Shown here in pieces: positions 1-64,000 of a DNA stretch of 64,000 bases (positions within the stretch are counted from its first letter, which is position 1; each line of letters opens with the position of its first letter). A program made the position numbers and the translations under genes. Under the pieces are notes generated by a model that was not told the origin of the DNA, ran no database searches, and worked only from the letters and a program-made list of their open reading frames with translations. Source of the DNA: Candidatus Pacearchaeota archaeon (lineage in GTDB: Archaea > Nanobdellota > Nanobdellia > Pacearchaeales > GW2011-AR1); NCBI GenBank assembly GCA_016186365.1, contig JACPLT010000001.1, forward strand, positions 13,231 to 77,230. The letters run 5' to 3'.

Positions 1-292
1 TTAGTTTTTCCATTTCGTTTATATCTAAAGCTAAAATCTCTTCAGGAGTAGAAGCAATCTGAAACAAATTATTAGATGCTTTTTCAGTATTTTTATCTTG
101 AGTTCTAAGAGAAAGAAGGCAGGAAATTAGTATTTTGAAAGCTTCAGAGTTGCTTACTCTTTGGTTCTGCTTCATCCTGTTTAAGGTAGTTCTCTCTGAA
201 AAAGCGAAATGCTTTTTCAGTATTTGCATTATTGATTCTATTTTTTCCATAATCAGTTGTAAATAAAGAATTATCAAGATATATAAAAATTT

Positions 293-766
293 CTAAATCC
301 CTGAAAATTGATCTTTCCAGTGTTCTAATTCTTCTGAAGATATCTCTCTGTCTTCTTTTGAGATTTCTCCTGCAGCAGGAATTGATTCTTCTAAAGCTTT
401 TAGCTGCGCTTCCCATCCTCCAGGGCGATATGCCATAATTCTAAAATTCCCATATTTTTCATCTCTAATCCCGCATGAAATTTCCTCAGTATTTCCAAAG
501 TCGCTTTCTGCAAGAAACACTTTTTCAGGAGAGCCATCTACTTCATAAAGAACATGGATGTTCAATCCATCTCCCAAAAGATATGATAAAACACAACCTA
601 CATGCAATTTTTCAGAATGATAAGTAAATTCCTTAAAGTCAGAAGTATTAACTTTTTTTCCTAATTTTTGCGCCACGTTAATGCATCTTGCTATAAGCCC
701 AGATGCTGAAATTTGATTTCTAATCATTTCCACTTTTCTGATTAATTCTGATTGTTTCATATTCAA
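293..766 (-). CDS. hypothetical protein (157 aa)
   Basis: Intact ORF with ordinary amino-acid composition; no motif I recognise. The overlapping 144..416 ORF is low-complexity and Arg/Lys-rich, so it was not called. Confidence 0.35.
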   Translation of the reverse strand: MNMKQSELIRKVEMIRNQISASGLIARCINVAQKLGKKVNTSDFKEFTYHSEKLHVGCVLSYLLGDGLNIHVLYEVDGSPEKVFLAESDFGNTEEISCGIRDEKYGNFRIMAYRPGGWEAQLKALEESIPAAGEISKEDREISSEELEHWKDQFSGI

Positions 767-884
767 TAGAACTTAAAATTGTTTATATACATTATTATAT
801 TACAGAATATATTTTAAATGACCCCGAGGTTCAGAAAATTCTTAATTTTCTGACTGCTCAAAAATCTTTGATTTTTGACAGATA

Positions 885-959
885 TGACCCCGAAGGGATT
901 TGAACCCTCGACAACCGGATTAAGAGTCCGGTGCTCTAACCAGGCTGAGCTACGGAGCC
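885..959 (-). tRNA. tRNA-Lys (anticodon CTT)
   Basis: Minus-strand read GGCTCCG-TA-GCTC-AGCCTGGTTA-GAGC-A-CCGGA-CTCTTAA-TCCGG-TTGTC-GAGGG-TTCAAAT-CCCTT-CGGGGTC-A. 7-bp acceptor stem with two G-U pairs, D arm, 5-bp anticodon stem, 7-nt loop with CTT at 34-36, T-loop TTCAAAT. No encoded CCA. Confidence 0.8.
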
Positions 960-1057
960 GTAGCTCAGGAAATAATCATATATTTAAAAAGATGATGGAA
1001 CACTCTCTAAGGCTTCTTTCCAAGAATAAACTCTAGTTATATTAAGCGGGAAAGAAG

Positions 1058-1546
1058 TTGCTAGAAACTCCTAATAACATTTATAAATTGACTAAGACTT
1101 TAATATTTATGAATATCTTTATTAGTATCTATGAAATTATTCTCCCTAATATTTGGATTTCTTATTTGTGTATTTTTGGATGGTTTATTTTGTTAATATA
1201 CTCTTTTTTGTTAGACATTAAAATATTAAGAGGCAGAGGTTTTATTAAAAAGAAGAATGGAAAATTTGAATCGCCTTTTCTTATGATTCCTAGATTTATT
1301 CTAATTGTTATACTCCATATTTTTTTATCAGTATTTTCTCTTCCAGCACTTGTAAAAATATTTGACTATAATTATTTTTGGATTCCTTGGGTGTTCATGC
1401 TCTTTTCTCAAATCTTATTGCACACTATTTTATTAGGCACTCCAAATCGGTCAATTTTAATGGGAGTTCATACGAGCAGGTTTTATATTCAAATTGAATT
1501 TGCAGATAAAATTGGAAGGAGATTAGATAGAATTTTTGGAAAATAA
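1058..1546 (+). CDS. hypothetical multi-pass membrane protein (162 aa)
   Basis: Several hydrophobic helices. AT-rich ORF, no motif. Confidence 0.3.
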   Translation: MLETPNNIYKLTKTLIFMNIFISIYEIILPNIWISYLCIFGWFILLIYSFLLDIKILRGRGFIKKKNGKFESPFLMIPRFILIVILHIFLSVFSLPALVKIFDYNYFWIPWVFMLFSQILLHTILLGTPNRSILMGVHTSRFYIQIEFADKIGRRLDRIFGK

Positions 1547-1604
1547 CTTGTGGAGTGTTTTATAGTTTAAAAAGATTTATTAATTCCAAATATCTATAAA
1601 TATT

Positions 1605-1778
1605 ATGGCAATTCCTGCAAGAGAATTTTCTGAATATTGTGAAAGAGATAAACAAGACACGCAAAGAGAGTTACATAAACAAGCAGACAGAGAAGTAAAT
1701 GGCGACCCCGACTATTGGGCAGCATTCAGCGAAGAAATTGATGAACATCCTATTGGTGTTCCTAGAACAATGAGATAA
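1605..1778 (+). CDS. small ORF (57 aa), hypothetical
   Basis: ATG..TAA ORF in a locally GC-richer stretch (MAIPAREFSEYCERDKQDTQRELHKQADREVNGDPDYWAAFSEEIDEHPIGVPRTMR). Not in the supplied track because it is under 60 aa. Confidence 0.25.
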   Translation: MAIPAREFSEYCERDKQDTQRELHKQADREVNGDPDYWAAFSEEIDEHPIGVPRTMR

Positions 1779-1820
1779 AATGGAAGATAAATTGCTTTTT
1801 TATTTGTATTCTCGTTAGAT

Positions 1821-2570
1821 TTAAATTTTGACTATTTTTTTCTGTATATCAGTTGTGATAATTAGCTTGTTTTCTCTTGAAATGTAAAAATTAATTTCAC
1901 TTCTCACTCCAAAATTGCCTTTTAAATAAATGCCTGGTTCAATAGTATACCCTAGATTTTTTATTAAAACCCCTAAATTTTTATGATGTAGGGATTTATA
2001 TCTTCCATGACAGGAAATCGTGCCTATTGCATGACCTGTTTTATGACAGATATTTTTCTCATAACCTTCAGAAATAATTATTGTTCTTGTTGACAAGTCT
2101 GCATTTTTAAGAGAAACAAGCTTTTTTCTCTTTAGGTTTGATTTAATTAAGTTTATGCAAGAATTTCTTGCCTTGATTATTGTATTAAATGCTTTGGACA
2201 TTTTTTCAGGTATTTTATCTCCATAATAAGCCATCCAAGTTATATCTGAAAATGGCGCATCTTTCTGTTTTAACTTACTCCAAATATCTATTAGAACTAA
2301 AGAATTAGGAGTTAGGAGCTTTGATTTCTTCTTTGGAAAGTAATGGGGAATTGCAGAATGTTCATTAAATGCGACAATTGGAGGATTTTTGTCAGGTTTT
2401 AAGTTTAATATATCAAATCTTTTTAAAATAAATTGCTGAACTTCAAATTCTGAAACATGGTTTTTATTTTTTCTTATAAAATTAAAAGTTTCTTCTTTAA
2501 TTTGATTTAGTTTCTTAGAGGCATTAACATGAAGATTGATTTGTTTCTTTTTTCTCAGAACTATAAACTT
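1821..2570 (-). CDS. M24-family metallopeptidase (Xaa-Pro/Met aminopeptidase-like catalytic domain); no canonical start codon in the upstream open frame
   Basis: Track ORF 1821..2234 carries GHAIG, TIEPGIY and GVRSE (pita-bread His/Glu/Glu ligands). The same frame stays open upstream to 2570 and encodes IPHY, LVLIDIW and FSDITW (His and both Asp ligands). No ATG/GTG/TTG lies between the stop at 2571-2573 and the Met at 2234. Confidence 0.5.
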   Translation of the reverse strand, partial: KFIVLRKKKQINLHVNASKKLNQIKEETFNFIRKNKNHVSEFEVQQFILKRFDILNLKPDKNPPIVAFNEHSAIPHYFPKKKSKLLTPNSLVLIDIWSKLKQKDAPFSDITWMAYYGDKIPEKMSKAFNTIIKARNSCINLIKSNLKRKKLVSLKNADLSTRTIIISEGYEKNICHKTGHAIGTISCHGRYKSLHHKNLGVLIKNLGYTIEPGIYLKGNFGVRSEINFYISRENKLIITTDIQKKIVKI

Positions 2571-2590
2571 CTAAGACTAATGATATGGTT

Positions 2591-2644
2591 ATTTTAAACA
2601 AGAGAGATAGATATATAATTTATTATCTATCTCTTTGTTTTAAA
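2591..2644 (-). terminator. long hairpin (about 20-bp arms) downstream of the hemerythrin-KaiC gene; second 11-bp-stem hairpin at 2655..2700
   Basis: attttaaacaagagagatagata / tatctatctctttgttttaaa inverted repeat with a 10-nt loop, then atttgtctcaa...ttgagacaaat. Placed between two minus-strand genes. Confidence 0.4.
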
Positions 2645-2800
2645 CCTACTTTATTTGTCTCAATTCTATAATTACTAGGGTATTAAGTTTTTGAGACAAA
2701 TAAAAATATAATTAATTAGATTAAGAATATAAGTAATTTTATTAATTATTTTAGGGCTGTTAGTAAATTTATCGTCTAATAATAACCACTAACTCAATGC

Positions 2801-4261
2801 TTATATTTCACTAAAAACTTCCTGTTCAGGATAGACAGTTATCCCATTATCAGAAATAGTAACAGCCACAATTTTCTTTTGATGATTCTCTCCCCTCATT
2901 TTCAAAACTTCTATTCCTTTTTCTCTTACATCTCCTCTCTTGAAATTATAAAATACAATTACTCCATCTGCCAAGAATTCTTCAACTCCTGTCTGTGAGA
3001 ATATTTTAGGAATTTGTTCAGTCTCTGTAATAAGTAAATTAGTTGAGCCAAGCTTTTCAAAAAATCTAAACAACTGCTCAATATAAATTCTATAGCTATC
3101 TTCTTTTCCAGTAAAAGCCGATGCAATAGCAGTAAGTGAATCAATAGCAACAAAATCAGGTTTAAAATCAGTAGGCATTATTACAGGATCAATATCAATT
3201 AATAGTTCCCCTTTTTGCTTAGCAAGAAGAGCATCAACATTTCTTGTAATATCAAAGGGATTCATTCTCTGAAGTTTTAACTTTCCTTTTTTTATTAATT
3301 CTTTTGGATTCCAACCAAATTCTTCCATATGCTCAATTAATCTGTCCTCACTTTCCTCAAAGCTCATATAATAGCATTTCTTGCCTTCATTTGCCTTATT
3401 AATAAGTGTTTGAAGGCAAAATATTGTTTTTCCACTTCCAGCACCACCTGCAACAAGCACACTACATCCCTTAGGAATTCCAAGACTAAATAAATCATCA
3501 AATCCAGGAACACCTGTTTTTACTCTTTCCTTTACAAACCTTGTATCTTTTTCATTCATATTCTGAATAACATGTAAAGCAGGAGCTCTTTGCTCTTTTA
3601 TCTCAGCTTCGTGAGGTTCAATCTTCCCACCCTTTAATTCAGCCTCAATTTCAGATTTTATAGAAGCCATGTCGAATTTAGTATTTTTTGCTTTACCTTT
3701 ATTTTCTTTTTTTTGCTTAGAAGCAGCAAACTCTGCGTACCTATGGTCCTCGATTCCAATATGATTTACAAGCCACTCTCCAAGAAATTTTCTTGCCTTA
3801 TCAACTAATTCTTTTATTTTTCCAGAAACAGGAGCTTTAGAAGAAAAAGCTAATTTTAATTCTTTTTCATAATTAATATAAAATTTAACAAAACTTCTAT
3901 GCATTTCCTTGTGCTCTTCAAGTCCAGGAAAATTAATTTTCTTCATATAGTTTTCTTCATAAGAAAAATTTTCTTTGACATAACTCTCAAAAAAACCCAT
4001 TATCTCTCTAACCAAAGCCAAACTAGCAAAAGATTCCTCTGCTTTAATTAATTTATTAATATATTCAAAAAGTCTTTTATGTTGATTATCAATTTTTTCC
4101 TCATGAACCGAAAGTTTAGAAGTCCAAACAAATTCTTTCCCGGGATTAATACTTATGTTTTTTTTAATATCTTGCTTTTTTAATTTAATAGAAATCTTAT
4201 CCTTTTCTTCCTTTTTTTTAGATTTCACCTCTGTCTTTTTCTTCACCATCTTTTTTACCAT
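2801..4261 (-). CDS. hemerythrin-domain / KaiC(RecA)-like ATPase fusion protein
   Basis: N-terminal Lys-rich tail, then a bacteriohemerythrin-like signature (WTSKLSVHEEKIDNQHKRLFEYIN; ENFSYEENYM...HKEMHRSF; EWLVNHIGIEDHRY). C-terminal RecA/KaiC core with Walker A VAGGAGSGKT and Walker B FVAIDSLT. Confidence 0.65.
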   Translation of the reverse strand: MVKKMVKKKTEVKSKKKEEKDKISIKLKKQDIKKNISINPGKEFVWTSKLSVHEEKIDNQHKRLFEYINKLIKAEESFASLALVREIMGFFESYVKENFSYEENYMKKINFPGLEEHKEMHRSFVKFYINYEKELKLAFSSKAPVSGKIKELVDKARKFLGEWLVNHIGIEDHRYAEFAASKQKKENKGKAKNTKFDMASIKSEIEAELKGGKIEPHEAEIKEQRAPALHVIQNMNEKDTRFVKERVKTGVPGFDDLFSLGIPKGCSVLVAGGAGSGKTIFCLQTLINKANEGKKCYYMSFEESEDRLIEHMEEFGWNPKELIKKGKLKLQRMNPFDITRNVDALLAKQKGELLIDIDPVIMPTDFKPDFVAIDSLTAIASAFTGKEDSYRIYIEQLFRFFEKLGSTNLLITETEQIPKIFSQTGVEEFLADGVIVFYNFKRGDVREKGIEVLKMRGENHQKKIVAVTISDNGITVYPEQEVFSEI

Positions 4262-4300
4262 CTTAATTAATCAAAGAAAACCTTATATTTAAACCTTATT

Positions 4301-4843
4301 TTACTTTTCTTCAATCACCCTATCACAAAACTGAGAAAGCCTGGAAATCATTTCATCATCAGTTTCTTTTTCTAAAGAAATTATTGTTCCCGAGCAATTC
4401 CATTCTTTCATCTTATTTATAAGAAAATGAGAAAACTTTGTTACACTTCCAGTATTATTATAAAAAATTAAAGTTGAGATAGAATCTAAGAATAATAGTC
4501 TATTGTCAGCAGGCAAGCTATTTACTGCACTTGTAGCTGCTATTGAAATATCTGTTAATCCTCGAGGACTTCCTATAAAAATCGCATTTTCCGCTTTTTG
4601 TGTTTTAAAAGACGCAGGGGTTATAGCGTCTATAAAAAAAACATTTTTTGTGTTTATCCTTTCTTGCTGTAAAAGTTTCATCAAAGCCGCATAAGGTTTA
4701 TTTACACTAATATAAACACAATTGTATTTTTTATTATTAATATAATATTTCAGAATTGCGAGATTTGTAATGACATACTTCTTAGCAGAAGTAATAACCA
4801 AAGAAATTTCCCCCTCTTTTAATTCAGAAAATTTTATTACCAT
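4301..4843 (-). CDS. KaiC-like (RecA-fold) protein with degenerate P-loop
   Basis: Paralogous to 12254..12781 and 13222..13749. Retains hhhhDS (LLFLDSIST) but has no GxxxxGK[ST]. Its start ATG overlaps the upstream stop (TAATG at 4841-4845). Confidence 0.55.
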   Translation of the reverse strand: MVIKFSELKEGEISLVITSAKKYVITNLAILKYYINNKKYNCVYISVNKPYAALMKLLQQERINTKNVFFIDAITPASFKTQKAENAIFIGSPRGLTDISIAATSAVNSLPADNRLLFLDSISTLIFYNNTGSVTKFSHFLINKMKEWNCSGTIISLEKETDDEMISRLSQFCDRVIEEK

Positions 4844-5664
4844 TAATACTTACCAACTTTTCTGTTATTTTTAAACTTTGATTCCACTAAAGAGCTTAAT
4901 GATGCATGCGAACTTTGAAGAAGAATATTAAATGCATTTGCCAACTCCCCGATCTCATCTTTTGATTTTTTTAATTTGGTAGGAATCTTTACATCAATAT
5001 TTCCAGAGCCGATATCTTCTGCTATTTCTGTAAGTTTATTGATTGGATTTATCACTCTTAAAAAGAGAATAGAAAGAGCGATTATAACAATCAATAGTTC
5101 CAGCCCAATCACCAAAAATGTAGTGTTTGAGACAGAGCTCAAAATCGCATTGTCCTCTTCTTTTAATATTTCCGAATGCTTGCTGTCAAGGTTCAAAGAA
5201 ATAGTTGAGCTTTCAAAAACATCATCAAAAAGACTATCTGTAGGTATACCTGATTTTCCAGAAAAGTAATCACCCAAAGCGACTGATAAACTTTGAGCAT
5301 CTGATAAAGTTTTCTTGTGTGCACTAAGTTCTTCTGAAATCTCAGTTTGTGTTCTTTTTGACTCTCCATTCTCTATCTCAGAAACAATTTCGCCAAACCT
5401 CAGCACATTATCATTATAGAAAGTATAAAGCTCTTGGTTATGAATAAGGGGGGTATTATTCTCATTTAAATCTGCCTGGAGATGCGCAGAAAGTCCTCTG
5501 ATATTTGCTTCTATCAACACGGCATCGATATTACTTCTTAGAGCAATGTTAATATTCTTCATTGAAGAATTATTCTTCAAAACAAACACAGTTTGAACTG
5601 AAAAAAACACAATAAAAACAATTGATATAACAATAAAGATATTTCTCAATTTCATCTCAAGCAA
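4843..5664 (-). CDS. membrane sensor: 2 TM + periplasmic domain + HAMP, no kinase domain
   Basis: N-terminal TM, about 170-aa extracytoplasmic segment, second TM followed by a HAMP-like amphipathic region (INPINKLTEIAEDIGSGNIDVKIP...DEIGELANAFN). Confidence 0.55.
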   Translation of the reverse strand: MLEMKLRNIFIVISIVFIVFFSVQTVFVLKNNSSMKNINIALRSNIDAVLIEANIRGLSAHLQADLNENNTPLIHNQELYTFYNDNVLRFGEIVSEIENGESKRTQTEISEELSAHKKTLSDAQSLSVALGDYFSGKSGIPTDSLFDDVFESSTISLNLDSKHSEILKEEDNAILSSVSNTTFLVIGLELLIVIIALSILFLRVINPINKLTEIAEDIGSGNIDVKIPTKLKKSKDEIGELANAFNILLQSSHASLSSLVESKFKNNRKVGKY

Positions 5665-5826
5665 TTCCCCCTATTTTTTTCACTTTCTTTTTCATGTTTA
5701 ATATAATAAATCTACTTATTTAAATGCATCTAATCTTTGAGCTGTAAAGTTAAAGGGAGCTAAAAGTCGGTTTGTAGGATTAAGCCATTTAGAAAAATTT
5801 ATAATTAAAGTTCGATTTACTTTAAT

Positions 5827-6195
5827 ATGAAAAAGGGAACATTTCACAATAAATGGTATTTTCGATTGCTTCAAGTAATATTTTTGGGATTTTTCATATT
5901 CTTTATAATTGTAGGTATTCGGGGTATTTTTTACAGAGAGGGTGAGCCATTTGTTGGATTCATCTTCGCAGGCATTTTAGCTATCGTGTACTGGCTAATC
6001 ATGAGAAATAAAGGCTCAATGGGTGGTTTTGTTTTTGGTGTGATGGTGGGTCTTCTTTTATTATTTATAATATCTAAACTTAATCCGGGGGACGAAATAG
6101 CTGGAATAGTGATATTTACCTTATTATTGAGTGGATTATTTTTTGCATTTATAGGTTACTTGATTCAAAATAATTCTTGGAAGAAAAACAAGTAG
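5827..6195 (+). CDS. small membrane protein (4 TM, 122 aa)
   Basis: Hydrophobic helices; no motif. Confidence 0.4.
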   Translation: MKKGTFHNKWYFRLLQVIFLGFFIFFIIVGIRGIFYREGEPFVGFIFAGILAIVYWLIMRNKGSMGGFVFGVMVGLLLLFIISKLNPGDEIAGIVIFTLLLSGLFFAFIGYLIQNNSWKKNK

Positions 6196-6292
6196 CTCGT
6201 TAGAAAAGGTTACCTTTTTGGCCTATTTATTTATACCAAACACCCGCTTACTTTACAGCTCACTAATCTTGATTCAAAACATCATCTCAATA

Positions 6293-7858
6293 TTATTTAT
6301 TTTTTTTCTTTGTTCCCTTAACAAGTTTATCAACAACATCTTTAGCTTCATAGTTCTTAGAAATTGAAGTTAGATTTTCCTTAGATATCTCTCGTATGAA
6401 AGCAAAACCCCCGATTATATTTCCTTTTATATCTTTAATAGGAGACGCTCTGATAACTACTTTTATTTCTTTTCCATTTTTTTTAATAATTGTTATTTCA
6501 AACTCTGATGCCTTACCAGATAGGGAAGTTCTAATACCTGTTTCTGCAAGTTTCAAATCTTTTTTAGCAGTAATATCTGCAGGACTTTTCTTCATTAATT
6601 CTTCTTTATTGCTATATCCAAGAATTTTTACCATAGCTTGATTCACATCTTTTGTATTTCCATTTAAGTCTATTACCCATAATCCCTCGCCCATAGAAGC
6701 AAGAATCTCTTTATTAAATTGTTCAGTTTCCTCTTTCGCTTTTATTATTTCTCCTAATCCAATATCCTCTTTAGAAATTCCTGTCCTTAAAATAGCAAGT
6801 TTCATTGAAGCTAGAATTCTATTAAATGAATCTATCAATAATTGAACTTCATCTATTGTGCTTTTTCCAAGCTGAACATCTAAATTTCCTTTTGTTATTG
6901 AAACAACGTCTGCTGATAGCTTTTCAATCGAATTTGTAATTCCTTTTGAGAAAACCAATATTAAACCAACCATAATTAAAATGCTTATTATTATAGAATA
7001 CACCATAACCATTAAAATATTACGCTGAATCTTAAACACTTTATTTGATGGTTCAAGATAAACAATCACACCATAATCCAACTTCTTAAAACTCACAACA
7101 TCACTTTCAAATATAAATGTTTCAGATAGTATATTATTTTTAATTTTATTATTTATTAACTCAATAAGTTTATCATGTTTTTCAGCAGGATTAGATTTGT
7201 CTAAATTATTTCTCGTATCTATAGTGAGATTTCCTTCTCTGTCTAGAAAGAGAGTATGACTTTCTTTATCTGAATCAATAAGTCCATTAAAGAGGGAATT
7301 GAGCGAGATAGAAGATAGAACAAACCCCTCCATTCTGTTTTGAGAGAAGATTGGCACATTAACTGTTATAGCAGGTTTATTATCCACTAAGCTTATGAAA
7401 GAAGCAGAGACATATGGCTTTTGAGTTTTTAAAATTCCCTTGCAATAATCCCTATAAGTAAAATTAAGGTTTTTTAAATTAGGTATTGAATTAGTAACTC
7501 TTTTGTCAGCAACAATTACCTTGCAATTCTCATCCATTATAGACATAGTTTGGAATAAATTACTTGATCCGACTATTACATCAAACTCCTGACTTATATC
7601 ATTCAAAGTTTCATTATCCGGATTAATCGTGACTTTGATGTATTTTTCATCGTTTGCAAGATTTTGAAGCCTGCCCATAACTGTATCAAGATACACTTCA
7701 ACTATTTTAGATTTAGTTTCTATAATCTTTTGAGCTACAACATTTTGACTTTCTACAACAATCTTCTTTGTTATAATCCCCACAGATATAACCAGAAACA
7801 GTGAAACTAAGAGGAGTGAAAGTATGATTATTATCATCAATTTTATCCTTAATTTCAT
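6293..7858 (-). CDS. membrane sensor protein: Cache-like extracellular domain + HAMP + C-terminal PAS, no kinase output
   Basis: N-terminal TM, about 250-aa extracellular region, second TM (MVMVYSIIISILIMVGLILVF), HAMP-like linker, PAS-like C-terminus (GEGLWVIDLNGNTKDVNQAMVKILGY...). No H-box or HATPase motifs. Confidence 0.55.
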   Translation of the reverse strand: MKLRIKLMIIIILSLLLVSLFLVISVGIITKKIVVESQNVVAQKIIETKSKIVEVYLDTVMGRLQNLANDEKYIKVTINPDNETLNDISQEFDVIVGSSNLFQTMSIMDENCKVIVADKRVTNSIPNLKNLNFTYRDYCKGILKTQKPYVSASFISLVDNKPAITVNVPIFSQNRMEGFVLSSISLNSLFNGLIDSDKESHTLFLDREGNLTIDTRNNLDKSNPAEKHDKLIELINNKIKNNILSETFIFESDVVSFKKLDYGVIVYLEPSNKVFKIQRNILMVMVYSIIISILIMVGLILVFSKGITNSIEKLSADVVSITKGNLDVQLGKSTIDEVQLLIDSFNRILASMKLAILRTGISKEDIGLGEIIKAKEETEQFNKEILASMGEGLWVIDLNGNTKDVNQAMVKILGYSNKEELMKKSPADITAKKDLKLAETGIRTSLSGKASEFEITIIKKNGKEIKVVIRASPIKDIKGNIIGGFAFIREISKENLTSISKNYEAKDVVDKLVKGTKKKNK

Positions 7859-8502
7859 ACTTCATCTCCTCCAATAATATAAAGGGCAATTCCTACTAAA
7901 ACAAAAAGAATAGAAGCATTTAATGCTAGAGCCTTACTAAAACCTTCAAAAGAATAATAAAGAAAGGGCTGACTGATAGCATATCCAATAAGAGCAATCG
8001 CGGAGATTACTACAACAATTACTCCCAACATTCTAATCGCTTTAGATTTTAAAGGGAAAAACCATAGAAAACCCGCAATTCCTATTAAAATAAAGTTAAT
8101 AATCGCTCCAATTGAAGGCATTCCTGGAGAGACAGTTTTTACCGCTCCAGATGCCTCATTTATAAAAGTATTTTCAATTCCAAGACTAATTCCTAAAAAA
8201 GAAGATATAAGCAAAAGCCCCATGATTAAAATTATCAACGTTAAACCAATCAGAACAATAACATTATTCAAATCCATATTCCCAGAAATCTTTAACATAA
8301 ACAAAAGCATTATCCCGGAAAATAAGAAAGAAACTGCTGCCAAAAACCTCATCTCAACCATTCCAGGAAAAAAGCTTTTTAAGATTGGAATGTTAAAAAT
8401 CCATCCAAAAATAACAACTACAGCACTTATTATAACAATTCCTGCAATTATTCTTACAGCAAGCTGTTTATTGTTTGATTGTTTATTTATTTTTTCACCC
8501 AT
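7855..8502 (-). CDS. multi-pass membrane protein (215 aa)
   Basis: 6-7 hydrophobic helices. 4-nt overlap with the downstream sensor gene. Confidence 0.5.
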   Translation of the reverse strand: MGEKINKQSNNKQLAVRIIAGIVIISAVVVIFGWIFNIPILKSFFPGMVEMRFLAAVSFLFSGIMLLFMLKISGNMDLNNVIVLIGLTLIILIMGLLLISSFLGISLGIENTFINEASGAVKTVSPGMPSIGAIINFILIGIAGFLWFFPLKSKAIRMLGVIVVVISAIALIGYAISQPFLYYSFEGFSKALALNASILFVLVGIALYIIGGDEV

Positions 8503-8517
8503 TTTTCACCTGTTTTA

Positions 8518-8937
8518 TCATTTTCTTTCTCCCAAAACTCTTTTTATTTCATCGGTAAATTTTTTGTAATCTAAGGGCTTCTGTATAAATCCATCCACTA
8601 AAAATAATTTTTCAATTTCATTTTTAGGAACAATTGTGCAAAAAAGCATTTTAGGGCTTCCCTTTGCATCTTTTTTCATTAATTCTGCAGTCTCTTCACC
8701 ATTTAAGCCAGGCATCATGATATCTAAAATAACCAAATCATAATTTATAGTCTTTGCAAGAATAACTGCCTTTCTTGAATCTTGTTCTGCTGTTGCTTCA
8801 TAACCCTCTCTCTCAACTATATTTTTCATTGTAGTTAAAACATCTGCTTCATCATCAACAATAAGAATCTTTATTTTTGACTTTCTTTCTCCCATTTTCA
8901 TTTCTTTTACTGATAAACCTCTTTTTTTCTTCATCAT
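8518..8937 (-). CDS. stand-alone CheY-like response-regulator receiver
   Basis: KILIVDDE...DLVILDIMMPGLNG...GFIQKPLD. True start probably an internal Met (MKMGERKSKIKILIV). Confidence 0.8.
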   Translation of the reverse strand: MMKKKRGLSVKEMKMGERKSKIKILIVDDEADVLTTMKNIVEREGYEATAEQDSRKAVILAKTINYDLVILDIMMPGLNGEETAELMKKDAKGSPKMLFCTIVPKNEIEKLFLVDGFIQKPLDYKKFTDEIKRVLGERK

Positions 8938-8967
8938 TTTATTTTATTAACCCTCTTTCTTTTAAAT

Positions 8968-11037
8968 CTACTTCACTAAGAGATAAGACCTTGTTTTTTT
9001 CCCTGCTTTTGCTTGCCTGCCCTCTTTTTTCTCTCCCTCAAATATAAGCTTAATTCTCTTTTTAAACTCTTCGAAGCGTTCAGTTACTATTCTATCTTTT
9101 TTCAATGATTCAAGGTATTTAATTACTCTCTCTTCGGTTATTCCTTGTTTCTGCAGATTATAAAACTCACTGATTCCAAGAGGCCCAAGAATATCAATTA
9201 AAAGTTCCTTAACTTCTTTTTCTATATCTGCTCTTCCTGAAAACAAGATTTTTATTGGTCTCATTTCTCTCACAGGCTCAAGAGGAACAGCAAAGTGGAA
9301 CACCGTGCCAACTCCTTTTTTGCTTTCAAACCATATTTTTCCATTCTGGCTTTCTACAATCCCCTTGCATATTGCTAATCCAAGTCCTGTTCCTCCAAAT
9401 TTTCTTGCATACATCCCTCCTGCTTGGAAAAATGGCTCAAAAATTCTTCCCTGCTCTTCATCAGCAATTCCATCTCCATAATCTTTGACAGTAAAATAAA
9501 TAAAATCTTTCTCTTTTTTAGCATAAACCTCAATTTTGCCATTATCTTTTGAAAATTTAATTGCATTGTTCAATAAATTTCTCAAAACCTGCATAACTCT
9601 GTCAGAATCAACTTCAATAACAGGCAAGCTATCAATATAAGGTTCTATTTTAATCTTCTTTTCAGGCATAAATCCCTTCATTTCCTCAATTGTTCTTTTT
9701 ATTGGTTCATTTAAGCTAGTTTTGACAAACTCAAACTTTAATCTTGCTGCTTCAATTCTTGAAATTTCTAAAAAGTCTTGAATAATCTTGTCTAATCTTT
9801 CTGTATTATTAAGGACAATTTGCAGTGATTCTCTTTGCTCCTTAGTTAGCTTACCAAAATAGTCTCCCAATACCATCTGCAATTGAGCTTTCATAGGAGT
9901 CATAGGACTTCTTAATTCATGTGAAGTTATAGAAAGGAACTCTGTTTTTGCCTTGTCCACCTGTTTTCTCTGCTCATCTGTTTTTTCCATTTGTTCAATT
10001 GTATTATTAAATACATTTCCCAATTCCTCAAACTCATCACCTGTTTTGATATTTGTCCTCGCCTTGAGATTTCCTCTCTCAATCTCTTTTGTTACAATAT
10101 AGAGCTGGTTCAAGGGTCTTAACATGCTCCTTGATAAATAAAAAATAGCAATAGAAAAAACAATAAATACAGATACTAAAACACTAATAAGGGCATATAA
10201 CAGTTTACTAGCAAGAGCAAAGGCTTCTTTTGTAGGAATAGCATATGTTACTATCCAATTATTTCCTTCAAAGTCAAGATATCCTGGCTCTTTTGCAAAA
10301 GCAACAATACTCTCTGTCCCTTCAATAAATTCAACATAGCTCCCAATTTCTTTGCCTTTAGATTTTTCATTTAATTGATTCCACATATGAGAAGTTTCCA
10401 TAAATAAGTCTCCGGAACCATGAGAAGAATATAAAGTGGCCCCTTCTTTATTGAGTAAATCTACATCATTATCTAATACCCCTTTAAGTAAAACATTATT
10501 TATTTTTGTAATAGGAACTCTTGCAACAATAACTCTGAATACATTTCCGTCTTTATCCTTAACAGGTGCTGCAAAATAAATTATAGGAGCTTTTAATTCC
10601 TCTGCGACCCTTATATCTGAGCCAGAGACTATTTTTCCATCTAAAACACCCCTCCAATAACCAATTAACTCATGCTGTTCTCCTATCATCAAGCCAGAAG
10701 TATCAGCTATTCTTGTTCTATTTATATCAAAAAGAGAGATAGAGGCATAACTTTTGTAAAAGTTCCTATATTCAATAAGCCTTTTTGTTATATCTTCAGG
10801 ATTAGAATCATGGTTGGTTATTAAGGAACCAGTAGCCATTACTTGGATATCAGAATACTTTTCATGCATTAATATATCAATTCTAAGCATGATCTCTTGC
10901 GTTTCCATTTCTAATCTATTGGTTATCTCTCTTTCAAGAGAAGCTTTGCTGACTGTATAAATATAAAAAGAAAGAATAACACCAATAAATAAGACGAATA
11001 TTCCAAATAACAGCAATAACTTATGTGAAAATTTCAT
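8968..11037 (-). CDS. sensor histidine kinase (2 TM, extracellular sensor domain, HAMP, HisKA, HATPase_c, C-terminal extension)
   Basis: H-box ITSHELRSPMTPM, N-box LRNLLNNAIKFS, G-boxes DYGDGI and GGTGLGLAICKGIV. Two TM segments flank a roughly 270-aa sensor domain. Confidence 0.85.
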   Translation of the reverse strand: MKFSHKLLLLFGIFVLFIGVILSFYIYTVSKASLEREITNRLEMETQEIMLRIDILMHEKYSDIQVMATGSLITNHDSNPEDITKRLIEYRNFYKSYASISLFDINRTRIADTSGLMIGEQHELIGYWRGVLDGKIVSGSDIRVAEELKAPIIYFAAPVKDKDGNVFRVIVARVPITKINNVLLKGVLDNDVDLLNKEGATLYSSHGSGDLFMETSHMWNQLNEKSKGKEIGSYVEFIEGTESIVAFAKEPGYLDFEGNNWIVTYAIPTKEAFALASKLLYALISVLVSVFIVFSIAIFYLSRSMLRPLNQLYIVTKEIERGNLKARTNIKTGDEFEELGNVFNNTIEQMEKTDEQRKQVDKAKTEFLSITSHELRSPMTPMKAQLQMVLGDYFGKLTKEQRESLQIVLNNTERLDKIIQDFLEISRIEAARLKFEFVKTSLNEPIKRTIEEMKGFMPEKKIKIEPYIDSLPVIEVDSDRVMQVLRNLLNNAIKFSKDNGKIEVYAKKEKDFIYFTVKDYGDGIADEEQGRIFEPFFQAGGMYARKFGGTGLGLAICKGIVESQNGKIWFESKKGVGTVFHFAVPLEPVREMRPIKILFSGRADIEKEVKELLIDILGPLGISEFYNLQKQGITEERVIKYLESLKKDRIVTERFEEFKKRIKLIFEGEKKEGRQAKAGKKTRSYLLVK

Positions 11038-11168
11038 CTATTCTTCCTCGGTTTATCTTTCATCTTCCCTCTTTTATATTTATAAACTAAATCCCTTTAA
11101 ATAGCTTCACTTTGAGTGATGGTCCATCAGCAATTTAAATGTAGCTTGCTTTTGCGGATATCTTCTTA

Positions 11169-12194
11169 TTACTTTGTAATAGAGGTTATAAATTGAGAAT
11201 CAATTATATCATCCAAATTTGTTAGTTTGTTTATCTGCCCCCTATTAAAATAAAATTCTGATATAAACTTTCCACTAGAATACAACTCTCCTTCTGGCGA
11301 TTTGGACATTGCCCTTATATTTTCTGCCAAACTGGGCTGATAAATTCCACTTAATCCTGAAGCTAATTCTTCATTTGTGAAGTTCTCAGCTTTTGCCATT
11401 ATATTTAGTGCCTCTTCCCTATTTGTTTTTTGGAATTCTTTTGCTTCAACCAGCGATTTTACAATTGCTTTTACTTTTTCAGGATTTTCTTCAACAAACA
11501 TAGAATTAAAGAAAAGCCCATCCACGATAATTCCTGGAATGTCTCCTGCTTTTCCTAATTGCTTATATCCCTTTGCCAAAGCAGCTGATTTAGTAGGCTC
11601 CCATGTGTGCCCTGCATCTATCTTCCCGTTTTCTAAAGCACTTAAAACATCATCTGCAGAAACATCTACAAATCGAACATCGGTTTCCTTTAACCCTACC
11701 TTTTCTAAAGAAGCAAGCACAAATATATTGGAAAAGCTATTTATTCCATCAATCCCAACTTTTTTCCCCTTCAAGTCAGAGAGAGAATTAAACTCCTTTC
11801 TTCCTATTATAATATCTCCAGATTCTGAATAATCCGTAATATATACAAATTTAGTCTTTATGCCTTCTGAATAATCTTTAATTGCATCAGAATAAACCTC
11901 AAAAATCCCATCTAACCTTTCATCTTTAAATCTTTCCCTAGACACAAAATAATCTTGATCATATATAAGCTCAACTTTAACTCCATTTTTCTCAAAAAAT
12001 CCTTTCTCCTGTGCAACAAATGCAAAAGCATAACCTGGCCATTGACCAATTGATATTTTTACAGGAGTTTCATCAAGATTTATCTTTGTGCTAGAACTAT
12101 AGTAATAAATCCCCCCCGCTATTGCCAGAACTAAAATTACCCCAATAACTATCCAAATTGCTTTATTCATTTTTCCTCTTTTATAATTAAGCAT
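11169..12194 (-). CDS. periplasmic substrate-binding protein (NMT1/SsuA-like ABC-type SBP)
   Basis: N-terminal signal anchor, then ISIGQWPGYAFAFVAQEKGFFEKNGVKVELI, typical of NMT1/THI5/SsuA-type binding proteins. Heads the SBP-HK-RR operon. Confidence 0.6.
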   Translation of the reverse strand: MLNYKRGKMNKAIWIVIGVILVLAIAGGIYYYSSSTKINLDETPVKISIGQWPGYAFAFVAQEKGFFEKNGVKVELIYDQDYFVSRERFKDERLDGIFEVYSDAIKDYSEGIKTKFVYITDYSESGDIIIGRKEFNSLSDLKGKKVGIDGINSFSNIFVLASLEKVGLKETDVRFVDVSADDVLSALENGKIDAGHTWEPTKSAALAKGYKQLGKAGDIPGIIVDGLFFNSMFVEENPEKVKAIVKSLVEAKEFQKTNREEALNIMAKAENFTNEELASGLSGIYQPSLAENIRAMSKSPEGELYSSGKFISEFYFNRGQINKLTNLDDIIDSQFITSITK

Positions 12195-12253
12195 AGAAAA
12201 TAAACTTTATAAATCCTCTTGTGCAAAACGTGAACCAAACTAATTAAAAAAGA

Positions 12254-12781
12254 TTAATTATTAGATTTCTGCGCGGTATCAATAACTTTATCGGCATAAG
12301 TTTGCGCTTTCTTTATAATTTGCTGCTGGTCTTCAACATCCAAGACTAAGAAAATTGACCGAAGATTTTCTACAGATTTCATATCATTAATAAGACTTGA
12401 AAAAAACCTTTCAACGATAATATTAGAGTTATATGTTGAAAGATTAGTTATAGAATCAAAAACAATAAAATCAAACTCCTGATTTAATATCTTTTTTATT
12501 GCTAAACTCAGTTCAGTTAAAGAAGAAGGAGACGAAAGAAAATAACATCTATCAGAAGAATTAACTTTTTTCATAGAACCAGAAATAGCATCAAGATAAA
12601 AAAAGTTTTTTTCACTTATTTTTCTATTTTTAAAAAGCTCTTCTATTGCGGGCCAGGTTTTATTATAGCTTATATATAAAACTCTCTTTCCACTTAGGCT
12701 TTTTCCAATATCTGTAGTTACTTTTCCGTAATCTAATGAATGTATTAATACAAGATTTGTTTTGTCAAATTTAAATCCCAT
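12254..12781 (-). CDS. KaiC-like (RecA-fold) protein with degenerate P-loop
   Basis: Walker A position reads HSLDYGKVTT (no Ser/Thr after the Lys). Walker B-like FIVFDSITNL retained. Abuts the upstream receiver gene (stop/start adjacent at 12781/12782). Confidence 0.55.
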   Translation of the reverse strand: MGFKFDKTNLVLIHSLDYGKVTTDIGKSLSGKRVLYISYNKTWPAIEELFKNRKISEKNFFYLDAISGSMKKVNSSDRCYFLSSPSSLTELSLAIKKILNQEFDFIVFDSITNLSTYNSNIIVERFFSSLINDMKSVENLRSIFLVLDVEDQQQIIKKAQTYADKVIDTAQKSNN

Positions 12782-13150
12782 TTATTTTTTCTCCAAAATC
12801 TTATTAACTCTTTTTAATAAATCCGAATTATCAAAGGGCTTTTGAATATAATCAACTATATTTTTGCTAATTTTCAACCCTTCCTTCTCAGCATCACTCA
12901 TTCTCACAACACTTAAAAAAGAAATCTTGACATCTTTAGAAATTTTAGATATCATCTCCCTTACTGGAGTTCCAGGCATCATGATATCCAATAGAATCAA
13001 ATCCGGCTTTTCTTTCTTTAATTTCTTTAAAGCATCATCAGCATCAACACAAAGAATTACCTTATATTTATTTTTCTCAAGAAGAAGTTTCATAGTTCTC
13101 CTTATATCCTCTTCATCATCTACAACCATCACTATTTTTTGTTCCGACAT
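12782..13150 (-). CDS. stand-alone CheY-like receiver
   Basis: IVMVVDDEED...DLILLDIMMPGTP...DYIQKPFD. Confidence 0.85.
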   Translation of the reverse strand: MSEQKIVMVVDDEEDIRRTMKLLLEKNKYKVILCVDADDALKKLKKEKPDLILLDIMMPGTPVREMISKISKDVKISFLSVVRMSDAEKEGLKISKNIVDYIQKPFDNSDLLKRVNKILEKK

Positions 13151-13221
13151 ATTAACTTCCTTTTATTGTTTAACCAACTAATAATCGAGAGTTTATAACC
13201 TCTGAGTATTATCAGATTAGA

Positions 13222-13749
13222 TTATTCTCCCAAATCAATAACCTTATCCACAAACATTCCGCTTTCTTTTATCAAAGCTTCCTGTTCTTTTACTGAAAGA
13301 GCATAAAAAATTGCTTTGGTTTTGCTTTCTTTAATCTTATTAACAAGACTTGCCACAAATTTTGAAACAGGCGCCTTGCTCTGATAAACAAGCAAATTAG
13401 TCAAAGAATCAAATATAATATAATCAAAATTATGCCTGACAAACTTTGAAATAACCAAGGAAATTTCAGTTAATGCTCCGGGAGAAGAGCAATAATAAAC
13501 CCCTTCTGATTGGTCTGGAACATTCTTAATTGTCTTTGAAATAGCATCAACAAAAACAATGCTCTCTGTTTTAATCTTATTTTTCTTAAAAAGTTCAACT
13601 AAAGAATCCTTTGTTTTATTCAAAGTTACATAAGCTATATTACTTTTAGACAATTCTTTGACTATGTCTACTATTTCTTTATTATAGTCTGCACTAGACA
13701 TAATTAAAAGTATTGTCTGGTTATTAGAAAGCTCTTTTTTTATGTTCAT
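13222..13749 (-). CDS. KaiC-like (RecA-fold) protein with degenerate P-loop
   Basis: Paralog of 12254..12781. SSADYNKEIV replaces the P-loop; YIIFDSLTNL retained. Confidence 0.55.
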   Translation of the reverse strand: MNIKKELSNNQTILLIMSSADYNKEIVDIVKELSKSNIAYVTLNKTKDSLVELFKKNKIKTESIVFVDAISKTIKNVPDQSEGVYYCSSPGALTEISLVISKFVRHNFDYIIFDSLTNLLVYQSKAPVSKFVASLVNKIKESKTKAIFYALSVKEQEALIKESGMFVDKVIDLGE

Positions 13750-13751
13750 TT

Positions 13752-14105
13752 CTATGCTCCAACAAATTTTTTTACTTGTTTAACCAAATCATCTATATCA
13801 AATGGCTTTTGTATAAACCCGACAATATTCTTGCTCTTCATCAAGTCGCCTCTTTCAGCTTCCGAAGTTCTTACAACGGAAAGATAAGCTATCTTTGTTC
13901 CTATCATTTTTGGAATTATTTCTCTTACAGGAGTTCCAGGCATCATTATGTCCATTAAAACCAAATCAGGTTTTTGCTTTTGCCATTTTTTTAAAGCGTC
14001 ATCGGCGCTTACTGCTGTAATGACATTATACCCATTTCTTTCCAAAATTGCTTTAACAGTAGTTACATTGTCAGGCTCATCATCCACAATCATTATTGTT
14101 TTCAT
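13752..14105 (-). CDS. stand-alone CheY-like receiver
   Basis: IMIVDDEPD...DLVLMDIMMPGTP...GFIQKPFD. Confidence 0.85.
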   Translation of the reverse strand: MKTIMIVDDEPDNVTTVKAILERNGYNVITAVSADDALKKWQKQKPDLVLMDIMMPGTPVREIIPKMIGTKIAYLSVVRTSEAERGDLMKSKNIVGFIQKPFDIDDLVKQVKKFVGA

Positions 14106-14178
14106 TTTATTCTTCCTAAGCTTTTAAAATGAAAAGCCTGAAAATCTTCAATTTTCTTGATTTTTGCCATATTGATCT

Positions 14179-14526
14179 TTATTTTAAAACCTCCTTGATT
14201 TTTTTCACAAATTCTTTTGGTGAAAATGGCTTTTGTATAAATCCGTCTATATCAGCCATATCAACCTCCGATTTTGGAACAACAGTAACATAAACCATTT
14301 TAACTTTGTGATTCAATTTTTCTCTTAATAATCTCAATAAATCATATCCAGACAAAGTGGGCATCATAATATCAAGTAGAATTAAATCAGGTTTAACTGT
14401 TTTAAGCAAATCAATGGCATATGCCCCATTTTTTGCTGTTGTAACTCCATATTCCTCTTTTTCAAGAATCGTCCTCATAGTTTCCAAAACATCCGCTTCA
14501 TCATCCACAATTAGTATCTTTTTCAT
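14179..14526 (-). CDS. stand-alone CheY-like receiver
   Basis: ILIVDDEAD...DLILLDIMMPTLSG...GFIQKPFS. Confidence 0.85.
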   Translation of the reverse strand: MKKILIVDDEADVLETMRTILEKEEYGVTTAKNGAYAIDLLKTVKPDLILLDIMMPTLSGYDLLRLLREKLNHKVKMVYVTVVPKSEVDMADIDGFIQKPFSPKEFVKKIKEVLK

Positions 14527-14662
14527 TTTATCCTCTTTTTAACTAATTGGAGAGGCAGAATTGCTAGGGTCATTTCTTCATCCACAATAAATATCTTTTT
14601 TGCATTTTTATTTTTCTCTTTTTCCTTATCTAACCAGGTTTTGCTTACTTTTAAACCTTTTC

Positions 14663-15683
14663 AGCCTTTGATACTGTCAACTTAAAGGGATAAATATATA
14701 AATCCATGAAATTTTACCTTTGTGAAAGGAGGTAAAATATTATGAAATGTCCTTATTGTAAATCTGAAAATATTTCTAAAAGAGGTAAAAGATTTAATAA
14801 ATCGGAAACAAAACAACTTTATCTTTGTAATAAATGTAAAAGAAAATTTGTTGAACAAAATGGATTTGAAAGAATGAGGTATAATAAAAAACATATTGTT
14901 CGAGCAATTCATCTTCATAATGAAGGGCTTTCACTTTTTCAAGTGAAAGACCATTTATGGCAACATGATGGAATAAAAGTAAGTAGAGAAGCAGTAAGAG
15001 AATGGTGCAATAAGTATAGTATTTTTTTAAAATAGAATAAATGATAATGTTTCTCCAATAATTAAAGGAAATATTCATTATGATGAGAAATATGTTAAAG
15101 TTAATGGTGATGATGCATTTGATTTGAATGCAATAGATAGCAAATCTAAATTTATTCTTGCTCATTTGTTCGTCGAGAAACGAACAAAAAAGAAATGTAT
15201 AGAATTTTTGAAACAAATTAAAGATACATGCTATAATCAAATTCTGACAAAATATTATATTGCAAAATACAATGAGACAAAAAGTAAAAATAAAGTAAAA
15301 TTTGTCTGCGACAAATTTGCAAATTATAAATCCGCATTCAACAAATTGTTTTATAGAATTGCTGAATTGGAATTCGGAGTTCCAATTGCATGTAAAAAAT
15401 ATAATTTTGAGCATAACAATAATCCAATTGAAAGATATAATGGAAAAACAAAAGACAGGATAAAATCAATAAGAAGTGGATTCAAAAATTTTGAAGATGC
15501 AAAATGTTTTATAGATTTAAGAAGAATAATTTACAACTATGTAAATCCTCATCAAGAATTGAAGGGAAAAACTCCTGCTGAAAATGCAGGCATTAATTTG
15601 AAGTTAGAGAGAAATAAGTTGTTGAACCTGATTAAATATGTCAAAGATAACTATGCACCGTTATCTTGACAGTATCTCAGCCT
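14663..15683 (+). mobile_element. IS6-family-like insertion sequence (about 1.0 kb) with 18-bp imperfect terminal inverted repeats
   Basis: agcctttgatactgtcaa at 14663-14680 against the reverse complement of ttgacagtatctcagcct at 15666-15683 (15/18 match, with an 11-bp perfect core GATACTGTCAA). These flank a zinc-finger/HTH ORF plus a DDE ORF. Confidence 0.6.
14742..15669 (+). pseudogene. IS6-type DDE transposase split into two ORFs (14742..15035 and 15124..15669) by a +1 frame break at an A4 run
   Basis: N-terminal part has an MKCPYCKSE...CNKCKRKF zinc ribbon plus HTH. Second frame opens at 15031 with HYDEKYVKVNG...AIDSKSKFILAH...NNPIERYNGKTKDRIKSIRSGFKNFEDAKCFIDLRRIIYNYVNPH (IS6/IS26-like DDE core). 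Removing one A from AAAA at 15029-15032 would fuse the frames. Confidence 0.55.
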
Positions 15684-16661
15684 TTCTTCCAGCACAGGCA
15701 ATTCCTCCTTTATCTCCTGCAACCTTTCTTCATACTTCTTCATTCTTATGTTATAAACTAAACCTGAAATTTTATTTTCTTTAAATCTTTCTGTTTGTGT
15801 TTTCTTCATTAAATCATTCAAAACCCGCTCTTCTGTTTTCATTTTTCTTATCTTGTTTATTAATAATTTTTTCTCATATCTTTTATAGGTGAAATAACCC
15901 ACAATTCCCAAGATAATCAATAAGAGTATTATGTGAATCCAGTATCTTTGGAAAAAGTTCATTGCTCCTTTTTTAATTCCAGATAAAGTTGATAACTGTG
16001 CTTTTTCTTTTTCTAATGCAAGATTAAACTCAGTCAATAAATTTTCACTATCATTGTATCTTTCTTCTGAAAAAGCCAGTTTAGCTTGGATTAAGATATT
16101 GAGAGTTTCATTGGAGATACCTGCAGAGGAAGAGGAAAATAATCCAACACTTTTAAGTTCAGCATTATTATTAAGATTATTATCTTCAACACTTATTTTA
16201 TCTAAAAGCAGATATGCAATCTCTTTCCTGCTCTGAATATCATTAGTATATACTAAAACATCTGCATAATCTATATCTTGCCACTTAACTAATCTTAATG
16301 CGTTCCTTGCATCTGTCTTTTCTTTATCTGTTGAATTATTATCTCGCAATATTTCCGCATATCTTGCCTGTTCAAATACTAGTTTTGCTTCAATTAAACT
16401 ATCATTCATATAAACAACAGAAAAGTTTTTTTCTTGCATTTCTTTAATTATCTGCTCAGAGTCATTTATTGCTTGCAATGCATCTTGTTTTGTGATAATC
16501 TTCTCATTTACAATTTGATTGCTATTACTTTTGAGATCACTATTAGAATCATTATAAACAGCAAATCCAGTAAAATTTGAATTCTGAATATTAAAAATAA
16601 AGAAGGATATTCCTAAGACTAAGAAAATGCTTACAATCATAATAAATATTTGTTGTTTCAT
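15651..16661 (-). CDS. type-I membrane/surface protein (signal peptide, about 200-aa ectodomain, TM, coiled-coil tail); last 10 codons lie inside the IS inverted repeat
   Basis: Ectodomain resembles an internal segment of the adjacent giant protein. C-terminal RLRYCQDNGA* is encoded by the IS right inverted repeat (aggctgagatactgtcaa). Confidence 0.55.
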   Translation of the reverse strand: MKQQIFIMIVSIFLVLGISFFIFNIQNSNFTGFAVYNDSNSDLKSNSNQIVNEKIITKQDALQAINDSEQIIKEMQEKNFSVVYMNDSLIEAKLVFEQARYAEILRDNNSTDKEKTDARNALRLVKWQDIDYADVLVYTNDIQSRKEIAYLLLDKISVEDNNLNNNAELKSVGLFSSSSAGISNETLNILIQAKLAFSEERYNDSENLLTEFNLALEKEKAQLSTLSGIKKGAMNFFQRYWIHIILLLIILGIVGYFTYKRYEKKLLINKIRKMKTEERVLNDLMKKTQTERFKENKISGLVYNIRMKKYEERLQEIKEELPVLEERLRYCQDNGA

Positions 16662-16662
16662 G

Positions 16663-19600
16663 TTATAGTATGTTCATTCTTTTTATTTTTTCTCTTATTT
16701 TAGCTTCCTCTCTTGCTCTTTTATTCTCTCTCATTTTACTAAAATTGTAGAATGGGTATTTTATAAATCCTATAATTTTAAGGAAAAATATTCTAACTCT
16801 TCCTTGTTTTTTAAATTCTTTTTCGGATTTGATAACTGCTCTTTCCAATTCTTTGTTAGTATTTTCAAATTGAATTTTGCCTGATTCATTTTTCTTTAGC
16901 ATCTCAAAAGTTATTCTCTCCCCTTCTATCTCTGCTAATCTCTCGTTCAAAATTTTAAATTCTGTGTTATATTCACTTTCAGATATTTTTCTATCTCTAT
17001 AGAACTGCTCCTGCACCTTTTTAATTTCATTCTCAACCTGAATTCTTTCTATTACTAAATCCTGCAAAATTTGCTGAGGTTTAAGCATTTTTATTCTTTT
17101 ATTTCTTAAGTTTAATCTCTCTTGTTTTATTTTCGCTAATTTGTTTTGATGCTGGCTCATTACTCTATGATACTCTCCAACAGAAATCTTTCCAGAAAAA
17201 TAATTTCTTTGAGCAGACAAGATAAGCCCCCTTATGTTGTCCTCTTCTTTATCAATGTCTTGTATCTTTCCAGTTATTGCAGATTTTTGATAGGTTTTAT
17301 AAGAAAAAATTCCAAACATTGTTAAAAGTACAAATCCTATTAAAACAAAATGCCAGTATAAATACAAGAATAAACCAAAATTGCCTTTTCTTTCAAGCAG
17401 AAGCAAAACCTGTGATGATTTAGCTCTTTCTTCTGCAGTTGCATAATCTCCTCTTTTAAATGCAGCTATTGCCATGTTTAAAACACTTTCAGCAGAATCC
17501 CCACTAAAAATAACTTTTCCAGTTAACATTGAATTAATAGAAACATTATCCCCATTTTCATCAACAATATCCTTTGCTACATTTCCTGTTAATAAATTAG
17601 TTTTTCTTGGATCTTTTAATGCTTCTAAAATTTTATTTATTAACTTATCAACCCCAACCGCTTTGTCTTTTATACTAATAATCTTTTCAGATAAAACCTG
17701 TGCTTCTTTATTTCTGTTTTCAGAAAGTTTATTTTTAGCTTGTTCAAGTAATTTATTAACCTCGTCTGTATTAAATCCAGAATTCGTCATTTCTAAAATC
17801 GCTTTTTCAGCTTCTGCTAAACTTAAATTGCTTTTTTCTTTGCTAACCTCTTGAATAATCAGTTTTATATTCTGGGTTTCTGTATAACTTATTTTTCCAG
17901 TTCCATCTACTTTATACCCCGATATAACTGCTTTCAGTGTATGTTCTTCATAACCTTCTTTGTAAGAAGGAATTTTTAATTTTACTGTGAATTTTTTAGT
18001 TTCTTTTGAATTAATTCTGTCTATTTTACTTGGAGATATGTCAACATACTGTGATGGAAATCCATCTAAAGTCATTGTTAAATCTTCCAAACTTGAATTA
18101 AAATATTTGTTATTTATTTCTATTTCAAAACTGTCCTGCTCTCCTCTTACGATTTCAATTGTTTTTGAATAAACAATTGATTCTCCACCTGCACCTGCCG
18201 TTCCACCACCACCTCCGCCACCACCAGTTCCAGGAGTTGTAATTGTTACTATTAAAGGATCTAAAATATTAATTTGCTTTGTTGCATTGCTAGTTGAATT
18301 CTCATTTGAATTAGACATTGCAGTTATATTGACAGTATTTGACGAAACAGAGCTTAAAACACCAATAACCAAGCTATTTGTAGAAGAAACTCCAATAGGA
18401 AGATTGCCAATATTTCTTGTATAATTTCCATTACTTAGAGAAAATTCAGAAGGCAAACTCCAATTAAGAACAACACCTGTTGCATCACTTGTTCCAAGAT
18501 TCTTTACACTTGCAACTAATTCAACTCCAGATTGTCCTCTTGTTACAGAACTAGAATAAGTATCAATGCTTGCAACAAGATAAGGTCCTGCTGCTGTTTG
18601 AATATAGACTTGCTTTGAATAAGCTTGTGTACCTGCATTAGAATTTATTGTAATACTATAATCATACAAACCTGTAGGAAGACTAACAGAATTAACTTCA
18701 ACAGAAATATTAATTGCATTTCCACTTGAAACACTGTAATTCATAGAAGAATTGCCAGTATAATTAATACTTAATTTTCCATTCAAACTTGTTGATGATA
18801 AAACTATACTAAAATTCAAAGGAGTATCACCAGTATTATTCAAATACAGCAAGCCAAGAGGATTATTATTGGTTTCTTGAGCAAGAGTATATGACTTAAT
18901 ATCAGGAATTGTTGTTGAATTATAAAATCTTGTATCATTCTCAACAACTAAAGTGTAATTTGAAGAAATATTTGAATTTCCAGCAGAATCAGTTGCATTG
19001 ATCTTAAAGTACCATGTTTCATTTCCCAAAGTAATAGAAGCATTATAATTTGTTAATGTTGTATTTGACATTGACAAAGAAGTCCATGAAATTGCAGAAG
19101 AATTTTTATACATCAACTTAACATTTGATATCTGATAATCCTCAACAATATCTGCACTAATATTTACTGTTACTCCAGGATCAAGCTCTGCAGTTGTATT
19201 AGGAGTATAACTTATATTATAAATTTGAGGAAAACTATCATCTGTAATATTTATATTATAACTAGTTGTTAAATTTCCTCTTCCTGATGAATCATATAAA
19301 TAAATCTGGCTATTAAATCCCGGCATGGTTGTGTTTCCTGCTGCAATTATATAACTTAAACTAGAGGAAGTTCCTGATAAGGAAATTTGTGAGGAGTTCT
19401 GCCAAGTTCCTGTTGCATTATAACCAATTATTGCATAACTCAAGCCAACTGCATCAGAAACAGATGCTGAGCAGTTAACATCTTGCGAATTATTAACAGG
19501 ATTTGTGCATGTAAATGAATTCACAGAAGGATTATTCAAATCAACATAAATTATCGTTGATTTGTTTGCTTGATTTTTATTAGTTGAAGAATCATTTGCA

Positions 19601-22600
19601 AAAAAAGTTATATTATGCGCACCTTCTGCCAATGTCAAAGTTTTATTCCAATTTGTTGTTGAAATATTTCCAAGATTATAAATGGTATTTGAATTATTTG
19701 AATATCCTGCCCAACTTAATGCCTCACCTGTTGTTATATTTAATAAAACAGAAGCAGAAGTATAATAAGTGCTATTTATCGGGCTTCTTATTGTTATTGT
19801 TGGAGGAGTAATATCATTAACACTTGTGTCAACTACAAAATTAATAGTATTAGTTCCAAGGTTTCCAGAACTATCAACACCATAAAGGATTAAAGTTTTG
19901 CTTCCATCACTAAAACTAAGTGTTTTGCTCCAGCTTTTCTCGGTTCCTATCAAACTAACATTTGTAACTCCTCCATCGAGTGAATAATTAGCACTTGTTA
20001 AATTTTCATTTGTTGTAATACTTAATAAAATAGAATTTGTTGAATAACTCTGGTTTAATGGAGAATTTATGCTAATAACTGGAGGAGTAACATCATTTAC
20101 AGTAAATGTTGTAGATGTTGAATTTTCATTTAAAGCAGCATCTTTTGCATAAAAAATACAAGCATATCCTCCTTTTTGTACATTAGTCATTGTATAATTT
20201 GCATATCCAGCAGAGTATAAATCAATAGTATGATTAACAAAAGTTCCAGAAGAATTTTCAGCTATTTTTACAGAACCCAAAGCAAAAGTATCATTAACAT
20301 AAGCATTGCAAACAACACTTTGAGTTTCATTTGCAACAGAAGGGCTTGCACTTACATTCAAAAATCTTGGAGCAATTGTATCAACATAAAAAGTTATTGT
20401 AGTGTTCCCTTGATTATTACTAGTATCATTTGCATAAATAATCAAATTATTTGTTGACTCTGTTCCAAGTGAAGAAAGAGTAACATTCCAATTTCTAGTT
20501 GAAGAATTTGACATATTAGTTAAACTTCCAGAATTTAATTTATATCCTGCCCAGACTGTATTTTCATTTGTTGTTATATTTAATCCAACAGTTGTTGAAG
20601 TTTTATAAGATGCATTTGTAATTGTATCAATAGTTATTACAGGAGGAATTGTATCTCCTAATGCAGTATTTACTGAAAAATAAACTCTGGATGAATTTCC
20701 AATATTATTGCTAGAATCATTTGCATAAAAAATAATATTATGACTTCCTTCAGATAAACTTGTCAAGCTTGCATTCCAACTAGTTGAACTAGTATTTCCC
20801 ATACTAACATTTACAGCACTGTCTAATGAATACCAAGTAGAACCTGCAGCTTCAGAGGTTAAAATTGAAATACTGATGTTATCTGTATTGTAAGTTGAAT
20901 TTAAAGGACTAATAATAGTCAAAGTAGGAGAAATTACATCATTTATATTAAATGAAACATTTGTTGAATTTAAATTTCCAACAATATCAGTTGCATAAAA
21001 AATACAATTATAAGTCCCTTTATTTGCAAGTTTTGTTCCTAAAATCAAATAACTTGCAGTTCCAGATGTTCCTGAAAAACTAATTGTATGATTTTCATAG
21101 CTTCCTAAAGAATTTTCTCCAATAATAACACTTGTAATATTAAATCCATCTGTCCAATTAATAGAACATGTTACACTTTGAGATTGATTTGCAGAACTTG
21201 GGCTTGCCCCCGCATTTGAATATCTTGGAGCAAGAGTATCAGCATAAAAAATAATTGTTTTATTATTTTGATTGTTTGATGTGTCATTTACATAAATAGT
21301 TAAATTATTTGTAGATTCTTGAGATAGGCTTAAAGTTGCATACCAATTTGTTGTTGAAGAATTAGTTAAATTTGTTAATGCTCCTGAATTTAATTTATAT
21401 CCTGCCCAACTCAGTGCTTCATCAGTTGTTATATTAAGAAGGGGAGATAATGAATTATAACTTGCATTTGCAGGAGTTAATATTGTAATTGCAGGAGGTG
21501 TTGTATCTGCAGGGGATACAATTGTAAAATATCTAATAGAAGAACTTCCTAAATTATCAAAACTATCATTTGCATAAAAAGTTATATTATGATTTCCAAT
21601 TAATAATCCTGAAATAACTGCTGTCCATTGTTTAGAAGATACATTTGAGAGTGTTACATTTGTAGTAGAATTGCTATCAAGATTATACCATGCACTTGAT
21701 GCAGCTTCAGAAGTTACAATCTCAGTTGTTACAGATGTTTGAGTATAATTTGTGTTTTCTGGGCTAATTATTGTTATACTTGGAGCAGTTGAATCTGTTA
21801 TATAACTTCCTGTTAACGGATTTGCAGATGCAGCCTCTCCAAGAGAATCAAATAAATAAGCATACCAGGTATGTGTTGCAGAATCTATTTCAGAGGCAAA
21901 TCCGCATGATAGATTAACAGTTGCAGTTGCAGAACAATATTGAGTTCCAGTACATCCAGAAGAATTTGCTCCAGAACTGCTGCAAACATATAATTTTAAT
22001 GTCTGAGAATCTGCATCAGAAGAAACACTATTTATTGTTACGGTTGTTCCTCCAAGAATAGTTACAGCATTATCACTTGCTGAAGTTAAAACAGGAAGTT
22101 GATTTAGGTTTATGGTTTTATTTACAATAGTCTGACTATTTCCAACAAAGTCCTGAGAATAATATCTCAGATAATTAACTCCTCTGGTTGTTAAAACTAT
22201 TTGTCCCCCATTATCAATTGAAGTTGTTGGATTGCAGCCCTGACTTGTTGAACTGCAATAATAAGATTTAGGATCAGAATCTACACTATCAGCTTCCGAA
22301 ATAGTAACAGCATAATTTGGTAATTGAATACTTGAAACAGAATTATCACTAGTTGTAGGAGCAGTATAATCTAAATAAAATGAAACATCTAAATTATTAG
22401 AAGCTGTTTGTCCAACTCCCAATGCATTCTGACAAGAAACATATCTTGTTGCAAATCCTTGCGAAGCAACATTATTTACAGAACAATTTGCCTGAGTGTT
22501 AACAACAGGACAAGTATTAGACATAGAAGAATAAGCTAAATCAGAAGAACTCCACCTACAACTCATTCCAGATTCTCCAGAAACAATTATTTCAGTTAAA

Positions 22601-23883
22601 GCATCATTTACAGTATCATAATAACTTGGAGTTGTGTCTCCTGCTACACTTACAATAGAAGTAGTTAAAGTATCTGCGTTTACAGTATAATTAACCTGAA
22701 CAGTAGAAGAATAAGAATTTCCATCATAAACTCGGCAATATTTTGTATAGTTCCCATTTCCACTTTGAGAAGTAAACCCACAAGTTAGAGTATAAGGGGC
22801 TGCTGAAGAAGTTGTCCCTCCAGTACATTTTGTATTTACTGAATCAGGTAATGAAGAATCATCACAATAAAAATAAAGAGTTGCTTGCTCAGTATCACTA
22901 ACGTTATTAGAAGAATTAGCATAAATTGTTATTGCTGTTGAGCCTGCAACAGGATTTGGAAGAATAGTTGCATTAGATATTGCTGGAGGAAAATTAACAT
23001 TAAATGTAACAGAAGAAGAATTTAAATTTCCATAACTATCATTTGCCCAAACTTTAAGAGTATTGCTACCCGAACTAATATTATTTCCAAGAGAAACATT
23101 TGTATTGCAAGTAAAAGTTCTATTAGTTGTCCCAGAATTATTTGACCACCAACAAGCTTGTAAGTTTGTATCAGATATACTGGTGTTTAATGTAAGGGGA
23201 AGACTTGTATAAGTTATATTAGCAGGATAAACTATACTAATTACAGGAGCAACATTATCTACCGTATAGGTAACATTAAAATACAAGTCATCTGCAGTCA
23301 AAGTCTTAGCACCGCCAGTAGTAGAAATGACTTGCAGATAAGCTAGAGCTTTAGTGCCTGAAGAACCAAAAAAGCTATTACAAGTCCAGGATTCTAAAGC
23401 AGTTACATCTGTACAAATTTCTCCAGGATTAGCGCCTGTTCCAGGACAAGTTGCAGAAGCAGTAGTATATGAGGTTCCACCATCAGCATCAACTTTTACA
23501 GTGCAAGTCCCAATCGAAGCAGAAGAAGACCACCATTCATAACATAATTTTACATTTGTAATTCCACCGCAACTTGTTGTACTACTATTATAATTTTGAG
23601 TCCTTATTCCCATATACTGATTATTTCCTGAAACAGTTGCTGTCTGCGTAACTGCATTGTTAGTATCTATACTAGTAGTCGTACATGCACTAGTAAATGT
23701 TTCAGAAGTTGTCTGAGCAACTTCAGTATTACATGCCTGAGAAACTAGAACCGTATTGGGTGAATTTGCACCCGGAAAGGCATAAGTAGCCAAAACAATT
23801 CCAATCATTAATAAAATAATTAATATACTAAGAAAGAATTTTAATCTTACATCAGCTTTTTTATTCTTTAAAAGATTCATCAT
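16663..23883 (-). CDS. giant surface protein (2406 aa): signal anchor, Ser/Thr/Asn-rich ectodomain with tandem repeats, poly-Gly hinge, TM, roughly 290-aa cytoplasmic coiled-coil tail
   Basis: Dozens of N-x-S/T sequons and tandem repeat units of about 130 aa (for example TPPAITILTPANASYNSLSPLLNITTDEALSWAGYKLNSG... and IPPVITIDTITNASYKTSTTVGLNITTNENTVWAGYKLNSG...). Also TGGGGGGGGTAGAGG (about 18185-18240), a TM (GLFLYLYWHFVLIGFVLLTMFGIF) and a charged heptad-like tail. Confidence 0.8.
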   Translation of the reverse strand: MMNLLKNKKADVRLKFFLSILIILLMIGIVLATYAFPGANSPNTVLVSQACNTEVAQTTSETFTSACTTTSIDTNNAVTQTATVSGNNQYMGIRTQNYNSSTTSCGGITNVKLCYEWWSSSASIGTCTVKVDADGGTSYTTASATCPGTGANPGEICTDVTALESWTCNSFFGSSGTKALAYLQVISTTGGAKTLTADDLYFNVTYTVDNVAPVISIVYPANITYTSLPLTLNTSISDTNLQACWWSNNSGTTNRTFTCNTNVSLGNNISSGSNTLKVWANDSYGNLNSSSVTFNVNFPPAISNATILPNPVAGSTAITIYANSSNNVSDTEQATLYFYCDDSSLPDSVNTKCTGGTTSSAAPYTLTCGFTSQSGNGNYTKYCRVYDGNSYSSTVQVNYTVNADTLTTSIVSVAGDTTPSYYDTVNDALTEIIVSGESGMSCRWSSSDLAYSSMSNTCPVVNTQANCSVNNVASQGFATRYVSCQNALGVGQTASNNLDVSFYLDYTAPTTSDNSVSSIQLPNYAVTISEADSVDSDPKSYYCSSTSQGCNPTTSIDNGGQIVLTTRGVNYLRYYSQDFVGNSQTIVNKTINLNQLPVLTSASDNAVTILGGTTVTINSVSSDADSQTLKLYVCSSSGANSSGCTGTQYCSATATVNLSCGFASEIDSATHTWYAYLFDSLGEAASANPLTGSYITDSTAPSITIISPENTNYTQTSVTTEIVTSEAASSAWYNLDSNSTTNVTLSNVSSKQWTAVISGLLIGNHNITFYANDSFDNLGSSSIRYFTIVSPADTTPPAITILTPANASYNSLSPLLNITTDEALSWAGYKLNSGALTNLTNSSTTNWYATLSLSQESTNNLTIYVNDTSNNQNNKTIIFYADTLAPRYSNAGASPSSANQSQSVTCSINWTDGFNITSVIIGENSLGSYENHTISFSGTSGTASYLILGTKLANKGTYNCIFYATDIVGNLNSTNVSFNINDVISPTLTIISPLNSTYNTDNISISILTSEAAGSTWYSLDSAVNVSMGNTSSTSWNASLTSLSEGSHNIIFYANDSSNNIGNSSRVYFSVNTALGDTIPPVITIDTITNASYKTSTTVGLNITTNENTVWAGYKLNSGSLTNMSNSSTRNWNVTLSSLGTESTNNLIIYANDTSNNQGNTTITFYVDTIAPRFLNVSASPSVANETQSVVCNAYVNDTFALGSVKIAENSSGTFVNHTIDLYSAGYANYTMTNVQKGGYACIFYAKDAALNENSTSTTFTVNDVTPPVISINSPLNQSYSTNSILLSITTNENLTSANYSLDGGVTNVSLIGTEKSWSKTLSFSDGSKTLILYGVDSSGNLGTNTINFVVDTSVNDITPPTITIRSPINSTYYTSASVLLNITTGEALSWAGYSNNSNTIYNLGNISTTNWNKTLTLAEGAHNITFFANDSSTNKNQANKSTIIYVDLNNPSVNSFTCTNPVNNSQDVNCSASVSDAVGLSYAIIGYNATGTWQNSSQISLSGTSSSLSYIIAAGNTTMPGFNSQIYLYDSSGRGNLTTSYNINITDDSFPQIYNISYTPNTTAELDPGVTVNISADIVEDYQISNVKLMYKNSSAISWTSLSMSNTTLTNYNASITLGNETWYFKINATDSAGNSNISSNYTLVVENDTRFYNSTTIPDIKSYTLAQETNNNPLGLLYLNNTGDTPLNFSIVLSSTSLNGKLSINYTGNSSMNYSVSSGNAINISVEVNSVSLPTGLYDYSITINSNAGTQAYSKQVYIQTAAGPYLVASIDTYSSSVTRGQSGVELVASVKNLGTSDATGVVLNWSLPSEFSLSNGNYTRNIGNLPIGVSSTNSLVIGVLSSVSSNTVNITAMSNSNENSTSNATKQINILDPLIVTITTPGTGGGGGGGGTAGAGGESIVYSKTIEIVRGEQDSFEIEINNKYFNSSLEDLTMTLDGFPSQYVDISPSKIDRINSKETKKFTVKLKIPSYKEGYEEHTLKAVISGYKVDGTGKISYTETQNIKLIIQEVSKEKSNLSLAEAEKAILEMTNSGFNTDEVNKLLEQAKNKLSENRNKEAQVLSEKIISIKDKAVGVDKLINKILEALKDPRKTNLLTGNVAKDIVDENGDNVSINSMLTGKVIFSGDSAESVLNMAIAAFKRGDYATAEERAKSSQVLLLLERKGNFGLFLYLYWHFVLIGFVLLTMFGIFSYKTYQKSAITGKIQDIDKEEDNIRGLILSAQRNYFSGKISVGEYHRVMSQHQNKLAKIKQERLNLRNKRIKMLKPQQILQDLVIERIQVENEIKKVQEQFYRDRKISESEYNTEFKILNERLAEIEGERITFEMLKKNESGKIQFENTNKELERAVIKSEKEFKKQGRVRIFFLKIIGFIKYPFYNFSKMRENKRAREEAKIREKIKRMNIL

Positions 23884-24281
23884 TTTCTCCCCCCTTTCTT
23901 TAAATCTGATTTCAAAAGTTCTTCTAAATATTCAGAAATATCTTTTCCTATTTGAATAGAATGTATCTTAACTTCTTTCCACAACTCTTCATCTATCTTT
24001 AAACTAGTTGTTTTTCTAACCATGAATTCCTCTTTTTTAATATTATAATATAAAAAGTAGTATTTAAATCTTTATTTATAGTATTTTATAATTATATAAT
24101 ACTATAATACCAATAAACAATATAAAGATTATTCCCTTTCTTTTTTTGTTAATTTTCAAAACCATTTCTAACAGCAAAAAGAATTCCTTAAAATATTGTT
24201 GATACAATTTAAGTGACAGTTGTTTTTCCAATAATAGACTCGCTAATTAATCTTCTTTGGAAAGCATGTTGCAAAAAAATT

Positions 24282-24485
24282 TTATTTTTGAGCAACTATT
24301 TGAACTACTGGATTTTCAAATCTTTTCTTATCTTCACCAATAAATAAAGTCATAGCACGTTGTTTTCTATATAAATCTCTTTTTAAGTTGTGAAGTTCTG
24401 CTTTTTTCTTTTCAAACTGATTCTTCAACGCCTTGATTTCAGCTTTCATAGCATTTACTATTTCGTTTTCCATTTTGAACAACAC
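24282..24485 (-). CDS. small coiled-coil protein (67 aa)
   Basis: Heptad-like charged sequence. Overlaps the upstream gene. Confidence 0.35.
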   Translation of the reverse strand: MLFKMENEIVNAMKAEIKALKNQFEKKKAELHNLKRDLYRKQRAMTLFIGEDKKRFENPVVQIVAQK

Positions 24486-24897
24486 CTCCTTTCATTAATT
24501 TTGAACATTCTAATTTCTTTTCAATAATTATTTTGTTTAATCCATATGTAACAACCACTTTTTCACCAATATCAAAATTGAATTTTTGAAGAATAAGGTT
24601 ATTTAATCTTATCATGGGTTTTCCATATAATTCATAAATTTTATATGTTTTTTTAAGTTCATTTATAGGTTCTCTTATATTCTTATATTTATTTTCATAG
24701 TTATTACCAAAAATCCTCAATTTTTTCTTAATAGTCAAAACCTCTTTTTCTAAGAAATCAGACCAACATTTTCTAGAACAAAAACACCTTTCCTCTGGAT
24801 AAATTAAATCATTTGAATGAATTGTATAACAACAGAATGACTTAAACACATTTTCTATCCGCTTTTTGCAGGTAAAGCAAAAAACAGGTTCAGCCAT
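24439..24897 (-). CDS. Cys-rich (zinc-ribbon-like) protein with C-terminal AbrB/SpoVT-like swapped-hairpin domain
   Basis: CFTCKK...CCYTIH...CFCSRKC, then GKPMIRLNNLILQKFNFDIGEKVVVTYGLNKIIIEK. Confidence 0.4.
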   Translation of the reverse strand: MAEPVFCFTCKKRIENVFKSFCCYTIHSNDLIYPEERCFCSRKCWSDFLEKEVLTIKKKLRIFGNNYENKYKNIREPINELKKTYKIYELYGKPMIRLNNLILQKFNFDIGEKVVVTYGLNKIIIEKKLECSKLMKGGVVQNGKRNSKCYES

Positions 24898-25333
24898 CTA
24901 AGATACCTCCTTTAGAAACTGATAGAAATGGGTGTTTTTCCTTATATCTAATAGAATCATCAATAATCATATGTTTCTTGAAATAATTTAAATCTAGACG
25001 TATTTCTCCAGGTTCTAGCCCATTAGGATAACCCACAGTCAAAGGTGGATCTGACAATAATCGGATTGTGTAAGTTATTTTATAGAAGTCGTTGTTAATT
25101 CTGAAGTTTCCAGTTGCTTTATAAAATTCATATTTTAAATTAATGATTTTTAATAGTTCTTTCAAATCATTTTCTATTTTAGAAATAACCTTATTATAAT
25201 CTTGTTTTTTATCCCCTTTTATTGCCATTAAAAATAAGATTACCGACGATATATAAACATTGTCATACTCTAGTAAATATAATAAATTATATTTTCCTTC
25301 GATAAAAGTAATATAATTAATTATATTTTGCAA
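24890..25333 (-). CDS. hypothetical protein (147 aa)
   Basis: ORF overlapping the downstream gene by 8 nt. No motif. Confidence 0.35.
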   Translation of the reverse strand: MQNIINYITFIEGKYNLLYLLEYDNVYISSVILFLMAIKGDKKQDYNKVISKIENDLKELLKIINLKYEFYKATGNFRINNDFYKITYTIRLLSDPPLTVGYPNGLEPGEIRLDLNYFKKHMIIDDSIRYKEKHPFLSVSKGGILDG

Positions 25334-25403
25334 TAAAAAATGTAAGAAAAATATAATTTGTTAGATTTTATCGTAGATAAGGGTTAGCTATATTCCACAT
25401 TTC

Positions 25404-25715
25404 CTAGCGGTATTCTCGCCATGTATGCTTGCACTTTGTGCATTTGAAGAAGCGAGTTTCTGCCTCGTCGGCAGCTCTTGTTTGAGAGCTCCAGAAATAA
25501 GCTTCGCCATTCTTGCATTTTGGGCAGGTCGCGGTTATTTTTGGCATGACATCTGTCTCTTTTTCTTTTAGAATATTAATTTCTTCTTTTTTTGATTTAA
25601 CCTGCTCGTTTGATTCAATCTTTACTTTTCCTTTGGCAGAATAACTGCATCTTGGACAGCCATAATTTTTACTCTTTTCAACTAAAACAGCTCCACACTT
25701 TGGGCAAAATTCCAT
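25404..25715 (-). CDS. tfs: transcription factor S / RNA polymerase subunit M (TFIIS-type zinc ribbon)
   Basis: N-terminal CPKCGA...CPRC zinc ribbon. C-terminal TFIIS-type ribbon CPKC...SQTRAADEAETRFFKCTKCKHTWRE carrying the acidic hairpin. Confidence 0.85.
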   Translation of the reverse strand: MEFCPKCGAVLVEKSKNYGCPRCSYSAKGKVKIESNEQVKSKKEEINILKEKETDVMPKITATCPKCKNGEAYFWSSQTRAADEAETRFFKCTKCKHTWREYR

Positions 25716-25752
25716 TTTATCTCTTGTTAATATATACTTTTAAATGTTCCTA

Positions 25753-26367
25753 TCAACTAAAATATTGTATAATCTTCACAAATACTAATTTTATCCAGCC
25801 AAGTTTTGGAAGCCGCAGATAGGCTTTTCCTATTATAGCAGACTCTTGAATTTCTTTTTCAATTTGAAGCTGGCCTGAATTATTGTCTCCTTTTGTGGAG
25901 TATACTTTTTTGCCATCCTGTTCTTTTATTTCTATAATTCTATGTATTATTGGGTGGGACTGGCCCGCATTAAATATTATTATATCTCCTACTTTTAAGT
26001 TGGAAGCTCTTACCACTAAAATGATGTCCCCAATTTCTATTCCTGTCTTTAGGGGCCAATTGATTGCTTGCTCTTTAGTTATTCCTATGTTTGTATACCA
26101 AATTTCGGATTGAACCCACCATTTGTCAAAGTTTGATTCTAAAACCAGCAGGTTCCCTAAAAAACTTCCGGGGTGATGCATGCTTCCGGATTCTACTACA
26201 ACTAAAGGCATTGCCGAGCCAAATATTAATGATAATAGGGGGAAGAAAATAAATTTGACTATAATAAATGCGAGGATAATGCTGACTATCCAGGAGAGAA
26301 GAGAGTCATCTTTCCATAAGAAGTTCCAGGTTTTTTTTGCTGCCTCTTTTATTTCTTTCCAGTTCAT
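25753..26367 (-). CDS. signal peptidase I, archaeal/Sec11 type
   Basis: N-terminal TM anchor, catalytic Ser box VVVESGSMHHPG, and a later His-containing region (SHPIIHRIIE). Confidence 0.75.
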   Translation of the reverse strand: MNWKEIKEAAKKTWNFLWKDDSLLSWIVSIILAFIIVKFIFFPLLSLIFGSAMPLVVVESGSMHHPGSFLGNLLVLESNFDKWWVQSEIWYTNIGITKEQAINWPLKTGIEIGDIILVVRASNLKVGDIIIFNAGQSHPIIHRIIEIKEQDGKKVYSTKGDNNSGQLQIEKEIQESAIIGKAYLRLPKLGWIKLVFVKIIQYFS

Positions 26368-26478
26368 ATTTATTAAAGAGAATTTTGGTTTATAAATTTA
26401 GGGGGTATAGAAAAAAATTGTTTAGTAGAAAGAGAGGGGATTAATAAAGTTTATAAGCTGCATAATCTAGACTGAAAA

Positions 26479-27000
26479 ATGATTCAGCTGCCGTTAGCTT
26501 TGCTTGTTCAGTCAGATATAAAAGTAAGAAATATTGAAAATACGGATTGGGCAAGAGTTACAGGCTTTCATTACCATCTTTATTCTGATATATATACTGA
26601 ATTAGACCTGGAAGGCAAGGATAGACATATTGTTTCTCATAATCAAATGCTGATGAAAGCAGTAAATAAAAAATGGGGGTTTGTTGCAGATGTTTCTGGA
26701 ATTTCTCAGGGATATGCTCTTTTTGAGTTAACTGAAAGAAGAGTTCATGTTCGCGAAGTTTATGTTTCTCCAGAATTTAGAAGAATAGGGATTGGGAAAA
26801 GATTAATGAAATCAATAGGATTAAATGCAAATTATTATCCCTGCGATATTCTTCTTGAGCTGCCTGGAAGAGATATTCCTGAATTTGAGAAAGCCAGGAA
26901 ATTTTATGAAAGTTTAGGAATGACATTTATAAGCGGCAATAAAGAAAGATGCGATAGAATGATTTTAAAAGCAGAAAATTTGCATAAGCTGATTCATTAA
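26479..27000 (+). CDS. GNAT-family N-acetyltransferase
   Basis: Motif A VHVREVYVSPEFRRIGIGKRLM. Confidence 0.55.
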   Translation: MIQLPLALLVQSDIKVRNIENTDWARVTGFHYHLYSDIYTELDLEGKDRHIVSHNQMLMKAVNKKWGFVADVSGISQGYALFELTERRVHVREVYVSPEFRRIGIGKRLMKSIGLNANYYPCDILLELPGRDIPEFEKARKFYESLGMTFISGNKERCDRMILKAENLHKLIH

Positions 27001-27065
27001 ATATATTCTAAAATATCGAAAGATTTATAAATATACATATCTTGTATACACCTAGATGTATACAC

Positions 27066-27089
27066 ATCTCCTTTCCTGTCTCGTCGTGA
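27066..27089 (+). terminator. 10-bp-stem hairpin (ctgtctcgtc gtga gacgagacag) downstream of the GNAT gene
   Basis: Perfect inverted repeat seen in the sequence. GC-richer than its surroundings. Confidence 0.35.
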
Positions 27090-27252
27090 GACGAGACAGT
27101 TTATGCTAAATGAAACTTAAAAATTCAAAAACAAATAAAATTTTTAAGATCTTGGAGATCTCAGAATCTTTGGATTCTGACGACTATCAAAGTTCCGAGA
27201 ACTTTGAAGTTTTTGAATCCCCAAGCTTTTAAATTCCTGATGGAGATTTAAA

Positions 27253-27600
27253 ATGGAAGACTTATTTGAAAATACTGTATTATGCAAGAATTGCCAGACT
27301 AAGATGAAACAGGCAAAGATAATCAGAAGTGGATTTGAGTTAAGAGCATTAGTCTGTGATAAATGCGAGAATAAAATTGTTCATCCTCAAGATGAAGCGG
27401 AATATAACCAATTTTTGAACTTGAGAAATAAAGAGTTCAGAGTTAAATTAAGACTTGTTGGAAACAGCTATGCTGTTTCTATTCCTAAAGAGGTGGTGGA
27501 TTTTATGAAAGAACAGGAAAAGATGTTTGATGATATGGTAAGATTATGTTTTCATGACGCTAAAAGAATAAATTTAATGTTTGGAGAGGAACATGAGTAA
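27253..27600 (+). CDS. zinc-ribbon + AbrB/SpoVT-like domain protein
   Basis: CKNCQ...CDKCEN, then RVKLRLVGNSYAVSIPKEVVDFM. Confidence 0.45.
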   Translation: MEDLFENTVLCKNCQTKMKQAKIIRSGFELRALVCDKCENKIVHPQDEAEYNQFLNLRNKEFRVKLRLVGNSYAVSIPKEVVDFMKEQEKMFDDMVRLCFHDAKRINLMFGEEHE

Positions 27601-28180
27601 AGAATTACCCATAACAAGAGAAGAATCTATAATATTGTTAAAAAGTATGCCTCAAGAGCAGTCTGATTGGAATCATTATTTAGAAACAGAAGCTATAATG
27701 AGAAAATTAGCTGAAAAATTAGGGGAAGATATTGAATATTGGGGAATGATAGGGTTATTGCATGATATTGATTGGGCATTAACTAAAAGTAATTGGCAAG
27801 AGCATTGTATTAAGGCTGTAGAGATATTAAAAGAAAAAGGGTTTGATGAAAAGTTTATAAAAATAATACAAAGCCATGGGTATGGATATAAAGAAATTCC
27901 GGCTTTGATGGATAAGAAAAGAACTGAAAAAATTGAGTATGCTTTAATTTCTGCAGAGACTTTGACAGGAATAATTTATGCTTATGCTTTGATGAGGGGA
28001 AAAATCAGCGATATGGATGTTTCGGGGCTTAGAAAGAAATTTAAAGACAAAAGATTTGCTGAAAATTGCAATAGAGAACTAGTAAAAGAAATAGAGAAAG
28101 CAGGAATAACTTTAGATGAATTATTTGAATTATCGATTAATGCTATGAATGAAATTAAACAGAAGATTGGGTTGAGTTAA
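27581..28180 (+). CDS. HD-domain phosphohydrolase (HDIG-like)
   Basis: H...GLLHDIDW motif with downstream His/Asp. Size typical of stand-alone HD hydrolases. Confidence 0.6.
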   Translation: MERNMSKELPITREESIILLKSMPQEQSDWNHYLETEAIMRKLAEKLGEDIEYWGMIGLLHDIDWALTKSNWQEHCIKAVEILKEKGFDEKFIKIIQSHGYGYKEIPALMDKKRTEKIEYALISAETLTGIIYAYALMRGKISDMDVSGLRKKFKDKRFAENCNRELVKEIEKAGITLDELFELSINAMNEIKQKIGLS

Positions 28181-28327
28181 AGATGTTATTTAAATTTTCA
28201 AACAGGTTTGAGAGAGAAAATTTAATACTAAGAAGTTTTTATAACTTCGAGGTGTTCGAAAATCAGAGATTTTCGACATCCAGAAAATTAAAATTTTCTG
28301 GCTCTCAAAAACCGGGGGTTTATTGAG

Positions 28328-31300
28328 ATGGCAACAGCAAAAGAAGAGATAAAACTTAAAGTAGTAGAAGCACTGCAAGATGATGCGTATAAGGGGATTG
28401 CAAGAGTTGACCCCGAAATAATGAGAAAGTTAGGGCTGAAAAGAGGAGACATTGTTTCTATTAAAGGGAGCAGGGAGAGTGTTGCGATTGTTGATAGAGC
28501 GTATCCTGCGGATATAGGCGAGAATATAATAAGAGTTGACGGAATTATAAGAAAAAATGCTAAAACTGGAATTGGAGAGGTGGTGGTTGTAGGACGGGCA
28601 GATATTAAAGAAGCTAAAAAAATTACAATTGCACCTGCACAAAAAGGAATCATGGTTCAGGGAGACCCAGAAGCACTAAAGCCAGGATTATTGGGGAGAG
28701 CAGTTGTCAAGGGAGATATAGTTGTTTTGGGCGGGACAGCAAGAAGAAGAGATATAATGTCTGATATGGATTTATTTAATGATATTTTTGCAGAAGCTTT
28801 TTCTGGAATGGGTGGAATGGGAGGATTTGGAGGATTTTCAGCTTCAGGAACTAAATTTATGATTGTTTCATGCAATCCCACCCAGCCTTGTATCATAACT
28901 GAAAATACTGAGATTACGCTTAATCCTAAGGCCATGGATATTTCAGAAGATAAGGTTTTTGAAGTTACATATGAAGATATAGGGGGATTGGATGAAGAGC
29001 TTAAAAAAATAAGAGAGATGGTAGAACTGCCATTAAAACATCCAGAGATATTTGAAAAGCTGGGAATAGAGCCGCCAAAAGGAGTGTTGTTGCACGGTCC
29101 GCCAGGAACAGGAAAAACTTTACTTGCTAAAGCAGTTGCAAATGAAGCAGAAGCGAATTTTATCTTATTGAATGGGCCTGAAATAATGAGCAAGTTTTAT
29201 GGGGAGAGTGAAAAAAATTTAAGAGATAAATTTGACGAAGCTGAAAAAACTGCGCCTTCAATTATTTTTATTGATGAAATTGATGCTATCGCTCCAAAAA
29301 GAGAGGAAAGTTATGGGGAAGTTGAGAGAAGGGTTGTTTCTCAGTTATTGACTATGATGGATGGGCTAAAATCAAGAGGGAAAGTTGTGGTAATTGGAGC
29401 AACTAACAGACCGAATTCAATTGATCCTGCTTTAAGAAGGCCCGGAAGATTTGACAGAGAGATAAGCATTAATGTTCCGGATAAAAGAGGAAGGCTGTCT
29501 ATACTTAAAATTCATACGAGAAATATGCCTATTGAGCCTCCAATTAAAAAGGATTATCTTGAAAATCAGATACAAACACTATCGCAGAAAAATAAAGAGC
29601 TTGAACTAGTTATTAAATTAGAAAATGATAGCGAGCTAAAAAAACAAAAAATGCAGGAATTTTTTAACAATAAAGAAGAGATAAATTATCTTCAAAAAAT
29701 CAGTGATAAGTTTAGCGGGGAAGAGAAGAAAGATGAGAAAACATCCAAAGATTTAACACATAAAGAACAAGAAACTGCAATTAATATTTTTAGAAATGGA
29801 GTGTTAGATGAACTCGCAGCAATAACTCACGGATTTGTCGGGGCAGATTTGTCTTCTTTGGCTAAGGAGGCTGCGATGAATGTTTTAAGAAAAATACTTC
29901 CTAAGATTAAGATGCAGGACGGAGAAGAAATTCCTAAGGAGATTCTTGAAAGTTTGAGAGTGACTAAGAAAGATTTTATGGAAGCTTTGAGAACAGTTCG
30001 GCCTTCTGCTATGAGAGAGGTTTTGGTTGAAACTCCCAATATTAAATGGGATGATGTTGGAGGGCTGGGTGATATTAAGCAGGAATTAATAGAAGCTGTT
30101 GAATGGCCGATGAAATTCCCAGGAAGTTTTACAAGAATGGGGATAAGGCCCCCAAGAGGGATATTATTATATGGGCCACCAGGAACAGGAAAAACTTTAT
30201 TAGCTAAAGCAGTTGCAAAGGAGAGTGAAGCTAATTTTATTCAGGTTAAGGGGCCTTCTTTGCTGTCAATGTGGGTTGGCAAAAGCCTTCCCTATAATGA
30301 AGAGTTGATTGTTAAAGAAAATGGGGCGGTAAAAAAGATGAAAATAGGGGAGATAGTTGAGAAAAGAGCAGACGTGGAAATTCTTGCTTTTGACAAGGAT
30401 AAAAAGATAGCATTTTCCAGAATAGACGATTATATCAAACATAAATTAGATACTAATTTACTTGAAATAACCACAAGAACAGGGAGAAAAATAAAAGTAA
30501 CAGATTATCACTCTTTATTTTCATTTATCAACGGCAAATTTACAGATATCCCTGCAAGCCATTTAATAGCTGGAGAAAGTTATATTGCAATCCCTAAAAA
30601 TTTGAATCTTCCTAAGGATAGGATAAAAAATGTTAATTTATATAACTATTTTAAAAATGATGAAACTATATTTTTAGCCAATATTAAAGATTATCTTATA
30701 AGAGCAAAAAAAATATTGGGATTGGGAAGAACTGCAGAATTAATGGAAGTTTCTAAAAAGTATTTGGCAGATATAATCCTGAAAAATCTTCCTGTAAAAA
30801 TAACTAATTTTGAAAATTTGATAAACGAGGCAAAATTAGCTCTTGATTTTAATGATATAAAAATTAAATTGAAGGGAAGCATAAACGAATATCCTGCAAT
30901 ATTAAATATAGATAATGATTTTTGGAGATTAATCGGGTTATGGGTTGCAGAAGGGGATTTTAACAGTTCTACAGTTAGAATTCACAATACAAACAATGAG
31001 ATTAGGGAGGATATAATCAGAATTTGCACAAAATATAAGTTTAGTATATCTGAAATGCCTACTTGCATCACTATAAATTCGTTATTTTTACAAAAAATAT
31101 TGGAAAGGGTGTTTGAATTATTCTCTGGCTCGGATGCTAAAAGAGTTCCTGCTTTATTATTTACTTTAGACAAGGGAAGCAAGGCTAATTTTTTGAAAGG
31201 ATATTTCAGCGGTGATGGCTCAATTTATCCTGCTGAAAATGGAAAATTTAAAATAGAAGCAAGCACCATAAGCAAAGAACTCGCTAACGATTTGATGTAT

Positions 31301-32374
31301 TTATTTTTAGATTTTGGGATTGTTGCCACTTGCTATGAAAAAGAGCTAAAAACCGGAAGCACTTGTTATAGAATCAGCATTTTAGGAGTAAGAAATTTTG
31401 AGAGATTTAGCGAGATAGGTTTTATAGAAAATCAGAAAAATAAAAGAATTATGGATTATGTTAATTCTAGAAAGTGGAATAGGTCTGACGTTATTCCTTT
31501 GTCTGGCGAGCTTTATGAGCTAGCTTCTCAAAGTCAAAGTGTTTATTCAACTAATAAGTCTATAGGAAAAGAGGCGCTAAAGAACATGCTGATTTTGATA
31601 GACAAAGATAAAAGTAGATATAAAGAATATTGGGAATTAGTTGAAGGAGATTTATTTTTTGATTTAGTTAAAGAAGTAAAAATAATTAATGCTGAAAATT
31701 ATGTTTATGATATATCTGTTCCGGCAGGGCAGAATTTTATTGCTGGTTTTGGAGGAGTAATTGCCCATAATAGTGAAGAAGGTGTCAGAAAAATATTTGA
31801 GAGAGCAAGACAGGTAAGTCCATGCATCATATTTTTTGATGAAATTGATTCTCTTGCTTCTAGGAGAGGCGCGGATGCTGGGGGAGGAAGAGTTACTGAG
31901 CAGGTGTTAAATCAGTTGTTAGCTGAAATGGATGGATTGGAAGAGCTGAATAATGTTATTGTAATTGGGGCGACTAATAGGCCGGATATGCTTGACCCCG
32001 CTATATTAAGGCCTGGAAGATTTGACAGAATTTTATTGGTTTCAACTCCTAACAAAGAAGGAAGATTGTCTATACTTAAAATTCACACAAAAAATATGCC
32101 TCTTGCAAAAGATGTAGATTTAGATAAGATATCTGAACTGACTGAAGGTTATGTTGGTGCGGATTTGGAGAGCTTGGCTAGAGAGGCGGCTATGCTTGCT
32201 TTAAGAGAGAATAAAGATGCAAAAGAGGTTACAAAGAAAAATTTTGAGGATGCCATGAAAAAAGTTAGACCTTCTGTAAGCAAGCAGCTGATTGATAAAT
32301 ATAAAAAGATAGAGGAAGATTATCTTAAGAATGCCAAGGCGGCGATTGAGAAAGAGGCGCAGTATTTAGGATAA
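28328..32374 (+). CDS. cdc48: CDC48/VCP-like AAA+ ATPase (N domain + D1 + D2) carrying a 496-aa intein in D2 and a roughly 90-aa insertion in D1
   Basis: Two [15 protein letters not shown] Walker A motifs and DEID Walker B motifs. N-domain RGDIVSIKG. Second-region-of-homology motifs [16 protein letters not shown] present twice. Confidence 0.9.
30284..31771 (+). mobile_element. intein (496 aa) with LAGLIDADG homing-endonuclease domain inside cdc48 D2
   Basis: Host sequence WVGK|SLPYNEEL...GGVIAHN|SEEGVRKIF. Removal restores the conserved WVGxSE..REIF. Block B TDYHSL, LAGLIDADG blocks [11 protein letters not shown] and [12 protein letters not shown], and terminal HN followed by Ser(+1). Confidence 0.8.
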
Positions 32375-32770
32375 CTTTTTTTGATTAAAAATTTGTTCTG
32401 AATGAGTTTCTATCAACTCTCTTAATTCTTTAACTACATTTTTTTTATTTTTTATATCTTCACAGGAAAAGAATTTCATGCTTTTGCCCTCGTTTAAGAT
32501 AACTTTTTTGCCATCCCAGACAAAATCTGCAATAAAAATATAATATCTTTTATTTTTAATATCTTTTTCTATCAACAATTTGAAATGATTCATGTCTAGA
32601 TGAATGCTTAACTCTTCGTTTATCTCTCTTATAATTGCTTCTTCGGGAGTTTCGCCTTTTTCTATCCCTCCTCCAAAAATCCCCCACATATTTGGATTTT
32701 TGCAATGTTCATCTCTTAGCTGAAGAAGAATTTTATTCTCTTTCTTTAATATTATTCCAGCGTAATCCAT
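32366..32770 (-). CDS. NUDIX hydrolase
   Basis: Nudix box [24 protein letters not shown]. Confidence 0.8.
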
Positions 32771-32844
32771 AAAAATAATTATGTTTTTTTGATATTTAAA
32801 TATTCCTTAAGAAAATTGTCCACGCCATAATTTAGGATAGTTTT

Positions 32845-33039
32845 TTATTCAGATAATATTTCTTTTATCTGCTGTTCATTCAAATATTTCAAGAAATCTT
32901 CTAACTCTCCCTCTTTGAGTGTTCCTGCAATTCCAGTTATTCCATAGGCAATTACTCTTAAATCTTGCTTTTGGCATGTTTTTCCGAATATGCCTTCTAC
33001 TCTTTTGTATATTCTTGCGTATAAGCTGGTATCACTCAT
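32845..33039 (-). CDS. hypothetical small protein (64 aa)
   Basis: ORF only. Confidence 0.3.
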   Translation of the reverse strand: MSDTSLYARIYKRVEGIFGKTCQKQDLRVIAYGITGIAGTLKEGELEDFLKYLNEQQIKEILSE

Positions 33040-33049
33040 TTTTATTTTT

Positions 33050-33472
33050 TTAACTACTAAGCATAATTTCTTGCAATGTAGGCAGGTCTGTCATTCCCAT
33101 TAATCTTTTTGCTGATTCAAAAATGTAATTATCCGACCCATCACTGCCAGTATCCCTGATATCTTGAAAAAATCCGTCACCTTGTACAAATGGCGTGAAT
33201 TCCCCATTTCTAAATTCAGGAAAATTTTCTAATAAGTCAAAGTAAATAGCTAAAAGAAAATCTTCCATTAGTGCTTTGTTTCTTATTTTTTCTTTACTGC
33301 TTTCTTTTACTATACTAATACAAGCTTTAGTATTCCCTACTATATGATTAAAGTGGTATCCCCCGCGTGTAAGCCCATTAGGAAAACCATATTTACTTGG
33401 AAATTGTTTTTTTCTATTGTCCCAATATTTATTTCTTTCTTGAAGTAATTGAATCAATCTATCTTTTGTCAT
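33050..33472 (-). CDS. hypothetical protein (140 aa)
   Basis: ORF only. Start abuts the upstream map gene. Confidence 0.4.
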   Translation of the reverse strand: MTKDRLIQLLQERNKYWDNRKKQFPSKYGFPNGLTRGGYHFNHIVGNTKACISIVKESSKEKIRNKALMEDFLLAIYFDLLENFPEFRNGEFTPFVQGDGFFQDIRDTGSDGSDNYIFESAKRLMGMTDLPTLQEIMLSS

Positions 33473-33475
33473 TTT

Positions 33476-34366
33476 TTATCTTGTAGTAACTTCTATCTGA
33501 TTATCGTATATTATTATAGTGTGCTCGGATTGAGCCACATTTTTTCTTGAGGTTTCTATTAACTGGGGAAACTGGTGAATTACTCCTGATTTTTCCAACA
33601 ATGATAGAGATATGACTGCACGAGTTCCGAATTTTTTAATTATCCAGCGGGAAGCGAAAGGAAGAGTTTTATAATTTTCTTCAATATATTTTAGAATTTC
33701 TCTGGCTAGGGCGTCTCTTATTGCTTTTCTTTCTTTAAACATATAAATTCCAGAAGGTTTTCCGTCATGAACTTTGCCCTCTCCTTTTGTTGAAAATGGC
33801 TCAATAGCATAAGCCCCATCTCTTAGCTTTGTCTTGCTGTTGTTGTCGCAATTCGGAATTGTCAGCCCTGCATGAACTTTATAACTATCAAGCTCGTGTC
33901 CGCAGAGATTTATTATTGGAGTGAAATTATAAGAGGCGATTGTTTTTTGGATTGTTTCTCCTATTTTGCATAACTCTGCATCTTTTTTTGCTATTTTTAA
34001 TGCTGATTCAACAGCTTTATCTGCAGCTTCAATCAGTTTTTTATTTTCTTCGTTATTTTCTAAATCTAACGAAAAAGCAGTATCTGCAATTTTTCCATTA
34101 ACATGAACCCCTATGTCTATTTTTAGCAATCCTCTTGCTGTTTCATTGTCATTATAATTGGGGGTGTAATGAGCTGCGATTTCGTTTATCGATAAGTTTA
34201 CAGGGAAAGCGGGCTTTCCTCCTAACTCTAGAATTTTATTTTCTATTTTTTCTGTTATTTCTAATAATAGAACTCCTGGTTTGATAATTGATTTTGCGAA
34301 ACTTCTGGCTTGAGAGGCGATTTTCCCGGCTTTTTTATATTGTTCTATTTCTTCTTGTTTCATCAA
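33476..34366 (-). CDS. map: methionine aminopeptidase, type 2 (archaeal)
   Basis: MetAP2-like length (296 aa). Metal ligands in DIGVHVNG, DTAFS, CGHELD, AIEPF and TIIIYD contexts. Confidence 0.8.
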   Translation of the reverse strand: MMKQEEIEQYKKAGKIASQARSFAKSIIKPGVLLLEITEKIENKILELGGKPAFPVNLSINEIAAHYTPNYNDNETARGLLKIDIGVHVNGKIADTAFSLDLENNEENKKLIEAADKAVESALKIAKKDAELCKIGETIQKTIASYNFTPIINLCGHELDSYKVHAGLTIPNCDNNSKTKLRDGAYAIEPFSTKGEGKVHDGKPSGIYMFKERKAIRDALAREILKYIEENYKTLPFASRWIIKKFGTRAVISLSLLEKSGVIHQFPQLIETSRKNVAQSEHTIIIYDNQIEVTTR

Positions 34367-34394
34367 TTTTTAAAGATGCTCTATTTTATATATA

Positions 34395-34847
34395 TTATGG
34401 TTTTATTCTTCTTTCTCTCGGCATAAGATTAGATATTCTATTATTTGAGTATTTTCCGCAGCCAATTAGATTATTTTTGTTTTTTAGTATTATAAATCTT
34501 GAAGCGGTTTCTGAACTCGTATATTCAATATCTTTTCCTGTGAGCCAGTCTTCTGCCTGCTTGTCTGAAAGGTCAATTATATTTTTTGTGGGATTAAGAA
34601 GGTTTATTGCGTCAAAAGAAAGAAGAATTCCGTCCTTTTCCTCTCTTAGCAAATGCAGTCCTATGGATTCTATTCTTATCTCATTGTTCATTTTTGAAAG
34701 CTCTTCTTTGCTGAATATCCCGGAATAAGCATAGATATCGCTGCCAAATCTTATCAATAAGTATGGAAGATGGCTGATGCCAAAATTCTCTTCAATTTTC
34801 TCTATTATTTTTTTCTTTTCTGTGTTTTTTATCAGTTCTATTCTCAT
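34395..34847 (-). CDS. hypothetical protein, possibly Nip7/PUA-like RNA-binding protein
   Basis: Size and position next to the NOL1/NOP2/Sun methylase are the only support; weak resemblance. Not verified. Confidence 0.3.
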   Translation of the reverse strand: MRIELIKNTEKKKIIEKIEENFGISHLPYLLIRFGSDIYAYSGIFSKEELSKMNNEIRIESIGLHLLREEKDGILLSFDAINLLNPTKNIIDLSDKQAEDWLTGKDIEYTSSETASRFIILKNKNNLIGCGKYSNNRISNLMPRERRIKP

Positions 34848-35284
34848 TTTAATATTTTCTCCATAACTAATTTATCATCTCCATTTTTGTAATGTCTCTT
34901 TTTTATTTTTGATATTTGAAAACCCTGTTTTTTATATACATGAATAGCAGGATAATTTTTAGACCATACTTGCACTTGAATGACTTTTGCATTTTTCTTT
35001 GCAAGATTTACAGCAAATTTTAAAAGTTTTGTTCCGATTCCTTTATTATGATATTTCTTTCTTATGGATAGAAAATCTAAATGTGCTTTTTTATTTCTAA
35101 ATGCTAATACAAAATAACCACTTATTTCTTTGCTTGAAATTATGTAGACTAGGTTTTTTGATTTGAAAAATTTATTTACAATTTTTAATTCTTCTTTTTT
35201 ACTCTCTCTCCATTTATAACCACTATTACATTCTATATCTGCAATTTGTTCCGCGTCTTTTATTGTTGCTTTTCTTATTTTCAT
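34844..35284 (-). CDS. GNAT-family N-acetyltransferase (RimI-like)
   Basis: Motif A LSIRKKYHNKGIGTKLLKFAV. Confidence 0.75.
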   Translation of the reverse strand: MKIRKATIKDAEQIADIECNSGYKWRESKKEELKIVNKFFKSKNLVYIISSKEISGYFVLAFRNKKAHLDFLSIRKKYHNKGIGTKLLKFAVNLAKKNAKVIQVQVWSKNYPAIHVYKKQGFQISKIKKRHYKNGDDKLVMEKILK

Positions 35285-36237
35285 TTTTCACCCCGGAATT
35301 TTAGTTTAGCAAGGAAAAATCCTTCTGTATTGTTATCCTGGGGATAAATCCTGTGGCAATTTTCCATTCCTTTCTTAAATATTTCTCCCTGCCATTCTGC
35401 AATTCCCTGCCTGCATTTTATCGGGAGAGAAATTTTTTCTGTTTCCATATTAAATCTTTCTATTAGAAATGAGATATTTTTTTCGTTTTCTTCTGGAGAG
35501 TGAGTGCAGGTGGAATAAACTAAACTGCCATTCTCTTTTAGCAATGGAACTGCTGATGAGATAATCTTTTTTTGAATTCTGCTTAGCTTTTTTATCATGT
35601 TAAGGTTCCACATTTCCAGTGTTTTTGGTGAGCTTCTAAGTGTTCCCTCTCCTGAACAGGGGACATCAAGCAATATTTTATCAAATTTTATCCCTAATTT
35701 TTCAAGTTTTTTGCATAGAATTACTGCGTCGTGCCTTGTTATTATGCTGTTAGTTGAGCCGCATCTCTGAAGATTAGCTGAAAGAATAGCTGTCCTTACA
35801 TTATCTTTGTCATTTGCCAGAATTATTCCTGTATTTTTCATCAGCGATACTGCATAAGTTGTTTTGCTTCCTGGTGAGGCGCATAAATCCAGGACTAACT
35901 CTCCTGGACTGGGGTTGAGGGCAATAATAGACATCATGCTTGAAATTTCCTGAACATAATATTCTCCAAGAATGTGCTCTATGCTTTTTCCTAATTCTCC
36001 TGGAGATAGTTCTGATTCTACAAGTAGAATCTCTTTATACTGCGGATATGGCTGGGAAATCTTCCAGCCCTTGCTTTCCAGTTTGTTTTTTAAAATTTCA
36101 GGAGAAATTTTTATTGTGTTGCATCTTATTGAATTTTGAGGGGGAATATGGATAATCTGCCAGAAAGCTTTCTTGTCTTCTTCATCTTTCAGCAAAGAGT
36201 TCATTCTTTGTTCAAATAGGGGTTTTGGGGTATACAT
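35281..36237 (-). CDS. NOL1/NOP2/Sun-family RNA cytosine-C5 methyltransferase
   Basis: SAM motif VLDLCASPGSKTT, and DVPCSGEG and TCT Cys motifs typical of m5C RNA methyltransferases. Confidence 0.8.
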   Translation of the reverse strand: MYTPKPLFEQRMNSLLKDEEDKKAFWQIIHIPPQNSIRCNTIKISPEILKNKLESKGWKISQPYPQYKEILLVESELSPGELGKSIEHILGEYYVQEISSMMSIIALNPSPGELVLDLCASPGSKTTYAVSLMKNTGIILANDKDNVRTAILSANLQRCGSTNSIITRHDAVILCKKLEKLGIKFDKILLDVPCSGEGTLRSSPKTLEMWNLNMIKKLSRIQKKIISSAVPLLKENGSLVYSTCTHSPEENEKNISFLIERFNMETEKISLPIKCRQGIAEWQGEIFKKGMENCHRIYPQDNNTEGFFLAKLKFRGEK

Positions 36238-36267
36238 AAATTTAGAAGAAAACTTGAGTTTTTATAT

Positions 36268-36741
36268 CTATTTTTTTCTTCTGTATGTTCCTGCTCTTAT
36301 ATGTCTTAATATTTTATATCCTGAAACCTCTTTTGCAGGGAGATATTTTGCAGGATGTTTTTCAAAATCGGGATTTAATAATCTGTTTAATCTTCCTGTT
36401 AATCCTTTTTTTCTTTCTAATACCCATAAATCAAAATTTCTTGAATCCTCTGCCTTGCATACTAATCTGCTTCCTGATTTTATTAAATTATACCATTCTT
36501 GAGATTCTCCTTCATAAGAAGAATCTTCTTGATTTTCCTGGTCCATAGAGAGAATTAGAGGCTCTGAAAAAGAGCTTTCATCAACTTTGACTGATAAAAG
36601 CTTCTCATTTCTTTTTCCTTCGGATAATACCTGATTTGCACTACTAACTTTATAATACACATAACTGGCAAGAGTTTGTTTTGCCATTGTTTTTATAAGT
36701 ATCTTTGGCTTATAAGGATTGCTGTGATTAAAAACAATCAA
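36268..36741 (-). CDS. hypothetical protein (157 aa)
   Basis: ORF overlapping the polB stop. No motif. Confidence 0.4.
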   Translation of the reverse strand: MIVFNHSNPYKPKILIKTMAKQTLASYVYYKVSSANQVLSEGKRNEKLLSVKVDESSFSEPLILSMDQENQEDSSYEGESQEWYNLIKSGSRLVCKAEDSRNFDLWVLERKKGLTGRLNRLLNPDFEKHPAKYLPAKEVSGYKILRHIRAGTYRRKK

Positions 36742-39284
36742 AATCCAGAAAGCTTTGTCTGCTTTCTGCCTTCTGCGAGCTCTTTGATATTTATGCTGAA
36801 AACATCGAAGATGTTTTCTACTGCCGGAATAATCTGATGATTAAGATAATAATCCAGATTATATTCCCCTTTTTCATCTGGAAGCTTGACTTTTTCTCTG
36901 ACAAGGGATTTTTTCTCGCGGGTTTCTGCAATAAAATAATGAATTAACATTCCGATATCTACGGGCATTCCTACCTGCTTCATTTTTTCTGCTGCTATTA
37001 CATGAGGAGTTATTGATTTATATTCTGAAAGAGGTTTTTTTAGCTGGGTTCTAATCATTATTTCTTCTCTCTGCACTTTTCTTTCTTTTAAATTTTTGAT
37101 TGTTTTCTTGACTAGTTCCAGAGCTTCTTTTTCATTACCTTGCTTTAATATTAATTCTAAAACTTTGCTCTGAAGCGCTCTTGCAAGAGGACACCAATCT
37201 CTTCTTACGGTTTCAAATCCGCGGATTTTCATCTTATTATTTTCGGTAATTAAAGCATATTTTTTTTTCGCGCCAGTGTCTGTTGTTTTTTTGGCAACCC
37301 AGATTCCTCTTTTATAAAAATCTTCTAATTCGAGAGCCATAATTCCAGGAAGATTTTTGTTTATTTTTTCTAGAAGTTCCAGGGCGCGTTCTTTTGTTTT
37401 ATTTTCTAGGATAAATGCAATTGAATCTGTATCTGAATAAACAACCTTGTATTCTGCTTTCTGTATTTTTTCTATAACCTCAAGAATATTTTTTCTTGAT
37501 AGTGCGGCTGTGGAAGCTGCAGCTTCTCTGCAATAATATCTGGCTCCAAAAAATCCCTGATAGCCATAGGCTGCATTTGCAATCAGTTTATAAGCATTGC
37601 TTCTAGCTTTTGTTATGGGGGAGGGATTTTTCTTGTATTCGGATTTATATTTTTTTCTTTTTTCTATTATTTTTTCTAATAAGTCTGGAAAAAATCCTTT
37701 TAATTTTGAGAAATATACAAGCCCTTCTTCTCCTAAATTCACTTCTAATGCATTTTTTTCTTTTTTCTTTAAAAATGTTGAAAGCGATAGATTATAACTT
37801 ACTATCACAGAAGAATACATACTGGTAAAATCAAAAAATGCGAGGTTTTCATATAATCCTGGAGTTGGCTGGAAAACAAAAGCTCCTTCATATTTTCCGA
37901 GATTTCTTCTTTTTCCTATTTCTTCATGAATTGGGCGTTTTTCTGCAATTTCATTATATTCATCAAGATTATGGAGAATATAACTTTCTACCAGCTGGGA
38001 CATGCCATTTCTTGTTATGTCAAAAATAGGCTCTTGAATAATCTTGCTTATCTCCAGGACATCGGGCCAGAGTTTTTCTGCAAGAAGAAAAGTTATCTTT
38101 GAGTCATGAAGATTATAATCAAAGAAATCTTTCCAATCTTCCTGACTTAGCTTATTCTGGGGTTTGAATTCAAACTCTTTTTTTCCCAATCCCAATAATT
38201 CTGAAGCAACTTCATCTAAGCCGAGTGTTTCTGACTGAAGATATTGTGAGAAGATGGTTTCTATAAATCTGAATAAGTCAATATGAACAATGCCAAAGAT
38301 ATTACCTGAGGATATCCTGCCTCTTGCAAATGAGGGCTGGGAGTTGTCTAATCCTAGGGAGAGTTTTATTCTATTGTATTCTGCTCTTGCTCTTAAATAA
38401 GGCAGGTCAAATCCGTCTGAAAAATATCCTACTAGGAAGTCAGGAGAGAGCTTTTTTACGTATTCTACAAATTTTTCAAGCATTTCTGCCTCGCTTGAGA
38501 AGCATTCTACGAAATCCTGCTTTTTTGTGCATTTTTTCCAGGTAAGAACTTTTTTATAGAAAATTCTGTTGGCGGTATCCCTCTTTTCGCAGAATTTTCT
38601 ATCTGGATAATTCTGGAACAACGTGCTAGGATTAACAGAATTATCCATAAAAGATTCAGAATAAAGAGAAATCATCAGTATTTCACCCTTTCCTATTTCA
38701 AATTCCTCTGCTTCTATATCAAATGCTAATATTTTTGGATTGAATTCTTTATCTGGGATTTTTTCTATTTTTTCTGCCATAATGCAGAAATCCGCATCAA
38801 TTGAAGTTATTCCTGAGAAATCCGAACTTCCTGTGAGAATTTCTCCTTCTGCAGAATACCATTCCATTGGATTAATCTCTTTTTCTTTTATGTATTTTGT
38901 AATTAGGGGAATATCATACTCTCTTCTGGCAATAATTTCTTTGTAATCTAACAGCTCTGCAATTTTATGGGAATCTTTATGATTTGTTATAAAAATTTTG
39001 AATGCTTTTACTTGTTTGCCTAGGAAATTTTTTTCTTCTAAAGAGATTTTTTCTACTTTTGTTGTTCTTGATGGCAGTTCTATCCTCTTTTTTTCTATCT
39101 CTTTTTTTAGCTCCTCAATCTTTTTATCGCCTGTTTTTTCATCTAAAATCGCATAGAATGAGGCAGGGAAATAATCAATTATACACACTCTTTTATTCTC
39201 TTTAGTCCTGCCTATCATTATTACATAATTTTTTCCATGATAATCAATATAGTCATAATATATGGGGGTGAATTCTAGTTTCAT
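36738..39284 (-). CDS. polB: DNA polymerase, family B
   Basis: Exo I ILAFDIEAE. Pol motif A FFDFTSMYSSVI, motif B KLIANAAYGY, motif C VVYSDTDSIAF. Confidence 0.9.
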   Translation of the reverse strand: MKLEFTPIYYDYIDYHGKNYVIMIGRTKENKRVCIIDYFPASFYAILDEKTGDKKIEELKKEIEKKRIELPSRTTKVEKISLEEKNFLGKQVKAFKIFITNHKDSHKIAELLDYKEIIARREYDIPLITKYIKEKEINPMEWYSAEGEILTGSSDFSGITSIDADFCIMAEKIEKIPDKEFNPKILAFDIEAEEFEIGKGEILMISLYSESFMDNSVNPSTLFQNYPDRKFCEKRDTANRIFYKKVLTWKKCTKKQDFVECFSSEAEMLEKFVEYVKKLSPDFLVGYFSDGFDLPYLRARAEYNRIKLSLGLDNSQPSFARGRISSGNIFGIVHIDLFRFIETIFSQYLQSETLGLDEVASELLGLGKKEFEFKPQNKLSQEDWKDFFDYNLHDSKITFLLAEKLWPDVLEISKIIQEPIFDITRNGMSQLVESYILHNLDEYNEIAEKRPIHEEIGKRRNLGKYEGAFVFQPTPGLYENLAFFDFTSMYSSVIVSYNLSLSTFLKKKEKNALEVNLGEEGLVYFSKLKGFFPDLLEKIIEKRKKYKSEYKKNPSPITKARSNAYKLIANAAYGYQGFFGARYYCREAAASTAALSRKNILEVIEKIQKAEYKVVYSDTDSIAFILENKTKERALELLEKINKNLPGIMALELEDFYKRGIWVAKKTTDTGAKKKYALITENNKMKIRGFETVRRDWCPLARALQSKVLELILKQGNEKEALELVKKTIKNLKERKVQREEIMIRTQLKKPLSEYKSITPHVIAAEKMKQVGMPVDIGMLIHYFIAETREKKSLVREKVKLPDEKGEYNLDYYLNHQIIPAVENIFDVFSINIKELAEGRKQTKLSGF

Positions 39285-39388
39285 TAACTTTTAAAATAAA
39301 ATAAATATTTAAGCTTACTTAAAACTAAATGTTACTAATAAGGAGTAACAATAGTAAGATTTATAAATAGGGATTTTGTTTATGGGAT

Positions 39389-39802
39389 ATGACAAGAAGA
39401 ATGACTGCAGGAGTGGCTTCAAATAAAGCTCATAAAAGTTATCATCCTTTTATGGTGAGGGGTGCGTTGACTTTAGAAGAAATGGATGAAAAATTTGGAC
39501 CTGTGGAAGTTCCAAAACCTATTCAATTAAGAATGTTTGATGAAAGTCAAGAGATTCTTGATGAAGTAGCAAAAAGAGTTCATTTTACTGGTGGAAAGTA
39601 TAATCCTTCTAAGGTTTATTCAGCATTAAGATATATTAAAGGTATGGACGAATTAAGAATAAAGTTAATTGGGCTTGGTGTAAGAGTAAGTGGCGAAGAG
39701 AAAACTTGGAAAATCAAAGAAAGATTAATAGAATATTTTGAAAGATATCACCCTGAATTATACTGTAAGGAATATTTTTCTGAAGGCAAACAAGGAAAAT
39801 GA
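39389..39802 (+). CDS. hypothetical protein (137 aa)
   Basis: ORF transcribed divergently from polB. No motif. Confidence 0.4.
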   Translation: MTRRMTAGVASNKAHKSYHPFMVRGALTLEEMDEKFGPVEVPKPIQLRMFDESQEILDEVAKRVHFTGGKYNPSKVYSALRYIKGMDELRIKLIGLGVRVSGEEKTWKIKERLIEYFERYHPELYCKEYFSEGKQGK

Positions 39803-40701
39803 GAATTGAAGAAGTATTGGCCTTGCCAGGAACCAAAATTTTGGATAACACTATCTTTTTTGGAGAGGAGTCTTTTCTTTATAAGATTTATGATATTTCA
39901 TCCGTCAGAGATCTCCCACTTGAGATTTTATTAGCTGAAAAGGAATTGATTGAGCGTAATTCTGGGTTATTAAGATTAGAGGGGGTTTTTTCTTTGGCAG
40001 AAGTTGGCAAGGAGATGCAAAAATATCTTGATAAAATAAACCAAATATTAGGTTATTATCGCGAAGAGCCACATCTTAGATTTAGAAAAGACAGAAATAG
40101 AGCGTATAATAAATCTAAGGAAAAAAGAATATCCGAGATAGAAGAGAGAGGAAAACCTGGAAGGGAATATCATGAAAGATTAGCTCATCTAAACTCCTTG
40201 GCTAAAAGTGTTAAACAAGCGATTGGAACAATTAGCCAGAGAGATGTTTCTGCAGAATTTACAGAAGAAGACAAACAAACTTTCCAGAGATTTCTTTGTT
40301 ATTTTCATACTATTCATATACTTGGAATTCGCAAGTTAAAAAGAGATTTTCATGTGAATTATGATTTGTGGTATGTGCCTAATGGGGATAAAGATATAAT
40401 ATTAACTGATGAGAGTGTTATGGCTGCTGCACTTACCCTTGCTTCAAGAAAGGATTATGATGACAAAAAAGATGGGAATGTAACTGTTGTTTCCAGGGAT
40501 AGCGATATTATAAGAATGCGGGGTTTTTTTGAAAGGGATAGGGTATATAGAAAAAGATTTGATTTGCCTGATACTAGAAGCAGGGTTTTGATTTATTCTA
40601 ATTTTGAGGATTATGGGGAGTATACCTTCCAGGAAAACTATGGGGAAATTCTTTCTCCTGAAGAAGCAATCCCTCAGCAAGAGCAGCTACAGAAAACTTA
40701 A
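39799..40701 (+). CDS. hypothetical protein (300 aa)
   Basis: 4-nt overlap with the preceding ORF. No motif recognised. Confidence 0.45.
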   Translation: MRIEEVLALPGTKILDNTIFFGEESFLYKIYDISSVRDLPLEILLAEKELIERNSGLLRLEGVFSLAEVGKEMQKYLDKINQILGYYREEPHLRFRKDRNRAYNKSKEKRISEIEERGKPGREYHERLAHLNSLAKSVKQAIGTISQRDVSAEFTEEDKQTFQRFLCYFHTIHILGIRKLKRDFHVNYDLWYVPNGDKDIILTDESVMAAALTLASRKDYDDKKDGNVTVVSRDSDIIRMRGFFERDRVYRKRFDLPDTRSRVLIYSNFEDYGEYTFQENYGEILSPEEAIPQQEQLQKT

Positions 40702-40834
40702 ATAATACCCTTCTCTTATGTCCAGAATGCTTTAAGCATTCTTGAGCACTATCAGGAATAGGATGTATTCCTGAAGGAAAGAGAAGCAGAACATCTTGTA
40801 TTAATACAAGAAAGAAGCATAATAGGTGTAAAAA

Positions 40835-41851
40835 ATGGGATTGCAGATAGGTGAAATTGTTGTAAGAAAGCCGATAACTTTTAAGGAGCTGGCTGGAAAG
40901 ATAGTTGCAATTGATGCTTTTAATGCGATTTATCAGTTTTTAACTAGTATAAGACAGCCGGATGGAACTCCTTTGATGGATAAGAATAAAGAAATTACCT
41001 CTCATTTATCTGGATTATTCTATAGAAATGTTAATCTGCTGGCTGATGGAATTCTTCCTGTTTATGTTTTTGACGGCAAACCTCCTGAATTGAAGAGAGA
41101 GGAGATTGAAAAGAGGCAGGAAGCAAAAGAAGAAGCAAGAGAAAGATATGAAGAGGCGAAAGAGAAAGAAGATGTTGAGGGAATGAAGAAGTATTCTTCT
41201 CAATTTGTAAAAATTAATGATAAAATTATTAGTGAGAGCAAGGAATTGCTTCTGGCTATGGGGATTCCTGTGGTTCAGGCGAGCGGAGAGGGGGAGGCAG
41301 AGGCAGCTTATCTTGCCCGAATAGGGAAGGCGTATGCTTCTGCATCACAAGATTATGATTCTCTTCTTTATGGAGTTCCTAAACTTATTAGAAATTTGAC
41401 TTTGGCAAGAAAAAGGAAAACTATTTCTGGATATGTTGAAGTTGCTCCAGAAATAATTGATATTGAATATTTATTGAACCAGCTGCAGATTAATAGGGAT
41501 CAGCTGATTTGTTTGGGAATATTGGTTGGAACAGATTATAATCCTGGTGGAGTTAGAGGTATAGGGCAGAAAAGAGCGTTGGATATAGTAAGGAAATATG
41601 TTTATCCTGTCAAGATATTTGATTTTGTTAAAGATAATCCTAAATATTCCATTAACTTTGATTGGCAGGAAATTTATAAAGTGTTTCATGAGTATAAATC
41701 TGAGGATATTGAGCTGAAGTTTGGGAGAGTTGATGAGAATAAGGTTAGAGAGATATTGTTGAAACATGATTTTTCAGCTGATAGAATTGATAATCAGCTG
41801 GAAAAGTTGAGAGAGATTAGGGAGAGAAAGAAACAGAGGACGTTGTTTTAA
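40835..41851 (+). CDS. fen: flap endonuclease 1
   Basis: MGLQIGEIV...GKIVAIDAFNAIYQFL...LPVYVFDGKPPELK and a C-terminal H3TH region. Confidence 0.9.
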   Translation: MGLQIGEIVVRKPITFKELAGKIVAIDAFNAIYQFLTSIRQPDGTPLMDKNKEITSHLSGLFYRNVNLLADGILPVYVFDGKPPELKREEIEKRQEAKEEARERYEEAKEKEDVEGMKKYSSQFVKINDKIISESKELLLAMGIPVVQASGEGEAEAAYLARIGKAYASASQDYDSLLYGVPKLIRNLTLARKRKTISGYVEVAPEIIDIEYLLNQLQINRDQLICLGILVGTDYNPGGVRGIGQKRALDIVRKYVYPVKIFDFVKDNPKYSINFDWQEIYKVFHEYKSEDIELKFGRVDENKVREILLKHDFSADRIDNQLEKLREIRERKKQRTLF

Positions 41852-41852
41852 A

Positions 41853-43034
41853 ATGAGTATAGAAGCTGTTCCAAAAAAAAGAGTTGAAAAAGATGTTATA
41901 GAAGCGTTTAAATTACTTGCGGAAAGTGAAGGAATAAAAATAAATAATTCTGATTTTCCTGTTGTGGAAGTTAGAGAAGGAAAATACTCTTATTATGATC
42001 TTACGAAACGTTCTATTTTTATCCGCCCTCTTGACATAGGCAGTGGGACAACTTATTTTGAGGAGGCAGGGCATGCTTTAAGAGATGTTGTGCAGAGGAG
42101 AAAGGGAGTAGATTATTTAAAGCAAGATCGGAAAGTTCATGAATTTTTAGGGAGAGCAGCAGAGAGTATTGGAAGGGATTTATCTTCTGGAACAGAAATG
42201 ATGGGATTATTTTCTGAAAAACCTCGAGATATGGATGATCCTAGAATTAAGAAAAAACTTTTGAATAGATTGCGAGGGATTAGAGATGTTAAAGATCTTT
42301 TAAGAGAAAGACGAGATAGACTTGCTAAGGGAAGAAGTTATGCGCTTAATCTGTTAAAAGAAAATTATCTTAATTTGCAAGACGCTTATAAAAGTTTTAG
42401 AAGTGGAAAAATAAATGAGCAAGAGTTCATAAGCGAAATGCATAGATTAGAACAAGAGAGTAGGAAAGGAGCCAGAAAATTGAGCGGTAATGAGGAGATG
42501 AGTGTTTCTCCATTTGATGAGAATGAAATAAAAGGGTATCTCTCTTTATATGAATATTTGGGAGAAGTTTTAGGTATAACTAGAAACGCTAAAGATGAAG
42601 AAAAGAGAAAAATTATTGATGGGGCAATGAAATTTGTAGACGAATTGTATAACCCTAAAAAAATAAAATTTGATTTGGATGATCCTCGAGTTTTGGATGT
42701 AGAGTTTCAAATTGGGGAAATTCATGATAGCCATGAGGTTCATAGAAAACCTTATCTTTATGCTCAACAATATGCTCCTTCTGAATTAAAAGGAGCTTAT
42801 TCGCTTTCTGATTCAGAGATAAGAGACAGATTTTTTCATAAAAGAAAGTCAGGATTAGAAAAAGCAGTAGAAACCTTATTTTTCGTTCTTTTTCCTCTTG
42901 TTTTTGTCTATCTTTTAAAATTGAGATTAACGGGGTTTGTTTCTGGAGTTAAACTGGTTAAACTTGATTTATTTCTATTAATTTTTCTTATAATAATCAG
43001 TATTTTATACCTGAAATTTAGAACAAGAAAATAA
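41853..43034 (+). CDS. hypothetical protein with C-terminal double TM anchor (393 aa)
   Basis: Start 2 nt after the fen stop, so probably co-transcribed. Charged coiled-coil middle; two C-terminal hydrophobic helices. Confidence 0.45.
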   Translation: MSIEAVPKKRVEKDVIEAFKLLAESEGIKINNSDFPVVEVREGKYSYYDLTKRSIFIRPLDIGSGTTYFEEAGHALRDVVQRRKGVDYLKQDRKVHEFLGRAAESIGRDLSSGTEMMGLFSEKPRDMDDPRIKKKLLNRLRGIRDVKDLLRERRDRLAKGRSYALNLLKENYLNLQDAYKSFRSGKINEQEFISEMHRLEQESRKGARKLSGNEEMSVSPFDENEIKGYLSLYEYLGEVLGITRNAKDEEKRKIIDGAMKFVDELYNPKKIKFDLDDPRVLDVEFQIGEIHDSHEVHRKPYLYAQQYAPSELKGAYSLSDSEIRDRFFHKRKSGLEKAVETLFFVLFPLVFVYLLKLRLTGFVSGVKLVKLDLFLLIFLIIISILYLKFRTRK

Positions 43035-43165
43035 ACTATAGTCTAAATGTTTATTTTGCAGGCATTAAAATATCTACACTTGCTAAAAACTTGTCTTTTA
43101 GTTCACTTATTTTTATTGGGACGAACCAGCAAAAGGGTTTTAAATATAGAATTATTGGATAGATT

Positions 43166-43777
43166 ATGAAAAAGAGCATAATATTGTTTATCTTGATAAT
43201 ATTTTTATCGGCGTTTGTATATGCTGAAGAACAACCAGGAGATGCAGGAAAGATTGCAGGAAAAACTGCGGTATCCGCAGTTTTAGGAACGAATGCTTTT
43301 CTTGAGAGAGATATCGTTGTTCCTGAAAATTTGCAGTTGGTTGCTAGGGTTTTATTTGGGTTGAAGGAAAATACGGATATCGCTTTTTCTGAATTTGTTG
43401 TTCTTTGTGCTGTTTGGATAATGCTTTTTATTATAATAATTAAGATTATGGTTTTTATGCCATTTTTGAACAAAGGAATACAAAAATTTGCAGGAGCATT
43501 AATTATAACTTGTTTAGCTTCTATTGCTGGAGGATTGCTTGCTTTAGTTGCTTTATTATTAGATTTGTCAAGTTTATTTGGGATATTTAATAAATATTCT
43601 GTTGTAACCTTGGTAATTGGAATAATTCTATCAATTGTTATTGTCCTTTTTGCGAGTCTTGCTACAAACAAAATTATAACTTCTTCTGATCGTGCACGAG
43701 CAGCTACATCGGGTTTACAAGCAGGGGCTACAGCAGGAATGCTTCAGCAACAGGGAAAAACAATGACTGGAAGATGA
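43166..43777 (+). CDS. secreted 4-TM membrane protein, paralog family member P1
   Basis: Signal peptide MKKSIILFILIIFLSAFVYA, then 4 TM. Distant member of the P3/P4/P5 family. Confidence 0.45.
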   Translation: MKKSIILFILIIFLSAFVYAEEQPGDAGKIAGKTAVSAVLGTNAFLERDIVVPENLQLVARVLFGLKENTDIAFSEFVVLCAVWIMLFIIIIKIMVFMPFLNKGIQKFAGALIITCLASIAGGLLALVALLLDLSSLFGIFNKYSVVTLVIGIILSIVIVLFASLATNKIITSSDRARAATSGLQAGATAGMLQQQGKTMTGR

Positions 43778-44482
43778 TTATTCAGCTATCTCTTGCCCTT
43801 CTTTGAATTTATCTGAAAATTCGATTATATTTCCCTCTTCTTGTTCTGCTTTTCTTTTCTTTTTTTCTTCATTTTTTTTATTTATATATGTTGAAAGAAT
43901 ATCTAAGAAATAATAAAATGCTAAGATGATTAATACAGAAGCGATTATTAACAAAGTTCTTGCCCAGGCCGCTTCTTTGCTAAAGATGAATACTCCTACT
44001 GCGTTTATTATTATTTTAAAAACTTTTAGATGAGCTAGGGTGAGTGCAAATAGCAATCCGATAATATAAGCTGCCCAGCCTTTTAGAAAGTCAAGAGCTG
44101 CGATCATTTTAGAAGATTTTAGGAAAACTATCAGCCAGAGAATAATAACAAATAGTAGTGTCATAGATAAAGCGTAATCCATGCCGAACAAAATCCTGAA
44201 AACAATGCTTATTCTTGATAAGAAAGAATCAATCTTGGAAATAATGCTGTTTTCCAGCAGGATTTTTCTCCATTCTTTTCCTAAGTAGTCCCATTTTGTT
44301 TGTGTTATATTTTTTAGCTCTTCTGTTGACGAGGGGACTCCTTCTGGGAATCCTCTTTCGTTTAATTCGCCATAAGCTGATGTTGGATTAGGGTTAGCTC
44401 CGTCTTGTGCTAGGGTTAGGGTTGAAACTAGGAAACTTGCTATTAATATACTCAAGATAAATATTAATTTATATTTTAACAT
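43778..44482 (-). CDS. secreted 4-TM membrane protein, family member P2
   Basis: Signal peptide, 4 TM, charged C-tail. Stop codon abuts the P1 stop. Confidence 0.45.
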   Translation of the reverse strand: MLKYKLIFILSILIASFLVSTLTLAQDGANPNPTSAYGELNERGFPEGVPSSTEELKNITQTKWDYLGKEWRKILLENSIISKIDSFLSRISIVFRILFGMDYALSMTLLFVIILWLIVFLKSSKMIAALDFLKGWAAYIIGLLFALTLAHLKVFKIIINAVGVFIFSKEAAWARTLLIIASVLIILAFYYFLDILSTYINKKNEEKKKRKAEQEEGNIIEFSDKFKEGQEIAE

Positions 44483-44921
44483 TTTCTATTAGTTTTTTAA
44501 GTTTAGGAAAAAATGAACTAAGAAACATTATAAATTTTTCAGCTTCTTCTTTTATATAACTTTTTCCATAATATTTTACTCCATTTCTGAATTGCCTTAG
44601 CTCATTCATCATGTTTATTTCATAATCTGGAAATTTAAGCTCATTTAAGTATGAAACTTCTGCTTCGTGAGCATAATTCCCAGAGGCAGAATATCCATCT
44701 AATAACATTTTTGCCCTTATTAATTCAATTAAAATATCATAAATTGATTCTATAATAAAATTGGCATTGTTATCTGTTATTTCTATAGTATTAACAATTT
44801 GTTTTAGAAAAATATCTCTTTTTTCAGAGTTTTCTGCTAATGAATTTGCCTTGTTCTTATCAGGATACATCTGTCTTACAATGCCCTCTTTTATGTATTC
44901 TTTAAATTCTCTTAAGCTCAT
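44469..44921 (-). CDS. HEPN-like protein (partner of nucleotidyltransferase)
   Basis: Alpha-helical, 150 aa. Shares ELRQFRNGVKYYGKSY with KRNMLCYGK of 50457..50855. 4-nt overlap with the upstream NT gene. Confidence 0.4.
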   Translation of the reverse strand: MSLREFKEYIKEGIVRQMYPDKNKANSLAENSEKRDIFLKQIVNTIEITDNNANFIIESIYDILIELIRAKMLLDGYSASGNYAHEAEVSYLNELKFPDYEINMMNELRQFRNGVKYYGKSYIKEEAEKFIMFLSSFFPKLKKLIENVKI

Positions 44922-45439
44922 AATTGAACTACTCCCTTTAATGTTATTCCATTTAAAATACTGCTCTTTAAATTTGTTTCTATACTTTTCAAATCTGGAT
45001 AAAAATTAATATTAATTTTTCTTTCGAGCAGTTTTTCAAAACTTTCTAGTTCCAAATTTTTTTCTTTATACCCTATTATGGCTATATCTATATCTGACCT
45101 TTCTATGTCCTCTCCTCTAGAATAGCTTCCGAATAAAATTATTGTTGATAAGGGAAATTTATCATATAAGTATTCAATTAGTCCTGATAGATACATTCTC
45201 TTTAAATTACTTACTCTTTTAAAATTTTTAAAATTTGAGTTATCTAAATTTGCTTTTACCTCGTATAGAAACTTTTTATCTATAGTTATCATATTTTCCT
45301 TTTCTAGCTGTTTTAACGAGCCAGATATAGATGGGGGGGAGATTTTCAATATCCTTGAAATTTCTCTTACATGGAATCTTCTTGTTGGAAAATCAAATAA
45401 TAACTCCTGGATTTTTTCTTTCGTGTCTGTGTTCTTCAT
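44918..45439 (-). CDS. minimal nucleotidyltransferase (MNT) with N-terminal wHTH
   Basis: IILFGSYSRGEDIERSDIDIAIIG (GS...D.D NTase signature). N-terminal HTH RFHVREISRILKISPPSISGSLKQLEKENMI. Confidence 0.7.
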   Translation of the reverse strand: MKNTDTKEKIQELLFDFPTRRFHVREISRILKISPPSISGSLKQLEKENMITIDKKFLYEVKANLDNSNFKNFKRVSNLKRMYLSGLIEYLYDKFPLSTIILFGSYSRGEDIERSDIDIAIIGYKEKNLELESFEKLLERKININFYPDLKSIETNLKSSILNGITLKGVVQL

Positions 45440-45584
45440 TTTATATTTGTTTATTTAAAATAACAATTGTTAATTTAATATTTTATATGTTAATTTAAGA
45501 TAACAATAGTTTATAAAGATTTCTGTTTGAAGAAAGTTGCCGATTAGCGGGAGTTGAAAGGGTAAGAGAAGGGTTGATATCTTA

Positions 45585-46445
45585 TTATTCCATTTTTCCA
45601 CTGGCTATTTTTTCTAACCTTTTTGCGGTTTCAATCAATTTTTTCGTTTCTTCAGTTTCGCCTGTTACTTCTGCTAGCACATTCGCTCTTTTTCTTAGCA
45701 TTGCAGCGTCTGCTAAAGCTTCTTCTTTTGACATAACTTTTGAACTTTCTACATATCCTGCTATCCTTGTGTTGAAAAGGTATTGTCTAATTGTAGCATT
45801 AAAAGAAGCATAAATAATCAAGACTCCAAATATTGGGATATAAATTGGAAGAGCAAATTTCCAAACATTATCTAACTTTCCTGGAAACCACATTAATACA
45901 CTTATCCTATACCCTAGATATAACACAAATGCCCAAATTATTATTTTTTGTAATAATATTTTTGCAGGATTGGGGTTTTTGGTTAATTCCCAAGTTATCC
46001 CAAATATGATTATAAATGGTATAATTGATGTTAAAGTTATTCCCATTGCCCCATAGCTGACTAATGCCGCATATAATTCTTCTGGAGCAATATAAATAAT
46101 TGATAAGTAGGATATTATTATTGCTAATAGCCACCTAATCGCAGTTTTTCCTTTTCCTGTGCCTTGTCCTACTATCGGCACATATTCAAGGACACTCACT
46201 ATAATTAATAAAAGCATACCAAAAACAAGGAATTTAGTTAAAGCCAAATTCCAAATTGATTCCCCTGTAATTGTTTTTCCAAAAACTTTTTCAAATAGAG
46301 TGGGTCCCGATATTTTGGTAAATGCGTTATTTATCGCATCTGCTATGCTAGATGCAGGTATTGCAGCAACAAAATTAGCAACGAACGAAATCATAATTAA
46401 ACCTAGAAACATTAATGCAAATATTCTCACACTTTCTTTTTTCAT
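45585..46445 (-). CDS. secreted 4-TM membrane protein, family member P3
   Basis: Signal peptide. Conserved SIIPFIIIFGI and IIIWAFVLYLGY segments shared with P4/P5. Coiled C-tail. Confidence 0.5.
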   Translation of the reverse strand: MKKESVRIFALMFLGLIMISFVANFVAAIPASSIADAINNAFTKISGPTLFEKVFGKTITGESIWNLALTKFLVFGMLLLIIVSVLEYVPIVGQGTGKGKTAIRWLLAIIISYLSIIYIAPEELYAALVSYGAMGITLTSIIPFIIIFGITWELTKNPNPAKILLQKIIIWAFVLYLGYRISVLMWFPGKLDNVWKFALPIYIPIFGVLIIYASFNATIRQYLFNTRIAGYVESSKVMSKEEALADAAMLRKRANVLAEVTGETEETKKLIETAKRLEKIASGKME

Positions 46446-46547
46446 TTTGTAATGAAAATAATTCTCTATTTAAATCTTTCTCCCTAATTTAGTGTTACTA
46501 AAAAATTATAACAGAGAAGAAAAAACTAATTTTTCTTTTGTGTTATG

Positions 46548-46715
46548 TCAAGAACCCTACACTAAAAGTGTAGGGCGTTTCGGGTTCTTGAGCATGTCAG
46601 AAACTTATGTTTCTGATCACTCTCAGAAATTAAAAATTTCTGAAGTGCTCAAAAATTGCGTTTATTTACTCACGAACTAAAGTAAGGAGGTTGTATAAAC
46701 CAATTTTTGACATGT
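46548..46715. repeat. hairpin-rich interspersed repeat copy (family with 52540..52700 and 60975..61030)
   Basis: Nested hairpin caagaaccc-tacac-taaaa-gtgta-ggg...gggttcttg, then tcagaaac-ttat-gtttctga. Shares GTGCTCA(A/G)AAA and TTTTTGACATG with the other copies. Confidence 0.45.
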
Positions 46716-46954
46716 TAAGGTTACCCATATTATATTTTGTGTAACTTTGAGATTACCTATATTTGTGAGTCTTTTGGCAGTTATGACTTTGAAACGCTAA
46801 ACTAGCAATTAAAACATTAAGAAAAGAACTTGAGAATTAATTATTTAACATCAATAATAGTGGGCTTTTATTGAGTTACAAATAGATTTATTTTTAATTC
46901 AGAAAAATAATTGCCTTTAGCAATAATTACTTTTTTATTTTTTATCTGTAGAAT

Positions 46955-47110
46955 GTTACATTCATGTCATATTTGTTACATTCATGTCATATTTGTTACA
47001 TTCATGTCATATTTGTTACATTCATGTCATATTTGTTACATTCATGTCATATTTGTTACATTCATGTCATATTTGTTTTTGTTACATTCATGTCATATTT
47101 GTTACATTCA
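46955..47110 (+). repeat. 20-bp tandem direct repeat gttacattcatgtcatattt x about 7.5 (six perfect copies, a 6-bp gttttt insertion, 1.5 more)
   Basis: Read directly. No spacers between copies. Confidence 0.9.
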
Positions 47111-47169
47111 AACTCCTAAAAGTTTTCCTTAAATTAAGGAAAATAGTATATAAAAATTTCCTATTTTAA

Positions 47170-47451
47170 AGGAAAACTTTATTTTATTGGAAGAATGTTC
47201 AGCAGGAAGAAGTAGATTTTGTTGTTAAAGAAAATGGCAAAATAAAAGAATTAATTCAAGTGTGCAAAGATATAAGCGATATTAATACTAAGCAAAGAGA
47301 AATTCGTGCATTGTTAAAAGCGAGCAAGGATTTGGAATGCAAGAATCTTTCTATAATAACTGAAAATTATGAATCTGAAGAAGAAGCTGAATGGTTTGAT
47401 TTAAAAGGAAAAATTAAGTTTGTTCCCTTGTGGAAATGGCTCTTGACATGA
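47170..47451 (+). pseudogene. 3' fragment of an AAA-type ATPase gene (DUF4143-like C-terminus), truncated at its 5' side
   Basis: Open frame from 47170 with no start until 47260. Encodes LFYWKNVQQEEVDFVVKENGKIKELIQVCKDISDINTKQREIRALLKA..., which resembles the ...YWR..EVDF.....IEVK C-terminal segment of archaeal DUF4143 ATPases. The remainder of the gene is absent. Confidence 0.45.
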
Positions 47452-47649
47452 TTTTCTATGTATATAGTAAAAGACAAAAAATTTTTAACCAACTTTTTTC
47501 TTTTCTTATCTATTAAAGGACAGAAAATGGTTAATTATTAATATCCTTTAATATAATATAGCGGTAACAAAATATCCCCGTTTTATTAACTTTTAAGTAA
47601 TTACTATATTTTCCGAAATATTTATAAAGACGGGGAAAATTAATTATTT

Positions 47650-48516
47650 ATGAAAAATAAAAAGCTGGTGATTTTGCCGATATTATTTATCGCGATTTTA
47701 GCTTTGTCTTTTGTTGTTAGTGCTGCTGAAAATGCAATTGTAAAAATGGGGGCTGATTTTGTTGAGAGTGTTTATAGTACATTGGAACCTTATCTTAAAG
47801 TTTTAGTTGGATCTACCGCTTCAGATCTTGTTCCTGGTTTTAGTGTGTTTGTAGCCAAAATCTTATTATTAATTATTTTGATAGCTATTATTTATATTAC
47901 ATTATCTAAATCTATGGCTGGATTTTTTGCTGATAAAATGTGGGTATTATGGATTATTTCGATTATCTTATCTGTGATTGGAGTAAGATTTTTAACTCCT
48001 GAATGGATTAATGCAATACTTTTGCCCACAAATACTTTTGCTATTGCAATAACTGCCGGTCTTCCTTTTATATTGTACTTTATGATTGTTAAAGGTTTTA
48101 ATGCGTCTGTTGCTAGAAGAACTGCTTGGATATTTTTTGCAGTAATATTTTTGATTTTATATGCTTCAAGAACAGGAGTTTCGGGAATTACAGCAGAAGC
48201 AAAAAAAGCATATGTTATCTATCCAATAACTGCGGGATTAGCATTACTTATGGTAGTATTAGACGGAACAATAAGAAGTTGGTGGTTTAAGGTTCAAAGA
48301 GAGAGTGCTTTAGCGGGAGGTAAATCCGCGACACTATTAAGTCTTGAAACTGCTCGTACAAATATAGGTACTAATTATTCCGGTAATCCTGCGGGATATT
48401 CTGGAATATACCCTGCTGCGCAAGGTGGAGGATTTGGTCAAATAGGTACTGATGCCTTTTTAGCAGATTCTGCGTATTTGGAAAAACAGATTAGAAAAGT
48501 TATAAAAGCAAAGTAA
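47650..48516 (+). CDS. secreted 4-TM membrane protein, family member P4
   Basis: Signal peptide. AGLPFILYFMIV and RRTAWIFFAVIF motifs. Gly/Tyr-rich C-tail. Confidence 0.55.
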   Translation: MKNKKLVILPILFIAILALSFVVSAAENAIVKMGADFVESVYSTLEPYLKVLVGSTASDLVPGFSVFVAKILLLIILIAIIYITLSKSMAGFFADKMWVLWIISIILSVIGVRFLTPEWINAILLPTNTFAIAITAGLPFILYFMIVKGFNASVARRTAWIFFAVIFLILYASRTGVSGITAEAKKAYVIYPITAGLALLMVVLDGTIRSWWFKVQRESALAGGKSATLLSLETARTNIGTNYSGNPAGYSGIYPAAQGGGFGQIGTDAFLADSAYLEKQIRKVIKAK

Positions 48517-48681
48517 GTCTTTTAGAGTCCTTTGCTTTATTTGGTTCTATCTTTTCTTAATTTTTAAATATATTAGCCCTTTTTTTAATTCTTACTCCTT
48601 TTTTGTATTTTTCATTCGGGAAATAAAAATTTCCCTCAAAATTTCCCAAATATTTATAAACCTAATATTTCTATTCTAATA

Positions 48682-49476
48682 ATGAAAAAGAGAAATAAAA
48701 ATCTGATGATTTTTTTTGGGATGTTTATTATTATGCTGTTTTTATTTATGAACTTTGCCTCTGCTCAAGTTTATGATGATTTGAGAGCGAGTTCAGAACA
48801 AATCATCCAGTGGATTAATGATATTTTTTCTCCGTTCTTTCATGCTCTTTTAGGTGCAGACTCTTTGGATAAATACTTCTTTGAAAGAATATTAATTCTT
48901 ATTCTGGTTTATGTTGTTGTTTGGAGTGTTCTTAAAAAAGTGGAAATTTTCAAGGATCATAAAGGAGTTGTTTTTGTTGTTTCTTTGATAGTTGCTCTTC
49001 TTGGAGCTAGGTATATGTCTGAAATCGATATACTTGAAGGGATACTACTACCTTACGGAACCTTGGCAATAGCTATTTCTGTCGCTCTGCCTTTTTTAAT
49101 ATATTTCTTTTTTGTTAATCTTTCTATTCCTAGTAAGGGGGGAAGAAGAATTGCCTGGATATTATTTGCAGCTGTTTTTTTTGGATTATGGATTTCTAGA
49201 GGCGTTGATTCAATTGGAAACATTGGAAATTGGATATATGGTATTGGGGTTGTAGCTGTTTTGTTGTGTCTTATTTTTGATGATAAGATACAAGAATATT
49301 TTGGCATGTTTGAGGCTACTAGGGCTAGAAGAATCAGATTTGACCAACAAATTGCAGATAGAGAGGCGCAGTTAGTTCATTATCGAGGAATTCAATCGCC
49401 TTCTCAGAGTGTAAAGGACACTATAAAGAGATATGAAGATGAGATTAAAGAATTATATAGGCAGAGAAGAAAATAA
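48682..49476 (+). CDS. secreted 4-TM membrane protein, family member P5
   Basis: Signal peptide. VALPFLIYFFFV and RRIAWILFAAVFF motifs. Arg-rich coiled C-tail. Confidence 0.55.
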   Translation: MKKRNKNLMIFFGMFIIMLFLFMNFASAQVYDDLRASSEQIIQWINDIFSPFFHALLGADSLDKYFFERILILILVYVVVWSVLKKVEIFKDHKGVVFVVSLIVALLGARYMSEIDILEGILLPYGTLAIAISVALPFLIYFFFVNLSIPSKGGRRIAWILFAAVFFGLWISRGVDSIGNIGNWIYGIGVVAVLLCLIFDDKIQEYFGMFEATRARRIRFDQQIADREAQLVHYRGIQSPSQSVKDTIKRYEDEIKELYRQRRK

Positions 49477-49528
49477 ATTATTCAAAACATAATTTATAAC
49501 CCTTATTTTTATCAAAATTAACTCATAT

Positions 49529-49795
49529 TTATCTACTTTTCTGATAACCCACTATTTTCCTGCTTTTACCTTCGCCCTGATAAATTGGAACTTCCTCAGA
49601 AGATTGGGAGATTTTTGAGCTGGACTTTGGCTTGTTCATGATAAAAACTATTCCCAATATGACGAGGCAGATGCCTGCAATCATCACGTAGGCAGGCGTA
49701 ATCGCTGCTGGAATAGGCAATCTGGAGGTGTTAAAGCTTAATACTATTATAATCAATCCTAATATTGATAAAATATATCCGAGTAATTTTGACAT
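49529..49795 (-). CDS. small 2-TM membrane protein (88 aa)
   Basis: Two hydrophobic helices plus a basic tail. Confidence 0.35.
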   Translation of the reverse strand: MSKLLGYILSILGLIIIVLSFNTSRLPIPAAITPAYVMIAGICLVILGIVFIMNKPKSSSKISQSSEEVPIYQGEGKSRKIVGYQKSR

Positions 49796-49854
49796 TTTTT
49801 TGTTCCTCTTTTGTTTATTTGTTGATTATATTAATAACCATGTGTTTTTAAACT

Positions 49855-50466
49855 TTATTCTTTGTATAGAAATACTCTGTTAATTTTAACTGATATTTTA
49901 AAATTATTAAATACTTTTAAGAATAAGCTAAGATTATCTATGTTGATTATTATGGCATTTTTGCCTATTCTTTTTCCCATATATTTTTCCACTAATCCAG
50001 AATAATGAGTTTTATGCTGGTTATATCCAAAAAGCTTTTTATTCAACATAACTCTTTTGGACTCTGGTTTTATGCTTCCCCATTCAAGTATCGCTTTATT
50101 TTCCCCGCTTTCAAGAACAGGAGAATAATGCTGGTAAAGAATAATTGAGCTTCCTAACATGCTGTCTTTTAATTTCCAATCTTTTAATTTCCCTGCAATA
50201 ATATTTATTTCATTTTTGACTCCCAGCGGCTTCCAATAATTTTTAAATTTTGTTGAATTATAAAATTTATCAAGAATTATATTCGTTTCTTTATCAATTG
50301 TTTTTTCTTCCTCAAAAACATCAATAAAAATATCAACATCGCTTTCTTTTCCCGCTTCTTCTCTTGCAGCGCTTCCAAATAATATTATCGACTTAATTTT
50401 ATCTTTATTGCTAAAATTTTGGATAAAAAAAGAAACAAAATCTATGGCATAACTTATTAATTCCAT
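49855..50466 (-). CDS. nucleotidyltransferase-domain protein (MNT-like)
   Basis: IILFGSAAREEAGKESDVDIFIDVF. Confidence 0.65.
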   Translation of the reverse strand: MELISYAIDFVSFFIQNFSNKDKIKSIILFGSAAREEAGKESDVDIFIDVFEEEKTIDKETNIILDKFYNSTKFKNYWKPLGVKNEINIIAGKLKDWKLKDSMLGSSIILYQHYSPVLESGENKAILEWGSIKPESKRVMLNKKLFGYNQHKTHYSGLVEKYMGKRIGKNAIIINIDNLSLFLKVFNNFKISVKINRVFLYKE

Positions 50467-50855
50467 TTTAACCCCTCTCTTTCGAATATTTCTTTTAGTT
50501 TATTAAAATCCTCTAGAACGGATAATATTATTTCAACTGGCTGTAATTTTCCATAGCACAGCATATTCCTTTTTGTCTCTATGTCTGCCAGTAATTTAAT
50601 TATCTCCAGTTTATTATTAAATTCAAATGGCAATCTCTCATTAGCTCTTCTTTCAGAGGAGAACCAATCATGCTTAATTGCTGTTCCTGGATTTATTAAA
50701 TTGTTTTTATGCAAAAAAACTTCTAGCATCTCTACAGAAGCTACTGAAATATTAAAACTTAAATTCCTTTGTCTATTTTGAATGCCTTTCTCTATACTTT
50801 CTTTTATTACTTCTAAGCTTTCATTTATATTCCTTAAGTGATCTTCTATTTTCAT
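50457..50855 (-). CDS. HEPN-like protein (paralog of 44469..44921)
   Basis: Alpha-helical with KRNMLCYGK motif. 10-nt overlap with the downstream NT gene. Confidence 0.4.
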   Translation of the reverse strand: MKIEDHLRNINESLEVIKESIEKGIQNRQRNLSFNISVASVEMLEVFLHKNNLINPGTAIKHDWFSSERRANERLPFEFNNKLEIIKLLADIETKRNMLCYGKLQPVEIILSVLEDFNKLKEIFEREGLKWN

Positions 50856-50889
50856 AAATATCTCAAGTTGCAGGCATATTTAAACTTTT

Positions 50890-50950
50890 GCTACAATCGT
50901 AACTATACTTTAGTTACAATCGTAAACATTAAATTGCTACAATCGTAACT
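50890..50950. promoter_or_regulatory. three direct repeats G(C/T)TACAATCGTAA(C/A) spaced 23-24 bp in a divergent promoter region
   Basis: gctacaatcgtaac (50890), gttacaatcgtaaa (50914), gctacaatcgtaac (50937). Lie between the divergently transcribed 50457..50855 and 51018..51308. Confidence 0.45.
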
Positions 50951-51017
50951 AGAGACTTTTTGTGCAATAATTTAAATAGTTTTTTATTTTATTAGTGCTA
51001 AGGGAAGGAGATTTGAA

Positions 51018-51308
51018 ATGAAAAAAGATAATACTCATCAAGAGCAAATAGAAAGATGGGCAGAATATGTAAAGAATAATGAAAATTGGAGGCAAATTCA
51101 TACTAAATTTATTGACATGTCAAAAATTGGTTTATGCAAGCTCCTTGTTTTAACTCGTGAGAAAATAAAATCAATTTTTGAGCATGCTCAAGAACCAGTA
51201 TGGCGTACACGCCATACACTTCAGTGTATGGTTCTTGACAGCCAATTTGAGATTGCAAGGAAATTTTATAAAGATCTTGAGAAAACAGCAAAAGGAAGGG
51301 AGATATAG
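51018..51308 (+). CDS. hypothetical protein (96 aa)
   Basis: ORF preceded by the aagggaaggag SD-like sequence. Contains a diverged copy of the interspersed hairpin element. Confidence 0.4.
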   Translation: MKKDNTHQEQIERWAEYVKNNENWRQIHTKFIDMSKIGLCKLLVLTREKIKSIFEHAQEPVWRTRHTLQCMVLDSQFEIARKFYKDLEKTAKGREI

Positions 51309-51511
51309 AGAACTGCGTAGCTTGTATGACATTTATCCAGCAGTTCTCTATCTGTTTAACTGCACTAAATTGTCATCTAACTAATGCAGTTATCCATATT
51401 AAAAAAATTGAGGGAGGAAAAATTAAAAAATGACAAGTTATGATGTTATTGAAGTGTCAGAGATTTTCGCTGAAGCTCTAATCCCTGAACACTTCCAAAA
51501 CAAGGAGCAAA

Positions 51512-52279
51512 ATGACAAGTTATGATGTTATTGGAAGTATAGCAATACTGAAGTTTCCGAGGGGAATGAAGAAAAGCGAGAAGAAGAAAACAGCTTTGGA
51601 ATTGCTGGAAAAGCACAAAAATCTAAAAACTGTTGTTGAAAAGTCAGAAAAGGTAAGGGGAAGATTGAGGACGATAAAAACATTATTTCTTGCAGGAGAG
51701 AAAACAAAAGAGAGTATTCATAATGAATCTGGATGCAGGTTTAAATTAAATATTGAAAAGTGCTATTTTTCTCCTAGATTGAGCAATGAAAGAATAGAAG
51801 TTGCAAAAAAAATAGCAGAAGGGAGCAAGGTTTTGGTTTTATTTGCAGGGGTTTCTCCGTTTTCTATTGTTATTGGAAAAATTGCCAAGCCAGAAAAAAT
51901 TGTTTCTGTTGAGCTTGGAAGAGAGTGCTGCAGATATGGCAAAGAAAATGCCAGACTGAATAAACTTGAGAGAGTGGTGGAGATTGTTCAGGGAGATGTC
52001 AAGAAATTAAAAAAATTAATTAAAAAAAGAAAGTTTGATGTGATAGTTATGCCTCGTCCGCAACTTAAGGAAACTTTTCTTGCTTATATCTGGGAATTCT
52101 GCAAGAAAGATACAGAAATATTTTATTACGGATTTGGGAAGGATATTGAGGAAATAGTTTCAGAAATAGAGAAAGAGGCAGGGAAAGCTAAAAAGAAAAT
52201 CAGGATTATTGAAAAAAGAAATGCAGGAGATATTGCTCCGTATAGATATAGGTTTTTAGTTAGGTTTAAGTTAGTTTAA
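51512..52279 (+). CDS. tRNA methyltransferase of the Trm5/Taw2 (Met-10+) family
   Basis: DVIGSIAIL...NLKTVV N-terminus. SAM-binding VLVLFAGVSPFSIV. ELGRECCRYGKENARLN and IVQGDVKK as in Trm5/TYW2. Confidence 0.65.
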   Translation: MTSYDVIGSIAILKFPRGMKKSEKKKTALELLEKHKNLKTVVEKSEKVRGRLRTIKTLFLAGEKTKESIHNESGCRFKLNIEKCYFSPRLSNERIEVAKKIAEGSKVLVLFAGVSPFSIVIGKIAKPEKIVSVELGRECCRYGKENARLNKLERVVEIVQGDVKKLKKLIKKRKFDVIVMPRPQLKETFLAYIWEFCKKDTEIFYYGFGKDIEEIVSEIEKEAGKAKKKIRIIEKRNAGDIAPYRYRFLVRFKLV

Positions 52280-52567
52280 GCCGTAATCTGCATATTGGCT
52301 TTCTACTTCGGAATCTAAATCTTCTTTGGAATCATGATATAACCTACTTCTTTCTGGTTCATATAAAGATATGGGAAGAGAATCTACATCTTCATATAAT
52401 CTGGAATCCTGATAATTCTGTGCTGGTTCTGCTGTCATATTTTTCTTATTTTTAGCGGGTTTTTAAATATTATTATTGAACCTTTAGGTGTGCGAGACCA
52501 GGACATATGTCCTGAACCTATACACTATTGAACCTTTAGAAGGCTTCAAGAACTTATGTTCTTGACA

Positions 52568-52645
52568 GTGCTCAGAAACTGAGAAAATTCCAGAAGAATT
52601 TTCGAGGTGCTCAGAAACTGAGAAAATTCCAGAAGAATTTTCGAG
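52568..52645 (+). repeat. 39-bp tandem duplication (gtgctcagaaactgagaaaattccagaagaattttcgag x2, third partial copy)
   Basis: Two identical adjacent copies, 52568-52606 and 52607-52645. Confidence 0.85.
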
Positions 52646-52793
52646 GTGCTCAAAAACCCAAACATATCTTACGCTTCAATGCAAGGTTTTTGACATGCAC
52701 GATATAAATAGCATTTCTGACATTCCCAACTCTCGTGCTTTCAGCACAAGTCAGCACTTTAAGTGCTGCTCGCCCCTAAGCTATATTCTCTTT

Positions 52794-53064
52794 TCAATCT
52801 TAATAGCAGTTAAACCTTTAGAAAAGGTTTCCAAACTATCAGTTAAAGTCGCTTTTCGACTTTAACTGCTGTTGGAGCCTCTCCGCAGGTACCCAACCGT
52901 CGTATTTCGCTATGCTCAATACAACTTGCAACCATAAAGGTTGCCTTTCTCCAACTGCTCAAATTCTTTTATCAATCTTAATCGCAGTTAAACCTTTAGA
53001 AAAGGTTTCCAAACTATCAGTTAAAGTCGCTTTTCGACTTTAACTGCTGTTGGAGCCTCTCCGC
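52794..53064. repeat. two copies of a roughly 93-bp direct repeat (52794..52886 and 52972..53064, 1 mismatch) each containing a 12-bp-stem hairpin
   Basis: tcaatcttaat(a/c)gcagttaaacctttagaaaaggtttccaaactatcagttaaagtcgcttttcgactttaactgctgttggagcctctccgc. Copy B overlaps the last 14 codons of the HerA-like gene. Confidence 0.85.
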
Positions 53065-54754
53065 CGTGCCAGGTGAACTTGGGGCGGACTCGCATGGGAT
53101 AAATTCTTTCTGAATTGTCGTCGAGAATAATTGCTGAGCCCTTTAAACTCGGAAGTTCATCCATATATTTGTTTATGCTTGAATAAACATAAGACTGCAT
53201 TATTTCATTTAGTGCCTGAATATCCGGAAGGGCAGTAACTCTATGAGACAAGATTATATCTGCTTGTGTTATTGCATCTTTTGCAAGAGAGCCGGGCTGT
53301 TGTGTGGCCATAACTAGGCTTATTCCTGGCTGCCTTCCCTCTCTTAATAACTGGATTAAAGCATCTGTTGCAGGAGTTTTTCCATCATTGGGCAGGAATT
53401 CGTGAACTTCATCAATAAAAATCCAGACAAGAGGCATCTCCCTCTTTTGCTTGAATGAAAGATAGTCAATCCCATGCTGAACTGCCTGAACTTCTTCTGT
53501 TTTTCTTGACAGCATTCTTTCCTTGAAAAGCTTTTTTGATATCAAACTTATAACTAGAGCGCGAACATTAAATGCCCCTGTCGAGGAATACATGCTCAAA
53601 TCAAGAACTGAAGTTTCTCCTGCTTTTATCAGTTTGGAAATTTCTGTTTCCTGCTCTGAAAACACTTTCCAGGAATCTGCTGCTTCAAATAAACTTGAAG
53701 CAGAGTTTCTTGCATCAATTGTTGAGCTGTGTTCAGAATCTATTTTTTTAATTATGTCTTTTATTGAAAAATTTAGATTTTCTTCTTTCAGCGTGTTTAT
53801 CACTTTTTCTATCAAAACAGCAACTGGCTCGGTTATAGAGAGATTAAAAGTTGTTATCCAGTCTTCTGATTCCAATTCTTTTGGAGAAATTGAAAACTTT
53901 TCATCAACAGGAATCCCTCTTTTTTCATAATCTTCAAAATATCCCAATGGAATAAAAATTTTTACAGGCGTCTTTTTAGGCTTAAGTTTCCATTCTTCCA
54001 GCAAATCTTTTTCTTTTTCATTTTCGAATTTCATTGTCCAGAATACTCCCATTGTATCCAGTATAAGCCCTGCAATGTTTTCTCTTTCCTCTTGAGGCAG
54101 AGTTGCGAGTTCTTCTGCTATTACTCCCAGAGAATAAGACTTTCCCGAATTATGTGAAATAATTCCATTAGCAATAAATGAATGATTTTTATCTACAGAT
54201 AAATCATAAACTTTTTTTATCCCCTCTATAATTTTTATATTTTTTATCCTAACAGGAAATAAATCTGTAAAATTATTATTAACTGATATTAATTTATCTC
54301 CTTTATTTAATTTTTCTGCTTCCATCCATAGAAGAGATAACAATTTTTCTCCAGAAGTTATCAGCAGGGGGTGCTCTTTTGTCAGCTGCAGTTTTCTGCC
54401 GTCTTCTAATTCTATTTCTATAAGATTTTCACTTATAGGGTATTCTAATAACTCTGCATTTTCCCATTCAAACTTTTTTTCATCTTTGTTGAAAGAGAGA
54501 ATTTTGTTTTCTTTGTTAAAATCTTTTATCGGTAAATATCCTTTATCGGTAAAGATAGATGTTCCTTCAGTCAGACATCCTCTTTTTCCTGAAACCAGGA
54601 CTACATGGCTTCTTGCGATGTCCATATAAATCGGATTTGACAGCGAAGTATACTGCCCCATTTTTACGAAACCTTTTCCTAGATAAATCAACCCTCTTTT
54701 TTCGAACCTCTTTTTGTCTGAAGAATCTCTTCCTATGATTATATCATATGGCAT
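53021..54754 (-). CDS. HerA/DUF87-family P-loop ATPase with a mini-intein inserted in the Walker A motif
   Basis: VLVSGKRG|C...HN|SGKSY; splicing gives GKRGSGKS. Downstream WIFIDEVHEF (Walker B) and QQPGSLAKDAITQADIILSHRV, typical of HerA/DUF87. Confidence 0.7.
   Translation of the reverse strand: MPYDIIIGRDSSDKKRFEKRGLIYLGKGFVKMGQYTSLSNPIYMDIARSHVVLVSGKRGCLTEGTSIFTDKGYLPIKDFNKENKILSFNKDEKKFEWENAELLEYPISENLIEIELEDGRKLQLTKEHPLLITSGEKLLSLLWMEAEKLNKGDKLISVNNNFTDLFPVRIKNIKIIEGIKKVYDLSVDKNHSFIANGIISHNSGKSYSLGVIAEELATLPQEERENIAGLILDTMGVFWTMKFENEKEKDLLEEWKLKPKKTPVKIFIPLGYFEDYEKRGIPVDEKFSISPKELESEDWITTFNLSITEPVAVLIEKVINTLKEENLNFSIKDIIKKIDSEHSSTIDARNSASSLFEAADSWKVFSEQETEISKLIKAGETSVLDLSMYSSTGAFNVRALVISLISKKLFKERMLSRKTEEVQAVQHGIDYLSFKQKREMPLVWIFIDEVHEFLPNDGKTPATDALIQLLREGRQPGISLVMATQQPGSLAKDAITQADIILSHRVTALPDIQALNEIMQSYVYSSINKYMDELPSLKGSAIILDDNSERIYPMRVRPKFTWHGGEAPTAVKVEKRL
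54149..54577 (-). other. mini-intein (143 aa, no endonuclease domain) in the P-loop of the HerA-like ATPase
   Basis: Begins CLTEGTSIF (block A), TKEHPLL (block B), ends NGIISHN followed by Ser(+1). Too short for a homing-endonuclease domain. Confidence 0.7.
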
Positions 54755-54803
54755 AGCTAAAATAAAACTAAAGAATATATAAATGTTACACTAAACTTTC
54801 TGT

Positions 54804-55910
54804 TTGTCTTCTATAGACTTTATTACCATAAAGTTTTTAAACTACCTCTTTTTATTTTATCTACAAAAAATGGCTGAAGAAAAAACAAAAGAGCATAAAT
54901 CTGGGAAAAAATCTGAGTCTGAAATAGAAAAAATTGAGAATGAAATTCAGCATGAAGTCAAGGAAGCGAGTTCTGAAGTGAGAAAAAATCCGTGGATGGT
55001 TGCAACTGTTTTGCTGGCGATTGTTTCATTGATATTACTTTATTTTGTATTCCAGTCTGGAGGATCTTTATCAGGACAGGAAGCAGGAACAAAATTAGTA
55101 GAATATCTTAATACAAAAACAGGGGGAGGAGTTGAATATAATTCAAGTGAAGAAGTTTCAGGGTTATACTTGGTAAATGTTATGTATAAGGAAGAAGAAA
55201 TACCTGTTTATACAACAAAAGATGGCAAATATTTTATTCAGTCATTAATTCCAATGGAAGAATCTGTTTCTGATACAACTGATAATACTCCTATAGAAGT
55301 TCCTAAATCTGACAAGCCAAAAGTTGAGGCATTTGTATTTTCATATTGTCCTTATGGGTTGCAATTTGAAAAAGCATTGCTGCCTGTTTATAAAATATTA
55401 AAAGATAAAGCAGATATTGACATTGTCTTTATCGGAGCGATGCATGGAGAATATGAAAAAGTTGAATCTTTAAGGCAGTTATGTGTTAAGAAGCTTTATG
55501 GAAATGACAAATTATGGAGTTATCTCGAGCAGTTTAATGCTGATACTAAAATTGGAGCTTGTGGAAGCGATGCAAATTGTTCTGTTCCTTTTATTGATGC
55601 TATATACACAAAAGCAGGAATTGACAAGACAAGAGTTAATACCTGCATGAAGAATGATGCTGAAGCATTATATCAAGCGGATGTTGATAAGGCTAATTCA
55701 CTAGGAATATCAGGAAGTCCTACATTTGTTATAAACGATGTTGAAACACAGTCAGGAAGAAGTCCAAGTGAAGTTCAGGCAGTAATATGCTCTGCATTTA
55801 ATAGTGCTCCAGAAGAATGCAATCAGACTTTATCTAACCAGCAGGCAACAGCAGGATTTGGAACAGGAACTTCTGCTTCAAGTTCATCTGCTGCTAATTG
55901 TGCAGTATAA
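54804..55910 (+). CDS. membrane-anchored DsbA-like thioredoxin-fold protein
   Basis: N-terminal TM. FVFSYCPYGLQFEKALLPV (CPYG in place of CxxC) and GSPTFVINDVE near the C-terminus. Confidence 0.45.
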   Translation: MSSIDFITIKFLNYLFLFYLQKMAEEKTKEHKSGKKSESEIEKIENEIQHEVKEASSEVRKNPWMVATVLLAIVSLILLYFVFQSGGSLSGQEAGTKLVEYLNTKTGGGVEYNSSEEVSGLYLVNVMYKEEEIPVYTTKDGKYFIQSLIPMEESVSDTTDNTPIEVPKSDKPKVEAFVFSYCPYGLQFEKALLPVYKILKDKADIDIVFIGAMHGEYEKVESLRQLCVKKLYGNDKLWSYLEQFNADTKIGACGSDANCSVPFIDAIYTKAGIDKTRVNTCMKNDAEALYQADVDKANSLGISGSPTFVINDVETQSGRSPSEVQAVICSAFNSAPEECNQTLSNQQATAGFGTGTSASSSSAANCAV

Positions 55911-55963
55911 TTTTATTTTTAATCTCTCATGATCCTATTAAATTAAAGGTGGAAGGGGGAAAG

Positions 55964-56287
55964 ATGAAATTTGGGATTATAATTAGCACAAACGAACCAG
56001 AAATGGTGTGGAATGCTTTTAGATTTGGAGTTACCGCCTTAAATTCAAACCACAATGTAAAAGTTTTTCTAATAAATAAAGGTGTTGAAGTTGAAGATAT
56101 CCCAAGCGAAAAATATAATATAAAAGAACAAATTGACATGTTCATTAAAAATAAGGGGCAAATACTGGCTTGCGGAACTTGCTTAAAGTTAAGGCAAAAA
56201 GAAGGAGCGAATATATGCCCTATTTCAACTATGAAAGATTTGTTAAAATTAGTTGAAGAATCTGATAAGATTATAACATTTGGCTAA
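55964..56287 (+). CDS. DsrE/DsrF-like (YchN-fold) protein
   Basis: MKFGIIISTNEPEMVWNAFRFGVTALNSNHNVKVFLINKGV. Start moved to the ATG at 55964 behind a GGTGGAAGGGGG SD (track ORF begins at 55898). Confidence 0.55.
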   Translation: MKFGIIISTNEPEMVWNAFRFGVTALNSNHNVKVFLINKGVEVEDIPSEKYNIKEQIDMFIKNKGQILACGTCLKLRQKEGANICPISTMKDLLKLVEESDKIITFG

Positions 56288-56301
56288 TCCTAAAATTATT
56301 T

Positions 56302-57462
56302 TCAGCCTTTTTTTAAGTAATCAATTTCTTCTGGCTCTAGCTTTAGCTCTTCTATTGCTTTTGTATTTTTAAGAAGAAGTTTTATCATGGGAAAGTCTTT
56401 CATTGCCCGTTTTATTGAGATATGACAGTATTCTGCATATTTTTCTGCAATTGTTTTTCTGTACTTTTGAGCTTGATTTTTCATCCATATTTTGAGAATT
56501 CTTGTCGGACGTTTATATGAAACAAAGCCAGTCTTAACACTTTTTTTAGATGCTGCAATGCCTGCGGATAAAAGCAGGTTTTGATATATAAGGAATCTCC
56601 AGTGCTGTTGCCTGTGAATTCTTCCCCTGAATACATCTGCCCGGCTTATCTTATCGAACGCATTATATATTTCTTCTCCTCTGTATTCTGCAGGGATATT
56701 TTCCTCAAGCCAGAGAAGAATTTCATCTAATGGCATGTCTACTTTATCATAAAGATTAATCGTCTCGCTGTTAGGCTTATTCTGGAGAATTATTTTTAGT
56801 ACATTGAATATTTTTTCTTCTTTGTCTCTTTCATGTATATCTTCATTCTTTGTCTCTAAACCAATTGTCTGCAAGTCATTTATAGCGGCTCTTACATCTC
56901 CCCTTGCTTTTATTGCTATGTTAAGAAGCAAATCCTCTTGTACAGACATACCCTCTTTTTTTGCTATATCTTTTATTATTTCAAATATTGTTCTGTAGCC
57001 TAATTCTTTCAGCTCGACTAACTCTGCTTTTTTTCTTAACTCGCTGAATTTTGAGTCCCAAATCTTGTTGGCAGTGATTATCATCGGAAAGTTTGTTATT
57101 TCTATCAGTCTTATCAGTTCTGTCAGCCCCCCCCTGTCGTCAGAATTTACTCCATCTACTTCATCTATAAGAAGAATTTTATTTTTTGCAAAAAGAGAAG
57201 ACTGCTGGCTGGCTTCTCCTATTATCTGGTTTATTTTTTCTTTATTTCTTAAATCCGAAGCATTCAGCTCGAGAATTTCTGATTTTAGCTCTAGGGCAAG
57301 AGCATAAGCCAGAGAGGTTTTTCCTGTTCCTGGGGGGCCGTGCAGTATTATTGCTTTTTTTTGAGGGAAATTTTTTATAAAATATTTTAATTTTTCTATG
57401 TTAAAATCCTGCCCTTTTATATCAATAAAACAACCTGCTTTGTATTTTTCGCATAATCCCAT
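56302..57462 (-). CDS. rfcL: replication factor C, large subunit
   Basis: [30 protein letters not shown], and an RFC-box arrangement that differs from the small subunit. 386 aa, which is short for RfcL. Confidence 0.7.
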   Translation of the reverse strand: MGLCEKYKAGCFIDIKGQDFNIEKLKYFIKNFPQKKAIILHGPPGTGKTSLAYALALELKSEILELNASDLRNKEKINQIIGEASQQSSLFAKNKILLIDEVDGVNSDDRGGLTELIRLIEITNFPMIITANKIWDSKFSELRKKAELVELKELGYRTIFEIIKDIAKKEGMSVQEDLLLNIAIKARGDVRAAINDLQTIGLETKNEDIHERDKEEKIFNVLKIILQNKPNSETINLYDKVDMPLDEILLWLEENIPAEYRGEEIYNAFDKISRADVFRGRIHRQQHWRFLIYQNLLLSAGIAASKKSVKTGFVSYKRPTRILKIWMKNQAQKYRKTIAEKYAEYCHISIKRAMKDFPMIKLLLKNTKAIEELKLEPEEIDYLKKG

Positions 57463-57723
57463 TATAAAACTAAAATAATTGTGTTTATAAATTTCGTTGT
57501 GCTGTTAAGTATGTAATCAAATTTAACATCTACCCCTTTGTCCCAAGATTAATTAATAGCAGGAATTTTATTATTCCTCCCTATTAATGAGGGGGAAAAA
57601 TCAAATTCTCTGGAAATAATAGTTTTATTGGGAGGGGGAAATGTTAAACTTTATAGTTTACTTAATATGTGCTATAAAATACAAAAATAACCCTTGGATA
57701 AATATTTATAAACTATATTTTCT

Positions 57724-59886
57724 ATGATAACAATCATGATATTGAGAAAAAAAAGAGGAATAAAAGGGAGTATCCCGTTATATTTGGTATTTATATTTGC
57801 TTCTTTATTTCTGCTGGTATTTTCTTTTATTATTTTGTCTGGAGTTAAAAGGGAGATTACTGGAAAAGCAATAGTATTCCCTAACTGTCCTGGAGTGGTT
57901 ATTCCGGATTGCGAGAGGGGAAAACTATTAAGCACTGGGACTAATTTTTCAAGCGGCTGTCCTTATTCTATTGTGTGCTGTGGGAATGGCCAGTGCGAAA
58001 CAGGAGAAACTTTGATTAATTGTGCTGCTGATTGTTCTGGAACAAATCCTCCCAGTTCGAATACGAATACTCTTTCAATTAGCTTAGTTTATCCGCCAAA
58101 TAATCAAAATTTTAGCTCTTTAACAAATTATAATTTTATGTTTCTTGCTTCTGATGGTTCTGGAATAAATAAGAATGTCAATTGCTCATTTTTTGTCAAG
58201 AGTATCTTTAACCAATCTGCTAGAATAAGCATTAATCCTGGAAGCAGGTTTAATGTTGGAACAGCCCTTGAGGGAAATGGGGTTTTTGGTTATGTTCTCC
58301 CCTCTTTTGGAAGTTATAACTGGCAGATTAAATGCAAAGATGATGCTGGAAATGAGGGAGTTTCTGAAACAAGAGCATTTTCGGTTGTTCAAGTATCAAA
58401 TGTAGATACAACTCCTCCCACAATTACATTAGTTTATCCTGCTGTAAATAACCAGACATTTTATTCAACAAGCAATAATTTTGCATTTAAGACAAGCGAT
58501 TTAATTTTTCCAACCGGTATTAGTTGTAATCTTTTTTTGGATAGCGGTCTTGTTAAATCTATGAATGTTAATAATTCGCAATTGGCTTATTCTCAGATTA
58601 ATACTTCTTTTGGGAGCCATAGCTGGCAGGTAAAATGCAGGAATAGTGCTAATAATGAGGGGGCTTCTCCTTTGATAAATTTTAATGTAGTTAATTATAG
58701 TCAGATATATAATCCAGGAGTTAATTGCCCCTCTGTAACTCCTCCCTCTTGTGTTAATGGAACTTTAATAAATATGACTGCTTCTTTTGGAGGATGCTTA
58801 TTAGGATATACTTGCTGTGGAAATGCTAATTGTGAATCTCCTTATGAAAGCCAAAGAAATTGTGCTGCTGATTGTTCTGGGCAGATAGCAACCCCTTCGG
58901 GTTATTTTGAGATTGTGTTGGGCGAGATTGAGGGAGAAAGTTTGAATTGGGCATTCAATCAACCCTTAAATTTTAGTGCTATGATTAACTCTACATTTCC
59001 TAGAAGTTCATTTTCCTGCGGTTTTTATGTGGATAATAATTTTTATAGAAATATAATCTTTCCTGATTCCGGGACTAAAGGAGGAATTATCAAAATACCT
59101 ATTGACAAATATGCCGGAACTCTTTCAGCAGGAATTCATACTGCTTATGCTAGATGCGGAATTCTTATTAGTGATTCCAGCGGACAGAGAATTGAAAAAA
59201 CCTCTCAAGTTTCTACATTTAGTGTAAATGGGGTGAGTGATACTCCTGGAGAAAGCAATAACAGCATTCCTCCTGCGGTTTTAATTGTCAGCCCTATAAA
59301 TGATACTTATCCCAGCTCTAGTGTGTTAGTGGATATCAGAGGGCAGAATTTAACTTCCCTTATTGTTTATGATGGTGCCAGCAATAATAGCTGTTCTAAT
59401 ATTTCTTCCTGCCAAATTAATGGGATATATCCTGAAGGAAGCTATCATATTATTTCTTATGGACAATCTCCAGTAGGAGTGATAGTTAAAGATTTATGGT
59501 TTAGTGTTAATTCTTCTTATGCCAACTCTTCTGTTTATTATGACCAAAATGAAACTTCCTTAATAAATAATGATACTATCGCTGGAAATCCTCAAACTAA
59601 TGAAAATACTGTCAACATTAATAGTGTTTCATCAAGCAATGTTACAACTAATATCACTGAAACTCTATCTGCAATATTGATTGGGGAAGATGGTGGAGGA
59701 TTATGGTGGGGAATTATTATATTTGTGATTTCATTAATAATTATTGTAGTAGGAACACTTATCACTTTATTATTGAACAAGCCAAAAGAAGAGAGTGAAA
59801 ACGAAGAGAATACAAGTTTAGTGAATGGAGAAATTGTTGAAACTAGCAATCCTGAAAATGGGACTCTATCTTCCTCTTCCGGCTAA
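57724..59886 (+). CDS. surface-anchored Cys-rich repeat protein (signal peptide, two C-rich modules each followed by beta-rich domains, C-terminal TM)
   Basis: Duplicated module CCGNGQCETGETLINCAADCSG / CCGNANCESPYESQRNCAADCSG. C-terminal TM GIIIFVISLIIIVVGTLITLL plus an acidic tail. Confidence 0.6.
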   Translation: MITIMILRKKRGIKGSIPLYLVFIFASLFLLVFSFIILSGVKREITGKAIVFPNCPGVVIPDCERGKLLSTGTNFSSGCPYSIVCCGNGQCETGETLINCAADCSGTNPPSSNTNTLSISLVYPPNNQNFSSLTNYNFMFLASDGSGINKNVNCSFFVKSIFNQSARISINPGSRFNVGTALEGNGVFGYVLPSFGSYNWQIKCKDDAGNEGVSETRAFSVVQVSNVDTTPPTITLVYPAVNNQTFYSTSNNFAFKTSDLIFPTGISCNLFLDSGLVKSMNVNNSQLAYSQINTSFGSHSWQVKCRNSANNEGASPLINFNVVNYSQIYNPGVNCPSVTPPSCVNGTLINMTASFGGCLLGYTCCGNANCESPYESQRNCAADCSGQIATPSGYFEIVLGEIEGESLNWAFNQPLNFSAMINSTFPRSSFSCGFYVDNNFYRNIIFPDSGTKGGIIKIPIDKYAGTLSAGIHTAYARCGILISDSSGQRIEKTSQVSTFSVNGVSDTPGESNNSIPPAVLIVSPINDTYPSSSVLVDIRGQNLTSLIVYDGASNNSCSNISSCQINGIYPEGSYHIISYGQSPVGVIVKDLWFSVNSSYANSSVYYDQNETSLINNDTIAGNPQTNENTVNINSVSSSNVTTNITETLSAILIGEDGGGLWWGIIIFVISLIIIVVGTLITLLLNKPKEESENEENTSLVNGEIVETSNPENGTLSSSSG

Positions 59887-60825
59887 TACAAAAGAAGCGA
59901 GAAGAGACTCGAGCTGAATAAATTCATCGCTTCCTTCAACAAGCCTGAATTCTATCTCGCCAGTTTTTTCTATTAGTTTTACTTTTAGTTCGGGTTCTAT
60001 ATTTAAGTTCCAGATTTCTTTTTGTATTGCCTTGATTATGTCCTGTCCAGAAATGCTCTCTTTTAACATTATATCCAGAAGCTTTTCTCTTGAATTGACA
60101 AAATCTCCGCTCAAGGCATATTCTAAAACTATCTTAATATCTGAAGGTTTTGCTGATGATACCACTGTAGTAATCAAGTCATAGGTTATTTTTGGGGATA
60201 TTGAAGAGGTAGCTTGCAAAAGGTTGATAACTCGTCTGCAGTCTCCTTCACTTGATTCATAAATTGCTTCTGCTGCTTTTTCTTCTATCTCGAGCTTTTC
60301 TGACTCTGCTATTCTTTTAATTATTTTTTCTATATCTTTTTTTTCTAATAACCTGAAGCGAAATATTGCGCATCTTGATTGAATGGGATCGATAATCTTG
60401 CTGGAATAGTTGCAGGAGAGAATAAATCTGCATGTTGAGGTGAAGTTTTCCATTGTTCTTCTTAATGCCTGCTGTGCCTCTCTTGTCAGGGCGTCAGCTT
60501 CGTCTAAAAATATTACTTTAAATGGAACTTTTCCAATAGCTTTGGTTCTTGCAAAATTCTTTACTTCCTGCCTGACTACATCTATTCCTCTTGCGTCTGA
60601 AGCGTTGAGTTCCAAATAATTTTCCTTCCAAGAGCTTCCAAATAATTCTTTTACTATAACGATAGCAAGGCTTGATTTTCCTGTTCCTGCAGGACCTGCA
60701 AATAATAAATGAGGGATGTTCATTGAATTAGTGAGCCCTTTCACTCTTTTTACAATGTCTTCCTGCCCAGTAATTTCATCGAAAGTATTTGGTCTGAATT
60801 TCTCAGTCCAGATTTCACTTGTCAT
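59866..60825 (-). CDS. rfcS: replication factor C, small subunit
   Basis: LLFAGPAGTGKSSLA, FLDEADALT, SCNYSSKIIDPIQSRC (SRC motif). Confidence 0.9.
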   Translation of the reverse strand: MTSEIWTEKFRPNTFDEITGQEDIVKRVKGLTNSMNIPHLLFAGPAGTGKSSLAIVIVKELFGSSWKENYLELNASDARGIDVVRQEVKNFARTKAIGKVPFKVIFLDEADALTREAQQALRRTMENFTSTCRFILSCNYSSKIIDPIQSRCAIFRFRLLEKKDIEKIIKRIAESEKLEIEEKAAEAIYESSEGDCRRVINLLQATSSISPKITYDLITTVVSSAKPSDIKIVLEYALSGDFVNSREKLLDIMLKESISGQDIIKAIQKEIWNLNIEPELKVKLIEKTGEIEFRLVEGSDEFIQLESLLASFVLAGRGR

Positions 60826-60988
60826 AATAATTGGGGTTAAATCTTTTTTATAAACATTTCTATAGTCTAAGCGCTAAATATTTAAATAGTTTTTAGTTCT
60901 TATCTTATTGTTAAGTAAACCTTGTAAATTAACATCCCGGGGATTGAATATTATTCACAGAGAATTTGATTTTTCTCCCTCATTATGT

Positions 60989-61025
60989 CAGAAATGCTAT
61001 TTGCCTCGTGCATTTCTGAGCACCC
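60989..61025. repeat. inverted-orientation member of the GTGCTCAGAAA hairpin repeat family
   Basis: cagaaatgc...gcatttctg inverted repeat followed by ctgagcaccc (reverse complement gggtgctcag). Confidence 0.35.
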
Positions 61026-61331
61026 TAAAAACTCACAATTCAATAGAGTTTTTTTGGTAGGGGAGAACAAATAAAATTTCTGCTATACTATTAATTTAAC
61101 GCTAGGCGGAGGATGTTAAGTTAGATTATAGACTTAACACTTATCTGTCAGAAAACATAGTTTTTGAATAATATACCTGTTTTTACTTCATTCGGCTTCT
61201 TTGCATTTTTCTTCTTCTTTTCTCTTCTTTAAGGCGTTTTCTCTGCCATTTCCATCTCATCTGCCTTTTCTTTTTCCATCGTCTGCTTGAGCGTTTCATG
61301 AATATTTGAGAAAAAAAGGATTTTTAAATTT

Positions 61332-62195
61332 ATGCTACCTGCATATTTCATGGAAAAACAGGCAAAAATAGGCAATTTGAAGCTAAAGAATCGGTATTTC
61401 TTAGCGCCGATGGCAGGAGTGAATGATATTGCATTTAGAGAGCTGTGCAGAAAATCAGGAGCAGGGTTAGTATATACTGGAATGATTAATCCTCTTTCTA
61501 AGGAAGAGATTCATTTAGAAGATAGACCTGTACTTCAAATTTTTTGCTCTAGTGAAAAAGGGCTGAAGGAGTTTGTGGAAAAATATAATGATAGGGTAAG
61601 CTTGTTTGACTTTAATCTAGGATGCCCTGCTAAAGTTGCAAGAGAGTGCGGGTTTGGAGTTTTTATGCATAATAAAATTGAAGCTGTTGAAAAAATATTA
61701 AAAATAATCAGGGAGAACAGCAAGGTTCCTTTTAGTATAAAAATTAGAAAGTCGAGAAATGCCATGAAGCTTGCAAAGCTTGCTGAAAAATATTGTGATG
61801 CTATTGCGATTCACCCCAGGACAGGAGAACAGGGATATTCTGGAGAGGCAGATATTAAATTTGCAGAAAAAATAAAGAGAAATATAAAAATTCCTGTTAT
61901 TTATTCAGGAGATGTTGATGAGCGCAATGCTGATGAACTGCTGAAAAAATTTGATTTTGTCATGATTGGAAGGAAAGCTTTAGGGAACCCCAACATATTT
62001 GCAAATTTGACTGGGAATAAAACAAATTTTACTTTTAGGGATTATATCGAAACAGCAAAAAAATATAAACTTAAATTTTCCCAGATAAAAATGCAGGCAA
62101 TGTATTTCACTAAGAATGTTTATGGAGCTGGAGAGATGAGAGAAAAGTTGATGAGGGCGAAGACGATTGAAGAAATTGGAAAAATTATGAGTTAG
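61332..62195 (+). CDS. dus: tRNA-dihydrouridine synthase
   Basis: FLAPMAGVNDIAFREL, LGCPAKV, and FMN-binding TIM-barrel motifs. Confidence 0.8.
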   Translation: MLPAYFMEKQAKIGNLKLKNRYFLAPMAGVNDIAFRELCRKSGAGLVYTGMINPLSKEEIHLEDRPVLQIFCSSEKGLKEFVEKYNDRVSLFDFNLGCPAKVARECGFGVFMHNKIEAVEKILKIIRENSKVPFSIKIRKSRNAMKLAKLAEKYCDAIAIHPRTGEQGYSGEADIKFAEKIKRNIKIPVIYSGDVDERNADELLKKFDFVMIGRKALGNPNIFANLTGNKTNFTFRDYIETAKKYKLKFSQIKMQAMYFTKNVYGAGEMREKLMRAKTIEEIGKIMS

Positions 62196-64000
62196 ATGAT
62201 CTGGATAGAGATTTTAACTGCAGCTCCCTTACTGTTTCTAATACTCGTGAATCTGGAGAGAGAATATAAACATGGTCATCTTTTGATCTTACTGCTCTGT
62301 AAATTCTCTGCAGGAATTCTCTGCTTGCTTTGTCTTTATAGAATTCCCAGAAATATTCAGGATGAGTTTTCTGCAGTATTTTCCAAAATGTTTCTGAAAT
62401 ATTAGGGTTGGGATATTTTGTGAAGATTATCGCCCTACAAATATCTCCAGGAAAATCCACTCCTCTTGAACATTTTGTTGTGAAAAGAGAGCTAGCAAGC
62501 TTTTTTTTGAATTTAGAGATGTTCTCTCCCACTTTATCCTGCTTTTGCATTTCTCTCAGCTTTTCTGACGAAAGAATATTTGTTATGCTAAATCTTTCTT
62601 TTTCTATTTCTGAAGGCAAGTCCTGAAAAGCGTTTACATGGACTAAAAATGGAGTTGGAGCTTTTTGAATCGCCAGAGAGAGGGAGTTAAGATAGTCTTC
62701 TCTTGAATGCTTGTTGGATGAAAAATTGGAATATTTGCAGTCAAATTCTTTTCCTGTTTTTATTATTTCTATATTTCCCTGATTTAATGCTTCTGCCTCT
62801 ACAATTTTATAATCTTTTATTCCAAAAATATTTCTTATCACATTTTCAGAATGCAGGGTTCCTGACATGAATACCAGCGCTTTATTTGAATCTATTAACT
62901 CTTTAACTTTTCCTGAAAGGTTAGTGCTTACAAGTTTTACTAAAAGATTTCCTTCGAATATTCTGTATGTCAGGTAAACATCGTCTAAGCTGGGAAAAGT
63001 TCTTGAGGCTTCTAAAGCTCTGTTTGAATAATTCAACTCGTCAATTGAAATTGCGGCTTCCAGTTCTTCATCTTTTCTCAATAACTCTAAAATGTCTTTT
63101 ATTTTCGTCTCTTTAATATGAAAGACTTTATTTTCATCTATGCCTGAAAACTTTTTATTTTTTTCTTCTGTGCTTATTATATCTGTTATCTGGAATATCG
63201 TTTCTTTTGATTCAATATTATCCACTGAAATAGCCCTTATTGATGATGCCAGCTTTGTTAAATTGATTTCATCCTGTTCAAATAAGCTGTCAAGAAAGTT
63301 GTCGGCTTCATCTATTATTTCTACATCTGTTTGAGGTTTTCTTCCGATTGCAAGCTCTGCCCTGTATTTTGCAGAGTTGAATATTATCACATCTGCATCC
63401 ATATATGCCAAATACTGATCATAATAAGAACATCCCGGCTTTCTGTGATAGAAAATATATTCTCTTCCCCCCACCCCTTTATATTTTATTTTTCTTGCAT
63501 CTTTTAAATTTGTTCTCTCGAAATCTGCAGGGAGTATGGGGCTCCAGTAAGGATTTGTCGGGGCGATTGATAATCTTCGGATATCTTTTAGTTCTGGCTC
63601 GCTTTTTGAATTTATTAATGGATTTTCTCTATAATAAGAAAGAAGCTTTGGATAATTTTTTTCTGCTATTTTTATATTTTCCGGAAGAAAGGGGTCTGAA
63701 CAGGGGACAGAGGGCCAGATAATTGAGTCGTGATTATCCCTTCCTGTTATCATCGCTATTTTCATTCTTTTTCCATCTGATTTTATTAAATATTTCTTTT
63801 GAGTATAGTCATCTTCATACTGCTTCTGGAGAGTTTTTACAGGAACTATGATTGAAGCTCTTCCTAATATTCTTGCAATGTTAAGGGCGACTGCAGATTT
63901 TCCTGTTCCGCATGCTCCGTGAAGAAAGATTATTTTATTCCCGGCTTTTATCAAATCTACTATTTCCTTTATTATATCTTCTTGAGTCTTTCCATTTGAA
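62185..64000 (-). CDS. SF2 helicase of the Rad3/XPD/DinG-like type, 5'-partial (frame open to the window edge)
   Basis: Walker A FLHGACGTGKS, DEAD-like IIDEADNF, C-terminal TTKCSRGVDFPGDICRAIIF. The upstream frame is open to position 64000, with TTG/Ile at 63954. Confidence 0.6.
   Translation of the reverse strand, partial: SNGKTQEDIIKEIVDLIKAGNKIIFLHGACGTGKSAVALNIARILGRASIIVPVKTLQKQYEDDYTQKKYLIKSDGKRMKIAMITGRDNHDSIIWPSVPCSDPFLPENIKIAEKNYPKLLSYYRENPLINSKSEPELKDIRRLSIAPTNPYWSPILPADFERTNLKDARKIKYKGVGGREYIFYHRKPGCSYYDQYLAYMDADVIIFNSAKYRAELAIGRKPQTDVEIIDEADNFLDSLFEQDEINLTKLASSIRAISVDNIESKETIFQITDIISTEEKNKKFSGIDENKVFHIKETKIKDILELLRKDEELEAAISIDELNYSNRALEASRTFPSLDDVYLTYRIFEGNLLVKLVSTNLSGKVKELIDSNKALVFMSGTLHSENVIRNIFGIKDYKIVEAEALNQGNIEIIKTGKEFDCKYSNFSSNKHSREDYLNSLSLAIQKAPTPFLVHVNAFQDLPSEIEKERFSITNILSSEKLREMQKQDKVGENISKFKKKLASSLFTTKCSRGVDFPGDICRAIIFTKYPNPNISETFWKILQKTHPEYFWEFYKDKASREFLQRIYRAVRSKDDHVYILSPDSRVLETVRELQLKSLSRSSNS

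What the first reader, a model, noticed from the sequence alone, without database searches (positions are those of the whole stretch)
2801..5664. Hemerythrin-KaiC fusion ATPase translationally coupled to a P-loop-less KaiC-like protein and a HAMP-only membrane sensor
The 486-aa protein joins a bacteriohemerythrin-type di-iron signature to a RecA/KaiC ATPase core that keeps Walker A (GGAGSGKT) and Walker B (FVAIDSLT). Signature motifs: W-x4-V-x4-ID-x-QHK-x-LF, H-x2-EE, H-x3-H, and W-x2-HI-x2-ED. Directly upstream a 2-TM HAMP sensor and a 180-aa KaiC-like protein without a P-loop are coupled by a TAATG stop/start overlap at 4841-4845. This reads as an O2/NO/redox-sensing input to a KaiC-type hub, with the pseudo-ATPase as a possible adaptor. 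KaiC-like ATPases are proposed archaeal signalling hubs, but I know of no description of a hemerythrin fusion combined with a degenerate paralog and a HAMP sensor.
Basis: partly seen in the sequence, partly recalled or inferred. Interest (0 to 1): 0.7.

Follow-up and report, generated by a model that had tools for sequence, protein, structure and literature searches.

The report
Hemerythrin-KaiC sensor ATPase signalling module
A tiny DPANN archaeon carries a conserved gene module in which an iron-containing oxygen/redox-sensor domain is fused to a KaiC-type ATPase and sits beside a membrane sensor and a dead-ATPase adaptor; it is a real and, as far as I could find, undescribed variant of the proposed archaeal KaiC signalling hubs, although this copy has lost one of its seven iron-binding residues.

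Summary
Window 2801-4261 (-) encodes a 486-aa protein with an N-terminal bacteriohemerythrin domain and a C-terminal KaiC ATPase, both above curated cut-offs. It is preceded by a P-loop-less KaiC-fold protein (DUF7504) and a 2-TM HAMP-only sensor, which are joined by a TAATG overlap.

Corrections:
- The second iron-ligand His is Asn (N98) in this copy only; 36/36 aligned homologs keep His. There is no 'H-x2-EE' motif.
- The ATPase is KaiC-CI-like: single domain, with EE where CII has its Ser/Thr phosphosites.
- The trio is the 3' end of an 11.7-kb signalling island (4 REC, 3 pseudo-ATPases, 1 histidine kinase, 2 output-less HAMP sensors, 1 binding protein).

Comparative evidence:
- The order sensor-HAMP -> DUF7504 -> KaiC recurs in other DPANN lineages.
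- Hemerythrin is fused to KaiC, encoded separately just upstream, or both.
- Sister proteins carry a winged-helix DNA-binding domain on the same linker and ATPase.
- DUF7504-like genes always abut an input gene (REC or HAMP).

Best reading (inferred): an O2/redox-responsive KaiC ring that receives membrane and two-component inputs through pseudo-ATPase adaptors.

Databases call the protein only 'bacteriohemerythrin', and I found no paper describing the architecture. Verdict: new variant of a known kind; moderate interest.

The parts
2801..4261 (-). Hem-KaiC fusion gene (486 aa); NCBI MBI2629487.1, named 'bacteriohemerythrin'
   Evidence: ORF; Pfam/NCBIfam; exact match in NCBI/Logan
3722..4132 (-). 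Bacteriohemerythrin domain (res 44-180); predicted four-helix bundle (helices 55-73, 81-108, 114-140, 145-186)
   Evidence: best PDB match DcrH-Hr, E 1.9e-16; AF2 pLDDT about 88-95 over the bundle
3968..3970 (-). Codon AAT = Asn98 at the position of the second di-iron His ligand (His in 36/36 other aligned fusions and in DcrH)
3527..3706 (-). Conserved two-helix linker (res 186-245; motif FDMxxIKxEIxAELKGGKIxxxEAEIKEQRAP), shared with wHTH-KaiC and short KaiC sister proteins
   Evidence: (LINK hits)
2822..3523 (-). KaiC CI-like RecA-fold ATPase domain (res 247-480): Walker A 3425-3448, Walker B 3131-3154, catalytic EE (E302/E303), K454-x-R456-G-x-x-H460
4301..4843 (-). P180a: DUF7504 pseudo-ATPase (KaiC/RecA fold, no Walker A, Walker-B-like LFLDSIST retained)
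4841..4845 (-). TAATG stop/start overlap coupling the HAMP sensor gene to P180a
4843..5664 (-). 2-TM HAMP-only membrane sensor (HAMP res 203-250, short conserved 'LVESK' tail, no output domain); likely start is the ATG at 5655
6293..7858 (-). dCache-HAMP-PAS membrane sensor without kinase or other output domain
7855..8502 (-). Multi-TM protein with no family hit; 4-nt overlap with the Cache-HAMP-PAS gene
8518..8937 (-). Stand-alone receiver (REC) protein
8968..11037 (-). Membrane histidine kinase (dCache-HAMP-HisKA-HATPase_c)
11169..12194 (-). NMT1-type substrate-binding protein with an N-terminal hydrophobic anchor
12254..12781 (-). P180c: second P-loop-less KaiC-fold paralog, 0-nt gap after a REC gene
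12782..13150 (-). Stand-alone REC, paired with P180c
13222..13749 (-). P180b: third paralog (weak DUF7090/DUF7504/DUF835 hits), 2-nt gap after a REC gene
13752..14105 (-). Stand-alone REC, paired with P180b
14179..14526 (-). Stand-alone REC; first gene of the island

Best explanation
This is a KaiC-centred signal-transduction module of a DPANN archaeon (Candidatus Pacearchaeota). SHOWN: the last gene encodes a cytoplasmic protein built from a bacteriohemerythrin four-helix bundle, a conserved two-helix linker and one KaiC-CI-type RecA ATPase domain with all catalytic motifs intact. Immediately upstream lie a conserved pseudo-ATPase (DUF7504, KaiC fold, no P-loop) and a membrane HAMP sensor with no output domain of its own, and those two genes overlap. 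The order sensor-HAMP -> DUF7504 -> KaiC recurs in other lineages. The trio terminates a conserved cassette: REC(s) - pseudo-ATPase - histidine kinase - Cache/HAMP sensor - (hemerythrin) - KaiC. INFERRED mechanism: the ATPase forms a ring like KaiC CI and the archaeal PH0186/PH0284 proteins. The di-iron hemerythrin reports O2 or redox state through the linker helices and changes ATPase turnover or ring conformation. The pseudo-ATPases act as adaptors, each made together with one input module (a HAMP sensor or a phospho-receiver), and dock that input onto the KaiC ring. Output probably goes through the sister wHTH-KaiC, which shares a nearly identical linker and ATPase and may co-assemble with the hemerythrin form, and/or through the receiver proteins. 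In this particular copy the His98->Asn change at the O2-binding iron site may have retuned or weakened sensing.
For: Domain identities. CI-like nature: 112-120 bits to KaiC CI vs 50-69 to CII; GVEEFLAD at the CII phosphosite position; invariant K278, T279, E302, E303, D374, K454, R456, H460 in 37 fusions. Closest solved hemerythrin is the sensory domain of the chemoreceptor DcrH, and hemerythrin is an established input domain for MCP and GGDEF proteins (PMC4919030). Rosetta-stone evidence: hemerythrin fused (window, L007-L009, L011, L085, L092), stand-alone directly upstream of KaiC (L013, L016, L023), or both (L005, L082, L083). Pseudo-ATPase: no P-loop in any of 35 family members but a conserved Walker-B-like strand; high-confidence KaiC fold. 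Conserved triad in L092, L093, L094, L008, with sensor HAMP+tail homologous at phmmer 5e-24 to 7e-15. Every P180-family gene is 0-7 nt from, or overlaps, a REC or HAMP gene; REC-iKaiC/DUF835 fusions are known (PMC5847659). Sister wHTH-KaiC shares linker and ATPase (up to 91% identical to the window's ATPase domain), is adjacent to Hem-KaiC in L010, and is interleaved with it in the ATPase tree. All KaiC/REC/HK/HAMP genes of the 64-kb window lie in 2801-14526.
Against: No biochemical datum exists for any member. Iron binding, O2 binding, hexamer formation, adaptor docking and hetero-oligomers are all inferred. The window copy lacks one of seven iron ligands. The P180 link is frequent but not obligatory: 8 of about 11 informative fusion loci have a P180-family gene within about 4 kb, and L010, L011 and L082 show none in the visible flanks. 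A 628-bp gap with an opposite-strand ORF separates the trio from the rest of the island, so co-regulation with the two-component genes is not assured. No output domain is encoded in the window itself. The loci were collected by similarity to this protein, so frequencies are not unbiased.
Confidence: 0.55

Rival explanations
1. In this copy the hemerythrin domain no longer senses O2. The His98->Asn change at the five-coordinate (O2-binding) iron leaves a domain that either senses something else (iron availability, peroxide, NO) or serves only as a structural or oligomerisation module on an otherwise normal KaiC ATPase.
For: Asn replaces an invariant ligand (36/36 homologs His; DcrH His). The same sequence is found in an independent Logan assembly, so it is not an obvious one-off assembly error. 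Hemerythrin-like domains with altered ligand sets are known to have other chemistries (own knowledge, not checked here). 4 of 37 fusions also vary the H117 ligand (Gln).
Against: The other six ligands and the whole domain are intact, and the domain is not evolving faster than in relatives (residual -0.007, sd 0.063). That argues for a recent single change under continued constraint. Asn can still ligate iron (own knowledge, not checked here). The NCBI MAG and the Logan run may derive from the same reads.
Confidence: 0.2
2. The genes are merely neighbours in a 'signalling island'. The HAMP sensor, DUF7504 and Hem-KaiC act in separate pathways and do not contact each other.
For: Exact gene content varies between loci. 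Some fusion loci lack a nearby P180 gene. There is a 39-nt gap between P180a and the fusion gene, and TATA-like AT-rich sequence is everywhere.
Against: The same order recurs with only 55% identical Hem-KaiC (L092) and with different KaiC N-termini (L093, L094). Stop/start overlaps or gaps of 7 nt or less are seen in many independent loci. Fusion/fission of hemerythrin and KaiC and known REC-iKaiC fusions also argue against it.
Confidence: 0.1
3. The hemerythrin domain is not a sensor but an O2 scavenger or carrier that protects an oxygen-sensitive anaerobe, or its ATPase, from oxidative damage.
For: Protective and O2-supply roles are proposed for single-domain hemerythrins in anaerobes and microaerophiles (PMC4919030). 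Stand-alone hemerythrin genes are also present in the cassettes.
Against: One hemerythrin per ATPase subunit is stoichiometrically poor for scavenging. The consistent embedding among HK, REC, HAMP, PAS and Cache genes and the replacement by a DNA-binding wHTH in sister proteins fit a regulatory module.
Confidence: 0.05
4. The protein is a KaiC-type timer or clock component, or a RadA/DnaB-like DNA-repair ATPase, not a signalling ATPase.
For: Best sequence and structure matches are cyanobacterial KaiC. There are weak sub-threshold hits to DnaB_C, RadA and RadB.
Against: It has a single domain. Scores are far below the curated KaiC equivalog cut-offs (137 vs 408; 110 vs 546). The S431/T432 equivalents are absent. 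No KaiA/KaiB-like genes appear among the annotated island genes. There is no DNA-binding or Zn-ribbon/Lon domain as in RadA, and all neighbours are signalling genes.
Confidence: 0.04

Closest known systems
Archaeal KaiC-like ATPase 'signal transduction hubs' with inactivated KaiC (iKaiC) partners (Makarova, Galperin & Koonin, mBio 2017, PMC5717392; content recalled from memory because the paper is not held; cited in PMC5847659 and PMC6393860)
   Same: Single-domain KaiC-family ATPase encoded with P-loop-less KaiC-fold proteins and with sensor and two-component genes. Variable N-terminal modules on the ATPase, including wHTH. REC linked to iKaiC/DUF835 (PMC5847659).
   Different: A hemerythrin input domain on KaiC is not mentioned in any paper I could search. 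The lineage is DPANN, which was barely sampled in those censuses (4 genomes in PMC5847659 Table 1). The specific conserved triad sensor-HAMP -> DUF7504 -> KaiC, and the tight REC->pseudo-ATPase gene pairs as split versions of the known fusions, are worked out here.
DcrH hemerythrin-like sensor domain of the Desulfovibrio vulgaris chemoreceptor (PDB 2AWC/2AVK), and other hemerythrin-input signalling proteins (Hr-MCP, Hr-GGDEF; PMC4919030)
   Same: Closest solved relative of the N-terminal domain (E 1.9e-16). Same four-helix bundle and ligand motifs. A hemerythrin used as a terminal module on a signalling protein.
   Different: The output here is a RecA/KaiC ATPase, not an MCP, GGDEF, HD-GYP or kinase domain. 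The domain is N-terminal. The window copy has Asn at the second His ligand.
Cyanobacterial KaiC, CI domain (e.g. PDB 4TL8, 5YZ8), and Pyrococcus KaiC-like PH0186/PH0284 (2ZTS, 2DR3)
   Same: About 30% identity with TM about 0.8 on the target. Walker A/B, catalytic EE, K-x-R-G-x-x-H, and the GVEEF(L/V)(A/S)D motif. These relatives form hexameric rings (10.1101/2021.03.19.436134).
   Different: One domain, not CI+CII. No S431/T432 phosphosites. No KaiA/KaiB found among the annotated island genes. Scores are far below the KaiC equivalog cut-offs.
ArlH (FlaH), the KaiC-like regulator of the archaellum motor ATPase
   Same: Single-domain KaiC-fold protein whose nucleotide and phosphorylation state controls oligomerisation and partner binding (10.1101/2021.03.19.436134); a precedent for regulation through ring assembly.
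   Different: ArlH is CII-like and autophosphorylates; this protein is CI-like. NCBIfam ArlH score is 49.7 vs a cut-off of 215. There are no archaellum genes nearby.
Pseudo-ATPase subunits of RecA-fold rings (Elp4/5/6; RAD51 paralogs XRCC2/RAD51D)
   Different: No sequence relationship beyond the fold (6-14% identity). Whether P180 enters a ring is not known.

Membership tests
Bacteriohemerythrin / O2-binding hemerythrin domain | Profile match above the curated cut-off | tested here: met
   NF033749 88.3 bits (cut-off 84), TIGR02481 93.5 (51.75), PF01814 44.9 (25.3)
Bacteriohemerythrin / O2-binding hemerythrin domain | Four-helix bundle fold | tested here: met
   AF2 model has four long helices at 55-73, 81-108, 114-140, 145-186, pLDDT about 88-95; aligns end-to-end with the DcrH-Hr structure sequence
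Bacteriohemerythrin / O2-binding hemerythrin domain | Complete set of seven di-iron ligands (H, HxxxE, HxxxH, HxxxxD) | tested here: not met
   H61, E102, H117, H121, H167 and D172 are present, but the second His is Asn98. It is His in 36/36 other aligned fusions and in DcrH. The family as a whole meets this feature; this copy does not.
Bacteriohemerythrin / O2-binding hemerythrin domain | Binds two iron ions and O2 reversibly | not testable with these tools
   Needs purified protein, metal analysis and spectroscopy
KaiC family ATPase (Pfam PF06745; RecA superfamily) | Profile match above cut-off, with Walker A, Walker B and the catalytic Glu pair | tested here: met
   PF06745 180.1 bits (cut-off 26.6) over profile positions 1-230 of 231. 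GGAGSGKT, FVAIDSLT and E302/E303 are invariant in 37 fusions. Foldseek to PH0186 and KaiC CI gives TMt about 0.8.
Bona fide circadian KaiC | Duplicated CI+CII architecture scoring at the equivalog level | tested here: not met
   Single domain; NF006799 137.4 vs cut-off 408; TIGR02655 110.5 vs 546
Bona fide circadian KaiC | Ser/Thr autophosphorylation sites (S431/T432 position) | tested here: not met
   The aligned position reads GVEEFLAD, as in CI (GVEEFVSD), not hISTItD
Bona fide circadian KaiC | KaiB/KaiA partners encoded nearby | tested here: not met
   No KaiA or KaiB family hit among the island genes scanned against Pfam; only this 64-kb window was searched
Inactivated KaiC-like proteins (iKaiC: DUF7504 / DUF7090 / DUF835) | KaiC/RecA fold with the Walker A P-loop lost, conserved as a family | tested here: met
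HAMP-domain transmembrane receptor | TM1 - extracytoplasmic region - TM2 - HAMP | tested here: met
   Hydrophobic segments 1-31 and 174-211; HAMP 203-250 at 39.5 bits (cut-off 25)
HAMP-domain transmembrane receptor | Downstream output domain (kinase, MCP signalling, GGDEF, etc.) | tested here: not met
   Only about 23 residues follow HAMP, with no further Pfam or NCBIfam domain. Relatives are HAMP-only or HAMP-PAS.
KaiC-centred archaeal signalling hub (Makarova et al. 2017 concept) | KaiC-like ATPase co-encoded with iKaiC and with sensor and two-component genes, conserved across genomes | tested here: met
   Window island; cassette conserved in L005, L013, L016, L023, L082, L083, L085; triad conserved in L092-L094
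KaiC-centred archaeal signalling hub (Makarova et al. 2017 concept) | Physical and functional coupling of the ATPase with its neighbours | not testable with these tools

The most novel reading that the evidence does not exclude
Hem-KaiC (input subunit) and its sister wHTH-KaiC (DNA-binding output subunit) co-assemble into mixed rings through their near-identical linker+ATPase chassis. The P-loop-less DUF7504/DUF7090 proteins are dedicated plugs that dock membrane HAMP sensors and phosphorylated receivers onto that ring. This would be a one-ring integrator that merges O2/redox, extracellular and two-component signals and converts them into transcription. It would be an archaeal signalling architecture with no bacterial counterpart, kept homogeneous by gene conversion or domain swapping between paralogs.
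Probability: 0.2. Interest if true: 0.8.

Novelty: new variant of a known kind. Interest (0 to 1): 0.55.

Why it matters
The 2017 proposal that KaiC-like ATPases are the main archaeal signalling hubs is still largely computational. The experimental work I located concerns ArlH and Haloferax CirA, not a KaiC-like ATPase with a defined sensory ligand. A KaiC-type ATPase with a spectroscopically tractable sensor domain (a di-iron centre) and a sister protein with an obvious DNA-binding output would give that hypothesis a directly testable in-vitro system. One could ask whether the ligand state changes ATPase rate, ring assembly or partner binding. It also shows that DPANN archaea invest about 12 kb of a small genome in a cassette that wires a classical two-component system to KaiC through pseudo-ATPase adaptors. 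Finally, current annotation ('bacteriohemerythrin') hides the ATPase half of these proteins.

Tried and rejected
1. The sigma-70 promoter and intrinsic-terminator scan of 2000-15000 gave counts equal to shuffled controls. It is uninformative for an AT-rich archaeon and was not used.
2. Makarova 2017 (DOI and PMC5717392) is not held, so I could not check whether a hemerythrin fusion is listed there. Its content is cited from memory only.
3. My first PDB search used a wrong reading frame and was redone with explicit sequence.
4. A Pfam scan of three large upstream proteins (L004, L010, L012) returned no family, although phmmer shows clear N-terminal hemerythrin domains of 75-126 bits. Their long K/E-rich coiled-coil tails probably triggered the bias filter. 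I trust the explicit alignments.
5. I first concluded that the exact HAMP-P180-HemKaiC order was private to this organism. That was rejected after seeding the search from P180 orthologs.
6. The defence-system idea (AbiEii and HEPN/NTP_transf_2 genes near one homolog) got no PADLOC hits for any of five proteins.
7. The idea that the hemerythrin domain is decaying after H98N was rejected, because its divergence is normal for its ATPase divergence.
8. The idea of one ancient split between Hem-KaiC and wHTH-KaiC was rejected by the ATPase-domain tree: at least 6 state changes in all 60 bootstraps. That tree is NJ only and the sample is similarity-biased.
9. The AFDB50 fold library was unavailable.
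10. The clock and DNA-repair readings were rejected on the membership tests.


Full report
WHAT IS THERE. The window is AT-rich (about 30% GC). It belongs to a Candidatus Pacearchaeota (DPANN) metagenome-assembled genome. The three proteins of the finding are 100% identical to NCBI entries on an 80,197-bp contig: the fusion is MBI2629487.1 'bacteriohemerythrin', the 180-aa protein is 'hypothetical protein HYW76_00135', and the sensor is 'HAMP domain-containing protein'. The same three genes are also present on an independent Logan contig. On the minus strand lie ORFs 4843-5664, 4301-4843 and 2801-4261.

THE FUSION PROTEIN. The 486-aa product has four parts. The first is a Lys-rich, low-confidence N-terminus (res 1-40). 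The second is a bacteriohemerythrin domain: PF01814 44.9 bits, TIGR02481 93.5 bits, and NF033749 88.3 bits against a cut-off of 84. The third is a two-helix linker. The fourth is a KaiC domain (PF06745, 180 bits, full profile coverage). AlphaFold2 with a 37-sequence alignment gives four long helices (55-186), two linker helices (198-234) and an alpha/beta RecA core. Mean pLDDT is 77 and pTM 0.50, that is, confident domains with an uncertain mutual orientation.

The closest solved hemerythrin is the sensory domain of the Desulfovibrio chemoreceptor DcrH (E 1.9e-16). The ATPase half matches Pyrococcus PH0186 and the CI domain of cyanobacterial KaiC (about 30% identity, TM about 0.8 on the target). 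Against full-length KaiC it aligns much better to CI (112-120 bits) than to CII (50-69 bits). Where CII carries the S431/T432 phosphosites, it reads GVEEFLAD, like CI's GVEEFVSD. Walker A, Walker B, the catalytic Glu pair and the K-x-R-G-x-x-H element are invariant in 37 aligned fusions. So it is a single-domain, CI-type ATPase that is probably active, not a CII-type autokinase and not a circadian KaiC. NCBIfam KaiC equivalog scores are a quarter of their cut-offs.

A CORRECTION THAT MATTERS. The sequence is K-E-N-F-S-Y-E-E. The residue aligned with the second iron-ligand His of DcrH ('vEHFgYEE') is Asn98, codon AAT at 3968-3970. All 59 homologs with a recognisable motif have H-F-x-Y-E-E, and in the 37-sequence alignment the column is His in 36 and Asn only here. 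The other six ligands are present.

In classical hemerythrins this His belongs to the five-coordinate iron that binds O2 (established knowledge, not tested here). The window's domain is not diverging faster than expected from its ATPase divergence (residual -0.007 vs sd 0.063). The change therefore looks like a recent single substitution (CAT->AAT) and not decay of the domain. The family is a bona fide hemerythrin-KaiC; this individual may be retuned or impaired.

The 273-aa protein has two hydrophobic segments flanking a region of about 140 residues, then a HAMP domain and a 23-residue tail, with no output domain. Its stop overlaps the start of the 180-aa gene (TAATG, 4845-4841). The 180-aa gene and the fusion gene are 39 nt apart.

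THE TRIO IS PART OF SOMETHING LARGER. Upstream on the same strand, in transcription order, are these genes: REC; REC; a P180 paralog; REC; a P180 paralog; an NMT1-type binding protein; a dCache-HAMP-HisKA-HATPase kinase; REC; a multi-TM protein; a dCache-HAMP-PAS sensor without output. A 628-bp gap holding a small opposite-strand ORF follows, and then the trio. Every KaiC, P180, REC, HK and HAMP gene of the 64-kb window lies in 2801-14526.

COMPARATIVE EVIDENCE.
(a) The fusion architecture is common. 74 of the 120 best database clusters (90% identity level) carry both domains. They come from Woesearchaeota, Pacearchaeota, Nanoarchaeota and unclassified archaeal MAGs. At the 50% identity level they collapse into essentially one representative plus fragments, so this is one tight clade.

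(b) The closest homologs end a cassette: REC-REC-DUF7090-HK-(x)-Cache/HAMP sensor-(stand-alone hemerythrin)-Hem-KaiC (L082, L083, L085). With local profiles built from the window's proteins, the same cassette appears in L005, L013, L016, L023, partly in L010, and as variants in L009 and L034.

(c) Hemerythrin and KaiC are fused in the window, L007-L009, L011, L085 and L092. They are split into adjacent genes in L013, L016 and L023. Both forms are present in L005, L082 and L083. This is classical fusion/fission evidence for a functional link. In five loci (L005, L016, L023, L082, L083) the stand-alone hemerythrin gene overlaps or abuts the preceding Cache/HAMP sensor gene, with gaps of -4 to +1; in L013 the ORFs overlap by 56 nt, where the true start is ambiguous.

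L092 has HAMP-PAS sensor -> DUF7504 -> small 3-TM protein -> Hem-KaiC, and that fusion is only 55% identical to the window's. L093 has HAMP sensor -> DUF7504 -> ... -> wHTH-KaiC. L094 has multi-TM HAMP sensor -> DUF7504 -> short KaiC. L008 has Hem-KaiC -> dCache_3-HAMP -> P180. The sensors share the HAMP+tail module with the window's protein (phmmer 5e-24 to 7e-15), while their membrane and extracellular parts differ.

(e) Every P180-family gene examined lies 0-7 nt after, or overlaps, a gene for an input module: REC in eight cases and a HAMP sensor in two. REC fused to iKaiC, DUF835 (iKaiC) and MEDS (iKaiC) is already documented (PMC5847659). One window paralog has a weak DUF835 hit.

(f) The association is frequent but not obligatory. 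8 of about 11 informative fusion loci have a P180-family gene within about 4 kb.

SISTER PROTEINS. Many hits with ATPase domains 70-88% identical to the window's lack hemerythrin. About 400-aa members carry a conserved N-terminal winged helix: HTH_IclR at 27.2 bits vs a cut-off of 22, and several HTH families near cut-off in all five tested. This is followed by the same linker motif (FDMxxIKxEIxAELKGGKIxxxEAEIKEQRAP) and ATPase. About 340-aa members have only a Lys-rich N-terminus. In L010 a wHTH-KaiC gene sits directly upstream of a Hem-KaiC gene. In L004 and L012 a hemerythrin-coiled-coil protein precedes a wHTH-KaiC.

In a neighbour-joining tree of the ATPase domain, the hemerythrin and wHTH forms are interleaved. 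The character needs 9 changes, with a range of 6-12 in 60 bootstraps. A clean split would need 1, and shuffled labels give about 19. The window's ATPase domain is 91% identical to a wHTH-KaiC but only about 69% identical to distant Hem-KaiCs. This means either repeated N-terminal swapping or gene conversion between paralogs. Both fit interchangeable, possibly co-assembling, ATPase rings. Caveats: NJ only, and the sample was chosen by similarity to the query.

HOW IT MOST LIKELY WORKS. Shown: the domain composition, intact catalytic motifs, the CI-like character, the pseudo-ATPase fold, the conserved gene order and couplings, and the fusion/fission of hemerythrin. Inferred:
- The ATPase forms a ring like KaiC CI and PH0186/PH0284.
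- The di-iron hemerythrin reports O2 or redox state via the linker helices to the ATPase, as hemerythrin domains are thought to do in DcrH and in Hr-GGDEF proteins (PMC4919030).
- The pseudo-ATPases are adaptors produced together with a given input module (HAMP sensor or REC), and they dock that input on the ring.
- The output is transcriptional, via wHTH-KaiC, and/or goes via the receivers.

I give this about 0.55. The main rival (about 0.2) is that in this copy the H98N change has altered or abolished O2 sensing. Mere co-location (0.1), a protective hemerythrin (0.05) and clock or repair roles (0.04) are less likely. A defence role found no support.

COMPARISON WITH WHAT IS KNOWN. The general frame is the 2017 proposal of Makarova, Galperin and Koonin: archaeal KaiC-like ATPases with iKaiC partners as signalling hubs. 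I recall this from memory because the paper is not held; it is cited in PMC5847659 and PMC6393860. Hemerythrin as an input domain is also known, for MCP, GGDEF and HAMP-MCP proteins. A 2016 survey of 56 architectures sampled only Crenarchaeota and Euryarchaeota among archaea and never mentions KaiC, ATPase or RecA (PMC4919030). Full-text searches for hemerythrin with KaiC-like, KaiC or DPANN found nothing relevant.

This is therefore a new variant of a known kind. It adds an undescribed input-domain architecture on the KaiC hub, a conserved sensor-HAMP -> DUF7504 -> KaiC triad, and a larger two-component/KaiC cassette in DPANN archaea. It is not categorically new, and it is already present, under-annotated, in public databases.

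VERDICT. Interest 0.55.

Noticed in passing
window 28328-32374 (+): A 1348-aa CDC48/AAA+ ATPase interrupted by an intein with a LAGLIDADG homing-endonuclease domain (Intein_splicing res 664-1148, LAGLIDADG_3 res 952-1029).
   Followed up: no
window 53021-54754 (-): A 577-aa HerA-like (DUF87) ATPase carrying a mini-intein without an endonuclease (Intein_splicing res 67-202).
   Followed up: no
window 16663-23883 (-), also 15651-16661 and 14794-15414 (-): A giant 2406-aa ORF with no Pfam hit lies immediately upstream of the signalling island, followed by two further ORFs (336 and 206 aa) without any family. Giant no-family proteins also flank the module in homologous loci: a 2566-aa gene in L093, 1766 aa in L094 and 1713 aa in L092.
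   Followed up: no
window 1821-2234 (-): The 137-aa ORF directly downstream of Hem-KaiC matches only the C-terminal half of Peptidase_M24 (profile positions 101-206 of 208). It may be a truncated methionine-aminopeptidase-like gene or a remnant. The same 137-aa gene is called on the Logan contig.
   Followed up: no
L004 1976-4090, L012 584-2899, L010 3143-4342: Large proteins (704, 771 and 399 aa) with an N-terminal hemerythrin domain closely related to the fusion's (75-126 bits), followed by long K/E-rich coiled-coil regions. They are encoded just upstream of wHTH-KaiC genes. Pfam hmmscan reported no family for them.
   Followed up: partly
ATPase domains of P0001-P0120 (one search hits): In the KaiC-domain tree the hemerythrin-bearing and wHTH-bearing proteins are interleaved (6-12 state changes in bootstraps). 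This suggests repeated N-terminal domain swapping or gene conversion between paralogs.
   Followed up: partly
alignment A1, column of H117: Four of 37 Hem-KaiC homologs have Gln in place of His at another iron-ligand position (H117), so ligand variation is not unique to the window copy.
   Followed up: no
window 12254-14105 (-); L009, L013, L023, L083, L085: Stand-alone REC genes are followed within 0-7 nt by a P-loop-less KaiC-fold gene in many loci. This looks like a split version of the published REC-iKaiC/DUF835 fusions.
   Followed up: partly
window 5827-6195 (+): A 122-aa hydrophobic ORF on the opposite strand sits in the 628-bp gap between the Cache-HAMP-PAS gene and the HAMP-P180-HemKaiC trio. 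It has only a weak sub-threshold MNHE hit. In L092 an unrelated-looking 112-aa 3-TM protein lies between DUF7504 and Hem-KaiC.
   Followed up: no
L084 7014-7992; L089 7375-8321; L094 2132-3243: NTP_transf_2/HEPN-type (minimal nucleotidyltransferase) gene pairs are inserted inside or next to the KaiC/DUF7504 clusters in several homologous loci.
   Followed up: no
P0068: One Hem-KaiC homolog on a 569-kb contig is labelled 'Methanococcoides sp. SA1' in NCBI, and several GTDB loci are labelled 'uncultured Methanosarcinales/Thermoplasmatales'. All other full-length fusions are from DPANN-type MAGs. This could be mislabelling or a wider distribution.
   Followed up: no
window 885-959 (-): tRNA-Lys (CTT), the only RNA gene detected in the window.
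   Followed up: no

Follow-up and report, generated by a model that had tools for sequence, protein, structure and literature searches.

In the Candidatus Pacearchaeota (DPANN) archaeon from which the DNA studied here comes, a run of receiver and KaiC-like genes probably forms the front of a two-component signalling operon whose output partner is an inactivated KaiC-like protein, iKaiC. The pairing of receiver (REC) and iKaiC has been conserved, and is kept by selection, among archaea of the DPANN and Thermoplasmatota; the module is therefore a known type of archaeal response regulator in split-gene form and not a decaying duplication. The original prediction for this region had described a receiver/KaiC-like array, a RecA fold and the loss of ATPase motifs, which hold, and an adaptor role, which is the most likely function; it had also proposed recent duplication and decay, with a third receiver and a vestigial receiver start as parts of the array, which is not supported.

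Results

Organization of the locus

Three receivers and two 175-aa KaiC-like proteins account for five ORFs in the window (the whole 64,000-nucleotide stretch analyzed), every one on the minus strand (Table 1); these, and the remnant of a receiver start ahead of them, are where they had been predicted. The tandem arrangement of stand-alone receiver and KaiC-like protein is likewise real. There are two such units, for which a repeat search gave a period of 964-967 bp, along with 77% identity between the REC1 and REC2 DNA across 101 nt. The REC2 stop codon lies 2 nt ahead of the iKaiC-A start, and the REC1 stop codon abuts the iKaiC-B ATG. Tandem Repeats Finder returned only three short low-score repeats and no array with the period of either the unit or the remnant. 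A scan of positions 2000-17000 against Rfam gave no match, and the PADLOC anti-phage defence models gave only noise (E > 0.004), none of the genes belonging to them.

Table 1. Features of the receiver/iKaiC cluster and its surroundings in the window
Feature	Positions	Strand	Details
Insertion sequence, 1007 bp	14670-15676	+	Zn-ribbon and DDE transposase split over two frames
Decayed upstream copy of an ~80-nt tandem duplication of the alpha-REC start	14570-14636	-	Ribosome-binding region, ATG 14605, first ~10 codons
REC3, alpha-type stand-alone receiver	14179-14526	-	115 aa; CheY-like, motif MPTLSGYDLLRLLRE
REC2, beta-type stand-alone receiver	13752-14105	-	117 aa; motifs MPGTPVREIIPK and SVVRTSEAE
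iKaiC-A, inactivated KaiC/RecA-fold protein, widely conserved copy	13222-13749	-	175 aa
REC1, beta-type receiver paralogue	12782-13150	-	122 aa
iKaiC-B, lineage-specific fast-diverged paralogue of iKaiC-A	12254-12781	-	175 aa; ORF intact
Membrane-anchored NMT1/SsuA-type solute-binding protein, between iKaiC-B and kinase	11169-12194	-	NMT1 E 7e-20; SsuA_fam E 3e-39
Sensor histidine kinase	8968-11037	-	dCache-HAMP-HisKA-HATPase_c (Pfam matches)
Fourth intact receiver, alpha-like paralogue, after the kinase	8518-8937	-	Response_reg E 3.5e-17; 48% identical to REC3
Polytopic membrane protein	7855-8502	-	Conserved downstream cluster member
dCache-HAMP-PAS protein	6293-7858	-	Conserved downstream cluster member
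iKaiC-C, third inactivated KaiC paralogue	4301-4843	-	180 aa; DUF7504 34.0 bits (cutoff 27)
Hemerythrin fused to genuine KaiC-like ATPase	2801-4261	-	KaiC E 5.7e-53; Hemerythrin E 2e-11

Downstream of the array, the histidine kinase is presumably the phosphodonor for the receivers. The membrane protein and the dCache-HAMP-PAS protein follow in the same order in loci L003, L005, L011 and L019. Farther on lie iKaiC-C, which scores 24.4 bits for KaiC and is 29% identical to iKaiC-A, and a genuine KaiC with Walker A GGAGSGKT, catalytic SFEES and Walker B AIDS; the hemerythrin to which this KaiC is fused is encoded by a separate neighbouring gene in relatives. In the annotated contigs inspected, a comparison to which L015-L093 do not belong, no solute-binding gene lies between iKaiC and the kinase. 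The ancestral order was likely alpha-REC, beta-REC, iKaiC and histidine kinase, with a membrane protein, a dCache protein, hemerythrin and a genuine KaiC ATPase farther downstream. In the present lineage iKaiC-A and the kinase are separated by a second beta-REC/iKaiC unit, which is old and diverged, and by the solute-binding protein gene.

Predicted fold and loss of ATPase motifs in iKaiC

At the Walker A position the two 175-aa proteins have IMSSADYNKEIV and LIHSLDYGKVTT, and at Walker B they have DYIIFDS and DFIVFDS. Both fall short of the KaiC profile (PF06745; 16.1 and 15.7 bits vs a cutoff of 26.6), for which the true KaiC of the cluster scores 180 bits. A PDB sequence search with iKaiC-A gave nothing significant (best E 1.4), and the fold was therefore established by AF2 and Foldseek. 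The AF2 model of iKaiC-A (pLDDT 94.4) matched FlaH (4yds), PH0284 (2dr3), KaiC and RecA at E 2.5e-7 to 1e-5, with TMq up to 0.75 (0.74 for PH0284). Together with a Walker B of the hhhhD type whose FDS is invariant, this bears out the RecA fold with an hhhhDS motif that had been read from the sequence.

When the iKaiC profile was aligned by hhalign with the genuine KaiCs of the same loci (80% probability, E 1.4e-5, 162 columns), KaiC GGAGSGKT faced SSADYN and a 6-residue gap, so that GKT stands opposite the gap. KaiC YMSFEES faced an invariant YVTLNKT lacking the catalytic Glu pair; Walker B was kept, and the C-terminal ~60 aa, with the Lys/Arg segment, were missing. GxxxxGK[ST] occurs in 0 of 121 iKaiC ORFs vs all 27 of the true KaiC ORFs long enough to cover the P-loop, and Lys24 is kept in just 33% of iKaiC orthologues. 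The proposed P-loop loss thus survives alignment with true KaiC. Despite sub-threshold sequence scores, iKaiC is, as the structural model and profile alignment indicate, homologous to KaiC/RecA without the P-loop, the catalytic Glu pair or the C-terminal Lys/Arg segment. KaiC-superfamily homology, disrupted ATPase motifs, association with REC and kinase, and fusions are all found here, in agreement with the definition of iKaiC given in PMC5847659.

Among Pfam families, DUF7504 (PF24336) and DUF7090 (PF23365) give iKaiC-A 21.9 and 23.6 bits, and DUF7504 alone gives iKaiC-B 12.2 bits, all below the 27-bit gathering score. As 69 and 71 of 75 family members match DUF7504 and DUF7090 at E < 0.01, these are the nearest Pfam families, of which iKaiC-A and iKaiC-B are not formal members. 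Nor does iKaiC-A belong to DUF835 (PF05763; 18.1 bits vs 33.1), weak matches to which occur in 30 of the 75.

Receivers, gene order and fusions across archaea

REC3, REC2 and REC1 are bona fide receivers by Pfam Response_reg (PF00072), with E values of 1.7e-24, 2.7e-19 and 1.3e-20 and scores of 86.6, 69.8 and 74.0 bits (gathering cutoff 30.2). The acidic pair D8 and D9, the phospho-acceptor D52 and K99 are invariant in all four receivers of the window, each of which also has T/S before VV; the aromatic switch residue, F/Y, stands three residues ahead of the Lys. REC2 has orthologues, 71-76% identical, immediately upstream of iKaiC; REC1 is 60% identical to REC2 and 61-70% identical to the beta-RECs of other genomes. 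The REC adjoining iKaiC (position -1) belongs to the beta type in at least 52 of 73 cases; a degenerate gamma-type REC takes that place in some genomes (L010 and L011), which counts against the mechanism proposed below. Orthologues of REC3 (59-68% identical) hold the same position in L007, L010, L011, L018, L019 and L020. REC3, the third receiver of the original prediction, is no leftover but the conserved alpha-type first gene of an ancestral alpha-REC/beta-REC/iKaiC trio, and it precedes the beta-REC-iKaiC pair in many genomes.

The pairing sought in other genomes was found in most: of 79 species-level GTDB loci, 68 have a REC fused to iKaiC or immediately ahead of it, with REC stop to iKaiC start gaps of mostly -8 to +3 nt. 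The order REC-REC(-REC)-iKaiC-HK recurs in L003, L005, L007, L010 and L011. Two or more units are present in 7 of the 79 loci, and multi-unit arrays occur outside the window in L003, L021, L022, L075 and L076. Natural fusions of beta-type REC and iKaiC (P0212, P0271-P0281), found in some Thermoplasmatota, support iKaiC as the output partner of the receiver; the predicted structure of P0212 has a pTM of 0.80. iKaiC also stands C-terminal to CBS-CBS or to a weak, sub-threshold CheC-like match, and tandem iKaiC-iKaiC proteins occur.

The same neighbourhoods bear on a different role, in which iKaiC would be an input or modulator: a MEDS-like module with a remodelled pocket that detects a small molecule and regulates the neighbouring kinase, the receivers being downstream or serving as phosphate sinks. 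In favour of this role, 35 of 79 loci have a kinase directly downstream of iKaiC and 21 of the 26 loci with full flanks have one within 6 kb, the invariant polar residues are grouped at the former ATP site, and MEDS, an iKaiC, is among the sensor domains listed for archaeal kinases (PMC5847659). However, the tightest link of iKaiC is to the receiver: 25 of the 26 full-flank loci have one within 6 kb, and the two genes overlap or are 0-3 nt apart. Moreover, in all fusions seen iKaiC is C-terminal to an input or regulatory domain (REC, CBS-CBS or the weak CheC-like match) or is membrane-anchored, and none joins it to HisKA/HATPase. An input role is possible but rather unlikely on this evidence.

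Conservation and divergence of the two units

iKaiC-A has 391 database relatives at E <= 0.001, the best 120 of the 391 being 62-100% identical; its orthologues number in the hundreds (60-88% identity), and an iKaiC profile search returned 2691 cluster representatives. Against the orthologues dN/dS is 0.05-0.10 at dS >= 1, and conservation of iKaiC-A exceeds that of its receivers. Between the A and B units, iKaiC is 41% and REC 60% identical, with synonymous sites saturated. iKaiC-B is a full-length ORF that keeps the family-invariant Y, N-K-T, D, P, T, DS, Y, F and D columns. A search for its orthologues in a 5.8-billion-protein database returned its own entry only, and its best matches elsewhere (40-45%) are to A-type copies; its function therefore gains no support from conservation.

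According to the original prediction, the array was a recent tandem duplication of a receiver/pseudo-KaiC unit, now decaying, and the remnant was all that is left of another receiver or unit. Consistent with that reading are the two units in tandem with their regular period, a real receiver-start fragment upstream, the insertion sequence next to the array, and iKaiC-B, which is without an orthologue and diverged faster than its receiver. However, paralogues of such low identity with saturated dS, the intact state of every ORF with its family-invariant residues, the many relatives of iKaiC-A and its low dN/dS, and the multi-unit arrays of other genomes all argue against recent decay, which is very improbable.

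The most conserved iKaiC residues (Y22-N23, N44-K45-T46, D68, S71-K72-T73 and D114-S115) are at the former nucleotide site, and such conserved polar residues could mean ligand binding or chemistry, not pure scaffolding. Under a third reading iKaiC would keep chemistry, accepting or removing the phosphoryl group of REC~P (CheZ/CheC-like or as a phosphorelay) or binding nucleotide non-canonically. The invariant N44-K45-T46, S71-K72-T73 and D114-S115, rich in Lys, Ser, Thr and Asp, resemble phosphate-binding sites; P0258 has its CheC-like match (E 4e-4, 20.7 bits vs a 22-bit cutoff) N-terminal to iKaiC; and iKaiC-A is under more constraint than its receivers. Nevertheless, iKaiC is without the P-loop, the catalytic Glu and the Arg/Lys finger segment, and an old active site that had become a docking surface would also be expected to be conserved. 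We know of no precedent for phosphoryl chemistry or non-canonical nucleotide binding by an iKaiC, and retained chemistry seems quite improbable.

The receiver-start remnant and the insertion sequence

The remnant upstream of REC3, which had been read as a lost receiver or unit, is by nucleotide comparison a short, decayed tandem duplicate of REC3's own ribosome-binding site, start and first codons. Positions 14574-14600 are identical to REC3 codons 2-10 at 24 of 27 nt, a score reached by 0 of 300 shuffles. A gapped match of 14634-14574 to REC3 -20..+30 (score 58; 0 of 500 shuffles) covers the ribosome-binding region and the ATG, and the repeat search independently gave the match as family D5 with 77-nt spacing. 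A possible 3' match, ...MTLAIL... vs REC3 codons 17-21, is too short for significance. The remnant can also be aligned with the alpha-REC starts of other genomes. It is now an out-of-frame 11-codon uORF (MQKRYLLWMKK*) with KKIFIVDEE in the receiver-like frame, and it lies in the operon leader, where it plays no part in the module. That it derives from a gamma-type or additional receiver, since lost, was rejected because the best match is REC3 itself, ribosome-binding region included.

The inverted repeats of the insertion sequence start GATACTGTCAA, and its 9-bp target duplication, TCAGCCTTT, is found at 14661-14669 and 15677-15685. Such a clean target duplication points to a simple insertion with no adjacent deletion, and the remnant is outside the element; deletion mediated by the insertion sequence was thus rejected as the origin of the remnant. 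The decay reading is further weakened by this simple insertion, by the match of the remnant to REC3's own ribosome-binding site and start 77-80 nt off, and by its position 24 nt past the original stop of the upstream gene, which is the ancestral distance, as in L011.

Discussion

Proposed mechanism

A phospho-dependent adaptor, as originally suggested, is the most likely function of the beta-REC/iKaiC pair, and we infer the following scheme, with which the natural fusions are consistent. The kinase would phosphorylate the stand-alone receivers. The beta-REC, translationally coupled to iKaiC, may then bind or release iKaiC according to its phosphorylation state, the two thus acting as a split REC-iKaiC response regulator. 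iKaiC, a minimal RecA core stripped of P-loop, catalytic Glu and Arg/Lys finger, would relay the signal by protein-protein contact, its likely targets being KaiC-fold partners (the true KaiC of the cluster or other iKaiC copies) or the kinase itself. As a true KaiC is within 6 kb in only 9 of the 26 full-flank loci, gene neighbourhood argues but weakly for it as the downstream target. The alpha-REC may provide another phosphoryl acceptor, branching the flow or draining it.

A more far-reaching reading, in which iKaiC is no inert adaptor, is unlikely. In it the former ATP site of iKaiC would have been rebuilt as a strictly conserved polar pocket that could bind a ligand or phosphoryl group, and beta-REC/iKaiC would be an unrecognised switch or phosphorelay step. 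The pair would then also be the chief output of two-component systems in DPANN and Thermoplasmatota archaea and might control ATPases of the KaiC type.

Significance

Stand-alone receivers make up ~40% of archaeal response regulators, and in the 2018 census the partners of most of them could not be inferred because they had no conserved neighbourhood (PMC5847659). That census covered four DPANN genomes only, each having at most one kinase and one regulator, and two-component signalling in archaea was proposed to act mainly via protein-protein contacts (PMC5847659). The present analysis gives beta-type stand-alone receivers a specific partner, a strongly conserved KaiC-family pseudo-ATPase that is sometimes receiver-fused, and extends the REC-iKaiC link to DPANN archaea, a group whose signalling has hardly been studied. 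With one kinase, two or three receivers and a partner of 175 aa, the module is also small enough to serve for testing how a classical kinase/receiver system is linked to the proposed archaeal KaiC network.

Comparison with known systems

The best structural matches of iKaiC, ArlH/FlaH, PH0284 and PH0186 (4yds, 2dr3, 2zts), are single-domain RecA/KaiC cores of similar size. FlaH is part of the archaellum motor. Its deposited structure 4yds holds ATP and Mg, whereas iKaiC is without the P-loop and the C-terminal segment. The Elongator subunits Elp4/5/6 and the Rad51/RadA paralogues likewise lost their ATPase motifs and keep the RecA fold as a scaffold for interactions, and Pfam Elong_Iki1 has weak matches in 28 of 75 iKaiC family members. 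However, this similarity is at the level of the fold only, with no functional or phyletic link to iKaiC.

In the cyanobacterial clock (KaiABC with SasA/CikA-RpaA), a KaiC-fold protein also communicates with receiver-fold domains and a histidine kinase. There KaiC is a double-domain active ATPase and autokinase, and the domains of KaiA and CikA that resemble receivers are pseudo-receivers; here, in contrast, the receivers are genuine, the KaiC-fold partner is the pseudo-enzyme, and neither KaiA nor KaiB was seen. Archaeal KaiC-like ATPases were reportedly described by Makarova, Galperin and Koonin in 2017 (mBio 8:e01959-17) as 'signal transduction hubs'. Like those systems, the present cluster has a genuine single-domain KaiC (hemerythrin-fused), inactivated paralogues and sensor proteins, but here the inactive paralogues are wired to a classical kinase/receiver system.

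The closest relatives are the archaeal response regulators listed by Galperin 2018 (PMC5847659, Table 2): iKaiC-REC in Methanosarcinaceae, REC-DUF835 in Methanomicrobia and Thermoplasmata, and MEDS-REC in Nitrososphaera, the DUF835 and MEDS of these regulators being iKaiC. This table draws on Makarova et al. 2017. Only Galperin 2018 was found in the literature on KaiC response regulators in DPANN or on DUF835 with KaiC. As REC-iKaiC fusions were already described there in Euryarchaeota, and a receiver with an inactivated KaiC is thus already catalogued in fused form, the module brings no new principle. It shares with those regulators a bona fide receiver and a KaiC-superfamily domain without ATPase motifs, placed in a two-component system. 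It differs in its DPANN host and in iKaiC-A and iKaiC-B scoring below the Pfam cutoffs of DUF835, DUF7504, DUF7090 and KaiC; moreover, receiver and iKaiC are here separate, translationally coupled genes that come after a second, alpha receiver and before a kinase and are duplicated in tandem.

A RecA fold without a P-loop

The array reads, 5' to 3', as a receiver-like fragment followed by REC3, REC2, iKaiC-A, REC1 and iKaiC-B, where REC denotes a phospho-receiver and iKaiC an inactivated KaiC-like protein (the source genome is that of a Candidatus Pacearchaeota archaeon, NCBI tags HYW76_00185 and HYW76_00175). All three receivers retain the acidic pair, phospho-acceptor Asp, Thr/Ser and Lys. 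The start of iKaiC-A is 2 nt from the REC2 stop, and the iKaiC-B ATG follows the REC1 stop with no gap. The units repeat with a period of 964-967 bp; in a DNA repeat finder REC1 and REC2 were 77% identical over 101 nt, and the receiver starts formed a three-member family that includes the fragment at 14574-14600. Scans for defence systems, Rfam families and DNA tandem repeats gave no confounding signal.

Features of the receiver-iKaiC array and its surroundings (window positions)
Feature	Position	Strand	Remarks
Hemerythrin-KaiC ATPase fusion	2801-4261	-	genuine KaiC of the cluster
iKaiC-C	4301-4843		third iKaiC
HK	8968-11037		histidine kinase
NMT1/SsuA-type solute-binding protein	11169-12194	-	N-terminal anchor; immediately upstream of the dCache HK
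iKaiC-B	12254-12781	-	KaiC-like, 175 aa
REC1	12782-13150	-	122 aa, Response_reg E 1.3e-20
iKaiC-A	13222-13749	-	KaiC-like, 175 aa
REC2	13752-14105	-	117 aa, Response_reg E 2.7e-19
REC3	14179-14526	-	115 aa, Response_reg E 1.7e-24
Short receiver-like fragment	about 14605-14570	-	36 nt
TATA-like element	14640-14660	-	precedes the fragment
Target duplication	14661-14669, 15677-15685		9 bp, TCAGCCTTT
Insertion sequence	14670-15676	+	1007 bp; inverted repeats begin GATACTGTCAA
Transposase, two reading frames	14742-15035, 15124-15669		Zn-ribbon and DDE (rve_3/IS240-like)
Membrane/coiled-coil protein	15651-16661	-	336 aa; orthologue of the 295-aa gene preceding the alpha receiver in related contig L011
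Surface protein	16663-23883		2406 aa

The strings SSADYNKEIV and HSLDYGKVTT and the hhhhDS motif quoted in the original prediction are found in the KaiC-like proteins. Against the KaiC profile the two 175-aa proteins scored 16.1 and 15.7 bits, below the cutoff of 26.6, and matches to DUF7090, DUF7504 and DUF835 were likewise sub-threshold; iKaiC-C is the sole one of the three iKaiCs to pass the DUF7504 cutoff. A PDB sequence search with iKaiC-A returned no significant match. The AlphaFold2 model (75 homologues in the alignment; pLDDT 94.4, pTM 0.90) is closest among PDB structures to FlaH (4yds), PH0284 (2dr3, TMq 0.74), KaiC and RecA. When the family profile was aligned with a profile of 17 genuine KaiCs taken from the iKaiC loci themselves, the match covered 162 columns at 80% probability (E 1.4e-5). 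Opposite the KaiC GGAGSGKT stand SSADYN and a six-residue gap, the catalytic YMSFEES of KaiC corresponds to an invariant YVTLNKT in iKaiC, and the Walker B VAIDSLT to IIFDSLT; iKaiC ends about 60 residues short of the KaiC C-terminus, where KaiC has conserved Lys/Arg. Across all loci retrieved, GxxxxGK[ST] was absent from each of 121 iKaiC ORFs and present in each of the 27 true KaiC ORFs whose sequence covers the P-loop. With no intact Walker A and a relation to the RecA fold, the observation therefore stands, while the interpretation in the original prediction is partly supported, recent duplication and decay not being borne out. Weak Pfam matches to the Elongator subunit Iki1/Elp5, like the iKaiC family a RecA-fold pseudo-ATPase, occurred in 28 of 75 family members (alignment A3).

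Decay of iKaiC-A is contradicted by its low dN/dS (0.05-0.10, with dS of at least 1, against four orthologues) and by conservation above that of its own receivers, identity to orthologues being 84-87% for iKaiC-A, 71-73% for REC2 and 64-66% for REC3. A word-indexed search gave 391 iKaiC-A relatives, the best 120 of which are 62-100% identical, and when 1.84 billion cluster representatives were searched with a profile, 2691 matched at E <= 1e-3 and, of these, 1743 at E <= 1e-10. Columns Y22, T42, L43, N44, T46, D68, P90, T94, F113, D114, S115, Y122 and D168 are invariant among the orthologues, and N23 and K45 reach 98-99%; only 33% of orthologues have Lys24, the residue in the place of the Walker A lysine.

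The module in related genomes

A search of GTDB, with each species represented by one genome, gave 79 loci in Woese-, Pace-, Nano-, Aenigm-, Undin-, Iain- and Micrarchaeota and Thermoplasmatota, which were then annotated with HMMs built from the sequences of this analysis. The receiver-iKaiC pairing was recovered in 68 of these 79 species-level loci, REC being directly upstream of or fused to iKaiC, with a gap from REC stop to iKaiC start of mostly -8 to +3 nt. HK is directly downstream of iKaiC in 35 loci, and 7 have at least two REC-iKaiC units. Of the 26 loci with complete 6-kb flanks, 25 contain REC, 21 HK, 16 the dCache protein and 9 a true KaiC. The orthologue contigs L003, L005, L007, L010 and L011 share the order REC-REC(-REC)-iKaiC-HK, and beyond HK there are often genes for a membrane protein, for a dCache protein, for hemerythrin and for a genuine KaiC.

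Three receiver types were told apart by their sequences and best-match lists. Alpha receivers, with the signature MPTLSGYDLLRLLRE, comprise REC3 and its orthologues (59-68% identical), and beta receivers, with MPGTPVREIIPK...SVVRTSEAE, comprise REC2, REC1 and their orthologues. Gamma receivers are degenerate (IGxxDD..., DIRLG..., RKPVD) and occur in L003 (8828-9214), L010 (4835-5227), L011 (9601-9999), L016 and L017, with none in the window; in several relatives they lie between the beta receiver and iKaiC or ahead of the alpha receiver. The call at the gamma position in L009 is only 74 aa, versus 130 aa in L010. Of 73 receivers adjacent to iKaiC, at least 52 are beta-type, and several more classed as "other" are variants of beta; position -2 is usually taken by an alpha receiver. 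REC3, the third receiver of the original prediction, therefore belongs to a conserved alpha/beta/iKaiC trio, of which it is the first gene.

Typical DPANN modules of alpha receiver, beta receiver and iKaiC (55-67% identity) were also found on contigs labelled Sulfurovum sp. (L047), bacterium (L050), Chloroflexota (L058) and, in several MAGs, Methanosarcinales. These labels probably reflect mis-binning rather than real hosts.

The second unit

A recent duplication of the second unit is at odds with its divergence: iKaiC-B is 41% identical to iKaiC-A and REC1 60% identical to REC2, and synonymous sites are saturated between the units. REC1 is 61-70% identical to beta receivers of other genomes, and a search of 5.8 billion proteins returned no relative of iKaiC-B besides its own entry. 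The iKaiC-B ORF is full length and retains every family-invariant column. Since in each close relative examined (L009-L012, L016 and L017) the kinase gene comes straight after iKaiC-A, REC1, iKaiC-B and the NMT1/SsuA gene are a lineage-specific block, an old and fast-evolving duplicate or acquisition. The annotations of the related contigs inspected list no solute-binding gene at the corresponding place. The solute-binding protein may be a ligand-delivery partner of HK.

The fragment upstream of REC3

Positions 14574-14600 share 24 of 27 nt with codons 2-10 of REC3, a score reached by 0 of 300 shuffles. A gapped match of 14634-14574 to REC3 from -20 to +30, taking in AAAAAGAG...ATAAAATG, scored 58 (0 of 500 shuffles). 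The fragment's ATG now opens an 11-codon uORF, and as extra bases follow this ATG the frame is shifted, KKIFIVDEE sitting in another frame. The insertion sequence, the single copy in the window, sits in the last codons of the 336-aa protein gene and encodes the protein's end, YCQDNGA; in L011, the syntenic counterparts of this gene and the surface-protein gene encode 295 and 1842 aa. Without the insertion sequence the upstream gene ends ...LEERLKRFKSKQNLVR*, with the fragment's ATG 24 nt later. As this is the spacing of L011, the fragment is at the ancestral start site of the alpha receiver, and the REC3 start is 79-80 nt further on. The ancestral spacing and the match to REC3's own start argue against the fragment being what is left of a fourth receiver or unit; the simplest reading is the decayed upstream copy of a tandem duplication of about 80 nt of the REC3 start. 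The insertion sequence was rejected as the cause of the fragment given its clean flanking target duplication.

In many loci a TATA-like element, (A)AGGTTTAAAA(A/G), lies about 30-50 nt before the alpha-receiver start, including L003, L005, L010, L011, L018, L019 and L020. Since in the window this element precedes the fragment, the latter is probably transcribed within the operon leader. In short-read assemblies made independently from the same organism, L013 (SRR12113431) and L001/L002, there are breaks 39 nt before the REC3 ATG (about 14565, within the segment that was duplicated) and shortly before REC2. The 80-nt repeat, or heterogeneity among strains, may be the reason for these breaks.

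Possible function and known systems

REC and iKaiC genes are closely coupled, often overlapping, and natural fusions join a beta-type receiver directly to iKaiC (P0212 and P0271-P0281 among the profile-search matches, also loci L079 and L082); a REC-iKaiC fusion model reached a pTM of 0.80. Other profile-search matches (P0204, P0244, P0256, P0258 and P0157/P0175/P0186) have iKaiC C-terminal to regulatory modules (CBS-CBS, or a weak sub-threshold CheC-like match), in tandem as iKaiC-iKaiC, or as a protein of about 290 aa with C-terminal transmembrane segments, and no fusion to a kinase core was seen among the architectures inspected. Archaeal response regulators catalogued previously include iKaiC-REC, REC-DUF835(iKaiC) and MEDS(iKaiC)-REC, and archaeal two-component output has been argued to act mostly via protein-protein contact (PMC5847659). 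It is probable that iKaiC is the output partner of the receiver. Together, gene coupling, fusions, the fusion model, the other architectures and the published census point to a mechanism in which HK would phosphorylate receivers of both the alpha and the beta type, the beta type would bind or release iKaiC depending on phosphorylation, and iKaiC would relay the signal by contact to KaiC-fold partners (hemerythrin-KaiC, other iKaiCs) or to HK. The downstream target is the weakest step, since a true KaiC lies within 6 kb in 9 of the 26 full-flank loci. Polar residues are strictly conserved at the former ATP site, and so a ligand-binding or chemical role for iKaiC is kept as a rival to relay by contact.

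In L003, L011 and L019, KaiC has a gene of its own next to that for hemerythrin. Read as a Rosetta stone, the hemerythrin-KaiC fusion hints at an input to KaiC from the sensing of O2, iron or redox state.

The module in the window is of the same kind as the catalogued archaeal combination of receiver and inactivated KaiC. However, it differs from the catalogued regulators in its split genes, its two receiver types and its tandem duplication, and further in being widely conserved in DPANN, with the window proteins below every relevant Pfam cutoff, apart from iKaiC-C for DUF7504.

What the first reader, a model, noticed from the sequence alone, without database searches (positions are those of the whole stretch)
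15651..23883. 2406-aa surface giant with tandem Ig-like repeats, poly-Gly hinge, TM and long cytoplasmic coiled coil, co-encoded with a small paralogous type-I partner
Architecture: signal anchor; about 2000 aa of Thr/Ser/Asn-rich ectodomain dense in N-glycosylation sequons and containing at least two near-identical roughly 130-aa tandem units (TPPAITILTPANASYNS... and IPPVITIDTITNASYKT...); a GGGGGGGG hinge; a single TM; and about 290 aa of charged heptad-rich cytoplasmic tail. The 336-aa downstream gene shares a roughly 150-aa ectodomain segment and the same TM plus coiled-tail layout. A long cytoplasmic tail on an S-layer-like glycoprotein is unusual and suggests outside-in coupling, for example a host-attachment or episymbiont adhesin apparatus.
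Basis: partly seen in the sequence, partly recalled or inferred. Interest (0 to 1): 0.6.

Follow-up and report, generated by a model that had tools for sequence, protein, structure and literature searches.

The report
Giant DPANN adhesin with partner anchor
A 2,406-residue sugar-coated surface protein of a tiny Pacearchaeota (DPANN) archaeon is anchored by a conserved membrane-spanning tail module that it shares with a small partner protein; the pair is always encoded together, usually beside a KaiC-type ATPase and response regulators, and looks like an undescribed attachment apparatus that may be wired to the cell interior.

Summary
The two genes are real and independently assembled. They come from a Candidatus Pacearchaeota MAG.

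- **Repeats:** the repeat is a 285-aa super-repeat of three Ig-like domains, present three times at 40-55% identity. It is not near-identical 130-aa units.
- **Hinge:** the poly-Gly run lies 275 aa before the TM, between two CARDB/NEW3-like beta-sandwiches.
- **Tail:** it is 211 aa, not about 290 aa.

The notable part is the last ~520 aa: beta-sandwich, helical bundle, TM, then two conserved helical hairpins.

- This module is a large family (573 clusters at E<=1e-30) that always sits C-terminal to variable heads (Ig-like, LamG, FG-GAP).
- The 336-aa partner is a paralogue of the helical bundle, TM and first hairpin (hhalign 99.3%).
- The partner follows the giant in 13 of 13 loci.
It sits behind an invariant promoter motif.
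- An orthologous KaiC-like ATPase lies nearby in 7 of 13 loci, and 10 of 13 hold a KaiC-like or response-regulator gene.

Best reading: a modular, regulated adhesin on a heteromeric anchor, possibly coupled to signalling. No description was found. The function is inferred.

The parts
24077..24110 (-). Candidate RHH operator. It consists of GTATTATA x2 (24095-24110) and the inverted half-site AATACTATA (24077-24085), just upstream of the TATA-like box.
   Evidence: Read directly from the sequence. The same 8-mer AGTATTAT/ATAATACT recurs around the TATA-like box in L011, L012 and L016. Its function is inferred.
24057..24071 (-). Conserved promoter motif AGATTTAAATACTAC, with TTTAAATA as a TATA-box-like core. 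It ends 33 nt upstream of the RHH ATG.
   Evidence: The motif is invariant in four loci from different genomes. It occurs once in the 64-kb window against 0.09 expected by chance.
23880..24023 (-). 47-aa ribbon-helix-helix protein. Its stop codon overlaps the giant's ATG (ATGA).
   Evidence: Pfam gives sub-threshold hits only to RHH families: Omega_Repress 1.9e-4, RH3, CopG_antitoxin, CcdA and RHH_3. PHROGs gives Arc-like repressor. Orthologues lie in the same position in L011, L012 and L016, with E 5e-18 to 7.5e-11.
16663..23883 (-). Giant surface protein, 2406 aa.
23773..23838 (-). N-terminal signal peptide or anchor (aa 16-37), preceded by a +4 n-region. TYA|F is a possible signal-peptidase site.
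   Evidence: Cleavage is inferred.
21796..23772 (-). Distal head region, aa 38-696. It holds 24 of the protein's 30 Cys and several ~95-aa beta-rich domains, including Ig-like units at aa 209 and 505.
   Evidence: Only 13 homologues were found; several carry precomputed Big_3_3 or Big_13 domains.
19243..21795 (-). Three 285-aa super-repeats (aa 697-981, 982-1263, 1264-1547), each made of three Ig-like domains.
18226..19242 (-). aa 1548-1886: one further Ig-like domain plus beta-sandwich domains. The last of these is CARDB/NEW3-like and ends at the hinge.
   Evidence: The equivalent domain of P0006 hits PF10633 at 36.3 bits, above the 24.4-bit cutoff.
18202..18225 (-). G8 hinge (aa 1887-1894). 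A Gly/Ser-rich run at this position is conserved across the family.
17851..18183 (-). Membrane-proximal beta-sandwich (aa 1901-2011).
   Evidence: The AF2 model has pLDDT 80-92 here. Foldseek matches PapD/MSP-type Ig folds at E ~1e-5. PF10633 gives a weak hit.
17389..17841 (-). Helical ecto-bundle (aa 2015-2165). It ends in the invariant AF-RGDY...RA...LLLLERKGN juxtamembrane motif.
17299..17376 (-). Transmembrane helix (aa 2170-2195), carrying the family motif LFLYLYW.
16666..17298 (-). Cytoplasmic tail (aa 2196-2406). It holds two helical hairpins whose turns are YFSGKIS and YRDRKIS, the basic LRNKRIK linker, a K/E-rich stretch and an amphipathic segment IFFLKIIGFIKYPF.
15651..16661 (-). 336-aa partner: N-terminal anchor, ~210-aa helical ecto-bundle, TM at aa 238-260, and one cytoplasmic hairpin with the turn ENKISG. 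Its ATG lies 1 nt after the giant's stop codon.
14663..15683 (+). IS6/IS240-type insertion sequence of 1021 bp with 26-nt terminal inverted repeats. It is inserted in the last ~10 codons of the partner gene and separates the operon from the signalling genes.
12254..14526 (-). REC-only response regulators (14179-14526, 13752-14105, 12782-13150) interleaved with two Walker-A-less KaiC-like proteins (13222-13749, 12254-12781).
   Evidence: The same gene order follows the partner in L015.
4301..12194 (-). The rest of the signalling island, in order: NMT1-type binding protein, dCache-HAMP-HisKA-HATPase kinase (8968-11037), REC (8518-8937), a polytopic membrane protein, a dCache-HAMP-PAS sensor, a HAMP protein, and an inactivated KaiC-like protein (4301-4843).
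2801..4261 (-). Hemerythrin-KaiC-like ATPase with the Walker A motif GGAGSGKT. It is the orthologue of the KaiC-like gene found next to the giant in six other loci.

Best explanation
**What it is.** The region is an operon: RHH regulator, giant, partner. It encodes a modular cell-surface adhesin of a Pacearchaeota/Woesearchaeota-type DPANN archaeon.

**How it is built.** The giant is exported through its N-terminal signal and heavily N-glycosylated. It projects a variable, exchangeable ectodomain: here a Cys-rich head plus about 15 Ig-like domains, including three 285-aa super-repeats. A flexible poly-Gly hinge joins this ectodomain to a constant C-terminal module. The module consists of a beta-sandwich, a helical bundle, one TM helix and two cytoplasmic helical hairpins.

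**The partner.** The small partner is a paralogue of the helical bundle, TM and first hairpin. It most likely pairs side by side with the giant's module, so the anchor would be a hetero-oligomer with conserved cytoplasmic hairpins from both chains.

**Coupling and regulation.** Those hairpins most likely dock cytoplasmic factors. The best candidates are the KaiC-like ATPase, the inactivated KaiC-like proteins and the REC proteins encoded beside the operon. This would couple attachment to signalling, or let signalling control the adhesin. The RHH protein probably autoregulates the operon through AGTATTAT-type repeats around a conserved TATA-like box.

**Shown:** the architecture, the family, the paralogy, the gene linkage and the promoter conservation.
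**Inferred:** the topology, the heteromer, the adhesive function, tail docking and autoregulation.
For: **The module is a real, large family**
- 19 close homologues share 43-65% identity.
- A profile search finds 573 clusters at E<=1e-30.
- Among the 150 best hits listed, the module lies at or near the C-terminal end of proteins of up to 5086 aa.

**The heads are exchangeable**
- LamG heads occur in L011 and L014, FG-GAP plus Big domains in L012, and Ig-like domains here.
- L014 shares 63% identity over the C-terminal 1180 aa but has a different N-terminus.
- Super-repeat copy number is 0, 1, 3 or 5 among relatives.

**The partner**
- hhalign between the partner and module families gives 99.3% probability and E 2.7e-20 over 242 columns.
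- The partner lies directly downstream in 13 of 13 distinct loci, with abutting or overlapping stop and start codons.

**The tail is conserved**
- Mean column identity is 58%, with invariant Q, Y, R, L, E and N positions.

**Topology**
- Sequons number 104 against 64 +/- 6.7 expected in the ectodomain, and 2 against 1.0 in the tail.
- Charge bias around the hydrophobic segments agrees.

**Signalling linkage**
- The KaiC-like orthologue (E 1e-70 to 1e-132) is adjacent in the window, L003, L005, L012, L013, L014 and L016.
- Response regulators, inactivated KaiC-like proteins or a kinase are adjacent in L001, L007, L015 and the window.
- The few complete DPANN genomes censused carry almost no two-component genes (PMC5847659).

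**RHH and promoter**

**Background**
- Large DPANN surface proteins with PKD, propeller or LamG domains fused to CARDB modules have been proposed to mediate host contact (PMC5498576).
Against: - There is no experimental or expression evidence of any kind.
- Topology rests on simple rules, not on a dedicated predictor.
- The giant's own TM flanks are nearly charge-neutral: 3 K/R before and 2 after.
- No multimer model or co-variation test supports the heteromer.
- In this window an IS separates the operon from the response regulators, and the KaiC-like ATPase lies ~11 kb away.
- L001 and L011 have no KaiC-like gene within the fetched flanks.
- One partner homologue (P0122) has no giant upstream.
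- Every Ig-like and RHH assignment in this protein itself is below the Pfam thresholds.
Confidence: 0.5

Rival explanations
1. It is the main envelope (S-layer or sheath) glycoprotein of these archaea. The partner would act as a SlaB-like membrane stalk. The cytoplasmic tails would only stabilise the anchor or organise the lattice from inside.
For: - The giant is a huge N-glycosylated protein with a C-terminal TM anchor.
- A large protein followed by a small membrane partner recalls slaA-slaB (my own knowledge).
- An STT3 oligosaccharyltransferase gene lies near the locus in L003.
- A signal peptidase gene lies 2 kb upstream in the window.
Against: - Ectodomain architecture and length vary widely between close relatives, from 650 to more than 5000 aa, with Ig-like, LamG or FG-GAP heads. 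That is unusual for a lattice-forming protein.
- No match to any S-layer family was found in Pfam or NCBIfam.
- A dedicated RHH regulator and the signalling neighbours suggest conditional expression.
- A 211-aa conserved cytoplasmic tail is not a feature of known S-layer proteins (my own knowledge).
Confidence: 0.2
2. It is a passive adhesin anchor with no signalling role. The tail hairpins and the partner would serve only oligomerisation and membrane retention. The proximity to KaiC and two-component genes would reflect shared regulation of expression, or mere synteny within one lineage.
For: - All loci come from a single lineage, Woese-/Pacearchaeota, so synteny could be inherited.
- Gene order and distance to the KaiC-like gene vary: upstream, downstream, or 11 kb away.
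- The tail ends in a basic, amphipathic segment suited to lying on the membrane.
Against: - The linkage survives although the proteins have diverged to 40-50% identity and the flanking housekeeping genes all differ between loci.
- The tail is more conserved than the ectodomain. That is hard to explain for a mere spacer.
Confidence: 0.2
3. The tails are CdvA-like. They would polymerise on the inner membrane face, or recruit ESCRT-III/Vps4-type machinery, so that the adhesin marks a site of membrane remodelling such as a host contact, a bridge or vesicle formation.
For: - The Pfam CdvA-like coiled-coil model PF18822 matches the first tail hairpin in 12 of 20 family members (best E 2.2e-6, 26.6 bits).
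- It matches none of 8 reversed-sequence controls.
Against: - All hits fall below the 30-bit gathering score.
- Pfam reports no PRC barrel on the giant or the partner.
- NCBIfam gives no CdvA hit.
- No ESCRT-III gene turned up among the Pfam-annotated genes of the window or the fetched loci. Not every window ORF was scanned.
- Helical hairpins are easy to over-match.
Confidence: 0.07

Closest known systems
Large DPANN surface proteins with adhesion domains fused to CARDB-like modules, as in 'ARMAN' Mia14 (Golyshina et al. 2017, PMC5498576), and the SPEARE protein of Nanohaloarchaeum antarcticus (PMC6642349; listed but not read)
   Same: - Both are very large, lineage-variable, secreted or anchored proteins of host-dependent DPANN archaea.
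- Both are built from Ig/PKD, LamG or propeller domains plus CARDB-type beta-sandwiches.
- Both are proposed to mediate cell-cell contact.
   Different: As far as I could find, those descriptions do not include the constant C-terminal module (helical bundle, TM, conserved cytoplasmic hairpins), the paralogous partner, the RHH gene or the KaiC/REC neighbourhood.
Sulfolobales S-layer pair SlaA/SlaB, and tetrabrachion of Staphylothermus (my own knowledge)
   Same: - A large glycoprotein and a small membrane-anchored helical partner are encoded side by side.
- The anchor is a C-terminal TM.
- The stalk is helical or coiled-coil.
   Different: - Here both proteins carry a TM, and they are paralogous in the anchor region.
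- The helical bundle is short.
- Long conserved tails lie in the cytoplasm.
- No sequence similarity was found.
Integrin alpha/beta heterodimers (my own knowledge)
   Same: - Both involve two type-I membrane proteins, with a large ectodomain of Ig-like domains. The orthologue in L012 also has FG-GAP repeats.
- Each chain has a single TM.
- The cytoplasmic tails are proposed to couple adhesion to intracellular factors.
   Different: - The resemblance is analogy only; no homology was detected.
- In integrins the two chains are not paralogous in the anchor.
- The tails here are helical hairpins with their own conserved motifs.
- Heterodimerisation is not shown.
CdvA (Pfam PF18822, CdvA-like coiled-coil domain)
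   Same: The model gives recurrent, direction-specific but sub-threshold matches to the first cytoplasmic hairpin.
   Different: - All hits are below the gathering score.
- There is no PRC barrel.
- This protein is an integral membrane protein with a huge ectodomain, whereas CdvA is a soluble membrane-binding protein (my own knowledge).
Archaeal KaiC-like ATPase signalling hubs (Makarova, Galperin and Koonin 2017, as cited and summarised in PMC5847659)
   Same: The neighbourhood combines an active KaiC-like ATPase (here fused to hemerythrin), inactivated KaiC-like proteins, REC-only regulators and sensor kinases.
   Different: I could not find a reported link between such hubs and a giant surface protein with a partner. 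The original paper was not available to me.

Membership tests
Bacterial/archaeal Ig-like (Big_*, E-set) repeat proteins | Repeat units match a Big/Ig-like Pfam model at or above its gathering score | tested here: inconclusive
   - The 11 repeat units hit only Ig-like families (Big_13, Big_7, Big_3_5, Big_12, Big_5, HYR, Cadherin-like, DUF4625). All hits are sub-threshold, with best E 0.002.
- Homologues of the head carry precomputed PF13750 and PF19077.
- The repeats themselves were not modelled.
CARDB / NPCBM_assoc (NEW3) beta-sandwich, PF10633 | Match to PF10633 above 24.4 bits, and a beta-sandwich fold | tested here: inconclusive
   - This protein scores 16.6 bits.
- Homologue P0006 scores 36.3 bits for the domain just before the hinge.
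- AF2 gives a confident beta-sandwich after the hinge, with Ig-type Foldseek hits.
CdvA | CdvA-like coiled-coil domain (PF18822) at or above the 30-bit gathering score | tested here: not met
   The best score is 26.6 bits. The model hits 12 of 20 tails and 0 of 8 reversed controls.
CdvA | N-terminal PRC-barrel domain | tested here: not met
   Pfam reports no PRC domain in the giant or the partner.
CdvA | C-terminal ESCRT-III-binding (E3B) peptide and a neighbouring cdvB/cdvC gene | not tested
   - No ESCRT-III or Vps4 gene was seen among the annotated neighbours.
- The genomes were not surveyed.
Archaeal S-layer glycoproteins | Sequence match to a known S-layer family | tested here: not met
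   Pfam, NCBIfam and PDB sequence searches gave no S-layer family hit.
Archaeal S-layer glycoproteins | Forms a regular lattice covering the cell | not testable with these tools
   This needs microscopy or proteomics.
Archaeal S-layer glycoproteins | N-glycosylated ectodomain with a C-terminal membrane anchor | tested here: met
   - Sequons are enriched: 104 against 64 +/- 6.7 expected.
- The TM lies at aa 2170-2195.
- Glycosylation itself is inferred.
Integrins | Sequence homology to integrin alpha or beta subunits (FG-GAP propeller, beta-I domain) | tested here: not met
   - Pfam finds no integrin domain in this protein.
- FG-GAP_3 repeats occur only in the L012 orthologue.
Integrins | Non-covalent heterodimer of two type-I membrane proteins | not testable with these tools
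   - Strict co-encoding in 13 of 13 loci and the paralogy make a heteromer plausible.
- No multimer prediction tool was available.
Ribbon-helix-helix (Arc/MetJ/CopG) regulators | Match to an RHH family model, with a beta-alpha-alpha pattern | tested here: inconclusive
   - Every Pfam hit is to an RHH family, but all are sub-threshold: Omega_Repress 22.1 bits against a 33.3-bit cutoff, and RHH_3 12.8 bits against 21.6.
- PHROGs gives Arc-like repressor at E 0.003.
- The orthologue in L016 is flagged 56B_RHH (weak).
KaiC-like ATPases, PF06745 | Match above the gathering score plus a Walker A motif | tested here: met
   - Window 2801-4261 scores 180.1 bits against a 26.6-bit cutoff and has GGAGSGKT.
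- The three ~175-aa relatives lack Walker A.
Type IV pilins / archaeal class-III signal peptide proteins | Short basic leader ending in G/A, followed by a hydrophobic helix; pilin fold | tested here: not met
   - The N-termini MMNLLKNKKADVRLKFF... and MKQQIFIM... show no such site.
- The partner model is an all-helical bundle with no PDB match.

The most novel reading that the evidence does not exclude
The giant and its partner form a prokaryotic, integrin-like adhesion receptor.
- It would be a heteromer of two single-pass proteins.
- Its conserved cytoplasmic hairpins would bind the neighbouring KaiC-like ATPase, the inactivated KaiC-like proteins or the REC proteins.
- Contact with a host cell would then be reported to the cytoplasm, or ATP-driven signalling would switch the adhesin on.
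- That would be a dedicated attachment-sensing pathway in the Woesearchaeota/Pacearchaeota lineage, whose members are presumed to depend on hosts.
Probability: 0.2. Interest if true: 0.85.

Novelty: new variant of a known kind. Interest (0 to 1): 0.6.

Why it matters
**The open question.** Woesearchaeota and Pacearchaeota are abundant and uncultured, and they are presumed to depend on hosts. How they recognise and hold on to partners is unknown.

**What this locus offers.**
- It defines a concrete, widespread candidate apparatus: 573 clusters for the anchor module and more than 200 for the partner.
- It has a clear modular logic, with exchangeable heads on a constant heteromeric anchor.
- It is physically linked to the few signalling genes seen in these loci.
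- It gives testable parts:
  - a 47-aa regulator with a conserved operator-like promoter;
  - two tails with invariant motifs;
  - a neighbouring KaiC-like ATPase.

**If the coupling is real.** It would be a rare example of transmembrane adhesion signalling by single-pass receptors in archaea. It would also give the poorly understood archaeal KaiC-like 'hubs' a new output or input.

Tried and rejected
- **SHOCT domain.** By eye, the turn motif G-K-I-S-x-x-E-Y looked like SHOCT. Pfam scans at E<=10 never reported SHOCT, so I dropped the idea.
- **Pilin or class-III signal peptide.** Not present.
- **PDB sequence searches.** I searched with the whole giant, the tail profile and the repeat profile. 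Only poly-Gly linker artefacts and noise came back.
- **Foldseek against PDB.**
  - The module matches only generic Ig-type beta-sandwiches such as PapD and MSP.
  - The partner matches nothing below E 0.09.
- **Defence-island or phage origin.** PADLOC and PHROGs gave nothing relevant.
- **Recent DNA tandem duplication.** TRF found none.
- **NCBIfam on the tails.** Only scattered coiled-coil noise.
- **Literature.**
  - No paper was found that describes this module, the partner or their linkage.
  - The Makarova 2017 KaiC paper is not held.
- **Genome scan.** The genome-contig scan used one narrow TM pattern and returned only 6 loci. It cannot be used to estimate prevalence.

Full report
**Origin and reality of the genes**

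The window has ~31% G+C. It encodes archaeal markers: a Cdc48 with an intein, a family-B DNA polymerase and TFS. The 336-aa protein is 100% identical to 'hypothetical protein HYW76_00210 [Candidatus Pacearchaeota archaeon]'. Two independent Logan assemblies reproduce genes of 47, 2406 and 336 aa in the same order. The giant ORF is therefore not an assembly artefact.

**Checking the observation**

The giant (16663..23883, minus strand) has the following features.
- An N-terminal hydrophobic segment lies at aa ~16-37, after a +4 charged start.
- There is a single further TM at aa 2170-2195.
- A G8 run lies at aa 1887-1894.
- There are 106 N-x-S/T sequons in total.
- Sequons are enriched in the ectodomain: 104 against 64 +/- 6.7 in composition-preserving shuffles. 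They are not enriched in the tail: 2 against 1.0.
- 24 of the 30 cysteines lie in the first 660 aa.

Three details of the finding are wrong.
- **Repeats.** Tiling BLAST and an HMM built from the repeats show a 285-aa super-repeat, present three times (aa 697-981, 982-1263, 1264-1547).
  - Each copy is made of three ~95-aa domains that start with D-x-T-x-P-x-I.
  - The copies are 54.5, 42.6 and 40.0% identical, with ~60% over the best 120 aa.
  - TRF finds no tandem repeat in the DNA.
- **Hinge.** The poly-Gly run is 275 aa away from the TM.
- **Tail.** It is 211 aa long.

The domains hit only Ig-like Pfam families, all below threshold. Homologues of the head carry Big_3_3 and Big_13.

**The constant C-terminal module**

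Searching with aa 1881-2406 returned 19 proteins at 43-65% identity. A profile search of 1.84 billion representatives found 1846 hits at E<=1e-3 and 573 at E<=1e-30. The 150 best range up to 5086 aa, with the module at or near the C-terminal end.

The alignment shows these conserved elements, in order:
- a CARDB/NEW3-like beta-sandwich;
- a Gly/Ser-rich hinge;
- a second beta-sandwich;
- a helical region ending in AF-RGDY..A..RA...LLLLERKGN;
- a TM beginning LFLYLYW;
- a tail with two copies of (F/Y)-x-x-x-K-I-S-x-x-E-Y, separated by LRNKRIK.

AlphaFold2 (20 sequences, mean pLDDT 76.8) gives the following, in model numbering:
- a beta-sandwich at residues 21-131;
- a helical bundle at 135-285;
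- a TM helix that continues into the cytoplasm;
- two helix-turn-helix hairpins whose turns are the K-I-S motifs.

Foldseek matched only the beta-sandwich, to PapD/MSP-type Ig folds. Tail-only alignments have 58% mean column identity. That is higher than the ~50% identity of the ectodomain between orthologues.

**The partner**

BLASTP aligns partner residues 184-320 with giant residues 2113-2255 at 26% identity, E 2e-7. The partner family has more than 210 members. hhalign between the partner and module families gives 99.3% probability and E 2.7e-20 over 242 columns. The match covers the whole helical ectodomain, the TM and the first hairpin.

The AF2 model of the partner (64 sequences, pLDDT 86.9) is an all-helical bundle, a TM and one hairpin. 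It has no PDB match below E 0.09. The shared domain is therefore not a known ordinary fold.

**Gene context**

In 13 of 13 distinct loci that carry the module, the partner gene follows directly. Stop and start codons overlap or abut.

A 47-aa ORF (23880-24023) overlaps the giant's ATG. It is conserved in L011, L012 and L016. It matches only RHH or Arc-like families, all sub-threshold. L014 has a DUF7557 gene and L013 an 80-aa ORF in the same place.

Upstream of the RHH gene, the 15-mer AGATTTAAATA(A/C)TAC is invariant in four genomes and unique in the window. It is flanked by AGTATTAT/ATAATACT repeats. This looks like a TATA-box promoter with an operator.

Downstream of an IS (see below), the window carries, in order:
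- three REC-only regulators interleaved with two Walker-A-less KaiC-like proteins;
- a binding protein;
- a dCache-HAMP histidine kinase;
- another REC;
- further dCache/HAMP/PAS sensors;
- a third inactivated KaiC-like protein;
- a hemerythrin-KaiC ATPase with an intact Walker A.

L015 has the same order directly after its partner gene. The KaiC-like orthologue is adjacent to the giant or the partner in L003, L005, L012, L013, L014 and L016. The surrounding housekeeping genes differ from locus to locus, so the linkage is not just frozen synteny. The few complete DPANN genomes censused in 2018 carry almost no two-component genes (PMC5847659), which makes the clustering more striking.

**Comparative anatomy**

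Orthologues in L005, L012 and L016 are collinear with the giant over aa ~290-2403 at ~52% identity and have three super-repeats. L015 has five and L014 has one, plus LamG domains. L013, L011 and L003 have none. Heads are exchanged and repeats expand or contract in 285-aa steps, while the anchor stays constant.

**Interpretation**

The best-supported reading is a regulated, modular surface adhesin on a heteromeric anchor.
- **Shown:** the architecture, the family, the paralogy, the linkage and the promoter conservation.
- **Inferred:**
  - cleavage of the signal peptide;
  - glycosylation;
  - side-by-side pairing of giant and partner;
  - adhesion to a host or substrate;
  - docking of KaiC or REC proteins on the tails;
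  - autoregulation by the RHH protein.

The CdvA-like signal is intriguing. PF18822 hits 12 of 20 tails and 0 of 8 reversed controls. All hits are below the curated threshold, however, and Pfam reports no PRC barrel. I keep it as a low-probability rival. An S-layer role and a purely passive anchor cannot be excluded.

**Comparison with the known**

The general kind is known: giant DPANN surface proteins with adhesion domains and CARDB modules (PMC5498576). I found no description of the constant TM/tail module, its paralogous partner, the RHH gene or the KaiC/REC linkage. All database names are 'hypothetical protein'. I therefore rate it a new variant of a known kind, of moderate to high interest.

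Noticed in passing
window 14663-15683 (+): An IS6/IS240-type insertion sequence lies here. It has a 97-aa zinc-ribbon ORF, a 181-aa DDE transposase and 26-nt terminal inverted repeats. It is inserted into the last ~10 codons of the partner gene, so the partner's C-terminal residues (about RYCQDNGA) are IS-encoded. It also cuts the operon off from the response-regulator cluster. One Logan contig ends 6 nt after the partner gene and the other within the transposase gene. A related IS with 67.6% nucleotide identity sits 2 kb from the homologous locus in a Woesearchaeota genome (L003 5450-6079).
   Followed up: partly
window 28328-32374 (+): A Cdc48/VCP-type AAA ATPase is interrupted by an intein that carries a LAGLIDADG homing endonuclease. 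L013 also shows an intein-containing GyrB.
   Followed up: no
P0002, P0006, P0007, P0009 (C-termini; alignment A1 columns ~1140-1186): Some family members extend the cytoplasmic tail with an extra small conserved domain, G-V-V-L-I-D-N-x-I-I-E-x-L-K...G-K-W-I-K-L-N-F-K. The window protein lacks it, and its nature is unknown.
   Followed up: no
L015 17642-20900: Near the homologous locus lies a protein of more than 1100 aa made of at least eight tandem hemerythrin-like domains. This is an unusual architecture next to the same signalling island.
   Followed up: no
L011 13399-20948: A second giant gene (more than 2129 aa), preceded by a 616-aa gene, lies 3 kb downstream of the giant-partner pair. 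It does not carry the anchor module. This genome therefore has several kinds of giant surface proteins.
   Followed up: no
L005 3063-3120 and L001 9956-10921: The L005 orthologue of the giant loses its N-terminal ~290 aa to an in-frame stop. The L001, L002 and L008 partner is split into two ORFs (190 and 127 aa). These could be pseudogenisation, programmed variation or MAG errors.
   Followed up: no
window 24439-24897 (-) and 27253-27600 (+): Two small proteins each combine an N-terminal Cys-rich zinc-ribbon-like segment with a C-terminal AbrB/SpoVT-like motif (judged by eye). They flank the region upstream of the operon and are possibly further small regulators.
   Followed up: no
giant aa 2287-2312 (window ~16948-17025): The second tail hairpin turn (QEQFYRDRKISESEYNTEFKILNERL) matches a 65-aa phage protein family of unknown function, phrog_712, at E 6e-5. 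The K-I-S-x-x-E-Y hairpin may therefore be a more widespread small motif.
   Followed up: no
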